This document shows positions 1 through 64,000 of a DNA stretch of 64,000 nucleotides, piece after piece. The notes below the pieces were generated by a model. The model did not search any database. It was not told the DNA's origin and saw nothing but the letters and a program-made list of their open reading frames with translations. How positions within the stretch are numbered: the first letter of the stretch is position 1; every line of letters starts with the position of its first letter. This stretch comes from an uncultured delta proteobacterium (GTDB lineage: Bacteria > Myxococcota_A > Polyangia > Polyangiales > B10-G4): assembly GCA_963727445.1 (NCBI GenBank), contig CAVSGI010000010.1:832001-896000 (forward strand). Reading direction: 5' to 3'. The position numbers and the translations under genes are program-made.

Positions 1-414
1 GTCGCGTTCTCGCGTTACTGGAACCCGACGGACACCGACCATTTCTACACGACCGACCGCGACGATGCCGGAGCAGCGCTTCTCGGCTATCGGTACGAGA
101 CCGCTGAAGGGCGCCTCTTCCCCGACCGTGAGGTCGGCACCGTGCCCCTCTACCAGTACTACTGCGGTGACTCGCGCAAAGACCACTTCTACACCATCGA
201 CGCTCTCGAATCGGAGCTCGTCGCTTCCACCGGCTGCGACTACGAGGGGATCGCCGGTTACGCGTTCGCATCCGCCCGCCCCGATGCAGCGCCCCTGCAC
301 CGATACCAGAACGCGACGACCAGCGATCACTTCTACACCCTCGACCGAAACGATCCGGAGCTCGCCGCCTACGGCTACACCTACGAAGGCGTCGCCGCGC
401 ACGTCGTCCCCTGA
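1..414 (+). CDS. C-terminal part of a protein with three DHFYT repeats (DUF5648-like), truncated at window start
   Basis: Frame 1 is open from base 1 and shows three similar units: RYWNPTDTDHFYTT, LYQYYCGDSRKDHFYTI..YEGIAG, LHRYQNATTSDHFYTL..YEGVAA. Stop TGA ends at 414. Confidence 0.75.
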   Translation, partial: VAFSRYWNPTDTDHFYTTDRDDAGAALLGYRYETAEGRLFPDREVGTVPLYQYYCGDSRKDHFYTIDALESELVASTGCDYEGIAGYAFASARPDAAPLHRYQNATTSDHFYTLDRNDPELAAYGYTYEGVAAHVVP

Positions 415-591
415 TTCCAGCGTCCACTCGAGGTCTCGCCTCCCTGCCAAGTCTGGGCTTGGGTACGTACGGCGGAGATCACTCTCGGATCGGTTGATAC
501 ACAGCACCAGCGCTCCACGACCCCGGATTTGCGTTGTACTCCTTACAGTTCCCAGCTAAGGACGCTGGGAGCGAAGGGGAGTCGACCAGCG

Positions 592-1863
592 GTGCGCGTC
601 GTCGTCACAGGGATGGGGATCAACACCCCGCTCGGAGATGAGCTCGAGGCCTACTACGAGGGCCTGGTCGGCGGACGTTCGGCCATCTCCAACTGGAAGT
701 TCTTCGAACATCCCGGCGTGTACTCGAAGGTCGGCGGCGACCTGAGCACCTACGACGCTGCGGGAAAGCTCGCGTCGTTCGAGTCCCGCGTGCCTCCAGA
801 GGTTCACGCGCGGCTGCGCAAGCTCTTCCGAACCGCACCGTTCTCCACGCGTCTCAGCGTCCTGTGCTCCCTCGACGCCTGGCTCGACGCCGGGCTCGGT
901 TTCGACGAGGACCCCTGGCGTCGGGCGGTCGTGCTGGCGGGGCACAATCTGAACGAAAACTATTTGATGAAGAACTTCGAGACCTTCCAGGAGGAGCCGG
1001 ATTGGATCGATCCGCTCGCCGCGGTCTCGATGCTCGATACGGACCATGCGTCGTCCATCGGTGAAACCCTCGGCTGCCGCGGCGCTCTCTACACGGTGGG
1101 CGGTGCATGCGCGAGCGCCAACATCGCGCTCCGCTCGGCGGTGGACGAGATCCGCTACCACGGCCACGACGTCGCGATGGTCACGGGGGCGGCGCTGGAT
1201 TTCTCGCCCATGGGACTGCAGGCGATGGCGCTCCTCGGAGCGATCACCTTCGAGAGCTTTCATGACGAGCCGGCCCGCGCCAGTCGGCCCTACGACACCG
1301 CGCGCGAGGGATTCGTGCCTTCGCACGGGGCAGGCTCACTCGTCCTCGAGTCCCTCGATCACGCCCGAGCGCGCGGCGCGAGGATCCATGCGGAGATCCT
1401 GGCATGCGAAGCCGCGTCGGACGCGAGCCACCTGCCGGCTCCTTCCCAGGAGGGACAGGAGCACACGATCCGCAAGGTGCTCGACCACGGCGGCATCGCA
1501 CCGGAACAGGTAGACTTCGTCTCGGCTCACGCGACATCGACTCCGCTGGGCGATATCTCCGAGCTCCGTGCGATCAAGTCGGTGTTTGGCGAGCACACCG
1601 ACTCGCTGAAGATCAACGCCCCGAAATCCATGCTCGGGCATACGTGCTGGGCCGCCCCCGCGACCGAAGCCATCGCCGCGATCCTGCAGATGAAGCACGG
1701 GCGACTGCACCCGTCCATCAACGTCGACGACCTCGATCCGGAAGTGGACGTCGACATCTGCGCCAACCAGGCCGTCGACCACGAGGTCCGCATCATCCTC
1801 AAGAATTCTTTCGGATTCGGAGGCATCAACTGTTGCGCGCTGTTCGGACGGTGGGATGGGTGA
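592..1863 (+). CDS. Stand-alone beta-ketoacyl-ACP synthase (FabF/PksF-like) with Cys-His-His triad
   Basis: RVVVTGMG N-terminus, GGACASAN (active Cys), SAHATSTPLGD, KSMLGH, KNSFGFGG. GTG start at 592 follows a purine-rich AAGGGGAG. Confidence 0.92.
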   Translation: MRVVVTGMGINTPLGDELEAYYEGLVGGRSAISNWKFFEHPGVYSKVGGDLSTYDAAGKLASFESRVPPEVHARLRKLFRTAPFSTRLSVLCSLDAWLDAGLGFDEDPWRRAVVLAGHNLNENYLMKNFETFQEEPDWIDPLAAVSMLDTDHASSIGETLGCRGALYTVGGACASANIALRSAVDEIRYHGHDVAMVTGAALDFSPMGLQAMALLGAITFESFHDEPARASRPYDTAREGFVPSHGAGSLVLESLDHARARGARIHAEILACEAASDASHLPAPSQEGQEHTIRKVLDHGGIAPEQVDFVSAHATSTPLGDISELRAIKSVFGEHTDSLKINAPKSMLGHTCWAAPATEAIAAILQMKHGRLHPSINVDDLDPEVDVDICANQAVDHEVRIILKNSFGFGGINCCALFGRWDG

Positions 1864-3088
1864 CTGGAGCGGCAAGGCTGTGCTCGTCACTGGTGGCACG
1901 CGCGGCATCGGGCTGGCCATCGGAAAGGCGTTCGGCGCGCTCGGGGCCGACGTCGTCCTGACCCATCGTTGGGGTAGCGCCGATGAGGACGCGATTCGGC
2001 GTCAGTTCGCCGACCTCTCGGCGCCCGTACCGTCGATCGTCGAAGCCGACGCCGGATCGGACGAGGATCTGGACGCTCTGCTGGAGCTCCTGCGGCCGAA
2101 GATCGACCGCATCGAGCTATTCGTCTCGAACGTCGCGGTCGTCCAGCGCGGTGACGGGAACTTCCAGGAGCGAGCCCTTCGGCAATCGATGCGCTGGAGC
2201 ACGTGGCCGCTGAAACGCTACGTCGAGGCGATCGCGGAAGCCTTCGGCGAGCCGCCGCGCCGGGTCGTGGCGCTGTCGTCCGATGGACACGAGCACTTCT
2301 ACCCGGGCTACGGCTACGTCGCAGCATCCAAGGCGGCGCTCGAGACGCTCTGCCTCCAGATGCTGCAGCGCTTTCCCTCGATGCAGTGCAACGTGGTGCG
2401 GTCGCGACAGGTTCACACCACGAGCTTCGACGAGATCTTCGGTGAGGGAGCGCGGGAGCTCATCGCCCGCTTCGAACCCTTCGACTTGAGCGCCGAGACC
2501 GTCGCCGAGACCGTCGTCGCGCTGTCCTCCGGACGCCTCGATGCCTGCACCGGCGAGGTGATCGTCATCGATCGCGGCGCCACCTTCGGTGACAACCTCG
2601 TCTTCACGGGCCCCATCCTTCTCGGAGAGGCGACGCCCGAGTTCGAGCCGGTGAGGCCCACGCCGGTGACCCACGTCCAATGGCTCGACGCTGGCGTACC
2701 TCGGCCCGCGCAGGACCGATGGCCCGGGGTGACGTTCGTCGGTGACGAAGAGCCGGCCGATGCAGTGGTCGCTGGCATCGATTGGCGCGCGGCGGGTGAG
2801 GAGGCGATCGCGCTGCTGACGGGACGGCTCCAGGCGCTCCGCGACGGCGGCGTTCGCCCGCGCTACGCCATACAGATCGACCTCGGTTCCGAGCTGTCGC
2901 CGGAGTGTGCCGCGAGCCGCTCCGTGGGTCGATACTTCGACGCCTGGCGCCTGCAGGAGGACTTCCGACTCAACTTCGTCGACGTCCGAGGCGCCGCCGA
3001 CCTCGCCACCGACGCCGTGGTCGCCCTCACTTCGGGGCAGCTCGATGCGCTCCGCGGGCAGGTCATCCGCTTGAAGGAGCGCCCGTGA
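1856..3088 (+). CDS. SDR oxidoreductase, FabL-like enoyl-ACP reductase with an extra degenerate C-terminal SDR-like segment
   Basis: VLVTGGTRGIG Rossmann motif, Y-x6-K (YGYVAASK) followed by AALETL. Paralog of 9262-10083. Confidence 0.8.
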   Translation: MGDWSGKAVLVTGGTRGIGLAIGKAFGALGADVVLTHRWGSADEDAIRRQFADLSAPVPSIVEADAGSDEDLDALLELLRPKIDRIELFVSNVAVVQRGDGNFQERALRQSMRWSTWPLKRYVEAIAEAFGEPPRRVVALSSDGHEHFYPGYGYVAASKAALETLCLQMLQRFPSMQCNVVRSRQVHTTSFDEIFGEGARELIARFEPFDLSAETVAETVVALSSGRLDACTGEVIVIDRGATFGDNLVFTGPILLGEATPEFEPVRPTPVTHVQWLDAGVPRPAQDRWPGVTFVGDEEPADAVVAGIDWRAAGEEAIALLTGRLQALRDGGVRPRYAIQIDLGSELSPECAASRSVGRYFDAWRLQEDFRLNFVDVRGAADLATDAVVALTSGQLDALRGQVIRLKERP

Positions 3089-4338
3089 GCTCACCGTTCG
3101 ACTACAGCCTGTCGGACTTCTTCGCCGGCGACTTCGAAGACCCGCTCAAAGCGCCGCCGGAGTTCACGAAGTGGCGCGGGGAGGCGCGGGAGTACCACGC
3201 CCTCTTCGAGCGAACTCTGGCCACCGCCGCCGACGTCCGATGCTCGATCGCGCTCGAAGGCGGCCGCCGAGACGTCATCAACATGGCGTCCCTCGACTAC
3301 CTGGGCATCTGCCGTCACCCCGAGGTGGTCGCCGCGCAGCAGCGAGCGCTCGACACCTGGGGCTCGGGCGCCTGCGGAGTACCGCTCCTCAGTGGCATGA
3401 CCACCGAGCACCGCGCGCTCCAAGACGAAATGAGCGACCTCACCGGCAACACCGGCACCGTGCTCTTCACCAGTGGATACGCCGGCGCCACGGGCCTCTG
3501 CTCCGCCGTCCTTCGACGTGGCGACGTCGCCATCCTCGACGCCCACGCACACATGTCCTGGGTCGATGGCGTACACATGGCGAACGCCAAAGTCGTCACC
3601 TTCGATCACAACGATCCCGACGCGCTGGAGCGCCGGCTCGAAGAGCATCGAGAGGCGCGGCGGCTGGTCGTCGTCGATGGTCTCTATTCGATGGACGGCG
3701 ATCTGGCCGACCTCCCCGCGCTCCTGGACCGCTGCGACGCGCACGGCGTCGGGATGGTCGTCGACGAGGCGCACTCGATGTTCGCGCTCGGCGACGAGGG
3801 TGGCGGGGCCACGGCGCACTTCGGCGTACGGGATCGAGTGCGCCTTCTCTTCGGCACCTTTTCCAAGGCTTTGAGCGTCGTCGGCGCTTTCATCTCTGGC
3901 GACGCCGAGCTGATCGACTACGTCCGCTACTACGGCCACCCGTACGTCTTCTCCGCCGCGCTGCCGCCGGCGACCGTGGCAGGGATTCGCAAAGCGGTGA
4001 GCATCGTTCGCCGCAGCCCCGAGCTACGCGCCTCGCTGTGGGAGAACCAGGCCTATTTCCGCGACGGCCTGCAGGCGATGGGGCTCGACACCGGCGAGAG
4101 CGAGACGTGGGTCGTGCCGGTGATCGTGGGCGGCGACCGAGAGCTCCTGTACCGCGGCGTGCTCGAGCTGATGGAGCGAGGGCTCTTCGTCGCCCCGGTG
4201 GACTTTCCCGCGGTCGCCGAGGATCGCGTCCGTATTCGATGCGCCGTGAGCGCCGGGCACACGCGCGAGGATCTCGACACGGCGCTCAGCTTGATCGAAG
4301 ACGTGATCGCACGACCGATGCGGAGCCGGGGTCGATGA
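3085..4338 (+). CDS. PLP-dependent alpha-oxoamine synthase (serine palmitoyltransferase / BioF / KBL family)
   Basis: SLDYLG, FTSGY, FDHND, DGLYSMDGD, VDEAHS, GTFSKA (PLP Lys), FSAALPP. GTG start overlaps the upstream stop (GTGA) after AAGGAG. Confidence 0.9.
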   Translation: MSSPFDYSLSDFFAGDFEDPLKAPPEFTKWRGEAREYHALFERTLATAADVRCSIALEGGRRDVINMASLDYLGICRHPEVVAAQQRALDTWGSGACGVPLLSGMTTEHRALQDEMSDLTGNTGTVLFTSGYAGATGLCSAVLRRGDVAILDAHAHMSWVDGVHMANAKVVTFDHNDPDALERRLEEHREARRLVVVDGLYSMDGDLADLPALLDRCDAHGVGMVVDEAHSMFALGDEGGGATAHFGVRDRVRLLFGTFSKALSVVGAFISGDAELIDYVRYYGHPYVFSAALPPATVAGIRKAVSIVRRSPELRASLWENQAYFRDGLQAMGLDTGESETWVVPVIVGGDRELLYRGVLELMERGLFVAPVDFPAVAEDRVRIRCAVSAGHTREDLDTALSLIEDVIARPMRSRGR

Positions 4339-5291
4339 GGCCTCTGATCTTCCTCTTCCCGGGACAGAGCTCGCGGGATGCGGAGATGTTCGCCCGCCTC
4401 GAGGCGATCGATCCGCAGGTCGCGACCCGGTTCGCGACGGAAGCGACGTCGCGCGGTGCCTCGCCACCGACGAACGACAGCCCGACGAACCTCGACATCC
4501 AGCTGTCGGTGCACGCCGCGAATCGCGCGTGGGCCACGCTGCTGTCGAAGCGCGGCATGAGCGCCGCGGCCTCTGCTGGGCTGAGCCTGGGCGAGTACGC
4601 ACACCTGGTGGACATCGGGGCGATCGCGGAGACCGATGCTCTCGACCTGGTTCGGCGGCGCGGCGAGCTCTACGACGCCGGACCTCCCGGTGTGATGGCA
4701 GCGCTCTATCCGCTGGACGGGGAGCGCGTCGAGACCATCCTCGGGCGGGTCTCCGCCCGACTCCCCGGCCAGATCGCCGCTGCCGTGTACAACTCGCCGA
4801 GCCAGACCGTGGTCGCGGGGACACCGGAGGCGATCGAAGAGGCAATCGCGATGGCCGAGGAAGAGTACGCCGCCGGTACGGTCATCGAACGCCGCATTCC
4901 GATGCACACGCCGCTCTTCGAAGCGGTCGCCGCGCCGCTCGGCGAGGCGCTCGAGCGTGTCCACTGGCAGGCGACCTCCAAAGCCTACTGGCCAAACGTG
5001 CTCGGTGAGCCGTTGGCTGCGGCTGGGGCGGGTGACCTGGTCACCCTGCTCGCTCGGCACGCCTACGAGCCCGTTCGGTGGCGCCAGACGATCGACGCGA
5101 TGGTCGCGCAGCACCCCGACGCGATCTTCGTCGAGGTCGGTCCAAGACGCGTGCTCACTGATCTGATGAAGCGTCGGTGGCACCCGACCGCCACGGTATT
5201 CGCTCTCGACCCCGGCGCCGACACTCCACCCGAGCGCGTCGGCGGCGCGTTCGAATCCACCATCGAGGAGATCTCGCATGCCCGCGGATGA
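4335..5291 (+). CDS. fabD: Malonyl-CoA:ACP transacylase (FabD-like AT)
   Basis: FLFPGQ, GLSLGEY nucleophile motif, VRRRG, NSPSQTVVAG, PMHT, PVRW, FVEVGP. ATGA overlap with upstream gene. Confidence 0.88.
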   Translation: MRPLIFLFPGQSSRDAEMFARLEAIDPQVATRFATEATSRGASPPTNDSPTNLDIQLSVHAANRAWATLLSKRGMSAAASAGLSLGEYAHLVDIGAIAETDALDLVRRRGELYDAGPPGVMAALYPLDGERVETILGRVSARLPGQIAAAVYNSPSQTVVAGTPEAIEEAIAMAEEEYAAGTVIERRIPMHTPLFEAVAAPLGEALERVHWQATSKAYWPNVLGEPLAAAGAGDLVTLLARHAYEPVRWRQTIDAMVAQHPDAIFVEVGPRRVLTDLMKRRWHPTATVFALDPGADTPPERVGGAFESTIEEISHARG

Positions 5292-5817
5292 GCTTCAGCG
5301 CCGCGTACGCGCTGCGCGCCGAGCGCCGCTCTTCGACGTGACCGACGTCCCCGCCGTGAGCCACGACCGCCAGGCGATCGGCCGGATCCTCCGGCATCGC
5401 GGGCCGATGCTCCTGCTCGACGAAATCATCGCCGTCGACCCACGCGCGGGGCGTATCGTCGGCCGCAGATCCCTCCTCGACGAGGACTTCGGCTTCGAGG
5501 GTCATTTTCCGAACGACCCGGTCTACCCCGGTGCGCTCCAGGTCGAGCTCGCCGGACAGCTCGGACTGTCACTGAAGTACTTCTTGGACAACGAAACCAC
5601 CGAGATCGCTGAAGACGCGCGCCCGCCCCTGGTTCGTCTTCTTCGCGTCGCGGAAGCGCATTTTGCTGCGCCAGCCGTTCCCGGCGACTCCCTCACTGTC
5701 CTGGCGGAGCGCTTGGAAGACGACGGTTGGACGTATGCATCCATCGCCCAGTTGATCAAGGCCGACACCATCGTGAGTGCGTGTGTGTTCGAAGCCATGG
5801 TGGACGAGGAATCATGA
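5278..5817 (+). CDS. 3-hydroxyacyl-ACP dehydratase (FabZ/FabA hot-dog fold)
   Basis: ILRHRGPMLLLDEI and FEGHFPNDPVYPGALQVE motifs. Confidence 0.85.
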   Translation: MPADELQRRVRAARRAPLFDVTDVPAVSHDRQAIGRILRHRGPMLLLDEIIAVDPRAGRIVGRRSLLDEDFGFEGHFPNDPVYPGALQVELAGQLGLSLKYFLDNETTEIAEDARPPLVRLLRVAEAHFAAPAVPGDSLTVLAERLEDDGWTYASIAQLIKADTIVSACVFEAMVDEES

Positions 5818-6560
5818 GCACACTGTTCATCACCGGAGGCTCGCGCGGCATCGGTGCGGCGACCGTGGCCCACGCGGCCGCGAGCGGCCACGACGTCGCG
5901 TTCACCTACGTCAACGACGCTGACGCGGCCGATGCCGTCATCGCGCGAGTGGCCGAGGCGAGCCCCGACCGGAAAGTGCGTGCGTATCAGCTCGACGTGA
6001 GGGACTCCGCCGCCGTCGACAGCGTCGCCGACGAGGTGCTGCTGGCCTTCGAGGGCGTCGACGCGGTGATCTGCAACGCCGGCGTCAATCGCAACGGGCT
6101 CGCCTATTCGATGGAGGACGACGAGTGGCAGACCGTGATCGACACCAACCTCACGGGCTCGTTCTACGTCTGCCGCGCGTTCCTACCGGAGCTCATAGCG
6201 AACGGCGGCGGAAAGATCCTCCTGCTTTCGTCGGTCACCGCGTATGGCGCCTCCGGGCAGGCCGCCTACTCGGCGAGCAAGGCAGGCCTTCACGGCCTCG
6301 CCCAGACCCTCGCGAAGGAGTACGGGCCGAAGAACGTGACGACCAACGTCGTCCTCCCGGGATACTTCGACACCGACATGACGCGCGGTGAAGGAATGTC
6401 CACGCAGCTGCGCGACTACGCGACGGGCTACTGCCCGCTACGCAGACTCGGTGAGCTCGATGAGCTGGCCCAGACGATGCTCTTTCTCCTGTCGCCAGCC
6501 GCGGGCTTCATCAACGGCGCGGTGATTCCGGTCACCGGCGGATTGGATTGGGCGCTGTGA
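5814..6560 (+). CDS. fabG: 3-oxoacyl-ACP reductase (FabG-like SDR)
   Basis: ITGGSRGIG, NAG, IDTNLTG, GQAAYSASK (YxxxK), PGYFDTDMT. Confidence 0.88.
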   Translation: MSTLFITGGSRGIGAATVAHAAASGHDVAFTYVNDADAADAVIARVAEASPDRKVRAYQLDVRDSAAVDSVADEVLLAFEGVDAVICNAGVNRNGLAYSMEDDEWQTVIDTNLTGSFYVCRAFLPELIANGGGKILLLSSVTAYGASGQAAYSASKAGLHGLAQTLAKEYGPKNVTTNVVLPGYFDTDMTRGEGMSTQLRDYATGYCPLRRLGELDELAQTMLFLLSPAAGFINGAVIPVTGGLDWAL

Positions 6561-7804
6561 GAGTCGGGATCGAGAACATCCGGGTCTACCCGAGCTCGAT
6601 GGCGCTCGACATGAGAACGCTGGTGGAGGCACGTGGCGGAGACGTGACCGAAGTCTGCGGCGAGATGATGATCGACGCGCGATCGGTGAACCCCGCCTGG
6701 GAAGACCCGATCACCATGGGCGTGAACGCCGCCCGCATGCTCTTGACTGACGAGGATCGCGAGCAGGTGGGCCTGTTGCTCGTCGGATCGGAGAGCGGAC
6801 CCGACCAGGAGAAGTCGCTGAGCACCTGGATCCAGCGCTACGCCGGGCTCGAAGATCATTGCCGCAACATGGAGGTGAAGCACGCCTGCTATGCGGGCAC
6901 CGGCGCCGTGCACCTCGCGGCGCACTGGCTGCTCGCGCAGCCGGACGACGTGAAGGCACTCGTGGTCACCACGGATCAGTCTCGCGCTCATTTCCACAAG
7001 CCGTACGAGTTCGTGATGGGAGCGGGCGCGGTTGCGATGCTGCTGTCGAAGAACCCGCAGTTCCTCGAGCTGGAGCTCGGGCTCGGCGGAGTGTTCACCC
7101 ACGAAGTGTCCGACCTGACGCGCCCCACTTCCCGGGTAGAGGCCGGGCACAGCGAAACGAGCCTGCTCTCCTATCTCGACGCGGCCGATCTGACCTTCGA
7201 GCGCTACGCCGAGGCCGTCCGCGCACGTCACGGCGAATCGCTGCTGAGCTGGGAGGCGTATCGCGCGTGGCTGCCGTATCAGGTCTACCACGCCCCCTTC
7301 GGGGGGATCACCAAGCGCGCCCACCGGGCGATCCACCGCTTGTTCGAGGACTTCGACGCCGCGCGCACCCGCCGGGACTTCGAAGCTCGGGTCGTACCCA
7401 CCCTCAAGTACAACCGCCTGATGGGGGGGACGTACGCGTCGAGCGTGTTCGTGTCCCTCCTCGGAACGGCGAGCGCCTTCGGACCGGAGGTGGCCGGGAG
7501 TCGGGTCGGCATCTACTCGTACGGATCGGGTTCCTGCGCGGAGTTCTACTCCGGCGTGTTCGGCGCGCAGGCCTCGGAAGTGGCGCGGGAGGCGGGCCTC
7601 GACGAGCTGCTCGCGGCGCGTCGCCCGCTCACCGTGCGTGAGTACGAAGACGCCGAGCGCGAGCGCAGCGCCTTCATCGACTGCGGCGACTACCGCACGA
7701 GCAAGGACGGCCACGACGGGTGGTACGACGAACGCTACGCGGGTCGCGAGTCGTTGGTCTTCGACGGAATCCGGGACTTCGAACGCCAGTACGCCTGGAG
7801 CTGA
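6557..7804 (+). CDS. HMG-CoA synthase-like beta-branching enzyme (PksG-like)
   Basis: EDPITMGVNAA, GSESGPDQEKS, EVKHACYAGT (catalytic Cys), YHAPFGG, YSYGSGSCAEFYSG. Confidence 0.9.
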   Translation: MRVGIENIRVYPSSMALDMRTLVEARGGDVTEVCGEMMIDARSVNPAWEDPITMGVNAARMLLTDEDREQVGLLLVGSESGPDQEKSLSTWIQRYAGLEDHCRNMEVKHACYAGTGAVHLAAHWLLAQPDDVKALVVTTDQSRAHFHKPYEFVMGAGAVAMLLSKNPQFLELELGLGGVFTHEVSDLTRPTSRVEAGHSETSLLSYLDAADLTFERYAEAVRARHGESLLSWEAYRAWLPYQVYHAPFGGITKRAHRAIHRLFEDFDAARTRRDFEARVVPTLKYNRLMGGTYASSVFVSLLGTASAFGPEVAGSRVGIYSYGSGSCAEFYSGVFGAQASEVAREAGLDELLAARRPLTVREYEDAERERSAFIDCGDYRTSKDGHDGWYDERYAGRESLVFDGIRDFERQYAWS

Positions 7805-7805
7805 G

Positions 7806-8513
7806 ATGCACGAAATCCGCCTCCCCGAAGAGCTCGACCACACCAGCCTGCGTGAGCTCCGCGACCGCGTCCTCTCCGTCGATCACGGCGAGACGATCGT
7901 GCTGCACGGAGCGAACGATCGGGTGTTCTGCCGCGGGCTCTCGTTGGGATCCCTGATGAGCGTCTCCGCGGAGGAGCGAACGGAGGGTTTCGACGCCTTC
8001 GAGCAGACGATCCTCCACCTCGCCGCGGGGGCTTCTCCCGCGATCGCGGCGATCGATGGCGTAGCCATGGGCGGCGGGCTCGGGCTCGCCGCGGCGTGCG
8101 ACGTGGTGCTCGCGACTCGGCGCGCCGAGGTCGGGCTTCCGGAGCTTCTCTTCGGCCTCGTCCCCGGCATGATCTTTCCAGTGCTGCAGCTGCGCGCGAG
8201 CGGCCCCGACCTGCGCCGCCTCGCGCTCGAAGGCGCGGGTGTGTCCGTGGAGACGGCCGCCCGGTATCGACTCGTCGACCAGGTCGTCGAGGAGGACCTG
8301 CTCGAACGAACCACGCAGACGTGGGTGAGAAAGTTCCGCCGGACGGAGCGCCATGCGGTCGGGCGTCTCAAGCGCTGGGCTGCGGGCGACGCACTCGCTC
8401 GGGAGGTTCGGGTCGGGCGAGAGCACCTCGCCGAGCTGGCCACGAGCGAGATCGCGCGCCGGCGCATCGAAGCGTTCGCCGAGGGACTCGCGCCCTGGGA
8501 GGGAGAATGCTGA
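7806..8513 (+). CDS. Enoyl-CoA hydratase-like ECH1 (PksH-like dehydratase)
   Basis: VFCRGL, GVAMGGGLGLAAACDVVLA, LPELLFGLVP. Lies directly after the HMGS-like gene. Confidence 0.85.
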   Translation: MHEIRLPEELDHTSLRELRDRVLSVDHGETIVLHGANDRVFCRGLSLGSLMSVSAEERTEGFDAFEQTILHLAAGASPAIAAIDGVAMGGGLGLAAACDVVLATRRAEVGLPELLFGLVPGMIFPVLQLRASGPDLRRLALEGAGVSVETAARYRLVDQVVEEDLLERTTQTWVRKFRRTERHAVGRLKRWAAGDALAREVRVGREHLAELATSEIARRRIEAFAEGLAPWEGEC

Positions 8514-9265
8514 GCTCGGCGCGAGTCGACTCGTCACTCGTTCGCGTCCGGTTCGAGGAGGGCATCGGCTGGATCGAGATGGTCGACGAAGCCAACCGGA
8601 ACGCGTTCGGCCGAGCCTTCGTCGCGGCGCTGATCGCGGCACTCCGACAGGTCGACGGCAATCCCGAGGCGCGTGTGGCCGTGCTGATCGGCGGCAGCGA
8701 GATCTTCTGCAGCGGCGCGTCCGCCGAAGTGCTCGACGAGCTTCAGTCCGGCACCATCGCCCCGACCGAGCTGGTGCTCTCGACGCTGCTCCTCAATCTG
8801 AGTATCCCGCTGATCGCCGCATGCGAAGGCGGCGCCATCGGGGGCGGATTCGCGCTGGCACTCGCGGCGGACATCGTCGTTCTCGCCTCGGACCGGCGCT
8901 ACGGCTTCAACTTCATGGATCTCGGAATCACGCCGGGCATGGGCACGACGCGGCTGGCCGAACACGTGCTCTCACCTGCCATCGCTCACGAGCTCCTGTA
9001 CAGCGGCGAGCTCCGGCGCGGCAGCAAGCTCGCGTCCGCCGGCGTGAACGCGGTCCTGCCGTCTGCCGATGTCCGCGAGCACGCCGAGCTCCTGGCGCAG
9101 CGAATCGCTATGAAGGATCGCCGCAACCTGGGCATGCTGAAGCGAACGCTGACCCTGCCGCGACGCCTCGCGTTCGAGTCGGCGCGAACTCTCGAATCGC
9201 TCATGCACGAGCGGTCGCTCGAAGGGCTCGACCTGAGCGCCTTCGGGGGAAGGAGCGAGAAGTGA
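8507..9265 (+). CDS. Enoyl-CoA hydratase-like ECH2 (PksI-like decarboxylase)
   Basis: MVDEANRNAF, FCSGA, GGAIGGGF, NFMDLGITPGMG, LESLMHERS resemble PksI/CurF-type ECH2. Confidence 0.85.
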   Translation: MLSSARVDSSLVRVRFEEGIGWIEMVDEANRNAFGRAFVAALIAALRQVDGNPEARVAVLIGGSEIFCSGASAEVLDELQSGTIAPTELVLSTLLLNLSIPLIAACEGGAIGGGFALALAADIVVLASDRRYGFNFMDLGITPGMGTTRLAEHVLSPAIAHELLYSGELRRGSKLASAGVNAVLPSADVREHAELLAQRIAMKDRRNLGMLKRTLTLPRRLAFESARTLESLMHERSLEGLDLSAFGGRSEK

Positions 9266-10083
9266 CACTCAGACTGCCGGAACACGTGGTCCTGGTGACG
9301 GGCGGAACGATGGGAATCGGGCTCGCGAGCGCACTCGCCTACGGCGAAGCCGGGGCCAAGACGATCCTCACCTATCGCTGGGGCAGCGCCGACCTCGAAG
9401 AGGTCCGAGGGCGCTTCGAAGCCGTCGGGGCCCCGCCTCCGCTGATCCTCGAAGCCGACGTCTCTCACGACGAAGACACCGTTCGCTTGATGGACCAGAT
9501 CGCCGAACACCACGACAAAGTCGACGTGTTCGTGTCGAACGTCGCGTTCGCGCAGCGTACGAGCGGGGTCGACGACTACAAGAAGCGCAATCTCTTCAAG
9601 AGCCTCGAATACTCGTCCTGGCCGATGTGGGCGTACACGAAGGCGATTCGCGACCGGCTCGGCGCGTACCCGCGTTACGTCATCGGACTTTCGAGTGACG
9701 GGCCGGACAGCTTCTTCATGAACTACGATTTCGTCGCGATATCCAAAGCGGTGCTCGAAACGATGTGCCGCTACATGAACTTTCGCCTCTTCGACGACGG
9801 TGTGCGCGTCAACGTCGTGCGCTCGAGATTGGTGCGCACCGAGTCCTTCGACGCCACTTTCGGACCGGCGTTCCACGCGTTCCTCGAAGCGATGGGCGGC
9901 TTCGAAGACTGCTACACGACGCCCGAGGACATCGGGAAAGTCGTGCTCGCGCTCGGCTCGGGGCTGATGGATGCCGTCGGCGGGCAGGTCGTGATGGCCG
10001 ACAAGGGATTTTCGTTTTTCGACAACCTCAACGGAATCGACGAACGAGCACATGCCAAAGGAATCTCGTTCGAGACGGAGTAG
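9262..10083 (+). CDS. SDR oxidoreductase, FabL-like enoyl-ACP reductase
   Basis: VLVTGGTMGIG, FVSNVA, NYDFVAISKAVLETMCRY (Y-x6-K). GTG start after AGGAG. Confidence 0.82.
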   Translation: MTLRLPEHVVLVTGGTMGIGLASALAYGEAGAKTILTYRWGSADLEEVRGRFEAVGAPPPLILEADVSHDEDTVRLMDQIAEHHDKVDVFVSNVAFAQRTSGVDDYKKRNLFKSLEYSSWPMWAYTKAIRDRLGAYPRYVIGLSSDGPDSFFMNYDFVAISKAVLETMCRYMNFRLFDDGVRVNVVRSRLVRTESFDATFGPAFHAFLEAMGGFEDCYTTPEDIGKVVLALGSGLMDAVGGQVVMADKGFSFFDNLNGIDERAHAKGISFETE

Positions 10084-10086
10084 AGA

Positions 10087-10341
10087 ATGAACAACGATGA
10101 AATTTTTGCTGTCGTCACTCGCCACCTCGGCGAGATCGTGGAAACGATCGATCCCGCTTCGGTGAAGCGCGGCGACTCGATGAAGGACCTCGGTGCGAGC
10201 AGCCTCGACATCGTCGAGGTCGTCTCGTGCAGCATGCGCGAGCTGAAGGTGCGGGTCCCACGCGCGAAGCTCTCCACCGCCAAGAACATCGGCGACCTCG
10301 TCGACCTGCTCGAAGGCGCCGTGGACGGCGGCAAGGGCTGA
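10087..10341 (+). CDS. Acyl carrier protein (resembles beta-branching donor ACPs such as AcpK)
   Basis: 84 aa, acidic, DSMKDLGASSLDIVEV phosphopantetheine-site motif, NIGDLVDLL C-terminus. Confidence 0.9.
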   Translation: MNNDEIFAVVTRHLGEIVETIDPASVKRGDSMKDLGASSLDIVEVVSCSMRELKVRVPRAKLSTAKNIGDLVDLLEGAVDGGKG

Positions 10342-10629
10342 GCGGTCGCGCCCGTCAGGGTCCGACCAGCGCGCCGCGCCCGGTCCCGCGCTGAGGTGTG
10401 TCGAGAGGAAAGAGTTTCAGTCGTATTGCAGGAGCGCCGCCCTGGCGAGCGATGCTCGGCTGTGCGCGTCCCGCAAAACGTGCAGTAGCGTCCGCCGACA
10501 TGGAGCCGAAGCGGCTTCACCGAGGCCGCCGGCCGCAAATCCTGCAGAGTCGTTCGCAATGGCGCTCGTCCGCGAACGCGAGTTGGGGGCCTTCGTCACC
10601 GCGGCTCGCCGATTGCAGGTCGAGGTGCG

Positions 10630-12323
10630 GTGCTTCCGCAAGTGGACTCATTGCAAGAAGCCGTAGCCCCGGTCGCTCGGTTCGAGCGCGTGAGCGTCTT
10701 GGCGGTGGACGACGATCCGCGCAACCTCACCGTGATCGACCTCGCCCTCGAAGGCATCGCGGCGCGCGTCGTCAAGTCGAGCTCCGGAGACGATGCGCTG
10801 CGCCACCTCCTGGTGGAAGATTTCGCTCTCGTCATCCTCGACGTGGTGATGCCGGCGATCGGCGGCTTCGATGTAGCGGAGCTCATGCGAGAGCGGGAGC
10901 GCACGCGCTACACCCCCATCATCTTCATGACAGCGGCGCGCCCGAAGGACGAAGACGTTCGTCGCGGCTATGCCCTTGGCGCAGTCGACTACCTCATCAA
11001 GCCCGTCATTCCCGAGGTGCTTCGCGCCAAGGCCCGCTTCTTCGTCGAGCTGCAGAAGCGTACGCACGAGGTCGAGCGTCAGGCCCAGAGGCTGGCGGAG
11101 CTCGAGCGAGCGGAGGCGCGCCGCACCCTGGCCGCGGAGCGTCGCCGGTGGGAAGCGGAGGCGCTGCGAAAGCAGATGGAGGAGCAGCAGCGGCTGAACG
11201 CGCAGCTGGAGGAAGCGGACCGCCGCAAGGACGAGTTTCTGGCGACGCTGGCGCACGAGCTGCGAAATCCCCTCACGCCGATCGTTTCGGGTCTGGAGCT
11301 TCTCAAGGCCGGATGCGCCGGGGACTCCGTGGCCGAGCGGGCACACCACACGATGGTGAGGCAAACCCGACACCTCAAGCGCCTCGTCGACGACCTGGTG
11401 GACATCGCGCGCGTGTCTACGGGAAAGATCGTGCTCAAGAAGGAGTGCGTGCGCGCCGAGGTCGCCATCGAGCAGGCGATCGAGAGCTGCGTTCACCTGC
11501 TTCGCCGGAAACGCAGCGAGGTGACCATCGAGTCACATCCCGTACCGGTCGAGCTCGACGCGGATCCAGTTCGGCTCGTTCAGATCGTCGCCAACCTGGT
11601 GAGCAACGCCGCGCGCTACAGCGAGATCGAGGGAACCATCGTCGTCGGGTGGCATCTCGTCGACGCAGAGCTCGAGATCCGCGTGCGTGACGATGGGCGC
11701 GGCATCGAGCCAGAGCTGCTGCCCCGAGTGTTCGACAAGTTCGTTCAGCGAGACACGGGGGAAGGCCTGGGGATCGGCCTGACTCTGGTTCGCGAGCTGG
11801 TGGTGCTACACGGTGGCACCATCGAAGCGCGAAGCGAGGGCCTCGGGCACGGCAGCGAATTCGTGGTTCGCCTCCCCGGCGCGCGGGAGGTCGTCGAACA
11901 GGACGGCGAGCAGGCCCCGGTGCCCACCCCGGCGCCGAGGACGAGCAGCGAGCTGCTCAACGTGGCCGTGGTCGAGGACGATCCCGACGTCCGAGATCTC
12001 GTGTCCCAACTCATCGAGAGCTGGGGTCATCACGTCATGACCGCGTCCACCGGTCCCGAAGGAGTGGAGCTCGTCCTACGGCAGCGCCCCGACGTGGCGT
12101 TCATCGATATCGGCCTCCCCCAGCTGGATGGGTGCGCGGTGGCCAAACGGATCCGGACCGAGCTCGGAGTACCGGCGTCGCCAAAGCTGGTCGCGATGAG
12201 CGGCTTCAGCCAGCCGCAGCACGTGCAGAACATGGAGGACGCGGGCTTCGACGAGCACCTCGTCAAGCCCTCGAGCCCGGAGGAGATCCGAAGCGCACTC
12301 CAGCTGTCGTCGGGTGAGCCGCG

Positions 12324-12327
<4 letters not shown>
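10630..12327 (+). CDS. Hybrid sensor histidine kinase (REC-HisKA-HATPase-REC)
   Basis: AVDDD..ILDVVMP REC domain, [14 protein letters not shown]-box, [22 protein letters not shown]-terminal [14 protein letters not shown]. Confidence 0.93.
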
Positions 12328-17555
<5,228 letters not shown>

Positions 17556-17596
17556 TGGCCCGCATGGCGCCCGTCGTCCCTTAGACTCTTCGATAC

Positions 17597-18178
17597 GTGG
17601 ACCCGACCCCGGAGATGCGCGCGAGCCACATGCGCTCCAACGTGACCGCGCTGTCGCGGCTCGGCGCGGAGGGGCTGCGCGTCCGCGAGGATTGCGACGC
17701 CGTCATCGCCACCATCGAGTCGTCGGTGCGTACGACCTGGCTTCCGGTGGAGCTCGACGTCGCCTTGAGCAACCGCGTCGTCCACCGGTGCGGCGAGAAA
17801 CGGTTCGCCGCCTGGTGTCGCAACGCCATCGCCGAGTCGGCGAAGGGACCTCTGTTGGAGCCGCTCATGAGCGGGCTCACTCGACTCGGTTTCGGTCCTC
17901 GCCACGCCGTGCGGCGCCTCCCTGGAGGTTGGAACCTGATCTATCGCAACTGCGGCACGCTCCGGATCGACCGCGAATGGGATGGCGGCGCGGTCATCGT
18001 CATCGACGACGTCCCCGAGCTCGTGCGCGACCACCACTACGCGACTGGCATCGGCGCCGCGTTCGAAGGCGTCGCGCTTTTGATCGGCGCACGCTCCGCA
18101 CGCTCCGACCTCACCGAACGCGGCCAGGCGCTCCATTTCGAGCTCACCTGGACCACGAACGCCGACGCAGCGCCGTGA
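17597..18178 (+). CDS. Hypothetical protein, possibly myxobacterial DUF2378/TIGR02265-like
   Basis: 193 aa ORF after the kinase. TWLPVE..WNLIYRNCG..ELTW pattern resembles myxobacterial V4R-like small proteins. Confidence 0.5.
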   Translation: MDPTPEMRASHMRSNVTALSRLGAEGLRVREDCDAVIATIESSVRTTWLPVELDVALSNRVVHRCGEKRFAAWCRNAIAESAKGPLLEPLMSGLTRLGFGPRHAVRRLPGGWNLIYRNCGTLRIDREWDGGAVIVIDDVPELVRDHHYATGIGAAFEGVALLIGARSARSDLTERGQALHFELTWTTNADAAP

Positions 18179-18211
18179 GCGCCATCGCCGGGCTCGAGCG
18201 CCCGCCGGATC

Positions 18212-19327
18212 TCAGCCGATCAACAGACCGATGAGCGTCTGATTGATGTGCGTCAGGTAGCTCTCGCCGTAGGAGTTGAACCCAGCGACCGGATACGCCC
18301 GGAAGAGCTCTGAGAATCGGTCTTGTAGACCCTGCATCTCGATTCCGATGGAGCGGTGCGCGCAGTTGAACATGATCCCGGCGGAAGGCGCTTTGCCGAG
18401 GCGTTCGGCTCCATCGGCGAGCGCCGCCGACGTGTCGGCAAAGAGGTCGGTGGGATGCATGAGGTTCAACGTGGACCCCTCGACCATCGCGGCGCCCATG
18501 AGCAGGCCGCCGTCGGGGAGCGCCTGAATGGGGCTTCGAACCCAGGGCCGCCCATCGATCATCAACCCGAAGGGATTCTGCAGGTAGACGGGATGGTCTA
18601 GCGCCTCGACTTCGACACCGACCGCCTCCGCGTAGGTCGGCACCGCTGGACCGCCGTTGATCTCGTAGACCACGCGGCCCTCGATGCGGGTGATCTCCAT
18701 CGTCTTGTCGGTGGGCGCGAAGCTCGACGTCTTCACCACCGCGAAGGGAACCGCCATCTCCATGAGCAACAGAACGCTGGCGTCATCGGAGGCCTCGCCG
18801 TCCAGGAACACCCAGGACTTCTCGACCTTGTAGTTGTCTCCGGCGGATCCTCCGACGAAGGAGAGCAGCGGAGCGGCATGTCCCAGCGCCTCGTTCACCT
18901 CTTCCTCGTGGGGCGGCATGAACGAGTTGAGGACGATTCCCACGTGCTTCTTCGGATCGAGCTCGCGGAGGTCTCCGAACGCCTCGCTGAGCTTCGCGAC
19001 CGCGGCCTTCATGCCGGCCTCGACGCCGGCGTCCATGCGCACCCAGGCAGAAGCGGCGCGAGCCACCTTCGCATCACCGAGCGCGATGGCGACGACCCCG
19101 TCGTGACCATAGCGCTCGTGGGTGAACTCGCCCGCGGTCGTCGCCCCGAGGACGTGCGCCTTGGGGTGCGCGTCCTTGAGCGCCTTGCCAATGGCTGCAC
19201 CGTCGTGCTCGTGCCAGGTGAAGTACACGATGACCGCCGGGTCCTCACCCTTCAACTGCTCGACGAGATGCGCCGATGCTTCCGACGTCGTGGGACGCTC
19301 GGTATGAACGCTCTTCACGCCACTCAC
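18212..19327 (-). CDS. FIST signal-transduction domain protein (FIST_N + FIST_C)
   Basis: GATTAGEF, GGSAGD, RVVYEINGGPA, FNCAHR, GFNSYGE, HINQT motifs. Confidence 0.9.
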   Translation of the reverse strand: MSGVKSVHTERPTTSEASAHLVEQLKGEDPAVIVYFTWHEHDGAAIGKALKDAHPKAHVLGATTAGEFTHERYGHDGVVAIALGDAKVARAASAWVRMDAGVEAGMKAAVAKLSEAFGDLRELDPKKHVGIVLNSFMPPHEEEVNEALGHAAPLLSFVGGSAGDNYKVEKSWVFLDGEASDDASVLLLMEMAVPFAVVKTSSFAPTDKTMEITRIEGRVVYEINGGPAVPTYAEAVGVEVEALDHPVYLQNPFGLMIDGRPWVRSPIQALPDGGLLMGAAMVEGSTLNLMHPTDLFADTSAALADGAERLGKAPSAGIMFNCAHRSIGIEMQGLQDRFSELFRAYPVAGFNSYGESYLTHINQTLIGLLIG

Positions 19328-19539
19328 TTGCCTGCCCCCACGTTGCCCCGAAGAAAGCCCATCTTGCGGAGAGTCACGAGCGCGGAGTCGGCCATCGCGG
19401 CATCCTCGTCGATGGCGGGGGTAATCTCATTCAGATTCACTCCGATCGTGAGGATGAGCCGCGTGTTGATGAAATGAAGCCGCGCCGAGTCTCCCGCGAG
19501 CTCATCGAGCAGCGCTCCCCTGATCGCCGTAAGAGTCAT
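19324..19539 (-). CDS. Small hypothetical protein coupled to the FIST gene
   Basis: ORF MTLTAIRG..LHFINTRLILTIGVNL; its stop overlaps the FIST start. Start position uncertain. Confidence 0.5.
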   Translation of the reverse strand: MTLTAIRGALLDELAGDSARLHFINTRLILTIGVNLNEITPAIDEDAAMADSALVTLRKMGFLRGNVGAGK

Positions 19540-19595
19540 CGGTCTAGGCGCAGTTAGCACATCGACGCACACGCGTTCAACGAACAATCGACGGG

Positions 19596-19742
19596 TGTTT
19601 CAAATGAGACATGTGTTTGATTTCGACCAGCTATTGCAAATGGAACAGTTGGTCGCCGGATCGCTACTGAGACAGCGTAATTCACGCCTCAAAGACGAAA
19701 TGCGAACACGACGGCGCGAAAGGTGATTCATATGAAACACCT
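19596..19742. promoter_or_regulatory. Cluster of palindromic operator/enhancer sites (consensus near TGTTTCAnnTGAAACA)
   Basis: TGTTTCAAATGAGACA (19596-19611), TATTGCAAATGGAACA (19632-19647), and AGGTGATTCATATGAAACACCT (19721-19742, one mismatched pair), all in an AT-rich divergent spacer. Confidence 0.6.
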
Positions 19743-19772
19743 CTGACATTGCTTTCTTTCAATGTTTTCGGC

Positions 19773-19788
19773 CGGTGCGTCTCTTGCT
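19773..19788 (+). promoter_or_regulatory. Putative sigma54 (-24/-12) promoter of the lysyl oxidase gene
   Basis: CGGTGCGTCTCTTGCT has exact GG-N10-GC spacing with TTGC at -12, and ends 12 bp before ATG 19801. Confidence 0.5.
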
Positions 19789-19800
19789 TTAGAGCAGCGC

Positions 19801-21129
19801 ATGAAGTTTTTCCGGCAAGTGGGGTTGGCGCTACTCGTGGGCGGCGTCGGGTGTGCAAACGTAGACGCGGTGGGAGGAACCGGGGCGGCGCTCGAGGTGG
19901 GCGTGATCGACTCGTACTTCGACCGCCTGGTGCATTCCGGGAGCGTGGGGCCCGAGGATGCCTACACCGGCACGGAGGTGCCCGAGTGCGAGGGAGCGAG
20001 CTGCGAGCGACTCGACTTCACCGTCGACATGTCGCCTGCGGCCTTCGCCAATCCGAACCGTACCGGAGGGCTTCAGGTCGCGCTGCGCTGGTTCGGCGAT
20101 CCCGGCACGCACATGCTGCCCCCTGGCGTCCCTGGATGTTGTGGCGAGTTCGACACGCTCAACGTGTATCTCTACAAGGACGGTGTTCGGGTCGCCTCGT
20201 CCGAGGGGATCATCTCCACGAGCCAGTCACTTCTGTTGGAGTCGCCGGAGAACGGCGACTACACGGCGTGGATCGTCACCGACCCGTCCTACAACCTCAA
20301 CCCCTCGGTCGACTACGAGGCGGTGGTCGAGATCGAGTATCGACCGTTCCGCCAGCCGGTTCGGCCCCTGCAGCCCAATCTCGAGTTCCGCTCCGCGCGC
20401 ACCGTCACCTTCGACACCCCTTCGTTCCCGCTCTTCGAGCCGGATCCGGCCCCCGGCGAGACGTGTTTCGAGAGCGAACGCCTGGAGGCGGGAGCCCAGA
20501 CCTGTCTTCGCTTCGATCAGGTGATCGCCAACACGGGTGAAGCCGCCGCCGAGCTCCGATTCCCCCTTCCGCTGGATGGCTTTGTCGACAGCGGCACGGC
20601 AATTCAGCGCGTTTATCGCAGCGACGGGTCCTATTTCGACCGCGACGCGGGAGAGTTCGAGTTCCACGACATCCACCAGCATTTCCACTACTCGAGCTTC
20701 GCGGGGGCGACCCTCTGGGTGTCGAATGCGCAAGGAGATCGTCTGGGAAGCGCGCCGATCCGCGACGGTCGCAAGGTGAGCTTCTGCATGGTGGACGTCG
20801 AGATCGACGAGCTCGAGGTCAAGGGCGACGGCCCTCGGACCTACAACGCGCCCGACTGCCTCTTCCCCACCCAGTTCGACGAAGAGCACGGATACATCGT
20901 CCAGGGCATCTCCAACGGATGGAACGACATCTACGAGTGGTACCTCCCCGATCAGTACATCGAGGTCACGGGCGTACCGGATGGTTACTACCGTCTCGAG
21001 AACTGCGCCGACCCCGATGGTGAGATCGCAGAGACGGACGAGGACGACAACTGCGTCGCCAACCTCGTGCACCTGACGAACATGGGAACTCCGGACCGCA
21101 GTGCGGAGAACCTCGGAGTCGTCGACTGA
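19801..21129 (+). CDS. Lysyl oxidase family lipoprotein
   Basis: Lipoprotein-like signal (MKFFRQVGLALLVGGVGC). Copper motif FEFHDIHQHFHY, KVSFC (LTQ Lys), QGISNGWNDIY (LTQ Tyr), DQYIEVTGVPDGYY, ETDEDDN. Confidence 0.88.
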   Translation: MKFFRQVGLALLVGGVGCANVDAVGGTGAALEVGVIDSYFDRLVHSGSVGPEDAYTGTEVPECEGASCERLDFTVDMSPAAFANPNRTGGLQVALRWFGDPGTHMLPPGVPGCCGEFDTLNVYLYKDGVRVASSEGIISTSQSLLLESPENGDYTAWIVTDPSYNLNPSVDYEAVVEIEYRPFRQPVRPLQPNLEFRSARTVTFDTPSFPLFEPDPAPGETCFESERLEAGAQTCLRFDQVIANTGEAAAELRFPLPLDGFVDSGTAIQRVYRSDGSYFDRDAGEFEFHDIHQHFHYSSFAGATLWVSNAQGDRLGSAPIRDGRKVSFCMVDVEIDELEVKGDGPRTYNAPDCLFPTQFDEEHGYIVQGISNGWNDIYEWYLPDQYIEVTGVPDGYYRLENCADPDGEIAETDEDDNCVANLVHLTNMGTPDRSAENLGVVD

Positions 21130-21220
21130 TCCTGGCGACGCCTCACGAGACGATCTACAACTGAGCGCGAACGCGGACCGCGAAACGCGCGCGCACTTCG
21201 AAAGGGGGAAAGGGGAGGTC

Positions 21221-22795
21221 ATGTCTATCAGGCGCGACTACGAGACCATCGTCGTGGGTGCTGGGCCGGCCGGTTTGCAGCTCGGGTATTATCTGGAGCG
21301 CGCGGGGCGGGACTACGTCGTGTTGGAGCGAGGAGAGGCAGGCGAGTTCTTCAAGAGCTATCCACGCCATCGAACGCTGCTCTCGATCAACAAGCGCTTC
21401 ACCGGAACCGACGATGAAGAAGCCAACCTGCGATGGGATTGGAACTCGCTTCTAGTCGACGCAGACGACGAGTCCCCCACGCCGTGGATGCGTGACTTCT
21501 CGGACGCGTATTTCCCGGATCGGGAGGAGCTCGTCGCCTACCTTCGCGAGTTCGCTCGCGCAAAAAACATCAAAATCCACGAGAAAACCGAGGTAAAGCG
21601 GGTCCATCGCGACGCGGAGGGCTTCGTTTTGAGCACGGCGGGCGGAGACGAGTATCGATGCTCGCGCCTGGTGGTCGCGACCGGAATCCCGAAGGCTCAC
21701 GTCCCGGACATCGAAGGCATCGAGCTCGCCCAGAGCTATGTCGAGATGTCCGTCGCGCCCGAGGATTTCGAAGGGAAGCGCGTATTGGTTCTCGGAAAGG
21801 GCAACTCGGGCTTCGAGACCGCACAGAATCTCCTCGCCCACACGGTGAGTGTTCATCTCGCGAGCCCGGAGCCCCTTCGCATGGCGTGGAAGACGCGATT
21901 CGTCGGTCACCTGCGGGCGGTCAACAACGAGGTCTTGGACACCTACCGCCTCAAGGGCCAGAACGTCGTCATCGACGCCAACGTCGCGCGCCTCTACGAG
22001 AAGGACGGTCGGATCGCGGCGGTGTTCGACTACAAGCACGCACGGGAGTCCGAAGAGCTTCTCTACGATGCGGTCCTCGTCTGCACGGGGTTCAAGTTCG
22101 ACGCGTCCATCTTCGACGACAGCTGCCGGCCGGAGCTGACCATCCACGACCGATTCCCCGCACAGACGACTCGATGGGAGTCGGTCAACGTACCCGGCCT
22201 CTACTTCGCCGGCGCTCCCACCCAGGCTCTCGACTACAAGAAGACGACGAGCGCGTTCATCCACGGCTTTCGCTACAACGCGCGAGCGCTCTTCTGGTTC
22301 TTGGAAGAAGAGCTGCACGGGGTCCCGATCCCCCACACCGAGATCCCACGTGACGCGGCCTCGATGACGAATCTGATCATCGAACGTGTCAACCGAAGCT
22401 CGGCGCTGTGGCAGCAGTTCGGCTTCTTCTGTGACGTGCTGGTGGTCGGAGACGACGGCGGCGTGAGCCACTACCACGACGTTCCCAGGGAGTGGATCGC
22501 CGAGACCGAGATCGCGACGAGCCCACACTACTACGTGGTCACGCTCGAGTTCGGCGAAGATGCACCGGATCCTTTCGATTTCGAGCGTCCACACCGCGAT
22601 GACGCGGACAATGCCCACGAAAGCGAGGCCCTCCATCCCATCGTTCGCCGCTACGCGAGGGGCCGACTCGTCGCGACGCACCACGTCATGGAGGACATTT
22701 CCGCGGACTGGTCGGATCAGGTGCACATCGAGCCGCTCCGCCGCTGGCTCGAGGAGGATCTCGATCCTTCCCCCCTCGCGGAGTCGGCGGAATGA
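21221..22795 (+). CDS. FAD/NAD(P)-dependent oxidoreductase, FOXRED2(ERFAD)-like
   Basis: GAGPAGLQ, YPRHRTLLSINKRFTG, RWDWNSLL, second Rossmann GKGNSGFE, FIHGFRY. Strong RBS GGGAGG. Confidence 0.8.
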   Translation: MSIRRDYETIVVGAGPAGLQLGYYLERAGRDYVVLERGEAGEFFKSYPRHRTLLSINKRFTGTDDEEANLRWDWNSLLVDADDESPTPWMRDFSDAYFPDREELVAYLREFARAKNIKIHEKTEVKRVHRDAEGFVLSTAGGDEYRCSRLVVATGIPKAHVPDIEGIELAQSYVEMSVAPEDFEGKRVLVLGKGNSGFETAQNLLAHTVSVHLASPEPLRMAWKTRFVGHLRAVNNEVLDTYRLKGQNVVIDANVARLYEKDGRIAAVFDYKHARESEELLYDAVLVCTGFKFDASIFDDSCRPELTIHDRFPAQTTRWESVNVPGLYFAGAPTQALDYKKTTSAFIHGFRYNARALFWFLEEELHGVPIPHTEIPRDAASMTNLIIERVNRSSALWQQFGFFCDVLVVGDDGGVSHYHDVPREWIAETEIATSPHYYVVTLEFGEDAPDPFDFERPHRDDADNAHESEALHPIVRRYARGRLVATHHVMEDISADWSDQVHIEPLRRWLEEDLDPSPLAESAE

Positions 22796-22815
22796 GCGCC
22801 GACGATTGATGGAGA

Positions 22816-24270
22816 TCAGGTCAGCTCCGCGACCGTCGCGTCCAGGTCCTCGAGGAACGCCTCGAGGTGAACGCGGTGTGTGCGAAACGAGAGCACGCAC
22901 ACACGAATGACTTCGCGGCCATGGAGGATCGTGTGCGACAGGTGCACGCGACCTCGACGGTTGATCCCCGCGAGCACCTGCTGGTTGAGCTCGTCGAGCT
23001 CGTCCTCCGACGCGCCCTCGACCACGACGCGAAATGCGACGGTCGACAGATGGGTGGGCGACATCAGGCGGACGAACGAGCGCTCGCGAAGTTGCTCCTC
23101 ACACCAGGCGGCGAGGTCCAGTTTCTCATCCAGCGCGTCGCGAAAGGCTGAGGCGCCGAGGAGCTTGAGCGGTAGCCACAGGCGTAACCCCCGAGGCGCG
23201 CGACTCATCTCGAGCGACAGGTCGGCGAAGTTGGTCGCCCGAGCCACCTCGCCTGCTTCCACGGCGGCCGAGATGTACTCGGAGTGGACTCGATGGGCGT
23301 GCTCGAGGCGCTCACCGTCCTTGACCAAGAGCGATCCTGTGCCGAAGGGCAGGAAGAGACTCTTGTGGGGATCGAGCACCACGGAGTCGGCGCGCTCGAT
23401 TCCGTGCATCACGCTCCGACCACGCTCGGTCAGCAAGAAGAAGCCACCATAAGCGGCGTCCACGTGGAGCCACATCTTCTGTTCTGCACAAAAATCGGCG
23501 AGCCCCGCGATATCGTCGACGGCGCCGGTGTTCGTCGTGCCCGCGGTGGCGACGACGAAGAACGGTGCCGATCCCTTCGCACGATCCCGGGAAACCTGGG
23601 CCCTCAAGCTCTCGATATCCATCCGGAATTCGCCATCGGAAGGCACGATACGCACCTGCTCGGGAGGAAAGCCGGCGATGAGCGCAGCCTTCCGGATGGA
23701 GTGGTGCATCTGATCGGACGCGTAGATCGCGCCGCGGGAGAAGTCCGCTGGGAGAAGGGAGCGCCGAGCGGTGACGAGGGCCATCAGGTTTGCGATGGAG
23801 CCCCCGGAAGTGAGCACGCCCGATGACGCGCGCGTGTAACCGACGAGGTCGCAGAGCCAACGCAGAACGGTGAGCTCCAACTGGGCGAGGCCAGGCCCCG
23901 CCGCCCAGTACGCCACGTAGCGGTTCGTCGACGCGGCGATGAGCTCGGCGACCGCGGTGTGAAAAACTCCACCGTTCGGGATGTACGAAAGGTGACCGGG
24001 GCTCGCGGTGTTGATGCCCGTCGGGATCACGTCGCGAAAGAGGAGCTCGAAGAGGACGTCAGGCGACATGCCTCGTTCGGGCAGCGCTTCCTCGAGCAGC
24101 TCGACGACGCGATCACCGCCCGCACCCATCTCGCCCGTACCTTGGTCTGTAAGCGATTGGACGTACACCAAGATGTGACGCATTGCGTACTCGACGAGAG
24201 CGGACATCTCCGCTCCGGTGGGCTCGAGCGACGCACGCGTGTGCTCGCGGGGATTTGAACCTTTCGGCAT
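22816..24270 (-). CDS. Group II PLP-dependent (aromatic-L-amino-acid type) decarboxylase
   Basis: TSGGSIANL, HHSIRKAA, AGTTNTGAVD, WLHVDAAYGG, LDPHK (PLP Lys). Confidence 0.9.
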   Translation of the reverse strand: MPKGSNPREHTRASLEPTGAEMSALVEYAMRHILVYVQSLTDQGTGEMGAGGDRVVELLEEALPERGMSPDVLFELLFRDVIPTGINTASPGHLSYIPNGGVFHTAVAELIAASTNRYVAYWAAGPGLAQLELTVLRWLCDLVGYTRASSGVLTSGGSIANLMALVTARRSLLPADFSRGAIYASDQMHHSIRKAALIAGFPPEQVRIVPSDGEFRMDIESLRAQVSRDRAKGSAPFFVVATAGTTNTGAVDDIAGLADFCAEQKMWLHVDAAYGGFFLLTERGRSVMHGIERADSVVLDPHKSLFLPFGTGSLLVKDGERLEHAHRVHSEYISAAVEAGEVARATNFADLSLEMSRAPRGLRLWLPLKLLGASAFRDALDEKLDLAAWCEEQLRERSFVRLMSPTHLSTVAFRVVVEGASEDELDELNQQVLAGINRRGRVHLSHTILHGREVIRVCVLSFRTHRVHLEAFLEDLDATVAELT

Positions 24271-24296
24271 GACGATCCTGATACGCTAACCACGTC

Positions 24297-25736
24297 TTGC
24301 TGCAAAAGCGGAAAGTCGACATTGATTCGGACCGATTCCGAATCGTCGTACTGGGTCCGGAGGGAAGACTGAGCCACCTCGTGGAGGAGCGTCTTCTCGC
24401 CCGGGGGCACGCGCCCGTCGTGTCGTTTGGAGAGATCGAAGCGCTCGATCAGCTTCGCGAACACGGCGCGGACATGGTTCTCGTCCTCCTACCGCTCGAA
24501 GGTCGGGATGGGACGAGAGTTCTGGCGCAGCTTCGCGAAGTCGATCAGGGGATCCCGATCGTCGTGTGTGGTTCGGACGCGACCATCCCGAACGCCGCGC
24601 GGGCGATGGCCCTCGGCGCCAGCGAGCATTTCGCCGAGCCCCTGCCAGCGACCAACGACCTGCTGGCTTCCATCGGTGTGCTGCTCGGAGCGCGCCGCCA
24701 CGACACCCATCTGCGGTATTTGCGGCGCAAAGACGCCGCAGACGGTGGCGCGAACGCCCTGATCGGCGAGTCCGCGGGCATGCGACGGGTTCGGGCGATG
24801 GTGGACCAGATCTGCTCCCACGTGAGCGCCACCCCGACGAGCATCCTCATCAGCGGTGAGACCGGCACCGGAAAGGGATTGGTCGCCAAGGCCCTCCACT
24901 ATGGAGGCGCGCGACGCAACGCTGCCTTCGTGGACATCAACTGTGCCGCGCTGCCGGCGCCGATGATCGAGGCCGAGCTCTTCGGCCACGAACGTGGTGC
25001 CTTCACGGACGCCAAGCGTGCGAGGGAGGGGCTGTTCGAGACGGCCGACCGCGGAAGCATCTTCCTCGACGAGATCGGTTCCATGTCGTTGGACCTGCAG
25101 AGTCGTCTCCTCAAGGTCATCGAGGACCAGCAGTTCCGACGCATCGGGTCGAGCACGCCGATCGCGGTGGACGTTCAAATCGTCGCCGCGACCCACGAGC
25201 ACATTCCATCGCTCGTGGAGCAGAGCCGCTTCCGGGCCGACCTCTATCACCGACTGAACGTGGTGCACATCGAGATGCCACCACTGCGCGAGCGCGGCGA
25301 GGACAGGCTCCTGCTCGCGCGCAGCTTCATCCGCTCGACGTGCAAGCGCTACGGGCTACCCGAACGCGAGCTCGCCGACGACGCGGCTGCCGCGCTGATG
25401 CGTTACCCGTTTCCCGGCAACGTACGGGAGCTCAGGAACATCATCGAGCGCGTAATCCTCCTCGAGAACACCGACACGATCGATCGCGAACACCTGCAGC
25501 TCCGGCTCTCCGGCGTGGTGGAGGTCGGCAACACGGACGCCCCGGCGTGCGAAAGCGATGAACGGTTGGACGTTCGCCTTCCGTCCGGCAGCTTCTCGCT
25601 GGACGAGCTCGAGCGTGCGACGCTGCGTGCGGCCCTCGAACGAAACCACGGCAACGTTTCGCGCACCGCCCGCTACCTCCAGATCTCGCGCCAGAAGCTC
25701 CTCTACCGGCTGCGAAAGCACGGCTTGCGACGCTGA
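24297..25736 (+). CDS. Sigma54-dependent enhancer-binding protein (REC-like, AAA+, Fis-HTH)
   Basis: GETGTGKG Walker A, ELFGHERGAFTDA, FLDEIG, RFRADLYHRL, FPGNVRELRN, C-terminal HTH. Start uncertain. Confidence 0.92.
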   Translation: MLQKRKVDIDSDRFRIVVLGPEGRLSHLVEERLLARGHAPVVSFGEIEALDQLREHGADMVLVLLPLEGRDGTRVLAQLREVDQGIPIVVCGSDATIPNAARAMALGASEHFAEPLPATNDLLASIGVLLGARRHDTHLRYLRRKDAADGGANALIGESAGMRRVRAMVDQICSHVSATPTSILISGETGTGKGLVAKALHYGGARRNAAFVDINCAALPAPMIEAELFGHERGAFTDAKRAREGLFETADRGSIFLDEIGSMSLDLQSRLLKVIEDQQFRRIGSSTPIAVDVQIVAATHEHIPSLVEQSRFRADLYHRLNVVHIEMPPLRERGEDRLLLARSFIRSTCKRYGLPERELADDAAAALMRYPFPGNVRELRNIIERVILLENTDTIDREHLQLRLSGVVEVGNTDAPACESDERLDVRLPSGSFSLDELERATLRAALERNHGNVSRTARYLQISRQKLLYRLRKHGLRR

Positions 25737-25770
25737 GACGAAAAAGAACGGCGTTTGAATGCCCACACGA

Positions 25771-25800
25771 GAGCCCATCTCAAGCTCTCGAGATGGGCTC
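25771..25800. terminator. Stem-loop between convergent genes, possible bidirectional terminator
   Basis: GAGCCCATCTC-N8-GAGATGGGCTC perfect 11-bp stem. Confidence 0.55.
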
Positions 25801-25807
25801 GAGGGCC

Positions 25808-27154
25808 TCATCGAAGCGGATTGCGGACGACCCACACCTGAGTAACCGCGCCGCGGCTGACGAGATGGGTCACCCAGCAGCCGTCGTGGCTGAGGTAGGG
25901 CTCGGACTGGATGTCGTCCTCCCCGAGCTCGCTGGGGTGCAGCTCGGCGCGGGCACCGGTCAGGCGATCGTAGACGTAGACGCGACGCTCCCACACGAAG
26001 GTGACGAAGCGGCCGTCGGCGGAGATCACCGGAAAGCCGGCAGCCTGGGGTACGGCGGAGAGGGAGCCGCTCTCGCGGTCTCTCACGTAGACGCGCGTCT
26101 CCCCATCCTCGAAGGTGGTCGCGCTGCTGTTGAACGCGACGAAGCGACCGTCTCCGCTGATCGACGGGGCGAGGCTGTCGTCGTCTCCCCCCTCGCTCTC
26201 TTCTTCGAGGACTTCGCGCTGGGCGTCGCGAACGAAGACGTCCGGGAAGCGATCCGCGGTCGGATCTATGTTCTGGCTTCCCGAGGCGAACGCAACGAAG
26301 CGACCGGCGCGGTCGATCGAAAGAACACGTTCGGTCAGCGAGACGCCTGAGAGGAGGTCATCGGCCGCGTCCCCGGGGCGCCCGGATGGATCGACGGAAA
26401 GCATCTGGCTCTCCCCCGTCTCGAGCGAGACGCGAACGGGCTGGAACGCAGCAATCTCATCGTCACTATCCCATGCGATCTGAAGCATGGCGAAAGCGAT
26501 GAAGCGGCCGTCGCCCGAGAGGACGGGCGCGTCGCCTCCGACGAAGCGGTCATCGGGATACCGTACGAACCGCGTCTCGCCCGTCAGGAGCGAGTGAACG
26601 TAGACGTCGGTCCGGGAGTTGACGTCTTCTGGATGGAGCCGGTCGCTGTTCGAAGGAAAGGCGACCAGCGACCCGTCGTCGCTCAGCGACGGCCGACCCG
26701 AGATGAGTCGAAAACCCGAGGCGTCGTCACCCTCCGTGCCGTCTGTGGCCACACTGGCGCGGATGGTCGTCTCTGCGGCGCGATCACGGACGAAGACGTC
26801 GAGCTCGCCATTGTCGTCGCCAGCGACCAGGTCTCCCGCCGAGGAAACGAAGGCGACAAAGCGACCATCGGCGGAGATGGTGGGCGACCCCGCACCTCCG
26901 ACGGAGGCGTCTCCAGTGGGCGTCACCGAGACGAGCTCCGGACCATCATCGAAGTCTTCACATGGCGGAAGCGGCGGTGTGGACGCTCCGTCCGGCCGAG
27001 CGTCGGTCGACGCGGCCGCGTCCGCGGCCTCGACCTCGAGACCGCTCCGCGCGCCGCACGCCCAAAGCACCATCAGCGCGAGGGCGGTGGCGACGGTTTC
27101 GCGGAGGTGGACGGGCTCCATCGTCGATGCACGATACGCTAGTGCCTGGTCCAA
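25808..27154 (-). CDS. TolB-like beta-propeller lipoprotein
   Basis: Repeated PxISADGRFVAF and DVFVRDR motifs. Signal ending LWAC; true start may be the ATG at 27122. Confidence 0.8.
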   Translation of the reverse strand: MDQALAYRASTMEPVHLRETVATALALMVLWACGARSGLEVEAADAAASTDARPDGASTPPLPPCEDFDDGPELVSVTPTGDASVGGAGSPTISADGRFVAFVSSAGDLVAGDDNGELDVFVRDRAAETTIRASVATDGTEGDDASGFRLISGRPSLSDDGSLVAFPSNSDRLHPEDVNSRTDVYVHSLLTGETRFVRYPDDRFVGGDAPVLSGDGRFIAFAMLQIAWDSDDEIAAFQPVRVSLETGESQMLSVDPSGRPGDAADDLLSGVSLTERVLSIDRAGRFVAFASGSQNIDPTADRFPDVFVRDAQREVLEEESEGGDDDSLAPSISGDGRFVAFNSSATTFEDGETRVYVRDRESGSLSAVPQAAGFPVISADGRFVTFVWERRVYVYDRLTGARAELHPSELGEDDIQSEPYLSHDGCWVTHLVSRGAVTQVWVVRNPLR

Positions 27155-27299
27155 TGCGCTCCGGGTTCGTCGCGCGGGTGCTGGTGGGGAGTGCCTGTGG
27201 CGGCGAACATTCCGAGAAGACGTTCAGATTCGACGGATCGAGAGGTCGCATCCGACCGACCCCATCAGCCTCGGCGGGACGTGGTGCGGCAGCGGCCGG

Positions 27300-28072
27300 T
27301 CACGGCTCTTCCCTTTGGTCGGGGGAGGCGTCGATGGTGGCCGTCGCCTCCGCCTCTGCCTCGGTCTCGGCCTCCGAGATCGCTGCCTCCGAGATCGCTG
27401 GCCCGACGCGAAGCTGGACGGGCTCGGTCGAGCGGATCCCGAGGTGATGCGCGATGGCCCAGGCCAGCCAATGCGCGCGGTTGGGCGCCGAGGATCGAAA
27501 GATCGAGACCTCGCTCCCGTCCTCGAGCACCAGCACGACGGAGGAGATGGATTGCAGAGCCGTGAGCTCCTGGTCCACGAACACGCCGGTGATGTCGGAG
27601 ACGAGCACCTCGAACTCTGCCCCGAGCGGCTGGGTCACCGATCGAACGTGCCGCCCATCCACCCATACGGTGCTCCGCTCGAGCTCACCCGAGACGAACA
27701 CGCTGGCAGTGAAACCGATGAAGGGGAGGAAGAGGAGGTTGAAGAGGAAGTCGCCGACCCACAGAGACGCCGCGGCGAACAAACCGAGGAAGAGAACGGC
27801 TCCGATCGTGAGGGTGGGCTCGCCCCGATTGTTCAGAAGGTCGAGGCGCAACGTGGGCCGGCTTGCCCGTGAACGATAGGCCCCTCCGATCTCGCCTCCC
27901 TCGATGTTGCGTCGGACACGGCTGGACGGCGGCTCCTCGACGGGCGCCGCGAAGCGCGCTTCCTCTCTCAGCTCCGTCCAGCACGTGCCGCACCGAATCG
28001 TTCGGCGGCGGTCGTGGGCTCTCGTCAGAGGCGTGATGTCTCGGCAAACGTGACAGTAGACGTCGACGACCA
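27300..28072 (-). CDS. Hypothetical membrane protein with N-terminal CxxC..CxxC zinc ribbon
   Basis: CHVC..CGTC followed by two hydrophobic segments. Confidence 0.5.
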
Positions 28073-28200
28073 TACGTGTTCCACGCCCATCACCTGGTAG
28101 TGGGCGAGCTTCGTGGCGCGGGCGAGCCACACGGCCACGGAGGCTCTTTAGGAACGCACGGACGGATAGCAACCGTCATCGGTCGACCCTCGAGCCCGAA

Positions 28201-28797
28201 TCAGATCGTGACGTCGACGTTGAAGGTGCCGAAGTCGCTGGTCGCGGTGCCCGTGACCGAGGTCGAGCCTTCGATGCGCCGAACGTTGTCAGCGTTGGCG
28301 GGGTCGGCTTCCGTCATGCCGTCGATGGTGAGGTTCAGCGTCACGTCGCCTTCGATGTCACCCGTCATGTGAAAGGTGCCCATCAGGGTGCCGGTGAGCG
28401 TCGCGTCCGGGATGCCGCGAAGGCTGAGGTCGAGGTTCGCCGGCGTGCCGTCGGGAGTGTCGTAGGTGATGACCAGATCGTTGTCGGTCGTCGGCTCGAG
28501 GTCGCGGTACTCGACGACGTCGAGGAGCAGGCGCATCTCCTTGTTGGCCGAGGCGCCCATGTCCACCTGCCCGGAGACGGTGAGGGTGCCGGTGACGTCA
28601 CCCATCGTCATCTGGGTGGGGATGTTGGCGCTGGTCGCCGCGTTGAAGCCGTCGAAGCCGAGGGTCAGGGACTTGCCCACCATCTCGTCGAGGCCGAGGT
28701 AGGCGGCCTCGGCGGCCTGATCGGAGTCGACCCCACCACCGCAGGCGACGAGGGTGGAGGTCGAGGCGAGGAGAAGGATCTGGGTGAAGCGCGTCAT
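28201..28797 (-). CDS. Hypothetical lipoprotein
   Basis: Signal ending LVAC, then a Thr/Gly/Asp-rich beta-type sequence with strong GC3 bias. Confidence 0.75.
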   Translation of the reverse strand: MTRFTQILLLASTSTLVACGGGVDSDQAAEAAYLGLDEMVGKSLTLGFDGFNAATSANIPTQMTMGDVTGTLTVSGQVDMGASANKEMRLLLDVVEYRDLEPTTDNDLVITYDTPDGTPANLDLSLRGIPDATLTGTLMGTFHMTGDIEGDVTLNLTIDGMTEADPANADNVRRIEGSTSVTGTATSDFGTFNVDVTI

Positions 28798-28886
28798 GGG
28801 CCCAGGATACCCCGGGTGGGCTCGTCGCTGTCAGTTCCGGCTGCTATCGTGCGTCTCCCTCTGTACCGAGGGGAGCCGATTCCGCC

Positions 28887-30146
28887 GTGAAGATCGTTCA
28901 CGCTGCAGATTTGCACGTCGACAGCCCGCTCCGCGGGCTTCAGCGCTATCCGAACGCGCCCGTGGAGCGGATCCGCGGGGCGACCCGCGAAGCGCTCGTG
29001 AACCTGGTCGACCTCTGCATCGCGGAGGAAGCGACCGTGCTGCTCCTGGCGGGGGACGTCTTCGACGGGGACTGGAAGGACTATTCGACCGGGCTGTTCT
29101 TCGCCGGCCAGATGGCGCGGCTGAAGGACGCGGGGGTGCGCGTCTTGTCCATCCGGGGCAACCACGACGCCGCGAGCAAGATGAGCAAGAAGCTGACGCT
29201 GCCCGACAACGTGGTGGAGCTCAGCACGAGGAAGCCCGTGACGGTCGTCGACGAGGAGCTGGGCCTCGCCATCCACGGTCAGGGATTCGCCAAACGAGTG
29301 GTCGACGAGGATTCGGCGCGGGCCTATCCCGACGCGCGCTCGGGGCTCTTGAACATCGGCATGCTCCACACCTCCCTCGACGGTCGTCCGGGTCATGCGC
29401 CCTACGCACCGACCAGCGTCGACGTCCTGTCGAGCAAGGGCTACGACTACTGGGCCCTGGGTCATGTCCACGCCCGCGAGGTTCTCGCTGAAGACCCGTG
29501 GATCGTCTACCCGGGCAACACCCAGGGGCGTCACGCGAAGGAGACTGGCCCGAAAGGCGCGACCCTCATCACCATCGAGGGGGATCGCATCGCCACCGTG
29601 GAGCACCGGCCCCTGGATGTGGTGCGCTGGGCGCACCTGGTCGTGGACGCGACCGACGCCGCACACCCGGACGACGTCGTGGAGCGAGCGCGACAGATGC
29701 TCGAGGCCGCCGTCGAGGAGGCCGGAGAGGACCGGCTGGTGGCGGCGCGCATCACCATCGAGGGTGAGACCGCGGCGCATGGGGAGCTCGCGCGCGAGCC
29801 CGAGCGATGGGAGGAGCAGCTCCGCGTCGCTGGGATTGACGTGGGAGACACGTGGATCGAGAAGGTACGGCTGCGCACCGCGGCGCGGGTCGACCTCCAC
29901 GAGCTCACGTCGAAGGACGACGCGCTCGGCGCCCTCTTCCGGCGGCTCCAGTCCCTCTCCGACGATCCCGAAGCCCTCGCCGAGCACGCCCACGCGTTCG
30001 AGGACCTGATCTCGAAGCTCCCTCGGGAGGCGCGAGAGGGCGACGACGGCGTGCGCCTCGACGACCCCACCTACCTCGCCGATGCTCTCCGCGACGCGAC
30101 TCAGCTCCTGTTGCCGCGGCTGCTCGCGAGGGGTGGTGACGAGTGA
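28887..30146 (+). CDS. yhaO: Mre11/SbcD-like metallophosphoesterase nuclease (YhaO-like)
   Basis: HAADLH, AGDVFD, GNHD, LHT, WALGHVH, YPGNTQGR. Confidence 0.88.
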   Translation: MKIVHAADLHVDSPLRGLQRYPNAPVERIRGATREALVNLVDLCIAEEATVLLLAGDVFDGDWKDYSTGLFFAGQMARLKDAGVRVLSIRGNHDAASKMSKKLTLPDNVVELSTRKPVTVVDEELGLAIHGQGFAKRVVDEDSARAYPDARSGLLNIGMLHTSLDGRPGHAPYAPTSVDVLSSKGYDYWALGHVHAREVLAEDPWIVYPGNTQGRHAKETGPKGATLITIEGDRIATVEHRPLDVVRWAHLVVDATDAAHPDDVVERARQMLEAAVEEAGEDRLVAARITIEGETAAHGELAREPERWEEQLRVAGIDVGDTWIEKVRLRTAARVDLHELTSKDDALGALFRRLQSLSDDPEALAEHAHAFEDLISKLPREAREGDDGVRLDDPTYLADALRDATQLLLPRLLARGGDE

Positions 30147-33100
30147 GGATCGCCGAGCTCCACCTGAAGGCTTTTGGGCCTTTTGACGACGTGCGGGTCG
30201 ATCTCGACGCCGGCGGTCCCGGCCTGCACGTGATCTACGGTCACAACGAGGCAGGCAAGAGCACCACCCTGCGCGCGCTCTTCGGTCTCTTCTTCGGGAT
30301 CCCTCCGCGGACCACGGACGCTCATCGGCACCGGATGCCCAAGCTCCGTATCGGGGCGCGCCTGGTCGACGAAGAGGGGGCGGTCCACGAGCTCCTTCGA
30401 AAGAAGGGCAACAAGAACACCCTCCTCGGGCCCGACGAGCAGCCGATCGACGAAGCCGTGATGCAGCGCCTCTTGGCTCACGTCTCGGAGCAGGAATTCG
30501 CGCGGATGTTCGGCCTCGATCACGAGACGCTCCGCGAGGGCGCGGCCGAGCTCCTCTCGAGCGGCGGCGACGTTGGCCAGAGCCTCTACGGCGCGAGCCT
30601 GGGTGGGGGCATCCACACCGTCGTCACCAAGCTCGACGAAGAAGCCGATGCCATCTTCACCGCCCGAGGCAAGCAGAAGAAGACGCTGAACGCGGCGCTC
30701 GCCGAATACAAGGAAGCCCAACGCCGCGTGAGGGACGCGGGGTTCACCCCCGAGGGTTACAAGACGCAGGTGGCGGCGCTCGAAGGAGCGCGAACGACGC
30801 TCGAGCATCTCGAAGCCCAGCGGGCCGAGCTCCACGCCGAACGCTACCAGGTCGAGCGCGCGCTCCGAGTGATCCCGCTGCTCAAGAAGTTGGTGCTCGC
30901 CCGTCAGGAGCGCGAGGCGCTCGGGACCGTGATCGCCATCGCCCCGGAATCGGTCGAGGCGCGAGCGCGCGCCGAAAAGGCGGCGGACGAGGCGCGACGG
31001 ACGCTCGATTTCGAGGCGGACGAGGTCGCACGACTCCAAAAGCAACGGCACGCGCTCCCGCCGCGCGCCGCGGTCGCCGAGGTGCCTGTCGATGTTCTCT
31101 CGGACCTCGCTGATCGCTTCAGCGTTCATCGCAAGGACGACATGGACCTTCGCAAGCGCGAGGCGGAACGTGACGCGGCTGCGCGCGAAGCGGAGCGCAT
31201 CGTGGCCCGCGTGCGCCCGGAAGCGAAGCTCACCGACGCGCGCACTCTCATCATCCAGCCCGCCGATCGCGCGGCCCTCGCGCATCTCGCCGATGCGCAC
31301 GGCGAGCTCGTTTCGAACCTGGCCAACGCACGGGACAACCTCGATGCCGCGCTCGCGGAGCGCGAGGAGATCACAGAGAGCGCTGGCGAGGTGGGCAGCG
31401 ACGACACGACGGAGCTCACCGCCTCTCTGGAAGCGGCGCGGGACCTCGGCGACGCCCCAACGCGGCTCGCCGCGCTCAGGGCCGAGCTCGCGGCGAAGGC
31501 GGAGGCCGCCGAGCGAAGGGCGAAGGCCCTCCCGGGGTTCGAGGGGAGCGCGGCCGAGGCCGCAGGCCTGAGGGTGCCCGACCGCGCGCAGGTGGACCGG
31601 GACGTGGAGGCGCGGCGAGAGTGCGTCCGCGCCGTCACCGATGCGCGGGCCAAGCGCGAGGAGCGCGCTGCGGAGCTCGCTGCTCTCGAGTCGGAGATCG
31701 AAGAAGAAGCGCGAAAGGGCGCGGTGCCCACCGAACGCGATCTCGAGGGGCAGAGGCGAGACCGGGACCGCCTGTGGGCCGCACTCCGCCGCTCGATGGA
31801 GGACGACGCGGACGAGCGCAACGGGCAGGAGGCCCTGGGGCTCGACGACCCGGACCCCGAGGCGTACGAGGACGCCGTCGCGCGCGCGGATGGCACCAGC
31901 GACGCCATGCGGCGCGAGGCGGATCGCGTCGCCAAGCGGGCGCGCCTCGAGACCGCGCAGCGAGAAGCGGCGCGGGCGCTGGCGCGCGCCGAGGAGCGGC
32001 TGAAGGAGGCCGAGGCGACGGCCAAAGCGCACGACGAGGCCACGCGCGCGCGGTGGCGCTCGCTCGGCGTCGAAGGCGAGGACGCCGAGCAGATGCGCGC
32101 CTTTCATGCGCGACACGCCGAGCTCGTGGCGGCCTGGGAGCTCGTGGAGACGGGACGTGCCGAAGAGGCGGCGCTCGCGGCGCGGGTCGAGGAGGTGCGC
32201 GCGCGGCTCGCCAAGGCGCTCGGCGGCGGGGCCGAGCGGGACCTTCGGACGCTCGCACGGGCCGCGGAGGCGGCGACCGCCGATGCGCAGGAGCGACGCG
32301 TCCGCCGCGAGGCGGATCGTGAGCGCCGCAACCGGCTCTCGAAATCGATCGAGGCGCTCGAGCGAAAGCTGGCGAAGCACCAGGCCGCGCTCGAGGCATG
32401 GAAGGACGATTGGAAGCCGCGCACCCTGGCGCTGGGCTTGGGCGAGTCAGCGCTCCCCGCGGAAGCGCGCGAGGTGATCGGCGTACTGGTCCAACTCGAG
32501 CGCAAGCTCGACCAGCTCGACGCGCTTCAAGATCGCATCGATAAGATGGGGCGCGACGCGGCGCGCTTCGCGGAGGATCTGGACCGCCTGGTCGCGTCCC
32601 ACGCACCGGATCTCGCGGATCGACCCCTCGACGAACGCGCCGCCGGGTTCATCGCCGCCGTGAGCGAGGCACACGCCGTCCGCGACAAGGCCGCAGCGCT
32701 CGACGACGAGCTCGGCGAGCGCGGCGAGCGCGTGGCGCAGCTCGAAGCGCAGCGCGCTCGGGCAGAGCAGGAGCTCCATCAGCTCTGCGAAGCTGCAGGC
32801 GTGGCCGACCTGGAAGCGCTCCACGAAGCAGAGGCGCGCTCCAGACGCGCGAAGGAGATCGACGCCACCATCGACGCGCTCGAAGCGGATCTCCTGGAGG
32901 CCGGCGAAGGTGAGCCCCTGGCCTCACTCCAAGAGCAGACCGAGGGCCTGGACCTGGGGCGTTGCCGGGGACGCAAGGCGGACATCGATCGCGAGATCGA
33001 GGAGCTGATGGACCGGGTGGACGACGCACGCCATGACCTGCGCGAAAAGGAAGGCGGCCTCGCTCGCTTCCGGGAAGACGTCCGCGCCTCGGAGGCAGCG

Positions 33101-33658
33101 GAAGAGGCGCAGTCGGTCCTGGCCCGGGTGCAGGAGGAGGCCCATCGCTACGTGCGACTGCGGCTCGCTGCGACCGTACTGCGGGCCGAGATCGCGCGTT
33201 ATCGCGACGAAAACCAGGGCCCGATCCTCGACAAGGCCAACGCGTTCTTCCCGCGTCTGACGCGCGGCGCCTACTCGGCCCTACGCACCGGCATGGGGGA
33301 CGGCGACGAGCCGGTGCTCCGTTGCGTTCGCGCGGACGGAGAGGAGGTCGGGGTGGAGGCGCTCTCGGACGGCACCAAGGACCAGCTCTACCTCGCTCTC
33401 CGGCTCGCCACCCTCCTCGACTTCGCCAACCGAAACGGCCCCCTACCCCTCATCCTCGACGATTGCCTCGTCCACTTCGACGACGACCGCGCGCGCGCTG
33501 CCCTCGAGGTGCTCGGCGAGGTCTCGAAGACTTTCCAGATCCTCTTCTTCACCCACCACGCGCGCCTCCTCGAGCTCGCCCGCGAAGCCGTCCCCGAAGA
33601 CCGCCTCCACGTCCGCGACCTCAACGAAGCCCGCCGCGCCGCCGAAGCGCGCCCCTAG
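30143..33658 (+). CDS. yhaN: SMC/Rad50-like coiled-coil ATPase (YhaN-like)
   Basis: GHNEAGKST Walker A, long coiled coil, LSDGTKDQLYLALRLA, ILDD, FTHH. Start overlaps the yhaO stop. Confidence 0.88.
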   Translation: MRIAELHLKAFGPFDDVRVDLDAGGPGLHVIYGHNEAGKSTTLRALFGLFFGIPPRTTDAHRHRMPKLRIGARLVDEEGAVHELLRKKGNKNTLLGPDEQPIDEAVMQRLLAHVSEQEFARMFGLDHETLREGAAELLSSGGDVGQSLYGASLGGGIHTVVTKLDEEADAIFTARGKQKKTLNAALAEYKEAQRRVRDAGFTPEGYKTQVAALEGARTTLEHLEAQRAELHAERYQVERALRVIPLLKKLVLARQEREALGTVIAIAPESVEARARAEKAADEARRTLDFEADEVARLQKQRHALPPRAAVAEVPVDVLSDLADRFSVHRKDDMDLRKREAERDAAAREAERIVARVRPEAKLTDARTLIIQPADRAALAHLADAHGELVSNLANARDNLDAALAEREEITESAGEVGSDDTTELTASLEAARDLGDAPTRLAALRAELAAKAEAAERRAKALPGFEGSAAEAAGLRVPDRAQVDRDVEARRECVRAVTDARAKREERAAELAALESEIEEEARKGAVPTERDLEGQRRDRDRLWAALRRSMEDDADERNGQEALGLDDPDPEAYEDAVARADGTSDAMRREADRVAKRARLETAQREAARALARAEERLKEAEATAKAHDEATRARWRSLGVEGEDAEQMRAFHARHAELVAAWELVETGRAEEAALAARVEEVRARLAKALGGGAERDLRTLARAAEAATADAQERRVRREADRERRNRLSKSIEALERKLAKHQAALEAWKDDWKPRTLALGLGESALPAEAREVIGVLVQLERKLDQLDALQDRIDKMGRDAARFAEDLDRLVASHAPDLADRPLDERAAGFIAAVSEAHAVRDKAAALDDELGERGERVAQLEAQRARAEQELHQLCEAAGVADLEALHEAEARSRRAKEIDATIDALEADLLEAGEGEPLASLQEQTEGLDLGRCRGRKADIDREIEELMDRVDDARHDLREKEGGLARFREDVRASEAAEEAQSVLARVQEEAHRYVRLRLAATVLRAEIARYRDENQGPILDKANAFFPRLTRGAYSALRTGMGDGDEPVLRCVRADGEEVGVEALSDGTKDQLYLALRLATLLDFANRNGPLPLILDDCLVHFDDDRARAALEVLGEVSKTFQILFFTHHARLLELAREAVPEDRLHVRDLNEARRAAEARP

Positions 33659-33681
33659 ACTAGAGCGAGCTTCGAGCGCCC

Positions 33682-35841
33682 TCAGTACTCGAAGCCGCTG
33701 CCGCCGATGAACTCGCGCAGGATCGAGGTCGGGGGGACGTGGTCCGGGTAGATGCTGATGAAGCGCGAGAGCAGGTTCAACAGGCGGTGGGCCGTGGGGT
33801 ACGCGGGGTCGGGGCGAAGCACTTCGAGGAGATAGCGTTCGGCGAAGACCCGCAGCACGGAGAGCTCGTAGATGAGCGAGGTGTCGAAGACGGCGTCGGC
33901 GAGGTGCTGGTACGGGAAGATGTTGCGGCGCTCGCCGCGCCGGACCGAGGGCCACCAGGCGATGGTCCGGGCCGCGTCGCTGCCGCGATTGTGTCGATCG
34001 CGGACGATGCGGCGCAACAGGCGCAGGTCCGACGCGTGCACGCGCGAGACGCGATCGAGGGGGAGCTGGGCGAGAGGACAGATGAAGATGCGATAGATGC
34101 GGTCGTCGGAGACGCTCTCGAGGAGCCTGGGGTTGAGGCCGTGGATGCCTTCGAGGATCAAGACCTCGTTGTCGAGGAGCCGCAGCTCCTTGCCGCCGTG
34201 CGGCATGGACTTGCCGCGCTTGAAATCGTAATGGGCGGTCTTCACCATCTCGCCCGCGAGCAGCCCCGTCACCTGCTCCGCGAGTAGATCGGCGCGAATG
34301 GCCCCGAAGTCCTCGAAGTCGAGATTGCCCTCTTCGTCGCGCGGCGTGTCCTCGCGGTCGATGTAGTAGTCGTCGAGGCCGAGACCCACCGGCGCCATCC
34401 CGTTGACCTGGAGCTGGACGGTCAGCCGGCGGATGAAGGTGCTCTTTCCGCTCGAAGAGGGCCCGGCGATGCAGATGACCTTCACGCTCTCACCGCGCTC
34501 GTGAATCACGTCTGCGATGGTCGACAGCTGCTTCTCCTGAAAGCCTTCGGAGACGCGGATGAGCTGCGAGACGTCCCCCGTCACGCAGGCCCGGTTGAAG
34601 GCGCCCACGCTGTCGATGCCCAGCGTCGCGAGCCACCGCGCGTGGTGCTCCATCATCCGGCCGGTGTGCTCGGCAGCGATGCGAACCTCGCTGAAGACCT
34701 CTTTCTGTCCGGGCCAAGCGGAGAACGTTCCGGTCTTCGCCGACTCGGAGCCGAAGACGAGCAGGATCCCGGCCTCGTCTGCGATGACGTCGTAGTGCTT
34801 CATCATGGCAGTGGACGGAAGGAAGGGCGCCTGCCTGAGCGCGTGGATCTCGCCGTAGCTCACCAGCCGCACCGCCGGGTCGTAGTGGGTGTCGAGGAGC
34901 TTCGCCGCCGACATCCACCCCTGCTTCTCGAAGAAGGCGACGGCCTCGCCCACCATCCACCACTCCTCGCGAAGCCGTCGGTCCTCGGCTTCGAGCGCCC
35001 GCATCTCCTCGGCGAGGCGGCGCGCGAGCGCGACCGCGTCGATCCCCTCGTTCGAGACCACCTGCACCCGCTGACCGAGACCCACCGAGTGCCCGAGGCG
35101 CACCACCAGGCTCGGATCCACACGGTGCGCAGCCTCCACCAACATCAGCCCGAGGCTCCGCTGATAGATCCGCTGCCCTTCCCAGTGCGCTGTGGTGAGC
35201 GGGACCAGGCTCGCGTTCGACGACAGGCGATGGGTCAGCGACTTGGCCCGTTGGTCGACGAGCGCGCCCACCACGAGCTGGTCGTCGACGCGCCGGGGCA
35301 GCAGCTCCTGCACCACCGTCCCCATCGGTACGTCGTAATCGTTGCTCCCGACGTGAACGGTCAGTGTCGTGCGCCGCGGCAGCGACCGCTCGTCGAGGAG
35401 CACGCTCATGTCCTTGGCGAAGCTCGCGAGACGATCGCTCACGCCGCGCAGGAGCATCCGCTCGACCTGGAGGGCCACCTTGGGCGCGCGCTCGGCGAGC
35501 CCTTCGAGGGCGTCTCGGTCGAGCACGGCCACCTCCACCTCGGTGCGCGCCACCGCCGAGGCCGCGCGCGGCAAGTCGCCCACGAGTCCCATCTCGCCGA
35601 AGTGCTCGCCCTCGCGCAGCGGCCCGATGCTGACCCCGTCGGCTTCGATGTTGGCCTCGCCCGAGAGCAGAAAGAACATCTGGTCCTCGAGCTCGCCCTC
35701 GACGGTGAGCGTCTGGCGCGGCGCGAAACGGCGGCGAACCAGAAACGAAGCGAGGATCGAGCGGTCCTCGGGCTCGAGCGGATCGAGGGCTTCGAAGCGC
35801 AAGAGCTCGTCGGGATCGATCGGGGGTAGCTCGCCGGCCAT
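33682..35841 (-). CDS. Fusion of cyclic-nucleotide-binding domain, ThrRS N-terminal-like domain and uridine kinase
   Basis: GEHFGEMGL..PRAASA (cNMP domain), IAGPSSSGKSTF, LDDYY, EGIHGLNP, RLLRRIVRD, SILREFIGGS. Confidence 0.85.
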   Translation of the reverse strand: MAGELPPIDPDELLRFEALDPLEPEDRSILASFLVRRRFAPRQTLTVEGELEDQMFFLLSGEANIEADGVSIGPLREGEHFGEMGLVGDLPRAASAVARTEVEVAVLDRDALEGLAERAPKVALQVERMLLRGVSDRLASFAKDMSVLLDERSLPRRTTLTVHVGSNDYDVPMGTVVQELLPRRVDDQLVVGALVDQRAKSLTHRLSSNASLVPLTTAHWEGQRIYQRSLGLMLVEAAHRVDPSLVVRLGHSVGLGQRVQVVSNEGIDAVALARRLAEEMRALEAEDRRLREEWWMVGEAVAFFEKQGWMSAAKLLDTHYDPAVRLVSYGEIHALRQAPFLPSTAMMKHYDVIADEAGILLVFGSESAKTGTFSAWPGQKEVFSEVRIAAEHTGRMMEHHARWLATLGIDSVGAFNRACVTGDVSQLIRVSEGFQEKQLSTIADVIHERGESVKVICIAGPSSSGKSTFIRRLTVQLQVNGMAPVGLGLDDYYIDREDTPRDEEGNLDFEDFGAIRADLLAEQVTGLLAGEMVKTAHYDFKRGKSMPHGGKELRLLDNEVLILEGIHGLNPRLLESVSDDRIYRIFICPLAQLPLDRVSRVHASDLRLLRRIVRDRHNRGSDAARTIAWWPSVRRGERRNIFPYQHLADAVFDTSLIYELSVLRVFAERYLLEVLRPDPAYPTAHRLLNLLSRFISIYPDHVPPTSILREFIGGSGFEY

Positions 35842-35886
35842 CGAGGCCTGTTTAGACCACGAAGCGCCGTCCTCAGCAATCGGTGC

Positions 35887-37458
35887 TCATTGGACCGAGA
35901 TCGAGCGCCCGCGCATCAGCGAGCCCGTGGTGCCCGCGCCTTCGAAGCCGACCCGGACGGTGAGCAGGCCGCTGCCCTTGGCGGCGACGTTGCCGCGGAT
36001 CACCACCGTGTGGAACATGTCGGCCGGGGCTGCGGCGAAGCGCTCGCGTGCCTTCTTCACGTCGGGAAGCACGGCGCCGGCTTCGATCTGGTAGTCCGGC
36101 AGGCTGACCCGTCGCTTGCCGCTGAAGTCGCCTTCGTCGACGGAGAGGCCGGCGACCTCTACCGCTCGAGGAGCGATGATCCCCCGATCGACGGCGTCCC
36201 CACCGACCTCGATGAAGAGGCCCCTGGCGCCCCCGCCGATGCTCACCACGGGAACGCGGATCTCGAAGGGCGAGCCGTCGTCGAAGCTCCAATCGGGCGT
36301 CTTGCGGGTGGGATCGAGGCTCAGCTGCGCCGGCCCCCGCACACGCTCGACGGGCTTCGGCGGCCGAGATGCGATCGCTTCCTCCACCTCGAGAGGCGGC
36401 TCGCTGATCGGTGCGTCGTCGGGCTGCTCGAGCCGCCACGACCGACCCGCCCCGAGCTCGCCTTCGAAGCCGACCCACTGATGGCCGAGTCCCAGCGCGA
36501 TGGCGTGCCCTCCGTCGCTCCGCTCGGCCACCCAGAGCGAGGCGTCTCCGGTCGCGTCTTCGCCCGCGAAGCGATGAGCGGCCGCATCGTCGAGGGACGC
36601 GGCGTCGGCCACCCGCAGCTCCTTTTCGCCGAGCATCGCGTAGACGAGATCGCCCGAGTCGGTCACGCGCCCCGGGCCGAGCCCCGGGCGCTCCACCCAT
36701 ACGATGGGACGGCCGCGCTCGTCGAAGCGCACGATCGCGCCCTCGCGCCCTTCGACGCACAGCCCCACCACGACGCCGTGCTCGGTGCACGATGCCCAGC
36801 ATCGGCTGCCGGCCGACGCGGGAACGCGCAGCACCGACTCGAAGCTCCGCCCCCCGGGCCGCACGACGCCGATGGTGCCGCTCGACGAATCCGAAAGCGC
36901 GATGCCGAAACGATTCGCATCGAGGCGCACGTCGGCAGCCTCGGTGGAGCAACGCGCACGGCTCCAGGGTGGGTTCGCGCCGTCCCTCCAGATCACCGCC
37001 GGCCACTCGACGCGCGTCGGGCGCGCCGGGTCGAGATCGACCGCCCACTTCGCCCGCCTGCCGGTGGGCAGGGCGCCGATCCCGAGCCGCGCGACGTCGC
37101 GTCCTTTGAGCCGCGCGACGTGCACCGCGGCGAAGCGGTCCTCACCCAGGGCGACCGCTTCCAGGAGGCGGCGCGGAAGCGTCTCGGGCGCGCTTCCATC
37201 GAGCGACGCGAGCACGGGCTCGCCCTGGCCCCCCGCGAAGAGCGCGCGTTCGGCGCCGGGGGTCACGGCGAGAAGGGTTCGGGGCGCCCAGCGATAGCCG
37301 TTCCGACTGGGCGAAGGCGGCGCCATGCCCAGCTGCTCCTCGCCGACGATCCGGCGAGCCCCCCGTGCATCGTGAACGCTCAGGCCTCGCGCCCCGAGCA
37401 CCACCGTCGTCTCACCATCGGTCCAAACGTTCATGTAAAGCCCAGCCTCGCGAGGCAT
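35887..37458 (-). CDS. Hypothetical protein (possible N-terminal beta-propeller)
   Basis: 523 aa ORF filling the gap between identified genes; no motif recognised. Confidence 0.55.
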   Translation of the reverse strand: MPREAGLYMNVWTDGETTVVLGARGLSVHDARGARRIVGEEQLGMAPPSPSRNGYRWAPRTLLAVTPGAERALFAGGQGEPVLASLDGSAPETLPRRLLEAVALGEDRFAAVHVARLKGRDVARLGIGALPTGRRAKWAVDLDPARPTRVEWPAVIWRDGANPPWSRARCSTEAADVRLDANRFGIALSDSSSGTIGVVRPGGRSFESVLRVPASAGSRCWASCTEHGVVVGLCVEGREGAIVRFDERGRPIVWVERPGLGPGRVTDSGDLVYAMLGEKELRVADAASLDDAAAHRFAGEDATGDASLWVAERSDGGHAIALGLGHQWVGFEGELGAGRSWRLEQPDDAPISEPPLEVEEAIASRPPKPVERVRGPAQLSLDPTRKTPDWSFDDGSPFEIRVPVVSIGGGARGLFIEVGGDAVDRGIIAPRAVEVAGLSVDEGDFSGKRRVSLPDYQIEAGAVLPDVKKARERFAAAPADMFHTVVIRGNVAAKGSGLLTVRVGFEGAGTTGSLMRGRSISVQ

Positions 37459-37559
37459 CCGAGCCCAGCGATCAACTGGCCTCTACTACGCCCCCTGCGC
37501 CGATCCCCTTCCCAGAGGTCGCCGAAAACCTTGTGCACTCGCGGTGTTTCGGCGAAACC

Positions 37560-38909
37560 GTGGATGTGGGAGAAGAGCGCACAGCGGAGGGGGGGGCTGG
37601 GGCGGAGGTGGACCGGCGCCTCGGGCTTCCCACCGCGATGCTCCTGGTGGTCGCCTCCATGGTGGGGACCGGCGTCTTCACCACCACCGGCTTTCTGCTC
37701 CGCGACATCGGCTCCATCTACGCGGTGCTGACGAGCTGGGCCGTGGGCGGCGCCGTCGCCCTCTTCGGCGCCCTCGCCTACGCGGAGTTGGTCGCCGCGC
37801 TCCCCCACAACGGCGGCGAGTACCAGCTCCTGTCGCGGATCTATCACCCAGGCGTGGGATTCGCTGCGGGCTTCACCTCGCTGGTGGTGGGTTTCTCCGC
37901 GCCCACCGCGGCGTCGGCCATCGCCTTCGCCGAGTATGCGGACCTCGCCCTCGGAGGCGACGTGCTCCCCGCACTCCCGGTCGCCGTCGCCCTGATCGTC
38001 GGCACCTCGGCGGTGCACGCCTTCGAGGTCGGCGTGGGCGGCCGCTTTCAGAATGCCTTCACCGCAGGAAAGATCCTCCTCGTCTGCCTCTTCATCGGCT
38101 TCGGCCTCGCGAACGGCGATCTCAGCCGCCTCAACGCGCCGACCGAGCATGCATTCGGTCCAGCGCTGCTCTCCCCCGCCTTCGCGGTCGGATTGATCTA
38201 CGTCTCCTTCTCCTACAGCGGCTGGAACGCCGCCGCCTACGTCGCCGGCGAGGTGCGGGATCCAAAGCGCAACCTCCCCCGCGCGCTGATGCTCGGCACC
38301 GGAGTCGTCACCGCGCTCTACCTCTTCCTCAATCTGGTCTTCATCGGTGCCGCGGACGTCCCGACTCTGATCGGCGCCGAGGAGAGGGTCGGCGCCGTCG
38401 CCGCGATCCAGCTCTTCGGTCAGAGCGCGGGACGCGCCCTCGCCGGGATCATCGCCATCGGCCTGGTCTCGACGGTCGGCGCGCTGGTGATGACCGGGCC
38501 CCGCGTCTACGAGGCGATGGGCCGCGACTATCCGACCATCGCGCTGCTCTCGCGGAGGCGTGTGGGCGGCGGACCGATCCTGGCGATCGGGCTCCAGGCG
38601 GTGATCAGCATCGCCATGGTGCTGACCGCCAGCTTCGACGAGCTGCTCACCTACATCGGCTTCACGCTCTCGTTCTTCGCGGCGCTCACGGTGATCGGGG
38701 TGTTCGTCCTCCGGCGTCGTGAGCCGGAGCTCGAGCGCCCCTACCGCACCTGGGGTCACCCCTTCACCTCGATCGGCTTCGTCCTACTCTCGTCTTGGAT
38801 GGTGGTCTTCGCCGTCGTCGAACGGCCGCAGATCTCGCTCGCCGGGGCGGGGACCATCGTGGGCGGCATGATCGTCTGGTGGGTGCTGCAAAAGCGCCGT
38901 TCGCGATAG
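37560..38909 (+). CDS. APC-family amino acid permease
   Basis: MVGTGVF, GGEY, FSYSGWN, PYRTWG; about 12 hydrophobic segments. Start approximate. Confidence 0.9.
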   Translation: MDVGEERTAEGGAGAEVDRRLGLPTAMLLVVASMVGTGVFTTTGFLLRDIGSIYAVLTSWAVGGAVALFGALAYAELVAALPHNGGEYQLLSRIYHPGVGFAAGFTSLVVGFSAPTAASAIAFAEYADLALGGDVLPALPVAVALIVGTSAVHAFEVGVGGRFQNAFTAGKILLVCLFIGFGLANGDLSRLNAPTEHAFGPALLSPAFAVGLIYVSFSYSGWNAAAYVAGEVRDPKRNLPRALMLGTGVVTALYLFLNLVFIGAADVPTLIGAEERVGAVAAIQLFGQSAGRALAGIIAIGLVSTVGALVMTGPRVYEAMGRDYPTIALLSRRRVGGGPILAIGLQAVISIAMVLTASFDELLTYIGFTLSFFAALTVIGVFVLRRREPELERPYRTWGHPFTSIGFVLLSSWMVVFAVVERPQISLAGAGTIVGGMIVWWVLQKRRSR

Positions 38910-38921
38910 AGTTCGCCGCAC

Positions 38922-40694
38922 ATGAGCCAGCCTCCCAAAAGGCGCCACGCCCTCGGCCCGATCCTCGGCGTCCTCGTGCTCCTGGGGATCGCGGGGGGGA
39001 CCATCTACTGGCTGACGAGCGGCGGCACCACCGCCCCCGAGCGCATCTTCGTCTCCGTCACGAGCGACCACCCCGCCTTCGCGCGCGCTCTGCGCCAGCG
39101 CCTCGGGCGCCAGCTCGCGAGCAGAGGATTCGTGGTCGCGAGCGAGGAGGAAGGCGCCAACGATCAGACCGACCTGAGTTGGGACGACGCGCTCGCCGCC
39201 GCGGCCGCTGCCGGTGCGCACTACCTGGTGCACGTCGGAGTCCACCTCGATTCGGAGCGCCCCGGATTGACCGAGGGAACCACCTTCGCGGTGGCGACCG
39301 GCGAGATGCGCGTCGGCCCCGTCGATGCCGCCGAAGCCGCCGAAGCGGAGCCGGCCGAGACGCGCTCCCTCACCTTCGGCTCCGAGGGTCGCGGCGACGT
39401 CGACGAAGCGCTGATGGAGCTGGCCGGCGCGTTCGCCGTGCCCATGGGCCACTGGGCGGCGGGCGACCTCCTGAGCATGCCCGCCATGGTCGATCTCCTC
39501 GAACACCCCGAGCGCATCGCCGACGCCGAGCGCCGGGAAACGCTCAGCGGTGCACTCGACAAGAAGGCCGGTCAGCAGCGCAGTCAGACCCGCTACGACG
39601 AGCTCTGCGTCGAGGCGGTGGTGCAGGCCACGCTCGACGACGAGCTGGGGCCGGTGCCGGTGCAATGCCTCGACATCGACTGCGGTGAACGATACCTCTT
39701 CGCCCTCTCCCGCGACGGAACGCAGGCCTTGGTGCACATCGAATCGCCCACCATCTTCGTTCCCTTCGCCAACTCGCCCGCGCCGCAGACGGCGGAGACC
39801 CTCGAGCGCCTCGAGCTGATCCCCTTCGACGAAGACGGCGAACGGAAGACGCTCGCGGTCGCGGAGAGCTTCTACGGCGACGGAAGCATGAGCGCCGACG
39901 GATCGCGGGTCGCCTTCGTCGAGCAGGCCCGGCAGCGCTTCGGCGTGGTCGGCCTCGAGGTCGAGAGCGGCGAGCGCCACGTCCTCGCGATGGTGGAGCG
40001 GCCGGGCGTCGTCGTGCGCGCAGTCATCTCGCCGGACGGTCGGTGGGTGGCGATCGAACAAAAGGCTTTCCATCAGGCGCACACCGAGCTTCACGTCGTG
40101 CCCTTCGAGGGTGGCGAAGAGGTGGTGATCTCGCGGCGGACGCGAATGGCTCGATGGGTGGTGGCGCCGCTGTCGCCGGGGGAAGAGCCGCGCCAGCTCC
40201 TCGCCTTCGACGGGACGCCGACCTACGACGGCTCACCCTTGCCCGCGCTCGTCGATCCCGCGTCGCCCGAGGACGTTGTCACGCTCGACGTCGGGGACTA
40301 CGTCGTGCGCCAGGTGATCGGCGCAAACGAGGGGCGGCTGGTGCTCCTCGGCTCACCTTCCGAAAACGTCGACCGGTGCGCCCTCGGCGTGCGCGATCCG
40401 GCGAGCGGCAGCTTCGAGTGGCGCGAGATCGCGACCTGCATCGGCGAGGCGACGATGACGGAGAGCTTCGAGGTGGTGGGAACGGCCATCGTGACTCGGG
40501 AGGGCGACCTGGGGCCCGAGGACGCCGAGGTCATGATCATGAACCTCGACACCGGTGATACCAGCATCCACACCGTCGACCGGGTGAACGAGACCCACGC
40601 CCTCGCGGCCGGTCGCCACATCGCCTTCGACCGGCCGATCCCCTCGCAGTTCCCCGCGGTGCACCCGCACGCGGTGTGCTGGACGACCCGCTGA
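38922..40694 (+). CDS. Membrane-anchored hypothetical protein with C-terminal TolB-like propeller
   Basis: N-terminal TM segment; SADGSRVAF and ISPDGRWVA repeats. Confidence 0.65.
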   Translation: MSQPPKRRHALGPILGVLVLLGIAGGTIYWLTSGGTTAPERIFVSVTSDHPAFARALRQRLGRQLASRGFVVASEEEGANDQTDLSWDDALAAAAAAGAHYLVHVGVHLDSERPGLTEGTTFAVATGEMRVGPVDAAEAAEAEPAETRSLTFGSEGRGDVDEALMELAGAFAVPMGHWAAGDLLSMPAMVDLLEHPERIADAERRETLSGALDKKAGQQRSQTRYDELCVEAVVQATLDDELGPVPVQCLDIDCGERYLFALSRDGTQALVHIESPTIFVPFANSPAPQTAETLERLELIPFDEDGERKTLAVAESFYGDGSMSADGSRVAFVEQARQRFGVVGLEVESGERHVLAMVERPGVVVRAVISPDGRWVAIEQKAFHQAHTELHVVPFEGGEEVVISRRTRMARWVVAPLSPGEEPRQLLAFDGTPTYDGSPLPALVDPASPEDVVTLDVGDYVVRQVIGANEGRLVLLGSPSENVDRCALGVRDPASGSFEWREIATCIGEATMTESFEVVGTAIVTREGDLGPEDAEVMIMNLDTGDTSIHTVDRVNETHALAAGRHIAFDRPIPSQFPAVHPHAVCWTTR

Positions 40695-40700
40695 GCTGAC

Positions 40701-42473
40701 TCAGCCGCCGTTCGGCTGGCCCATGCGCAGCGGCCCACCTCGCGCCGTGGCCCACGGAGTGCACGCGGTGCCCGAGCCGGGAACGGTGAAGACGTCCATC
40801 GCGTGGTCGAAGGTCTGGACGAAGATCTCCAGTTGCCCGTCACCGTCGAGGTCGTAGATCGCCGGCGCAGCGGGAGCGCCGTTGCCGTTACCGTTCATGC
40901 CCGGGTCGGGGAGCGGGACGTCGTGGAGAAGCGACCCGTCGGCGCCCAGGATCATCAGGTAGCCCGCTTGGGCATCGGGATCGCCGAAGGTGGTGAAGAC
41001 CAGCTCGGGCGAGCCGTCCTGGTTCAGGTCGGCGGCGACCACCTCCGAGGCGTACATGATCGTCTGTCCGTGGGTGTAGTCGTAGCGCCAGAGCTGACTC
41101 GCGCTCGCGTCGAAGGCGTACAAGAAGCCGTCGTTCAGCGAGACGACGACCTCCGGCGCTTCGTCGCCCTGGATGTCGAGGGTGAGGGCCGCGGGGACGC
41201 CGCCCGGCGGATAGTAGCCGTCGACCTGGATCGGATACTCGCCCCGCGGCATCGTCTCCCAACCCGACAGGCGCATGGCCGAGCGGCTCCCGTCGCCGTA
41301 GGCCCCCTCGAGGACCAGGATCCCGTAGGCCTGGGTCTCGTAGGGCTCGTTCATCTCGATGTTCGGGACGCCGAGGACTTCGTTCTTCCCGTCGCCGTTC
41401 ATGTCGACCACGTTCGGCGGAGACGCCGTCCACTGGAGCCACTCGTCGGTGGTGGGGCTGGGCCACTCACCTTCGTGCAAATGGTAGTGCGCCTCCTCCA
41501 CCGCCGGGTCGGCCCAGCGGATGAACTGGCCCCAGGTCATGGGCATCCCGTCCCACTCGGTCTGACGGTTCGTGAAGTAGGGCGCCGCATCGATCGCTTC
41601 GCCGTTCTTGTCGAATGCCTGGATGTGGTGGTTGTCGTAGGTGACGAGGATCTCGAGGTCGCTGTCGTCGTCGATGTCCCCGAGGCCCACGTTGAGCCCA
41701 TAGCAGCCGAAGCCGTTGTGGCCCTGCCCGTTTCGGTCGAGGTCGCCGCCTTCGCCGGTGCGATCGTTGTAGCGGGGCCACGCGGGGAACGCCGCGTCCG
41801 CCGGCTGGTAGAGCGCGCCGTTGACCGAGTAGACGAAGACCTGTGCGCCCCCGTCTTCCGTGCGCTCGGTCTGCGTGGTGGTGGCGACGATCTCGAGCAG
41901 GCCGTCGTTGTCGAGGTCGCCCGCAGCGAGTCCGCGCACCTCGGGCTCGTTCCCGGCGGTGGTGGTGTCCTGAGGCCATCCGTCCTTCGGCGAGAGCTCA
42001 CCGTCCTGCCACTCCAGCGCCCAGACCTCCTTGCCGCGTCCGTACACCACCTCCACGACACCATCGCCCTCGAGGTCGGCGACGACGTGAGGTGCGTAGA
42101 TGCGTCCGTCACCGAAGGACGCCTGCTGCAGGAGCGAGCCCGCGTCGTCGAAGACGAAGACGTCGTAGTACGCGGCGATGAGCTCGTTCACTCCGTCTGA
42201 ATCGAGGTCGGCTACGACCGGTGAGGCGAACCAGCTCGTCTGGCCCTCGAGGTTCATGACGTGCTCCGGTGCGGCGACCTCGCCCGGGCTGGTGCCGGCC
42301 TCGCACACCGGGTTGCGCGTCCCGCCGGTGGTCGAGCCGCCATCGGGCCGCGGCGGCGGCGGCCCGGAGTCCCGCATCGTCGTGCCGGTGTCCATGCCTC
42401 CGCCGCCCCCGTCGTCGCCGCAACCGAACGAGAGAAGCAGAGGGAGGAGCGCGAAGAGGGCCATGGGACGCAT
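40701..42473 (-). CDS. FG-GAP/VCBS repeat lipoprotein
   Basis: Signal ending LSFGC; multiple DLDxDGxxEI Ca-binding repeats. Confidence 0.85.
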   Translation of the reverse strand: MRPMALFALLPLLLSFGCGDDGGGGGMDTGTTMRDSGPPPPRPDGGSTTGGTRNPVCEAGTSPGEVAAPEHVMNLEGQTSWFASPVVADLDSDGVNELIAAYYDVFVFDDAGSLLQQASFGDGRIYAPHVVADLEGDGVVEVVYGRGKEVWALEWQDGELSPKDGWPQDTTTAGNEPEVRGLAAGDLDNDGLLEIVATTTQTERTEDGGAQVFVYSVNGALYQPADAAFPAWPRYNDRTGEGGDLDRNGQGHNGFGCYGLNVGLGDIDDDSDLEILVTYDNHHIQAFDKNGEAIDAAPYFTNRQTEWDGMPMTWGQFIRWADPAVEEAHYHLHEGEWPSPTTDEWLQWTASPPNVVDMNGDGKNEVLGVPNIEMNEPYETQAYGILVLEGAYGDGSRSAMRLSGWETMPRGEYPIQVDGYYPPGGVPAALTLDIQGDEAPEVVVSLNDGFLYAFDASASQLWRYDYTHGQTIMYASEVVAADLNQDGSPELVFTTFGDPDAQAGYLMILGADGSLLHDVPLPDPGMNGNGNGAPAAPAIYDLDGDGQLEIFVQTFDHAMDVFTVPGSGTACTPWATARGGPLRMGQPNGG

Positions 42474-42509
42474 GACGAAAGGATACCGCGGAAGGGCTAT
42501 GCTTCGCCC

Positions 42510-42902
42510 GTGACTCACGTGACCCACCGGGGCGGCTGCCATTGCGGGGCCGTTCGATTCGAGGTCGAGGCGCCCGCGCGCTTCGAGAGCCACGCCTGCA
42601 ACTGCTCGCGCTGCGAGATGATCGGCTTTCGGCATCTGATCGTGCCCAAGTCCCGCTTCCGCCTCCTCACCGACGAGCCCGCGCTCACCGAGTACCGTTT
42701 CGGGACCCAGGTCGCGCGCCACCTCTTCTGCGCCACCTGCGGCGTCCAGTCCTTCTACGTGCCGCGCAGCAACCCCGACGGCATCAGCGTCAACACCCGC
42801 TGCCTCGCCCGGGAGACGATCGAAGAAGAGCGTGTCGTGCCCTTCGACGGACAGAACTGGGAGAAGAACGCCGGCGCGCTCGCTCACCTCTCGGAAGGCT
42901 GA
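42510..42902 (+). CDS. GFA/CENP-V family zinc protein
   Basis: GGCHCGAVRF, CNCSRC, HLFCATCG, RSNPDG, FDGQNWE. Confidence 0.92.
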   Translation: MTHVTHRGGCHCGAVRFEVEAPARFESHACNCSRCEMIGFRHLIVPKSRFRLLTDEPALTEYRFGTQVARHLFCATCGVQSFYVPRSNPDGISVNTRCLARETIEEERVVPFDGQNWEKNAGALAHLSEG

Positions 42903-42908
42903 TCCTGG

Positions 42909-44708
42909 TCAACGCCCCACCGTGGGGTCGGGCACGGGGAGGTCGCTCGAGTCGAGGTTGGTGCCGTTGTCTCGAAAGTAGACACCGTCGGTGAGACGGT
43001 TCACGTCGTAGCCCGGCACCTGGATGTTCACCCCGACCGGGTTGGACTCGACGACGCCCTCGCTGAGGTCGACCTGACCGTCGGCGACGATCTGAACGCC
43101 GGCGAGGGCGCTCTGGCGGATGACGAAGTGATCGAGCGTGAGGCGCGCGGCGAGATAGGCGCCGACACCGACCCCCGCCGTGCCGCACGACTCGCAGGTG
43201 CGCTCCAGCGTATCCTCGACCGTGAGGTGCGAGAGCTGGACCATCGTGCCTTCGGTCGCCGACACCACCGAAGCCTCGTGACTTCCACGCGCCACCACCC
43301 GGATGCCCGTCACGGACGCGCCACTCTGTACCTGGAGCGCGCGACCGAAGGTCCCGTCGGGATCCGGCGCGGTGTCCGTGACGGTGACGTCCTGAAGGTC
43401 GAGCGCGGTGCCGGACACCGTGGCGAGGATCGACACGCCCGTGGATCGCGCCAGCCACACGCGCCTCAGCGTGCCAGTCGCGCCGTTACCCAGCTCGACG
43501 GCGTGGCCCGACGCGTCGCTCGTCGCACCGACTGTGTCTTCGATGACCACGTCGGTCATCGTCAGGGCGCCGCCCGCGTCGGCCACCGCCGCGGCGAGGG
43601 TCCGATACCGATCGACGTGAACCCGCGTCATCGAGAGGCTCCCGCCCTCGAAAGCGGCGATGGAGCCGACCAGGGTGTTCACGCCCAGGGGAGGCCCCCG
43701 CACCAGGCAGTCCGTGAGCGCGAGGGACGTCCCCGTCGCGATCAGCGTGCCTGGTCCGAGGAAGGCCATGCGCTCGAAACGGGTGCCCTCTCCCTCCGCC
43801 GCGAAGTAGTGTTGCCCATCCCCGTCGCGGACGACGAGCCCGTCGGTCATCGTCGCGCTGGCAAAGGACGTTCGAAGTGAGTCGTTCACCGCATCGAGGA
43901 CCACGAAGTGGTCGAGCTGGATGGAGGAGTCGTTCGACACACCGATCCCGGTATCGCCGGGGGATGCGATCTTGAGGCGCGAGGCCGTGAGGTCGCCCTG
44001 GAGCACGCTGAGCGCCGTGTTGTCGATGCCGTCGATCACGACACCCGACATGTCCACGGTGCTCTCGCGAACGGCCATCCCTTGTCGCGAGCCAGTGACC
44101 CTGATGTTGCGGAGGGTCACGTCCGCACGGACGATCTCGACCGTCGGCAGGATGTCGTCCGAGGAGAAGCGCACCCCCGTGCAGGCGCCCAGGATGGTCA
44201 CGGCCCCCTCGACCCGGATGGGTCCGTAGTCTCCGGGGGCGACGGCGATGGTGCCAGCATCGGGAACCACCGCGAGTGCGTCGCTCACCTCGGTGAAGGG
44301 AGCCATTCGGCTTCCGTCTCCGCCGGGCGGGGCCGCTGCATCGACGAAGACCACGTCGGTGCCCGGGAGATCGGGTGGAAAGCCAGCGGTGGGACAGGGA
44401 TCGCCCACCAGCGCACAGCCGTCCGTTCCGACGAAGTGGGCCTCCTCGGCGCCGCAGTCCTCCGGCCCGTCACCGGCATAAGGGGCGCAGGTGGAAGGAG
44501 AGCCATCGGTGCCGCTCACCTCCGTCCACCCCTCGGGGCATGGCGTGAGCATCGGGAGGGCGGCGGGGTCGACCGTGGGCAGGGGGATCGCGGTGTCGGC
44601 CGTCGCGTCGGCGGCGTCGGCGTCGGCATCGGGCCCGGAGTCGACGGGCGACGCGTCGTCTCCGCAAGCCCACAGAGAGAGCATGGCGAGAGCCACGACC
44701 AGCCTCAT
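42909..44708 (-). CDS. Beta-helix repeat lipoprotein (tandem paralog 3)
   Basis: Signal ending LWAC, TPCPEGW, GGDGSRMAPF, GTFGRALQVQ, RDNGTNLD. Confidence 0.8.
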   Translation of the reverse strand: MRLVVALAMLSLWACGDDASPVDSGPDADADAADATADTAIPLPTVDPAALPMLTPCPEGWTEVSGTDGSPSTCAPYAGDGPEDCGAEEAHFVGTDGCALVGDPCPTAGFPPDLPGTDVVFVDAAAPPGGDGSRMAPFTEVSDALAVVPDAGTIAVAPGDYGPIRVEGAVTILGACTGVRFSSDDILPTVEIVRADVTLRNIRVTGSRQGMAVRESTVDMSGVVIDGIDNTALSVLQGDLTASRLKIASPGDTGIGVSNDSSIQLDHFVVLDAVNDSLRTSFASATMTDGLVVRDGDGQHYFAAEGEGTRFERMAFLGPGTLIATGTSLALTDCLVRGPPLGVNTLVGSIAAFEGGSLSMTRVHVDRYRTLAAAVADAGGALTMTDVVIEDTVGATSDASGHAVELGNGATGTLRRVWLARSTGVSILATVSGTALDLQDVTVTDTAPDPDGTFGRALQVQSGASVTGIRVVARGSHEASVVSATEGTMVQLSHLTVEDTLERTCESCGTAGVGVGAYLAARLTLDHFVIRQSALAGVQIVADGQVDLSEGVVESNPVGVNIQVPGYDVNRLTDGVYFRDNGTNLDSSDLPVPDPTVGR

Positions 44709-46552
44709 GGCGTGCTCACCGAGGCGGTGGGGTCGGGCACCGGCAGCTCGGCCGCGTCCAGGTTCACGCCGTTGTCCCGGTAGACGACCTCGTCCGAGAG
44801 TCGGTCGAAGTCGTATCCGTCGACCTGAACGTTGACCCCGATGGGCCCGCTGCTCACCTCGCCGTGATGAAGGTCGATCTGGCCTCCCTCCGCGAGCTGA
44901 AGACCGGCGAGCGCGCTGCGGGTGATCCGAAAGTCTCGGACCGTCACCGCGGCGCCGAGATAGCTTCCGATGCCGATGCCTGCACTCGAGCAGGTCGCCG
45001 GCGCGCATGGGCGGTCTTGGGTGTCCTCCACCAAAAGCCCCCGCACGTCGAGCACCGTCGTCTCGGAAGCGCCGACCACCGCGGCTTCGTGGCTACCCGT
45101 CGCCGCGAAACGCTCGACCATCACGTGGGCCCCTTGCTGTACCTGGAGCGCACGACCGAAGGTGCCGACCTCGACGGGAAGCGTGCCGTCCACCCGAACG
45201 TCGACGAGCGTCATCGTCGTCCCGAGGTCATTGGCCAGGATGCCCACGCCGTTGGTCCGGACGAACTGGACGCGCTCGAGCGACGCGGTAGCGCCCGCGC
45301 CGCACTCCACCCCCTGCCCCCGTCCGATGGACGGCGAGGGCACGACGTCGCGGATCACCGCGTCCCGGAGCGTGGCGCTGCTGCCGCTGTCGGCGATGCC
45401 GAGGCCCTGGAAACCGGGCGCTTCGAGTCGCACGCGATCCGCGGTCAGGCTCCCCCCGTCACTCACGAAGAATCCGGTCCCCTCGGCGGACCCGGTCAAG
45501 TCGTAAGTGGCGACGACATCCTCGAGCGTCAGGGCCGACTCCGAGACCACGAAGGACTCCTCTCCCAGCGCCTCCAGCGATGCCCGCGACAGACGAATCG
45601 AAGCGCCGGACACGGCGACCAGTACCGAGCTCGCCTCCCCGCCGGCCGTCGCGATACGGCGCGCCACGAGATCCTCGATGTCGACGTTGCCGCCCGTGCC
45701 CAGGATCAACCCGCCCTGAGAGTCGGCGACCATCGTGCGGCGCACCGTGATCTCGGAGGAGGCAGAGGCATCGAAGACGACGTCCCGCACGCCGCGTACG
45801 ACTGCGTCCGTGATGGTCAGTGAAGCGTCCGTTCCGTAGGCGACGAAGGCGGTGGTGGCCTGGTCGATCACCAGCGACTCGCCCACGACGGTCGATCCGT
45901 CGAAGCCCCAGACCGCCTGCGCGGTGTTCGTGATCGTCAGGTTGCGAATCGTCGCCGCTGCGCGAATGACCGTCACACCGATGCCGCCCATCGCATCGAG
46001 AACGACGTCGGTGCAGGCGCCCCACAGGGTCACGTCGCGCTCGATGCGCAGGGCGCCCGAATAGGCACCTGACGCGATGGCGACGATCCCGCCGTCGGGT
46101 GCCGCCGCGACTCCGTCCTGGATCGTGGCGAAGGGCGCTGCCGCACTGCCGTCACCACCCATCGCGCCCGCTTCGACGTAGACGACCGGCATCCCGACCG
46201 GCAAATCGGTGGGGAAGCCGCCCGCGGGACACGCAGGGCCCACGCGCCGGCAGGCGTCATCCCCGGGGAGCTGCACCATGCCGTCGGCACAGACGGCGGG
46301 GCCCGAAGCAGGCCACGGCTCACACACCGTGAGCCCGTCCGCGTCGCTCGCGAGGACCCATCCTTCGGGACAGGGCGTGAACACGGGCGGCGCGGGCGAC
46401 GGCGGCTCGAAGCCCACCGCGGTGTCGGCCGCGTCGGCGGCGTCGGGCGTGATCGCGTCGACGGTGGCGTCGGGCGGAGGGTCGGAAGCCGGATCGCACG
46501 CGGCCGTCAGCAACAGCAGAGCCAGGCGGCCACGGTACGGCGACTGGCTCAC
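44705..46552 (-). CDS. Beta-helix repeat lipoprotein (tandem paralog 2)
   Basis: Signal ending LTAAC, TPCPEGW, GGDGSAAAPF, GTFGRALQVQ, RDNGVNLD. Confidence 0.8.
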   Translation of the reverse strand: MSQSPYRGRLALLLLTAACDPASDPPPDATVDAITPDAADAADTAVGFEPPSPAPPVFTPCPEGWVLASDADGLTVCEPWPASGPAVCADGMVQLPGDDACRRVGPACPAGGFPTDLPVGMPVVYVEAGAMGGDGSAAAPFATIQDGVAAAPDGGIVAIASGAYSGALRIERDVTLWGACTDVVLDAMGGIGVTVIRAAATIRNLTITNTAQAVWGFDGSTVVGESLVIDQATTAFVAYGTDASLTITDAVVRGVRDVVFDASASSEITVRRTMVADSQGGLILGTGGNVDIEDLVARRIATAGGEASSVLVAVSGASIRLSRASLEALGEESFVVSESALTLEDVVATYDLTGSAEGTGFFVSDGGSLTADRVRLEAPGFQGLGIADSGSSATLRDAVIRDVVPSPSIGRGQGVECGAGATASLERVQFVRTNGVGILANDLGTTMTLVDVRVDGTLPVEVGTFGRALQVQQGAHVMVERFAATGSHEAAVVGASETTVLDVRGLLVEDTQDRPCAPATCSSAGIGIGSYLGAAVTVRDFRITRSALAGLQLAEGGQIDLHHGEVSSGPIGVNVQVDGYDFDRLSDEVVYRDNGVNLDAAELPVPDPTASVSTP

Positions 46553-48417
46553 GGGCGCGTCACCTCGGGGTCGGGCAGGGGCAGCTCCTCGGCGTCGAGG
46601 TTCACGCCATTGTCCCGGTAGACCACCCTCGACATCAGACGACCGAGATCATACCCGGGCACCTGCACGTTGGCGCCGACCGGATTCGACTCGACCGTTC
46701 CTTCGCTGAGATCGAGCTCCCCGCCGGATGCGAGCTGAATACCGGCGAGGAAGCTCTCGGCGATTCGGAAGCGGGTGAGGGTCGCGCCCCCTCCCTCGTA
46801 GAGGCCGATGCCCACGCCGCCGGTCGCGCACGCGCCGCCTTCGGCAGAGCACCGGCGTTGATCGGTGCCGGTGATGGACAGGCTCTCGGCATCGAGGCTC
46901 GCACCGGCAGTGGACACCACGATCCCGGCCTCGAGATTGTCGCGGAGGTCGCCGCGCCTCAGGGTCATGGTGGCCTGGTTCTGGACCTGCAACGCGCGTC
47001 CGAAGGTCCCCACGGTGTTGGGAGCTGTCTCGACGATGGTCAGATCGCTCGCGTCGATGGACGTGTCGGCGCCGTCGGCGAGGATCCCCAGGACCGTCGC
47101 GCGCGCGATGTAGACGCGCTCCAGCGTCGCAGTGGTGCCCGCTGCCACCTCGATGCCGTGCCCGGGGTCGGCGCCATCGGGGAGGCTGTCCACCACGATC
47201 AGGTCGCGTGCGGTGAGGCGAGTCTCGACCGCCGCCACCACCGCTCCCCCGCGAAGCTCCGCGGCGTAGACGCGCTCGAGGGTCAGGGCGCCGGCCGGAC
47301 CGATCGAGCCGAGGCCGCTGAGCGGGGCCGGCTGATCACGAGGGGGACCGCTGATGTGTGCGTCCAGGAGGGAGCAGTCGGACCCGTCGGCGCAGAGGAG
47401 AGGCTCGCCGAACCCCTCAGCGATTGTCGCCCGCTCGAGACGGATCACGGTGTCGCCGTTGCCGAAGATTCCGATGCCGGTGGCCGTCGGCAGGCCGTAG
47501 CGCAGCAGCGCGAAGTCGTGCGCCTCGACCGTCGACGAGGTGATGTTCAGCCCGGTCTGGGTCGCACCGACGATCGTCGTGCGGCGCGCCGTGAGCGACG
47601 AGCTCGTGAGTGCGAAGCCGTCGTCGACCGGGCCCCGAATCACTACGGAGTCGGCGGTGACCGTCGAGCCGGTGAGAATGGACAGGGACGCGAGTTGGTG
47701 CATCGCGCCCGAGGCGAGATTCACGGATGTGAGTGAGACCGTCGCCTCGGAGATGCTCAGGCCCTGGGTGCCGCCTACGATCCGCATCGCGGTGAGGGAA
47801 GAGGTGGTGCGCCGGAGCGTCATCGCCGGCTCTCGTTCGTCGGTTTGGACGATCGATTCGGTGCAGGCCCCGACGAAGGCCAGATCCTTGCCGTCGACGG
47901 TGACGCCACCGGCATGCGTACCGGCGGCGAGCGCGATGGTCGCAGTCGAGGGCGCCGCTTCGATCGCGTCGGCGAGCGAGGTGAAGGGTGAGGCCCGGGA
48001 CCCATCGCCTCCCGGGGTGGCGCCCGGCCGAACGTAGAGGACCGCGGAGGTGGTCGGGAGGTCGACTGGCCAACCATCCGCAGGACAGGGTGGGCCGATC
48101 TCCGCGCAACCCTCCTCGCCTACGAAGACGGCCTGCCCGGGTGGGCAATCGCCGGGGGGCGGCGCGGGGAATGGATCGCAGTACGTTGGCGATGCCTCGG
48201 TCGCCTCGACCTCCGCCCATCCCTCTGGACAGGGGGTGAGCATCGGTGGCGCCGCCGGCTCGGGGGCCTGCACCAGCGGCCCGGTGTCCATCGGCGCATC
48301 GACGGCCGCATCGACCGAACCCGTATCGGTGGGCTCCCCGTCGTCACCGCATCCGACCCAGAGGACGACGAGCACCCGAGCCAGGTGCCGCGGCCCCGTG
48401 CCCACCCGCACCCGCAT
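46549..48417 (-). CDS. Beta-helix repeat lipoprotein (tandem paralog 1)
   Basis: Signal ending WVGC, TPCPEGW, GGDGSRASPF, GTFGRALQVQ, RDNGVNLD. Confidence 0.8.
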   Translation of the reverse strand: MRVRVGTGPRHLARVLVVLWVGCGDDGEPTDTGSVDAAVDAPMDTGPLVQAPEPAAPPMLTPCPEGWAEVEATEASPTYCDPFPAPPPGDCPPGQAVFVGEEGCAEIGPPCPADGWPVDLPTTSAVLYVRPGATPGGDGSRASPFTSLADAIEAAPSTATIALAAGTHAGGVTVDGKDLAFVGACTESIVQTDEREPAMTLRRTTSSLTAMRIVGGTQGLSISEATVSLTSVNLASGAMHQLASLSILTGSTVTADSVVIRGPVDDGFALTSSSLTARRTTIVGATQTGLNITSSTVEAHDFALLRYGLPTATGIGIFGNGDTVIRLERATIAEGFGEPLLCADGSDCSLLDAHISGPPRDQPAPLSGLGSIGPAGALTLERVYAAELRGGAVVAAVETRLTARDLIVVDSLPDGADPGHGIEVAAGTTATLERVYIARATVLGILADGADTSIDASDLTIVETAPNTVGTFGRALQVQNQATMTLRRGDLRDNLEAGIVVSTAGASLDAESLSITGTDQRRCSAEGGACATGGVGIGLYEGGGATLTRFRIAESFLAGIQLASGGELDLSEGTVESNPVGANVQVPGYDLGRLMSRVVYRDNGVNLDAEELPLPDPEVTRP

Positions 48418-48456
48418 CGAAACAGCATACAGGGTCGCGCGCACGCCGCGAAGGCG

Positions 48457-50439
<1,983 letters not shown>

Positions 50440-50440
50440 C

Positions 50441-52069
50441 TCAATGCCTGAAGACGCCCCACTCGGTGGTCCCGCGGACCTTCCGGTTGTAGGCGGCCGA
50501 AAGAGAGAGCGCGACCACGGTGCGCGTGTCCCGTGGATCGATGATGCCGTCGTCCCAGACCCTTGCGGTCGCGAAGAGCGCCTGGGACTCGGCGTCGATC
50601 TGCCCTTCGATCATCTGCTTCATGACCGCGAGCTTCTGCTCGTCGACCTCGCGTCCTTTGTTCGCCGCGGACTGTCGCTGAATGATGTCGAGCACGCCGG
50701 CGAGCTGCTTGCCGCCCATCACCGCGATGCGGTGGTTCGGCCAGGTGAAGAGGAAGCGCGGCTCGTAGGCACGCCCGCTCATCGCGTAGTTGCCCGCGCC
50801 GTAGCTCGCGCCGGTCATGATGGTGATCGCCGGGACGGTGCTGTTGGAGACGGCGTTGATCATCTTGGCGCCGGCGCGAATGATCCCCTCCTGCTCGTAC
50901 TTCTTGCCGACCATGAAGCCGGTGATGTTCTGCAGGTAGAGGAGCGGACAATCGACCTGATTGCAGAGCTGGATGAACTGCGCGCCCTTCTCGGCGGAGT
51001 CGCTGAAGAGGATGCCGTTGTTGGCGAGGATTCCGACGGGGAAGCCGTGGATGTGGGCCCATCCGCAGACCAGGGTCTTGCCGTAGCCCGCCTTGAACTC
51101 GCTGAAGCGCGACCCGTCGACGATGCGCGCGATCACCTCGCGGCTGTCGTAGGGAACGCGAATGTCGTTCTCGGCGATGCCGAGCAGCTCTTCGGCGTCG
51201 TAGAGCGGCTCCTCCACCGGTCGCGGCGTGGGGGCGCTGGGCTTTCGCCAGTCGAAGTGCGCCACGATCTCGCGGGCGATGCGGATCGAGTCGACCTCGT
51301 CCTGGGCGAGGTAGTCGGAGACGCCGCTCACCGTCGAGTGCATCTCGGCGCCGCCGAGCTCCTCGTGGCTGGACTCCTCGCCAGTCGCCATCTTCACCAG
51401 CGGTGGGCCCGCGAGATAGACCTGCGCCTGCTCCTTCACCATGACCACGTAGTCGCTCATCCCCGGCAGGTAGGCGCCGCCAGCGGTGGAGGAGCCGAAG
51501 ACCACGCAGATCGTCGGTAAGCGCGCCTTGCTCCGGCGGGTCAGGTCGCGAAAGCCCTGGCCGCCCGGAACGAAGATCTTCGATTGGTTCGGCAGGTCCG
51601 CGCCCGCCGATTCGATGAGGCTGATCGCGGGCAGGTGGTTCTGCTCGGCGACCTCCGCGAGGCGCCCGCTCTTCACCAGGGAGATGGGCGTCACAGCGCC
51701 GCCCTTCACCGTCGCTTCGGAGGCGCTGATCAGGCACTCGACGCCGGAGACCAGGCCGACGCCGCCGATCACCGACGCGCCGCTCACCTCGCCGGGCATG
51801 AGGTGACCGGCGAGAGAGCCGATCTCCAGGAACCACGAGTCGCGATCGAGGAGAAGCTCGATGCGCTCGCGGGGGAGCAGCTTGCCCCGCTCCTTGTGAC
51901 GCTTGGTGTACTTCTCCCCACCGCCCTCGCGCGCCTTGGCGAGCGCAGCGGCGAGCACCTCGAGGTCAGCGAGGTTCTTGTCGCGATTGGCCCGATACTC
52001 CTCGGCGCGCGGGTCCACCTTGGTGCGGAGGACGGCGAAAGGCTGCTCCCAGGAGATCGGGCGAACCAT
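50441..52069 (-). CDS. Acyl-CoA carboxylase carboxyltransferase beta subunit (MCC/AtuC type)
   Basis: [57 protein letters not shown]. Confidence 0.95.
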
Positions 52070-52125
52070 CGGGCGGCATCCTAGAGGCGCCTACCCGATG
52101 CGTCTACGCCAAATTGAATGGCGAT

Positions 52126-53049
52126 TCAGATCAGCTCGACGGGCGCGCAGGTCGACACGCCCGCACCGACGACGCGAAGGCCGGTGTTGGCGATGACCTG
52201 CGTCACGGTGCCGTCCGGGTCGACGCGCCACACGTTCGTCGAGGGATCGAGGAGCGCCTGATAGAAGACGTAGAAGCGGCCGCCCCAGAACGCGAAGGCC
52301 CACGCGCTCGGCGGAGTGGAGCCGAGCTCGGCGAGCTGGTGGCTGGTGATGGTGACCCCGCTCGACTTGTCGAGCTGGCGGACAGAGGGCGGCATGGTGT
52401 CGGGGAAGAAGCCCCAGAGCTCGCCGCTGCCCGTGCCGGTGAGCTCGGGCCAGCCGGGGAGCGTGCCGCGTGTGCCCAGAGCCAGGGTGCTCTTGTCGAT
52501 GAAGGCGAGGGTCGATGTGCCGCTGGCGATGCTGCTCTCGCGGCCCCCTGCGACGAAGAGTGTCTCCGCCGAGCTTCCCTCGGCGTCGGCGACGAAGCCC
52601 ATGCCGAAGAGCTCGAGGCCGTCCTGATCCGGCGTGTAGCTGCTGGCGGTGCAGCTCGCGTCGGTGGTCGACACGAAATAGAGGTTGTGATCCTGATGAA
52701 GGACCCACGCCTGCCCGTTGCGATCGACCGACATGGAGAAGGGCGTCGCGCCGCCTGAGGGGCAGTCCAGCGTGCCGATCGGAGTGATGCTCAGGTCGTC
52801 GGGTTGAAAGCGCAGGAGCGTGCGGTCGGAGTCGACGAGGTAGACCCATCGCGCCGAGGCGGCACAGTCGCCACCGCCGCCGCCCCCATCTCCCAGCATC
52901 GCGCCATCACGGGGCATGGCGGTGCTGTCGCGATCGAATGCGCTGTCACCGACGGCACCGTCGCCGACGATGCGGCGCCCATCATCACCACAAGCGGCGA
53001 GCGTGGTGGCGAGGAGGAGCGCGAGGACGAAGGTTCGAAGCGAGGCCAT
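52126..53049 (-). CDS. Myxobacterial-type lipoprotein (beta-propeller-like)
   Basis: Signal ending LAAC; PFSMSVDR, FGMGF, WAFAFWGG, VGAGVSTCAP. Confidence 0.75.
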   Translation of the reverse strand: MASLRTFVLALLLATTLAACGDDGRRIVGDGAVGDSAFDRDSTAMPRDGAMLGDGGGGGGDCAASARWVYLVDSDRTLLRFQPDDLSITPIGTLDCPSGGATPFSMSVDRNGQAWVLHQDHNLYFVSTTDASCTASSYTPDQDGLELFGMGFVADAEGSSAETLFVAGGRESSIASGTSTLAFIDKSTLALGTRGTLPGWPELTGTGSGELWGFFPDTMPPSVRQLDKSSGVTITSHQLAELGSTPPSAWAFAFWGGRFYVFYQALLDPSTNVWRVDPDGTVTQVIANTGLRVVGAGVSTCAPVELI

Positions 53050-53076
53050 GAGAGCAGTGTGACACACGGCCGGCGT

Positions 53077-54570
53077 CTACTCGAACGCGTTGACCGGCGG
53101 ACGCTTGTCCGCCCAGGGGTGCGCTTCTTCGAGCTGCGCGGCGAGGCTGAAGAGCATGGCGTCCTCGGCGAAGCGACCGGTGAGCATGGTCCCGATGGGC
53201 AGCCCCTCCTCGTTCCAGTAGAGGGGGACGTTCATCGAAGGTTGGCCGGTCACGTTCGCGTAGGGCGTGAAGGGGATGAAGTCGTAGACGTCCTCGGCGA
53301 GCTTTTCGACCAGGCCGGGAAGACGGAGCACGGGGCGCAGATTGCCGGCGACCACCGCACTCTGGAGGTGCTTCTCGAAGCCGTGGGGCTTCAGGCTCCC
53401 GACCCGGGGCGGCGGCTGGCCGCAGGTCGGCGTGAGGAGCACGTCGTACTCCTCGAAGAAAGGCGCGGTCTCACGCGCCATGGTCTTGAGGCTCTCGAGC
53501 GCGATCGCGAACGCTCCCGCGCTGGTCTCGCGGCCCATCATCGCCACCAGCCAGGTCGTGGTCTCGACGTCGTGCCGCGTCGCCTCGCGGCCCACCTTCG
53601 CCTTTCCGAGCACCATGTCCGCCGCGACCGCACCGGCGATGACGGTGAGGAAGTTCTGCGCGAAGAAGTGCGCGTCCACCGCGGGACGCGCCTCCTCGAC
53701 TTCGTGCCCCAGGTCGGCGAGCACCTTCGCCATTTCGTCCACCGCGCGAACGCAGTCGCGATGCACGTTGGAGGGAAGCAACGGGTCGGTGGTAAACGCG
53801 ACCTTGAGCTTCCCCGGCGGGCGCTGGGTCGCCGACAAGAACGACTCCGTCACGGGAGGCGGCGCGTACCAATTGCCGACCTCGGGACCGGTGACCGCGT
53901 CGAGCATCGCCGCGCTGTCGCGCACCGAGCGGGTCAGGACGTGCTGGATGGCGAAGCCGAACCAGTTGTCGGAGGAGTCGGGGCCCGCCGGCACGCGGGC
54001 ACGGGTCGGCTTGATCCCGAAGATGCCGCAGCACGCGGAGGGGATGCGGATGGATCCGCCTCCGTCGCCGCCGTGGGCGGCGGGCACGATCCCCGCGGCG
54101 ACCGCCGCACCCGCGCCCCCGCTCGAACCGCCCGAGTTGTGGCCGATCTTCCACGGCGTATGCGTCGGCCCGTGGAGCTCCGGCTCGGTGAAGGGCACCA
54201 GACCCAGCTCGGGGGTGTTGGTCTTACCGATGGTGATGAGACCCGCGCGCTTGTAGCGCTTCACCAGCTCGGAGTCGTGATCGGGCACGTAGGACTGGAA
54301 GTAGCGGCTGCCGCCGGTGAGCTTCACGCCTTCGTAGGCCGCGAGCAGATCCTTGAGGAGGAAGGGCACGCCCCGGAACGGACCGTCGGGGATGTCTCGC
54401 TTGGCCGCCTCGCGCGCGAGCTCGTACATGGGAATGACGACCGAGTTGAGACGGCCGTTGACCTTCTCGATGCGCGCGATGGCGTCGTCGACGAGCTCGA
54501 GGGGAGTGACCTCGCCCTTGTGGACGAGCTCGGCGAGGCCGAGAGCGTCGTACTCAGCGGTGGAAGACAT
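53077..54570 (-). CDS. Amidase-signature family amidase
   Basis: GVPFLLKDL, GKTNTPE, GGSSGG, GDGGGSIRIP. Confidence 0.93.
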   Translation of the reverse strand: MSSTAEYDALGLAELVHKGEVTPLELVDDAIARIEKVNGRLNSVVIPMYELAREAAKRDIPDGPFRGVPFLLKDLLAAYEGVKLTGGSRYFQSYVPDHDSELVKRYKRAGLITIGKTNTPELGLVPFTEPELHGPTHTPWKIGHNSGGSSGGAGAAVAAGIVPAAHGGDGGGSIRIPSACCGIFGIKPTRARVPAGPDSSDNWFGFAIQHVLTRSVRDSAAMLDAVTGPEVGNWYAPPPVTESFLSATQRPPGKLKVAFTTDPLLPSNVHRDCVRAVDEMAKVLADLGHEVEEARPAVDAHFFAQNFLTVIAGAVAADMVLGKAKVGREATRHDVETTTWLVAMMGRETSAGAFAIALESLKTMARETAPFFEEYDVLLTPTCGQPPPRVGSLKPHGFEKHLQSAVVAGNLRPVLRLPGLVEKLAEDVYDFIPFTPYANVTGQPSMNVPLYWNEEGLPIGTMLTGRFAEDAMLFSLAAQLEEAHPWADKRPPVNAFE

Positions 54571-54587
54571 GGCCCTGTGTACCGGAC

Positions 54588-56138
54588 TCAAGCCTGCGCG
54601 TCGACGGCGTCGGCGCGCGCCGGGCGAAACACGGAGAGCAGGGAGCGAAGGCCATCGACGAGGGCCTCGGTCGGCTCGGCCTTCGAGTCCAGTCGATACC
54701 CGCCGCGCGGACGCCCCTCCCGGTCCTCGAGCCAGACCGTCGCCGACTCGCCCTCGGGTCCGCGGAGCTCGACCTCTGCACGTGCCCCGTCGGGCCGGAC
54801 GCGGACGTCAGCGAGGGCGAGCGACCCGAAAGGAGCCGCCCCCCGAATCTTTCTCAGGCGTGCAGCGATGCTCGCGCGGAGCGGCACGGCCGCGTCGTCA
54901 CCCACCGGATGGATCGCCGGATGCCCGGCTCTCTCGAGCGCTCGGCCGAGCGCACGCAGAGCGGGGAGGTGGGTGCGGTCGCCGTCGACGCCGAGCGGGC
55001 GGTGGAGGGTCACGTCCCCGTAGCGAGCGAACCCGTCCGGATGCGCGCGCCCGCGCAGCGCGACGCAAAGGTCCGGCGCCGAGCGCAGCGTGAGGACGAC
55101 CTCCTGATCGGAGGGCGCGTGCCACTGCCACGCGTCGTCGAGCGCGCTCTCGAGGCCGGAGAGACCGAGCGCGAGATGGCGTTGTGCGCCATCCACCTCC
55201 GCGAGCTGCTTCGCGGTGATCGGGACGAGCACCTCCGTGCCATGAAAACGCGCGTAGGTTTCGAAGACGCCGCTGCAACGCGAATCGAAGACGCACGTTG
55301 CACAAGACGGCGGCTTGATCTTGTCTTTGCGTTTGACGAAGTACTTGTTCCAGGGACGACTGAGCTGATCGTCGCCGTCGATGGCGATGGTCTCGGTGGT
55401 CTCGCCGTCGTGGTGGATCACGTGTGCGAGCCGGGGCGCCACACAGTAAGGGAGGTTGCCGATGTTGACGTCGAACCCCTCCTCGAATCCGTCCACCATC
55501 CGCTCGAGCGCGGGCGCCATCCGGCTCAGCTCGGGCATCAGCGCGCGAAGCTCCTCTTCACTCCGCTCTCCCGCATCGTTGGGCCGCATCAGGTCGAGGT
55601 GGAGCTGGGAGACGCCGTAGGGAGCGAGGAGCGCGGGGAATCTGTCCACCGACGCGTAGTTCGACCCGACCACGCACATGTTGACGGTGATGCGCTGGCC
55701 CTTCTTCGCGAGGTGCTCGAGAGTACGGATGATGCGCGCGAAGGAGCCGGCCTTCCGAGTCGTCGCCTCGTGGGTCTCCTCGGTCGCGCCCTGAATCGAG
55801 ATCCGAAAGGTGAAGTTGCCCCCGGTGGCGAGGATGTCGTCGATGACCGCCTCACGCGCGGTCTTCACGCCGTTGGTGAAGATGACGATCTCGGAAAAAC
55901 CCAGCGCGACGCATTCGCGGACCACGTCCATGAACCCTGGCTGCAACGTCGGCTCGCCGCCGAGGAGCGTGATCTTGTCGTGGCCTCGCTCCCGCGCCTC
56001 GCGGATGCGGGCGAGGATCGGCTCGGTGGGGAGGGGCAACGCTTCTCCCATCCCCGTGCGCTGCCCACTCACGCAGAAGAGGCACCGGTTGTTGCACATG
56101 TGGCCGAGCTGGATCTCGACCTGGTGCTTGGGCTCCAC
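54588..56138 (-). CDS. Radical SAM protein (HxsC-like) with Cys-rich auxiliary motif and long C-terminal extension
   Basis: CNNRCLFC (CxxxCxxC), GGEPT, TNG, NLPYC, CATCVFDSRCSG. Confidence 0.85.
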   Translation of the reverse strand: MEPKHQVEIQLGHMCNNRCLFCVSGQRTGMGEALPLPTEPILARIREARERGHDKITLLGGEPTLQPGFMDVVRECVALGFSEIVIFTNGVKTAREAVIDDILATGGNFTFRISIQGATEETHEATTRKAGSFARIIRTLEHLAKKGQRITVNMCVVGSNYASVDRFPALLAPYGVSQLHLDLMRPNDAGERSEEELRALMPELSRMAPALERMVDGFEEGFDVNIGNLPYCVAPRLAHVIHHDGETTETIAIDGDDQLSRPWNKYFVKRKDKIKPPSCATCVFDSRCSGVFETYARFHGTEVLVPITAKQLAEVDGAQRHLALGLSGLESALDDAWQWHAPSDQEVVLTLRSAPDLCVALRGRAHPDGFARYGDVTLHRPLGVDGDRTHLPALRALGRALERAGHPAIHPVGDDAAVPLRASIAARLRKIRGAAPFGSLALADVRVRPDGARAEVELRGPEGESATVWLEDREGRPRGGYRLDSKAEPTEALVDGLRSLLSVFRPARADAVDAQA

Positions 56139-56185
56139 CCCCCTAGGTTAGCAGGTCTGTCGGACGGGTCAGTGGGCGCCTCGGC

Positions 56186-56737
56186 TCAGCGCTTCTTCTT
56201 TTTCTGGCCACGTCCCTGTACCGGCGGGAGTCGATGGGAGCTCGTGAGCTGCTCCCAGGTGGGCTCGACGTTGGCCTTGGGAACGGTGAGCACCCGGAGC
56301 CGGAACACCACGCGGGTGACCGTCGAGGTGCTCACGTAGCCCTTTCGGGCATCGTGATACTCGAACACCGCCTCGGTGTTGGGGCGCGGCAGAGGGAAGG
56401 TCATCTCCATCCCCTCTTCGGTCTGCACCTGTCCCCCGGCGAGCACCGCGCCGAGGAGCGCGTGGGTCGGGTCGGGCTTGCTCGTCTTGCGGTCGATGAC
56501 TTCGATGCAGGTCATCGTCCAATCGACGACGTAGATGCGGTTGCGGGTCCAGACCTCGACCGCTTTCCACTGCTCGGTGGACATGCCCGCCTGGCCGCGC
56601 TCGTACACCAGCTCGACCTCCACGAAAGGTGGAGGGCTGATCTCGGTCTTGTCGATGCCTTCGAAGTCGTTGGATCCGGAATGCGACACGGTATGAGGGA
56701 TGTTACCTGAGGCGGGAGCGTCGGGGACGCCGCGCAT
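56186..56737 (-). CDS. Hypothetical protein
   Basis: ORF with coding-like codon use and a purine-rich AGGGGAGG upstream. Confidence 0.6.
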   Translation of the reverse strand: MRGVPDAPASGNIPHTVSHSGSNDFEGIDKTEISPPPFVEVELVYERGQAGMSTEQWKAVEVWTRNRIYVVDWTMTCIEVIDRKTSKPDPTHALLGAVLAGGQVQTEEGMEMTFPLPRPNTEAVFEYHDARKGYVSTSTVTRVVFRLRVLTVPKANVEPTWEQLTSSHRLPPVQGRGQKKKKR

Positions 56738-56812
56738 CGTGGGTTGGCCTCGGCCTCCCCTTTTTCGCCCTGACACCGAGTCACAGTACACGAAAACGCG
56801 GCCTTCGGACGC

Positions 56813-58735
56813 TCACGCGTCCTTCTTTTCTTCCAGCTCCTCCCACCGCGACAGCAGCGAGGCGAGTGCTTCGCGCGCGGTATCCGCCGCTGCGTTCAAT
56901 GCGGGGACCTCGGCGCCCCGCTTGGCGTAGAGCTCGGGATCGGCCAGCTCGGCCTCGAGGCGCGCGACCTCCGCCTCCTGCACCTCGATCTTCGGCATGA
57001 TCTCTCGGAGCTCGATCTCCTCGCCGTAGGTGAGCCCCTTCTTCGCGCGGGGCTTGTCAGGCGTGCTCGACGTGGGCCGGCTCACTTCACGCTCCTGTCG
57101 CGTGCGCGCCCGCGCCGCCTCGCGCGCCCGCTGATAGTCGCTGTATCCCCCCGCGTGTCGGACGACCTCGCCCCCTTCTTCGAAAGCCAGGATCGAGGTC
57201 GCGATACGATCGAGGAAGTAGCGGTCGTGGGTCACCACCAGCGCCGTGGCCCCCTTTTCGAGGAGCATCTCCTCGACCGCGCCGAGCGTCGCGACGTCGA
57301 GATCGTTCGTCGGCTCGTCGAAGAGGAAGAGGCTCGCCGGAGAGAGCATCAGCTTGGCCAGCGCCACCCGTGCACGTTCGCCTCCCGAGAGCGCCGCCAG
57401 CTTCTTCTGCTGGACGTCCGCCGAAAAGAGGAAGCGGTCGAGCCACGCCACGAGGGGCACCGTTCGGTCCCCGACGGTGACCACGTCGGCTCCGGGCGCC
57501 ACGTTGTCCCGAACCGAGAGCGACTCGTCGAGCTCGGATCGGCCCTGGTCGAAGTAGGCCAGGGTCGTCCGCTTGCCGAGCACCACCCGCCCTGCCGCCG
57601 GCTCCACCTCGCCCAGGATGACGCGGAGCAGCGTCGTCTTCCCCGCACCGTTCGGGCCGACGATCCCGATCCGCTCGCCCTTCTGGACGATGAGGGACAG
57701 ACCATCGATCAGGCGCCGCCCCGAGTCGTCGGGGACGTCCACCGACAGATCCTCCAGCGTCACTACCTTCTTGCTGCTCTCTTCGGTGGAGAGCGAAAGC
57801 CCGCTCACCTCTTCGCGCCGGAGCGCGGGCGCCGCATCACGCGCGGTCTCCGCGCGCTCGATCCGTGCCTTCTGCTTGGTCGTGCGTGCCTTGGGGCTTC
57901 GTCGCAGCCACTCGAGCTCTCGACGCAGGAAGTTCTGCCTGTTCTGCTCGGTGCGCTCTTCGTAGGCGAGCCGCTCGGCCTTCGCCTCGAGGTAGGACGA
58001 CCAGCCACCTTCGTAGTCGAAGAGCCGCGCCCGATCGAGCTCCAGCGTTCGCGTGCAGACCGCATCGAGCAGGTACCGGTCGTGCGTCACCAGGAGCAGT
58101 GACCCGTGGTAGTCGTCGCGAAGATACCCTTCGAGCCACTCGACCGTGTCCGCGTCGAGATGGTTGGTGGGCTCGTCGAGGATCGCGAGCGTCGGCTCGC
58201 TGATAAGGATGCGCGCGAGCGCGACGCGACGCTTCTCGCCGCCGCTCATGGTCGAAACGCGCTGAGCCGGATCGCGCACCCCGAGGCGCTCGAGCATCGC
58301 GTCGGCCGCATGGCCACGGGAGAATCCTCCTTCGCGCTCCACCGCGGCTGCGGCATTCCCCTGTGCCGTGACCAGCTCCGCCGCGTCGCCCCCGCCCTCT
58401 TCGAGCGCGCGGGTGGCGCGCTCGAAGTCGTCCATCGCCTGCTGCCAGAGCGCGAGCCCGCTCATCACCGCCGCATGCGCGGTGAGATCCCCGTCGAAGC
58501 GCGGCACCTGCGCGAGGTAAGCGATGTCTGCGTCCTTGCGTCGCGCCACCTCACCCTCGTCTGGCGAATCGATCCCCGCGAGGATTCGAGACAGGGTGCT
58601 CTTGCCCGAGCCGTTGATCCCGAGCAGCCCCACCCGCTCGCCGTCGTGAATGGAGACGTTCACCCCGTCCAGGAGGGTTCGAGCGCCGAATGCCTTCCTC
58701 AAATCACGGGCGACGACGATGGGTGCGCTGGCCAT
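56813..58735 (-). CDS. uup: ABC-F family ATPase (Uup-like)
   Basis: Two ABC domains (GINGSGKST/SGGE/DEPTNHLD and GPNGAGKTT/LSGGE/DEPTNDLD), linker PKARTTKQKAR, coiled-coil C-terminus ending RWEELE. Confidence 0.9.
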   Translation of the reverse strand: MASAPIVVARDLRKAFGARTLLDGVNVSIHDGERVGLLGINGSGKSTLSRILAGIDSPDEGEVARRKDADIAYLAQVPRFDGDLTAHAAVMSGLALWQQAMDDFERATRALEEGGGDAAELVTAQGNAAAAVEREGGFSRGHAADAMLERLGVRDPAQRVSTMSGGEKRRVALARILISEPTLAILDEPTNHLDADTVEWLEGYLRDDYHGSLLLVTHDRYLLDAVCTRTLELDRARLFDYEGGWSSYLEAKAERLAYEERTEQNRQNFLRRELEWLRRSPKARTTKQKARIERAETARDAAPALRREEVSGLSLSTEESSKKVVTLEDLSVDVPDDSGRRLIDGLSLIVQKGERIGIVGPNGAGKTTLLRVILGEVEPAAGRVVLGKRTTLAYFDQGRSELDESLSVRDNVAPGADVVTVGDRTVPLVAWLDRFLFSADVQQKKLAALSGGERARVALAKLMLSPASLFLFDEPTNDLDVATLGAVEEMLLEKGATALVVTHDRYFLDRIATSILAFEEGGEVVRHAGGYSDYQRAREAARARTRQEREVSRPTSSTPDKPRAKKGLTYGEEIELREIMPKIEVQEAEVARLEAELADPELYAKRGAEVPALNAAADTAREALASLLSRWEELEEKKDA

Positions 58736-58771
58736 TATCCTCGTATTTTCGGACAGATGCGCCCGAGCGCC

Positions 58772-59881
58772 TCAGGCAGCCGACGCCGAGGGCGCCTCCG
58801 ATTCGGTGGCGCCGAGGGCGCTGCCCGAGCGCTCGAGGGAGAGCTTGCCGTGTGCGTCGAGGTCCAGGGCTTCGGAGGGAAGGCGTGCGAGGTGACGCTC
58901 GGCGATGGAGAGGATCTCGTCGGTAGTGGGCGCGCGGAGCGCCTCCGTCATGAACGCGCGATCGTCACCGACGGCGCGTCCCACGTAACGCACCAGCTCC
59001 TTCATCTTGCCGACGCTTTTTCGATAGGTCGCATCATAGCGACGCCGAACGTCCACCAGATGCGCAACCAGCTCTTCGCCTGTCGGGTCGTGCGGCGTGG
59101 CGCCGCGGCGGAGGTCGTGCACCTGTTGAAAGATCCACGGGTTGCGCAACGCGGGACGTCCGAGCATCACCGCTGCGCATCCGGTCTCGCGCTGCATTCG
59201 CAGAACGTCGGCCGCGTACCAGACGTCGCCGTTGCCGACGACGGGGATGCGGAGCGCATCGTTCAAGACGCGCACGATTCGCCAGTCGGCGACGCCACGA
59301 TAGAAGTCCGCGCGCCTGCGCGGGTGCACCACGATGAAGTCCGCACCCGCCTTCTGCACGACCTCCGCGATCGCCACCACCGTGCTCTTGTCGTCGAAGC
59401 CGGCGCGGATCTTCGCCGAGAGCATGCCCGGCACCCGGGCGCGCATCTGCGACAGCACGTCGTAGAGGAGCTCCGGGTCCTCGAGCATCGCCGCGCCCAC
59501 GCCCTTCTTCACCACCCGCGGCATCGGGCAGCCCAGGTTCACGTCGACCACGTCGGCGCCCGCCGCGGCGACCACACCGGCCGCTTCCGCCATCTTTTCG
59601 GCATCTTTGCCCATCACCTGGACGGACAGCGGCACGCCCGGCGCCTTGACGACCTCGCGCGCGAGCGCGGTCACCGAGAGCGGCGCGCGGCTGATTCGAA
59701 CGAACTCGGTGCACACGACGCCGACGCCGCCGCGCTCGGCGGTGAGCGCGCGGAACATGGGATGGGTGACGCCCTCCATGGGCGCGAGCATCGTGGGGTG
59801 TGCGAAGGGCCAACGGGTGAAACGCACTTCGGCTTCGCGGGCCGGGATGCGCGCGGCGCGCTTCTCGATGTCGGAAGCCAT
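58772..59881 (-). CDS. tRNA-dihydrouridine synthase family protein
   Basis: LAPMEGVT, VNLGCP, GAAML, KIRAG, VHPR, NGDV, MLGRPALRNPWIF. Confidence 0.92.
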   Translation of the reverse strand: MASDIEKRAARIPAREAEVRFTRWPFAHPTMLAPMEGVTHPMFRALTAERGGVGVVCTEFVRISRAPLSVTALAREVVKAPGVPLSVQVMGKDAEKMAEAAGVVAAAGADVVDVNLGCPMPRVVKKGVGAAMLEDPELLYDVLSQMRARVPGMLSAKIRAGFDDKSTVVAIAEVVQKAGADFIVVHPRRRADFYRGVADWRIVRVLNDALRIPVVGNGDVWYAADVLRMQRETGCAAVMLGRPALRNPWIFQQVHDLRRGATPHDPTGEELVAHLVDVRRRYDATYRKSVGKMKELVRYVGRAVGDDRAFMTEALRAPTTDEILSIAERHLARLPSEALDLDAHGKLSLERSGSALGATESEAPSASAA

Positions 59882-60080
59882 GCTCACGCGTCCGACTTAG
59901 CACGGGGTCGTGGCCGGAGCATCAGTGCCCCCTCGACGTCGGCGATGACCGATCGGGCAGCGCGGCCCGGGTTGGATCATCTTGGATTGTTGGGGTGATG
60001 GTGGCGTCAGGGATCCACCCACGCAATCTGTGCGCGTTTCTTGTAGGCTTCCCCTCGTGAGCCGCACAATCGAATGGATC

Positions 60081-61409
60081 ATGTCGGGGACTCTCAAAGG
60101 CACTGGTTTGGTGGGATTCGCTCTCGCCCTTTTCTGTTGTGTTCCGAGCCAGAGCCGAGGTGAGCCCCCGGACGACACCGCCGCACCCCCGGCGCGAAAC
60201 GGGCAGGTCGCCGCTTCCTCCGGTAGCGAGTCGGGCCACGTCCCGGGACCCGCGCGCACGGAGGACAATCCCCTCATCGATCCGGTCTCCGAGCAGGGCC
60301 AGCTGGCCCGCGGCATGTACATCACCGGCCCCTTCGTGCGGGTTTTGGGGGTGGAGGCGATCATCGAGCGGGTCCGCGCCGCCCGCCTGAGCGCCGTGGT
60401 CATCGACCTCAAGGACGGGGCGGGGCGGGTCACTTACGACACCGACATCGAGATCCTCGAGCCCCAGCAGCAGAATTTCCTGGGGGATGCGCCGGCTCTC
60501 ATCCAGCGCCTCAAGGCCGAGGGGATCTACACCATCGCGCGGATCGTCTGCTTCGCCGACCCTCAGCTGCCCGCCCGGCACCCCGAGCGCGCCATCATGG
60601 ACAACCGCCCCAACCGGCGGGAGCGGCCCTGGCGAAGCTGGGGGACGGCCGGGACCTGGCTCGATCCCTACAACAGCCTCAACCACGACATGGTGATCGA
60701 GATCGCCGCCGAGGCGGAGGAGATCGGCTTCGACGAGGTGCAGCTCGACTACGTGCGTTGGCCGGTCGACGACGGCACACAGTACGCGCGCTACCCTGCC
60801 GAGACCCCCGAGTCGCCCGAGCGTTGGGAGGTGCTCAAGGGATTCCTCGGTCGCATGGATCAACGACTGCACATTCCGATCGGCTGCGACGTCTTCGGCC
60901 TCACCGCTTTCGACTTCGGCAACCCACTGCCGCTCGGTCAGAAGCTCGACGAGTGGGCGGAGTACGTCGAGGTGTTCTCGCCGATGCTCTACGTCAACGC
61001 GATGAAGACATGGGGTCGCGGTGAACCGGATCGCGATCGCCGTCTGATCGAGGCAGGCGTCACCCAGCTGCGTCATCGCCTTGGTCCCCAGCCGATCATC
61101 CGACCCTTCCTCCAGGCCTTCGCCGAGGGCGCCGACGATCCGGGTCCTGGCTTCATCGCACGACAGATCCGTGGCGCCCGCCGCGGTGGCGCGGACGGCT
61201 ACCTCTTCTGGCACCCCGGCTCCCGCTACGGAATGCTCTATCGCGAAGCCCACGGGGCGGCGCGAAGCGAAAACCGACCCTTCCCCATCGAGCGTCGTCG
61301 CCGCGCACGCGAAGCCGCGATCGCGGACCGTCGAAACTCGGAGAGCAGCGAGCCCGAGCCGCGGGGTCGCCGGCGCCGGAGTCCCGAGCGCCGCAGCCAT
61401 CGGCACTGA
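60081..61409 (+). CDS. Putative glycoside hydrolase (DUF4015-like TIM barrel)
   Basis: VVIDLKD, YTIARIVCFAD, WLDPY, GFDEVQLDYVRWP, DVFG, SPMLY, RPFLQAF. Confidence 0.8.
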   Translation: MSGTLKGTGLVGFALALFCCVPSQSRGEPPDDTAAPPARNGQVAASSGSESGHVPGPARTEDNPLIDPVSEQGQLARGMYITGPFVRVLGVEAIIERVRAARLSAVVIDLKDGAGRVTYDTDIEILEPQQQNFLGDAPALIQRLKAEGIYTIARIVCFADPQLPARHPERAIMDNRPNRRERPWRSWGTAGTWLDPYNSLNHDMVIEIAAEAEEIGFDEVQLDYVRWPVDDGTQYARYPAETPESPERWEVLKGFLGRMDQRLHIPIGCDVFGLTAFDFGNPLPLGQKLDEWAEYVEVFSPMLYVNAMKTWGRGEPDRDRRLIEAGVTQLRHRLGPQPIIRPFLQAFAEGADDPGPGFIARQIRGARRGGADGYLFWHPGSRYGMLYREAHGAARSENRPFPIERRRRAREAAIADRRNSESSEPEPRGRRRRSPERRSHRH

Positions 61410-61461
61410 CTATCTCGGGGAAAAGCAGGCTCTCTCCGTGCGCGAAGCACGCGGATGCGCC

Positions 61462-62079
61462 ATGCTGAATTTCGTGAACAGCCCATCGGCCTCGGAGCCC
61501 CCGCCCCCGTTGACCCTGCCGGGTCCGGGAGACGAACGGGCCCCGAAACGGCTGCGAGGGCTCCTTTTCGTGCTGCTCTTCCTGGGCGCCAGCGTTCCCC
61601 TGGCGCTGTGGGTCGACTCCCTGGGCGGACCGGAGGCTTTCGCCGCGCGATATGGTCTCGCCGCACCCTTCGTCACGGTGCCGATCCACGCGGTGCTCTC
61701 GGTCACGCCCTTCCCCAGCGAGCTCTTCGTCCTGGCGAACGGGACGGCCTATGGGTGGCTCTGGGGCGGTCTGCTCGGCTGGCTCGGGTGGAGCCTCGCT
61801 TCGATGATGGAGTACGCGCTCGCCGCGCGAACCGCGACCGACCTCGACCTCGACGCCCAGATCGCGAAGCTTCCCGCGCGATTGCAGAAGCTCCCCATCG
61901 ACCACCCGCTCTTCCTGATCCTCGGTCGACAGGTCCCCTTCGGCTTTCACGTCGTGAACATCCTGGCCGGCGTGAAGCGGATCAGCCCCTGGCGTCACCT
62001 CTGGTGCTCGGCGGTCGGCTCGGTCCCGGGCGCGATCCTCTACGCCGGCCTCGGCGCCGGTGTGCTCTCGCTCCTCTGA
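61462..62079 (+). CDS. DedA/TVP38 (VTT domain) membrane protein
   Basis: PFPSE..ANGTAYG, RQVPFGFHVVNILAG, hydrophobic throughout. Confidence 0.8.
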   Translation: MLNFVNSPSASEPPPPLTLPGPGDERAPKRLRGLLFVLLFLGASVPLALWVDSLGGPEAFAARYGLAAPFVTVPIHAVLSVTPFPSELFVLANGTAYGWLWGGLLGWLGWSLASMMEYALAARTATDLDLDAQIAKLPARLQKLPIDHPLFLILGRQVPFGFHVVNILAGVKRISPWRHLWCSAVGSVPGAILYAGLGAGVLSLL

Positions 62080-62086
62080 GCGCGCC

Positions 62087-62395
62087 TCAACCGAAGAAGC
62101 GAAGCCCGCCCAGGAGCGAGACCGCGGTCAGCACCGAGGAGACGAACCAGATCATGACCCCGTCGATGCGTCGGAGCTCGGGCTCCTCGGTGCGCCAGCT
62201 GTCGATGCGGGCCTCGGCTGCGCGACGAACCCGGTCCACCGACCACATCAGCTCGCCCAGGGCTTCGCTCAGCGCCGGGCCGGGACCTCGGTAGGTGTCC
62301 TGCGAGCTGATCTCTCGCCGACGCTCCCGGGTGGTCTCGAGAAACTTGGTGGGCTCGCTCTCCAGCTCCAGAAAGGCGAAGTCGCGACCGGCCAT
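62087..62395 (-). CDS. Small hypothetical protein with C-terminal TM segment
   Basis: 102 aa ORF with a hydrophobic C-terminus. Confidence 0.45.
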   Translation of the reverse strand: MAGRDFAFLELESEPTKFLETTRERRREISSQDTYRGPGPALSEALGELMWSVDRVRRAAEARIDSWRTEEPELRRIDGVMIWFVSSVLTAVSLLGGLRFFG

Positions 62396-62503
62396 GCCTC
62401 ATCGTCCTTCAAGCGCCGTACCAGTGAAAAAAACCAATGCTCCTCGACGCCGAGGGGGCTGGCTGGGGACTCCAAGTGGCGGATCTCGGGTCCGCACACC
62501 CCA

Positions 62504-64000
62504 TCAGTAGAGTCCAGGAGGTGGGCGGCCGTCGCTCAGGAAGCGGCGCGCGACCTCTGCGAAGCGGCGATGGTCGCGCTCGGGGCGGCGCGGGACCACG
62601 TAGGCGAGCAGCGCCTCCAGGTAGATCGGGTCGGGCTCGGTCTCATCGCGACTGAGCCGATGGAGGGACTCGGTCATCTTGATCCCGTGCGCGTATCGGA
62701 TCGGCCGAACCGCCATGTCGAAGGCGGCGAAGGACGCGAGGGTGGTGAAAGCTCGGGCGCGCGCTTCGGGGGTGGCGCCCCGCACCGCGCCGAGGGCCGC
62801 TGGCAGATCGCGCGCCTCGAGGGCGGACGCGAGGGTCCTCTCGCTGGCCGTCGCTTCGGGCGGGGACGTCGCATCGCCCTTGCGAACCTTCCCGACGAAG
62901 CCCACCGCCTGGATGGCGAGTCGCCGCTGGGCGGCAGGTGAAGCCAAAGGCGAGAGCGCGATGCAGGCCTCGGCGAAGGTCACGACGTGGGTCACGTTCA
63001 GGACGGTGGCGTTGCTGTCGCGCCGGCGCTCCCACGCACCGTCGAAACGACGGACGCGATGGGCTCCTGCCCTCGCGGCCGCCCAGATGAGACCGAGCGG
63101 GGAAAAGCCCTCCGCGAGGAGCGCCACGGCCGCCTCCACACCGGGTCGCTCCCCTCTGAGGATCGCCTCTTCGAAGACGCGTCGCGCGTCGCCGGCGAGC
63201 CTTCGCGATCCGATGGGCACGTTCGCCTCCTCGACCGCCGCGAGGGCCTGACGGGTCGCCGCCCACGGCGGCAGCCCGGTCTCGCGCGTGGCCCAACCGA
63301 GCGCGTGGGTCAGGGCGCCGAAGAGATCCTCCGCGGCTTCGGGGAAGCGCTGGGCGAGCTCGAAGGCCTTCGCGAGGTAGATGGCCCCGTGGCCGTAGTC
63401 GAGGAGGTGGGAGGCCACGAAGGGCACGAGCGCTTTGGCGGCTGCCGCCGCCCCCTCCTCTTTCACCATCACCCGCACCCGCGCCTCCGCCATTTCGCGG
63501 CGCTCCTCCTCGAGGTCCGACTCAGGCGCGCCCGGCGGCAACGCACCCCTCGGGACCTCGCGCACCTCGAGATGCGCGCACTCCTCGGCGACGGCGGTGA
63601 TGGCGAGGGAGAGCGCCGCATCGGCGTCCACCCATCCTATCGCCGCCCATCGCGCGAGGTCCGCGGTCATCGCCAGGGGGTGGTCGAAACCCCAGGGAGC
63701 GCGCCGCGCGCCATCGGCGACCACCGCCGCGAAGGCCGAAGGCCGGCCGCCGCCGTCCCCCGCGAGCGCGCTGAGACGAAGCGCGTCGCGCAGAGCGCTG
63801 GTGACGTCGACCTCGCGGAGGGTTCGCCCCATCGAGGCGAGGAGGCGGGTGCGCTCGGCGACGGCGTCGATGGCCGGGTCGATGAGCACGCGCCCGCGCT
63901 CGATCCGCACCGGATAGCGTCGCACCGCTTCCCCACCGAAGACGCAGTCACCGGAGCATCCGTCGAACTTCCAGTTGTGCCAGGCGCAGGTGAGCACCCC
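62504..64000 (-). CDS. Rieske [2Fe-2S] domain protein with long helical C-terminus, truncated at window end
   Basis: LTCAWHNWKFD second Rieske motif and YPVRIERGRVLI; 5' end lies outside the window. Confidence 0.75.
   Translation of the reverse strand, partial: GVLTCAWHNWKFDGCSGDCVFGGEAVRRYPVRIERGRVLIDPAIDAVAERTRLLASMGRTLREVDVTSALRDALRLSALAGDGGGRPSAFAAVVADGARRAPWGFDHPLAMTADLARWAAIGWVDADAALSLAITAVAEECAHLEVREVPRGALPPGAPESDLEEERREMAEARVRVMVKEEGAAAAAKALVPFVASHLLDYGHGAIYLAKAFELAQRFPEAAEDLFGALTHALGWATRETGLPPWAATRQALAAVEEANVPIGSRRLAGDARRVFEEAILRGERPGVEAAVALLAEGFSPLGLIWAAARAGAHRVRRFDGAWERRRDSNATVLNVTHVVTFAEACIALSPLASPAAQRRLAIQAVGFVGKVRKGDATSPPEATASERTLASALEARDLPAALGAVRGATPEARARAFTTLASFAAFDMAVRPIRYAHGIKMTESLHRLSRDETEPDPIYLEALLAYVVPRRPERDHRRFAEVARRFLSDGRPPPGLY

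Follow-up and report, generated by a model that had tools for sequence, protein, structure and literature searches.

Beta-branching has been described, in the published accounts that were found, as an accessory function of type I PKSs that depends on a KS0 unable to elongate and on two different ACPs, one donor and one acceptor. The HMGS cassettes used here for comparison were those of bacillaene (AcpK/PksF-I), curacin (CurB/CurD/CurF), bongkrekic acid (BonF-I/BonN), thiomarinol and sandarazol; in known cassettes the donor and acceptor ACPs are distinct and selectively recognised, according to the accessible text of PMC12560621. On the sphingolipid side, PfSgaAB (a PKS plus an alpha-oxoamine synthase, AOS) is reported to produce sphinganines (PMC12134224) and acyl-AcpR to be preferred by proteobacterial SPTs (PMC11324152); both, in the available portions of these reports, are precedents for the scheme proposed below.

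The locus described here comes from an uncultured delta proteobacterium (Polyangiales; B10-G4; assembly GCA_963727445.1). The window analysed was a stretch of 64,000 nucleotides (contig CAVSGI010000010.1, 832,001-896,000), and an ORF check of it revealed eleven + strand ORFs at 592..10341, in the order KS, SDR1, AOS, AT, FabZ, FabG, HMGS, ECH1, ECH2, SDR2 and ACP (Table 1). The ten junction gaps, 5′ to 3′, were -8, -4, -4, -14, -4, -13, +1, -7, -4 and +3 bp; the genes therefore overlap or lie 1-3 bp apart, and the original prediction of 11 such co-directional genes agreed with the coordinates, order and gaps. GC3 was 0.77-0.87 across each of the 11 genes. All 11 proteins matched their expected Pfam families, and none reached an NCBIfam equivalog cut-off in the profile search. 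A literature search found no description of such an operon; judged from its sequence, it probably builds, unaided, a methyl-branched and sphingolipid-like compound that has not been described.

Table 1. Genes of the operon, with positions in the window, assigned types, key residues and supporting matches.
Gene	Position	Strand	Type and residues	Match
KS	592..1863	+	PksF/KS0-like; Cys173-His313-His350 intact	best NCBIfam PRK07103, 344.8 bits (cut-off 445)
SDR1	1856..3088	+	enoyl-ACP-reductase-type; Tyr152-x6-Lys159	Pfam, NCBIfam (FabL/FabI best), motif
AOS	3085..4338	+	PLP-dependent; His156, Asp227, His230, Lys261; gatekeeper Val99	PF00155
AT	4335..5291	+	FabD/MdcH-like; Ser84, Arg109, His191	Pfam, NCBIfam
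FabZ	5278..5817	+	FabZ-type dehydratase; His76, Glu90	Pfam, NCBIfam, motif
FabG	5814..6560	+	FabG-type 3-ketoacyl-ACP reductase; Tyr152-x3-Lys156	TIGR01830, 217.8 bits; motif
HMGS	6548..7804	+	HMG-ACP-synthase-type; Glu82, Cys114, His248	best PDB matches CurD, PksG
ECH1	7806..8513	+	PksH-like dehydratase; Glu113	best NCBIfam PRK07112, 97 bits (cut-off 250)
ECH2	8507..9265	+	PksI/CurF-like decarboxylase; His234	PRK07110, 207.9 bits (cut-off 215)
SDR2	9262..10083	+	enoyl-ACP-reductase-type; Tyr155-x6-Lys162	NCBIfam (FabL/FabI best); best PDB matches FabI, FabL (profile)
ACP	10087..10341	+	AcpK/CurB donor-type overall	PRK07117, 70.1 bits (cut-off 79); CurB

The HMGS was closer to CurD/PksG than to CoA-type structures in a PDB profile search (240.9 versus at most 163.5 bits) and is of the ACP-dependent type with Glu-Cys-His, a triad kept in 64/64 relatives. 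In a FastTree phylogeny the cluster HMGSs were separate from both PKS-linked and CoA-type HMGSs, and an 'RF' dipeptide near the N-terminus was present in all eight PKS-linked and none of ten cluster sequences. Both an ECH1 and a decarboxylating ECH2, the pair expected for beta-branching, were found. The ECH1 Glu113 equivalent was present in 54/54 relatives, and that of ECH2 His234 in 52/54, the remaining two being gaps; at E<1e-22 ECH2 matched only PksI and CurF in the PDB, and the position of PksI Lys80 was not Lys. The sole ACP of the operon had a FAS-like helix II (GASS39LDIVE) and no Trp flag; the usual pairing of a separate donor ACP with an acceptor ACP bearing that flag on a type I PKS was not seen. 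Its S(L/I)D(I/M/V) motif recurred in 59 of 61 relatives (two unparsed), which argues for a stand-alone synthase, whereas all six PKS-linked donor ACPs carried Arg at the same position.

A complete FAS-like elongation set accompanied these enzymes: KS (Cys-His-His), AT, KR (YxxxK), DH (His/Glu), ER (Yx6K) and ACP. The KS triad was kept in 105/105 relatives (83 groups at 90% identity), while the active-site Cys, the absence of which marks a non-elongating KS0, was missing from all seven PKS-linked cassette KSs, which were plasmid-borne; both observations count for a stand-alone synthase, and the operon KS is not of the KS0 type. AT Ser84, Arg109 and His191 had equivalents in 63/63 relatives. SDR2 showed 45% identity to SDR1, had 1310 homologues at E<=1e-20 and served well to mark the family. 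The C-terminal ~155 aa of SDR1 resembled a degenerate SDR piece (52% identity over 25 aa to its own N-terminal part); the nearest Atlas clusters to this part carried PF13561, and it was a separate ORF in L005, L085 and L088.

No PKS/NRPS domains were found in the 34 other window ORFs scanned. No other KS domain on the operon's contig (C10) was closer than one ~186 kb upstream, and the sole condensation domain lay ~144 kb upstream. The gene set was found in at least five phyla, in many genomes and metagenome contigs, and this recurrence indicates that the arrangement is not due to chance. Among 22 loci with both flanks visible, DH, KR, SDR and ACP were present in all 22, the cluster KS in 21, and the AOS and HMGS in 19 each. 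Cultured carriers with an AOS were Nannocystis radixulma and N. pusilla; in a third, Serratia fonticola GS2, no AOS was seen. Looking upstream for a megasynthase and searching for recurrence without a type I PKS thus upheld the original prediction that no modular PKS lies in the window and that the cassette is self-contained: no megasynthase adjoins it, the KS Cys is kept, the AOS accompanies 19/22 flanked relatives and a type I-like KS occurred at just 3/99 loci.

These results bear on the possibility that the cassette is of the usual beta-branching kind and serves, in trans, a modular PKS encoded at another locus, the FAS-type genes and AOS playing only an accessory part. Such a role would suit the resemblance of KS, ACP, HMGS and ECH2 to PksF, AcpK/CurB, CurD/PksG and PksI, the 2855-aa type I PKS on the operon's own contig, and L142, in which a type I KS adjoins a second KS/HMGS/ECH/ACP set. 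Against it stand the retained KS Cys, the lack of a Trp flag in all 16 carrier domains of the host genome, the lack of a KS domain in any frame >500 aa in four of five relatives tested (MAGs of unstated completeness), and the rarity of type I-like KSs, two of the three being FAAL-ACP-KS loaders. The trans-acting explanation is largely refuted already and very improbable; judged by these sequence features, the operon is no orphan cassette working in trans.

The AOS carried the hallmarks of its family: the PLP Lys in (T/S)(F/L)SK (K261), the stacking His (H156) and the Asp/His pair (D227, H230). Its best PDB match was the Sphingobacterium SPT 3A2B (232.7 bits). Curated SPT model cut-offs were not reached (291.8/640, 281.3/500 and 241/670 bits), nor were they by the AOSs of four relatives, and KBL-related and BioF models scored higher than SPT (314.7 and 311.5 versus 291.8 bits). 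In the alignment Val99 stood where SPTs have the Ser of their GSR motif, the position equivalent to ThAOS Val79; KBL and ThAOS have Val here (PMC11906848). The earlier 'SPT-like' label therefore holds for the best structural matches and fails for the SPT cut-offs and the gatekeeper. The gatekeeper in 48 cluster AOSs was Ser in 33, Val in seven, Ala in seven and Pro in one. These AOSs fell into several clades, one including the host's separate SPT-like gene, which suggests repeated recruitment.

It is very likely, given this gene content, that the operon builds a branched acyl chain by itself and releases it through the AOS, a core shared by the readings that follow. The leading version, held with slightly less than even confidence, is that a single beta-branch is set at priming (isovaleryl-ACP), after which the chain is elongated and joined, on release, to a small amino acid to give an iso-branched long-chain base. 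From the observed genes, catalytic residues, co-occurrence and absence of a partner PKS, the chemical steps below are predicted, as are the site of the branch, the length of the chain, the amino acid used and the end product. The whole would amount to a self-sufficient type II acyl synthase served by a single ACP. The AT would load malonyl, and the Cys-bearing KS, serving both priming and elongation, would decarboxylate malonyl-ACP, providing acetyl-ACP as primer and as donor for HMGS, and would also perform condensation. HMGS, ECH1 and ECH2 would convert acetoacetyl-ACP to 3-methylcrotonyl-ACP, a step with precedent in BonG, which takes an acetoacetyl-ACP as substrate in the accessible text of PMC12560621. 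An enoyl reductase would then yield isovaleryl-ACP, to be extended to iso-branched acyl-ACP through KS, FabG, FabZ and ER. Chain release would fall to the AOS, by decarboxylative condensation of the acyl-ACP with a small amino acid (perhaps Gly or Ala in this operon, Ser or Ala in most relatives) to a 2-amino-3-ketone, a keto long-chain base. Enzymes of the host, or encoded nearby, may go on to reduce, desaturate, hydroxylate or N-acylate this base.

A branch at priming is favoured because HMGS-less variants mostly carry starter-loading genes instead. Eight loci (L011, L017, L168-170 and L176-178) combined ACP, ER, KR, DH and AOS with FAAL-ACP-KS and lacked HMGS, which was also absent from 2/2 and 5/5 FAAL-variant genomes (the five being 96-99% complete); since the family ACP persists in these loci, it is not only a donor. 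Two other HMGS-less loci also appeared equipped for starter supply, L180 with a KS III and AMP-ligase and L124 with an acyl-CoA dehydrogenase and class II DAHP synthase. An ACP-bound isovaleryl primer, offered in the original prediction as an alternative, fits these gene swaps better and has moved to the front. Several observations weigh against it. The KS is replaced too in the FAAL variant, so the swap is not a clean test; the AOS was absent from three of the 22 flanked loci (L111, L112 and L124) and from the retrieved Serratia plasmid stretches, and, as noted, scores towards KBL and BioF; no ketosphinganine-reductase-like SDR was found in the operon; and two ER paralogues exceed the need of one branch, although some loci have a single ER. 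Known cassettes, moreover, keep donor and acceptor ACPs distinct, whereas here one protein, either the operon ACP or that of the host FAS, would have to play both roles.

The paralogous ERs, present at most loci, would suit another chain, in which HMGS/ECH1/ECH2 would process one cycle and FabG/FabZ the next. The single ACP would be both donor and acceptor, and alternating branching with full reduction could give an isoprenoid-patterned chain (phytanoyl or geranylgeranoyl) from acetate without IPP, with a methyl every fourth carbon, ending in a terpenoid-looking, aplidiasphingosine-like base. Aplidiasphingosine is 2-amino-5,9,13,17-tetramethyl-8,16-octadecadiene-1,3,14-triol, as given in the part of PMC2444003 available. 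In our own mapping, its methyls fall on acyl C3, C7, C11 and C15, all former beta-carbonyl positions, both alkenes sit where ECH2 would leave them, and some operons contain hydroxylase and desaturase genes. However, this demands cycle-by-cycle selectivity of free enzymes on one ACP, a terpenoid origin accounts for aplidiasphingosine equally well, several loci have one ER only (L016, L018, L102, L108 and L146), and no link between cluster and tunicates was seen. We consider this chain, of the isoprenoid-looking kind put forward in the original prediction, unlikely.

A single branch introduced in the middle of the chain or during the final cycle, for example on a convergent route to 9-methyl-8-ene bases (as in fungi) or 5-methyl bases, was suggested by L116, in which a B12 radical-SAM enzyme replaces the HMGS and ECH2 of the otherwise syntenic L115 (67-74% nucleotide identity); this fits chain methylation over priming. 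Known sphingoid bases include 9-methyl-4,8-dienes, and desaturases occurred at 4/99 loci. However, most other HMGS replacements resemble starter loading, and L116 is one contig from a genome that could hold an HMGS elsewhere; this placement is quite improbable.

Like the desaturases, other lipid-type neighbours in the 99 loci count for the leading version: a fatty acid hydroxylase at three, a 360-400 aa GNAT, by resemblance a candidate bCerS, at six, and an epimerase-type SDR at 15-17. The GNAT was found in one of five other cluster-bearing genomes tested, and ceramide is therefore not a general end product; in the host, C6 carries a GNAT and epimerase pair that may correspond to bCerS and CerR. 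The absence of the GNAT from four of the five other genomes would accord with a small product, a CqsA/LqsA-like diffusible aminoketone, hydroxyketone or pyrazine signal made from a C5-C9 branched acyl-ACP and Gly/Ala. The nearly invariant KS Gly117-His118-Asn119, where FabF has small residues, presumably narrows the acyl channel, the gatekeeper Val is shared with the glycine users KBL and ThAOS, and several loci have genes for a sensor kinase or a regulator alongside. On the other side, CqsA was among the weakest AOS PDB matches (101 versus 233 bits), wild-type ThAOS (Val79) also takes Ala, Ser and palmitoyl-CoA, and the membrane desaturases, hydroxylases and FAAL loading of relatives imply long chains. 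We regard a signal of this kind as a doubtful product.

In sequence, the operon family departs from the KS0 and two-ACP rules, and branching appears to run within a fatty-acid-like cycle of separate enzymes. With its 11 proteins, the system lends itself to tests of donor/acceptor ACP selectivity, and the family might preserve the elongating form of enzymes ancestral to PKS beta-branching cassettes. The family also points to a leucine-independent route to branched long-chain bases in many environmental bacteria, with a possible bearing on unassigned bacterial sphingolipids of environmental lipidomes such as those of the Black Sea, where the available text of PMC11334938 gives 149 1-deoxyceramide structures.

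Compared with the PKS HMGS cassettes, the operon shares the HMGS, ECH1, ECH2, PksF-like KS and AcpK/CurB-like ACP with catalytic residues intact. It differs in that its KS keeps Cys, its ACP lacks the donor-type Arg, there is no Trp-flag acceptor ACP or type I PKS, and it brings its own AT, KR, DH, two ERs and AOS. In myxobacteria, the alternative isovaleryl-CoA (AIB) pathway works on CoA thioesters, with MvaS, LiuC, AibAB and an MDR reductase. Priming with isovaleryl-ACP would follow the same chemistry (acetoacetyl to HMG, methylglutaconyl, methylcrotonyl and isovaleryl), but the operon is not an AIB pathway: its HMGS is ACP-type, its decarboxylase a PksI-type ECH2 and its reductases are SDRs. 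Discrete KS, AT, KR, DH, ER and ACP are likewise found in type II FAS and in highly reducing type II PKSs (for example cispentacin AmcE/AmcF); operon proteins matched the AmcF and AmcE models weakly, and the operon has no chain-length factor or FabH and adds the branching cassette and AOS release. PfSgaABC of Pseudomonas fluorescens MYb115 also couples a dedicated chain-building synthase to an AOS, and some operon relatives add an SDR able, perhaps, to reduce the keto base. There, SgaA is an iterative type I PKS and SgaB is Ser-specific, with no branching cassette described in the accessible part of PMC12134224, whereas the operon encodes separate enzymes, HMGS and two ECHs among them. Unlike the SPT of the bacterial ceramide pathway (Spt/AcpR/AasR/bCerS/CerR), the operon AOS falls outside SPT cut-offs; in both an AOS adjoins a specialised ACP, and some of the GNATs near operon loci (6/99) are paired with an epimerase-type SDR. 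The ceramide pathway activates ready-made fatty acids, as far as the available text of PMC11324152 and PMC11087976 goes, whereas the operon would build and branch its own chain.

Eleven ORFs were found in the order given by the original prediction, from 592 bp to 10,341 bp on the + strand of the window (positions 832001-896000 of contig C10 in G000, the 9.47 Mb host genome, which has ~69% GC and is 85.6% complete), with junction gaps of -14 to +3 bp; the order was KS, SDR1, AOS, AT, DH, KR, HMGS, ECH1, ECH2, SDR2 and ACP. The host is probably a myxobacterium, judging by its gene content and by loci of phylum-mates that match a Bradymonadales locus. The catalytic sites checked in the operon were all intact and were conserved among relatives (table). 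The two short-chain dehydrogenases (SDR1 and SDR2) shared Tyr-x6-Lys spacing and had FabI and FabL as top matches of the SDR family profile, which types both as enoyl reductases. The nearest relatives of HMGS were CurD/PksG, those of ECH2 were PksI/CurF and that of the ACP was CurB, while the best-scoring model for the KS was of PksF type, with a score under that model's cut-off. A short HMGS loop was considered as a mark of an acetoacetyl acceptor and was rejected, as the same loop was present in 4/8 PKS-linked HMGSs. A promoter/terminator scan gave no signal exceeding shuffles. No RNA run was listed among sequencing runs containing the sequence, and two DNA runs were listed with small shares. 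The operon very probably encodes a stand-alone synthase with one ACP, producing a methyl-branched acyl chain that the alpha-oxoamine synthase (AOS) releases as a 2-amino-3-ketone. The single ACP would fill both the donor and the acceptor role, although the ACP of the host FAS may take one of these instead.

Features of the operon, the host genome and related loci, with catalytic residues and coordinates
Feature	Residues or location	Observation
KS	Cys173/His313/His350	Kept 105/105
HMGS	Glu82/Cys114/His248	Kept 64/64
ECH1	Glu113	Kept 54/54
ECH2	His234	Kept 52/54
DH	Glu90	Kept 91/91
AT	Ser84/Arg109/His191	Kept 63/63
SDR	Tyr155	Kept 104/104
DUF5648 gene, 3' end	window 1-414	Immediately upstream of operon
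Sensor kinases	window 10630-17552	Hybrid histidine kinase, then long HAMP-repeat/GAF sensor kinase split over several frames
SbcCD-like pair	window 28887-33658	Metallophosphoesterase and 1171-aa AAA_27/SMC-like gene
Acyl-CoA carboxylase	window 48457-52069	Biotin carboxylase and carboxyltransferase pair, 38 kb from operon
Type I PKS	G000:C10:646160-654727	2855 aa, single module; by eye KS-AT-DH-MT-ER-KR-ACP-reductase
GNAT-epimerase pair	G000:C6:21433-23558 (L165:7434-9559)	379-aa GNAT, then epimerase-type SDR
Second host AOS locus	G000:C1:44116-49839 (L166:4116-9839)	AMP-binding (FAAL-like) gene, ACP-like ORFs, KS, chain-length-factor-like KS, SPT-like AOS
pSF001 cluster	L183:1238-6757; L186:7305-13233	Spans record origin; partly duplicated/frameshifted in record
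Insertion in L135	L135:13407-18821	OmpA- and nidogen-domain genes between HMGS and ECH1
~240-aa family	L007:1636-2370; L116:14372-15091; also L014, L115, L138, L173-L175	No Pfam/NCBIfam match; recurs beside AOS or AT
HMGS replacement	L116:10819-12363; L115:12043-14044	B12 radical-SAM (DUF4070) in L116 replaces HMGS and ECH2 of L115; both loci beside FtsX/ABC/HlyD exporter
Divergent operons in L142	L142:2-13130	KS (with Cys) and ACP each present twice; one operon is followed by a truncated type I PKS KS
Excluded locus L025	L025:6007-19779	Different locus with six KS-like genes, distant SDR2 relative and KR; Deltaproteobacteria MAG

HMGS cassettes that serve a modular PKS in trans were compared with the operon. 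The absence of a modular PKS/NRPS from the window, stated in the original prediction, was borne out by 34 other window ORFs, which on scanning gave no PKS or NRPS domain, and the 12 kb listed upstream contained, as read by eye, kinase, regulator and exported-protein genes. The closest other KS on contig C10 was ~186 kb from the operon and the sole condensation domain ~144 kb; no second copy of HMGS, ECH1, ECH2 or the ACP was found in the host genome. The Trp flag, the mark of acceptor ACPs on type I PKSs, was absent from the cluster-family ACPs and from 16 host carrier domains, and the ACP of the 2855-aa type I PKS lacked it. A lone six-frame match to the flag in the host fell in the frameshifted AOS locus of contig C1, probably as a read-through artefact. 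In annotated plasmids the KSs of PKS-linked cassettes lacked the Cys in 7/7 cases, in line with their described role as non-elongating decarboxylases (PMC12560621), whereas the Cys was always present in the cluster KS clade. Likewise, PKS-linked donor ACPs carried Arg at Ser+3 (6/6) whereas the cluster ACPs had a FAS-like S(L/I)D(I/M/V). The operon therefore lies outside the canonical HMGS cassettes by its KS Cys and its absence of an acceptor ACP. Searching 50% representatives gave giant PKSs for the most part, and no further Ser-type KS0 (the Cys-less KS of PKS-linked cassettes) for comparison. The cluster KSs formed a clade with support of 94/97 (unstarred) in an unrooted tree, which sets no order of evolutionary events.

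Across 99 related loci a type I-like KS occurred in three (L011, L017 and L142), two of which (L011 and L017) were FAAL-ACP-KS loader fusions, and 4/5 carrier genomes, of unstated completeness, had no KS domain in a frame >500 aa. L142 was the sole locus with the cassette beside a modular-type KS. That the cassette acts in trans on a modular PKS is thus highly improbable.

The related loci were collected by two routes. SDR2 had 1310 homologues at E<=1e-20, and 80 loci were retained from a scan of GTDB genomes; 61 of these (<=39% identity), L025 among them, were dropped as generic SDRs and the 19 with at least 41% identity were used. These were from Pseudomonadota, Myxococcota, Spirochaetota, Acidobacteriota, Bacteroidota and others, and additional cluster genes were seen at 18. 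A single KS as query gave no match in the metagenome scan; with a KS alignment as query, 80 of 416 confirmed matches were kept. In 22/99 loci, at least 2 kb of flanking sequence was visible at each end of the set of core genes. All 22 of these fully flanked loci encoded DH, KR, SDR and ACP, 21 the cluster KS, 19 each of AOS, HMGS and ECH2, 17 AT and 16 ECH1, the last count being too low owing to the threshold, as L013 and L016 do have ECH1. The gene order of the window was also found in L171 and, with one SDR more, in L005. Occurrence was patchy: HMGS was present in 2/41 near relatives, host included, and was not found in the single other genome from the host's genus (86% complete), and SDR2 was present in 24/401 genomes of the host phylum. 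A cluster-family member is also carried, near transposases, by the mobilisable plasmid pSF001 of Serratia fonticola GS2; no AOS was seen in the stretches of pSF001 examined.

Natural variants without HMGS bear on where the chain is branched. Eight loci (L011, L017, L168-L170 and L176-L178) retained KR, SDR, ACP, AOS and DH, with FAAL-ACP-KS in place of the KS, AT and cassette; in six of the eight the fusion was assigned from length and a KS motif, not by a Pfam scan. Flanking ORFs were of like size across several of the genomes (obg family in L176), and SDR2 matches were present in 15/34 genomes of the family carrying this variant. HMGS was not found in 7/7 of the variant genomes searched. The donor-looking ACP therefore functions where HMGS is missing, and the simplest reading is that it carries the growing chain and presents it to the AOS. 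Three further loci had a Cys-bearing KS and no HMGS: L180 encoded a KS III and an AMP-ligase, L124 an acyl-CoA dehydrogenase and a DAHP synthase, and L116, which was syntenic with the HMGS-bearing L115 (where no ECH1 was seen), a B12 radical-SAM enzyme. Of the four replacement types, three appear to provide starter units, so the cassette is favoured as a branched-primer module, and branching at priming, giving an iso-type long-chain base, is our tentative choice for the product. The fourth type, the B12 radical-SAM enzyme of L116, favours chain methylation and hence a single mid or late branch, which we nevertheless regard as improbable. Alternating branches, which would give an isoprenoid-patterned base, are unlikely.

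The AOS had been described as SPT-like. This holds loosely: its best solved relatives were SPTs, but it scored under all SPT cut-offs and falls outside the curated SPT families; it was under all BioF and KBL cut-offs too. The PLP residues were present. The cluster AOSs formed several clades, and those of L006, L132 and L164 grouped with the separate SPT-like gene on host contig C1 (FastTree 0.997). At the position equivalent to Val79 of ThAOS, KBL has Val, ALAS has Thr, and both SPT and AONS have Ser (PMC11906848). Among 48 cluster AOSs this position was Ser in 33, Val in seven (the window and six others), Ala in seven and Pro in one. The Val hints that the window AOS may use Gly or Ala, but Ser is also accepted by wild-type ThAOS.

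Neighbouring genes in the 99 loci included desaturases (4), fatty acid hydroxylases (3), GNATs of 360-400 aa (6) and epimerase-type SDRs (15-17); PPTases and, next to the AOS, additional classical SDRs were also present. These fit the tailoring of a long-chain base; a short aminoketone signal is a doubtful alternative product. The 360-400 aa GNAT, a candidate bCerS, was found in 1/5 carrier genomes tested, which disfavours ceramide as the general product. PDB and Atlas searches gave no name for the GNAT or the epimerase. The host GNAT and epimerase on contig C6 were 37% and 32% identical, respectively, to the pair adjoining the AOS in L102/L108, and are candidates for an N-acylation and reduction step. 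The SPT-like AOS on C1 had SerpalmtaseCFB as best model (268 bits on a part), and its locus may encode the pathway by which the host makes long-chain bases for housekeeping. The frameshifts in several genes of that locus are probably assembly indels, as are the frame breaks in the HAMP-repeat/GAF sensor kinase of the window. That the acyl-CoA carboxylase pair is of methylcrotonyl-CoA type is a guess.

No description of the 11-gene set was found in the literature searched, which mostly excluded subscription journals. The operon resembles in action an HMGS cassette joined to a type II FAS, with AOS release in the style of PfSgaAB (PMC12134224).
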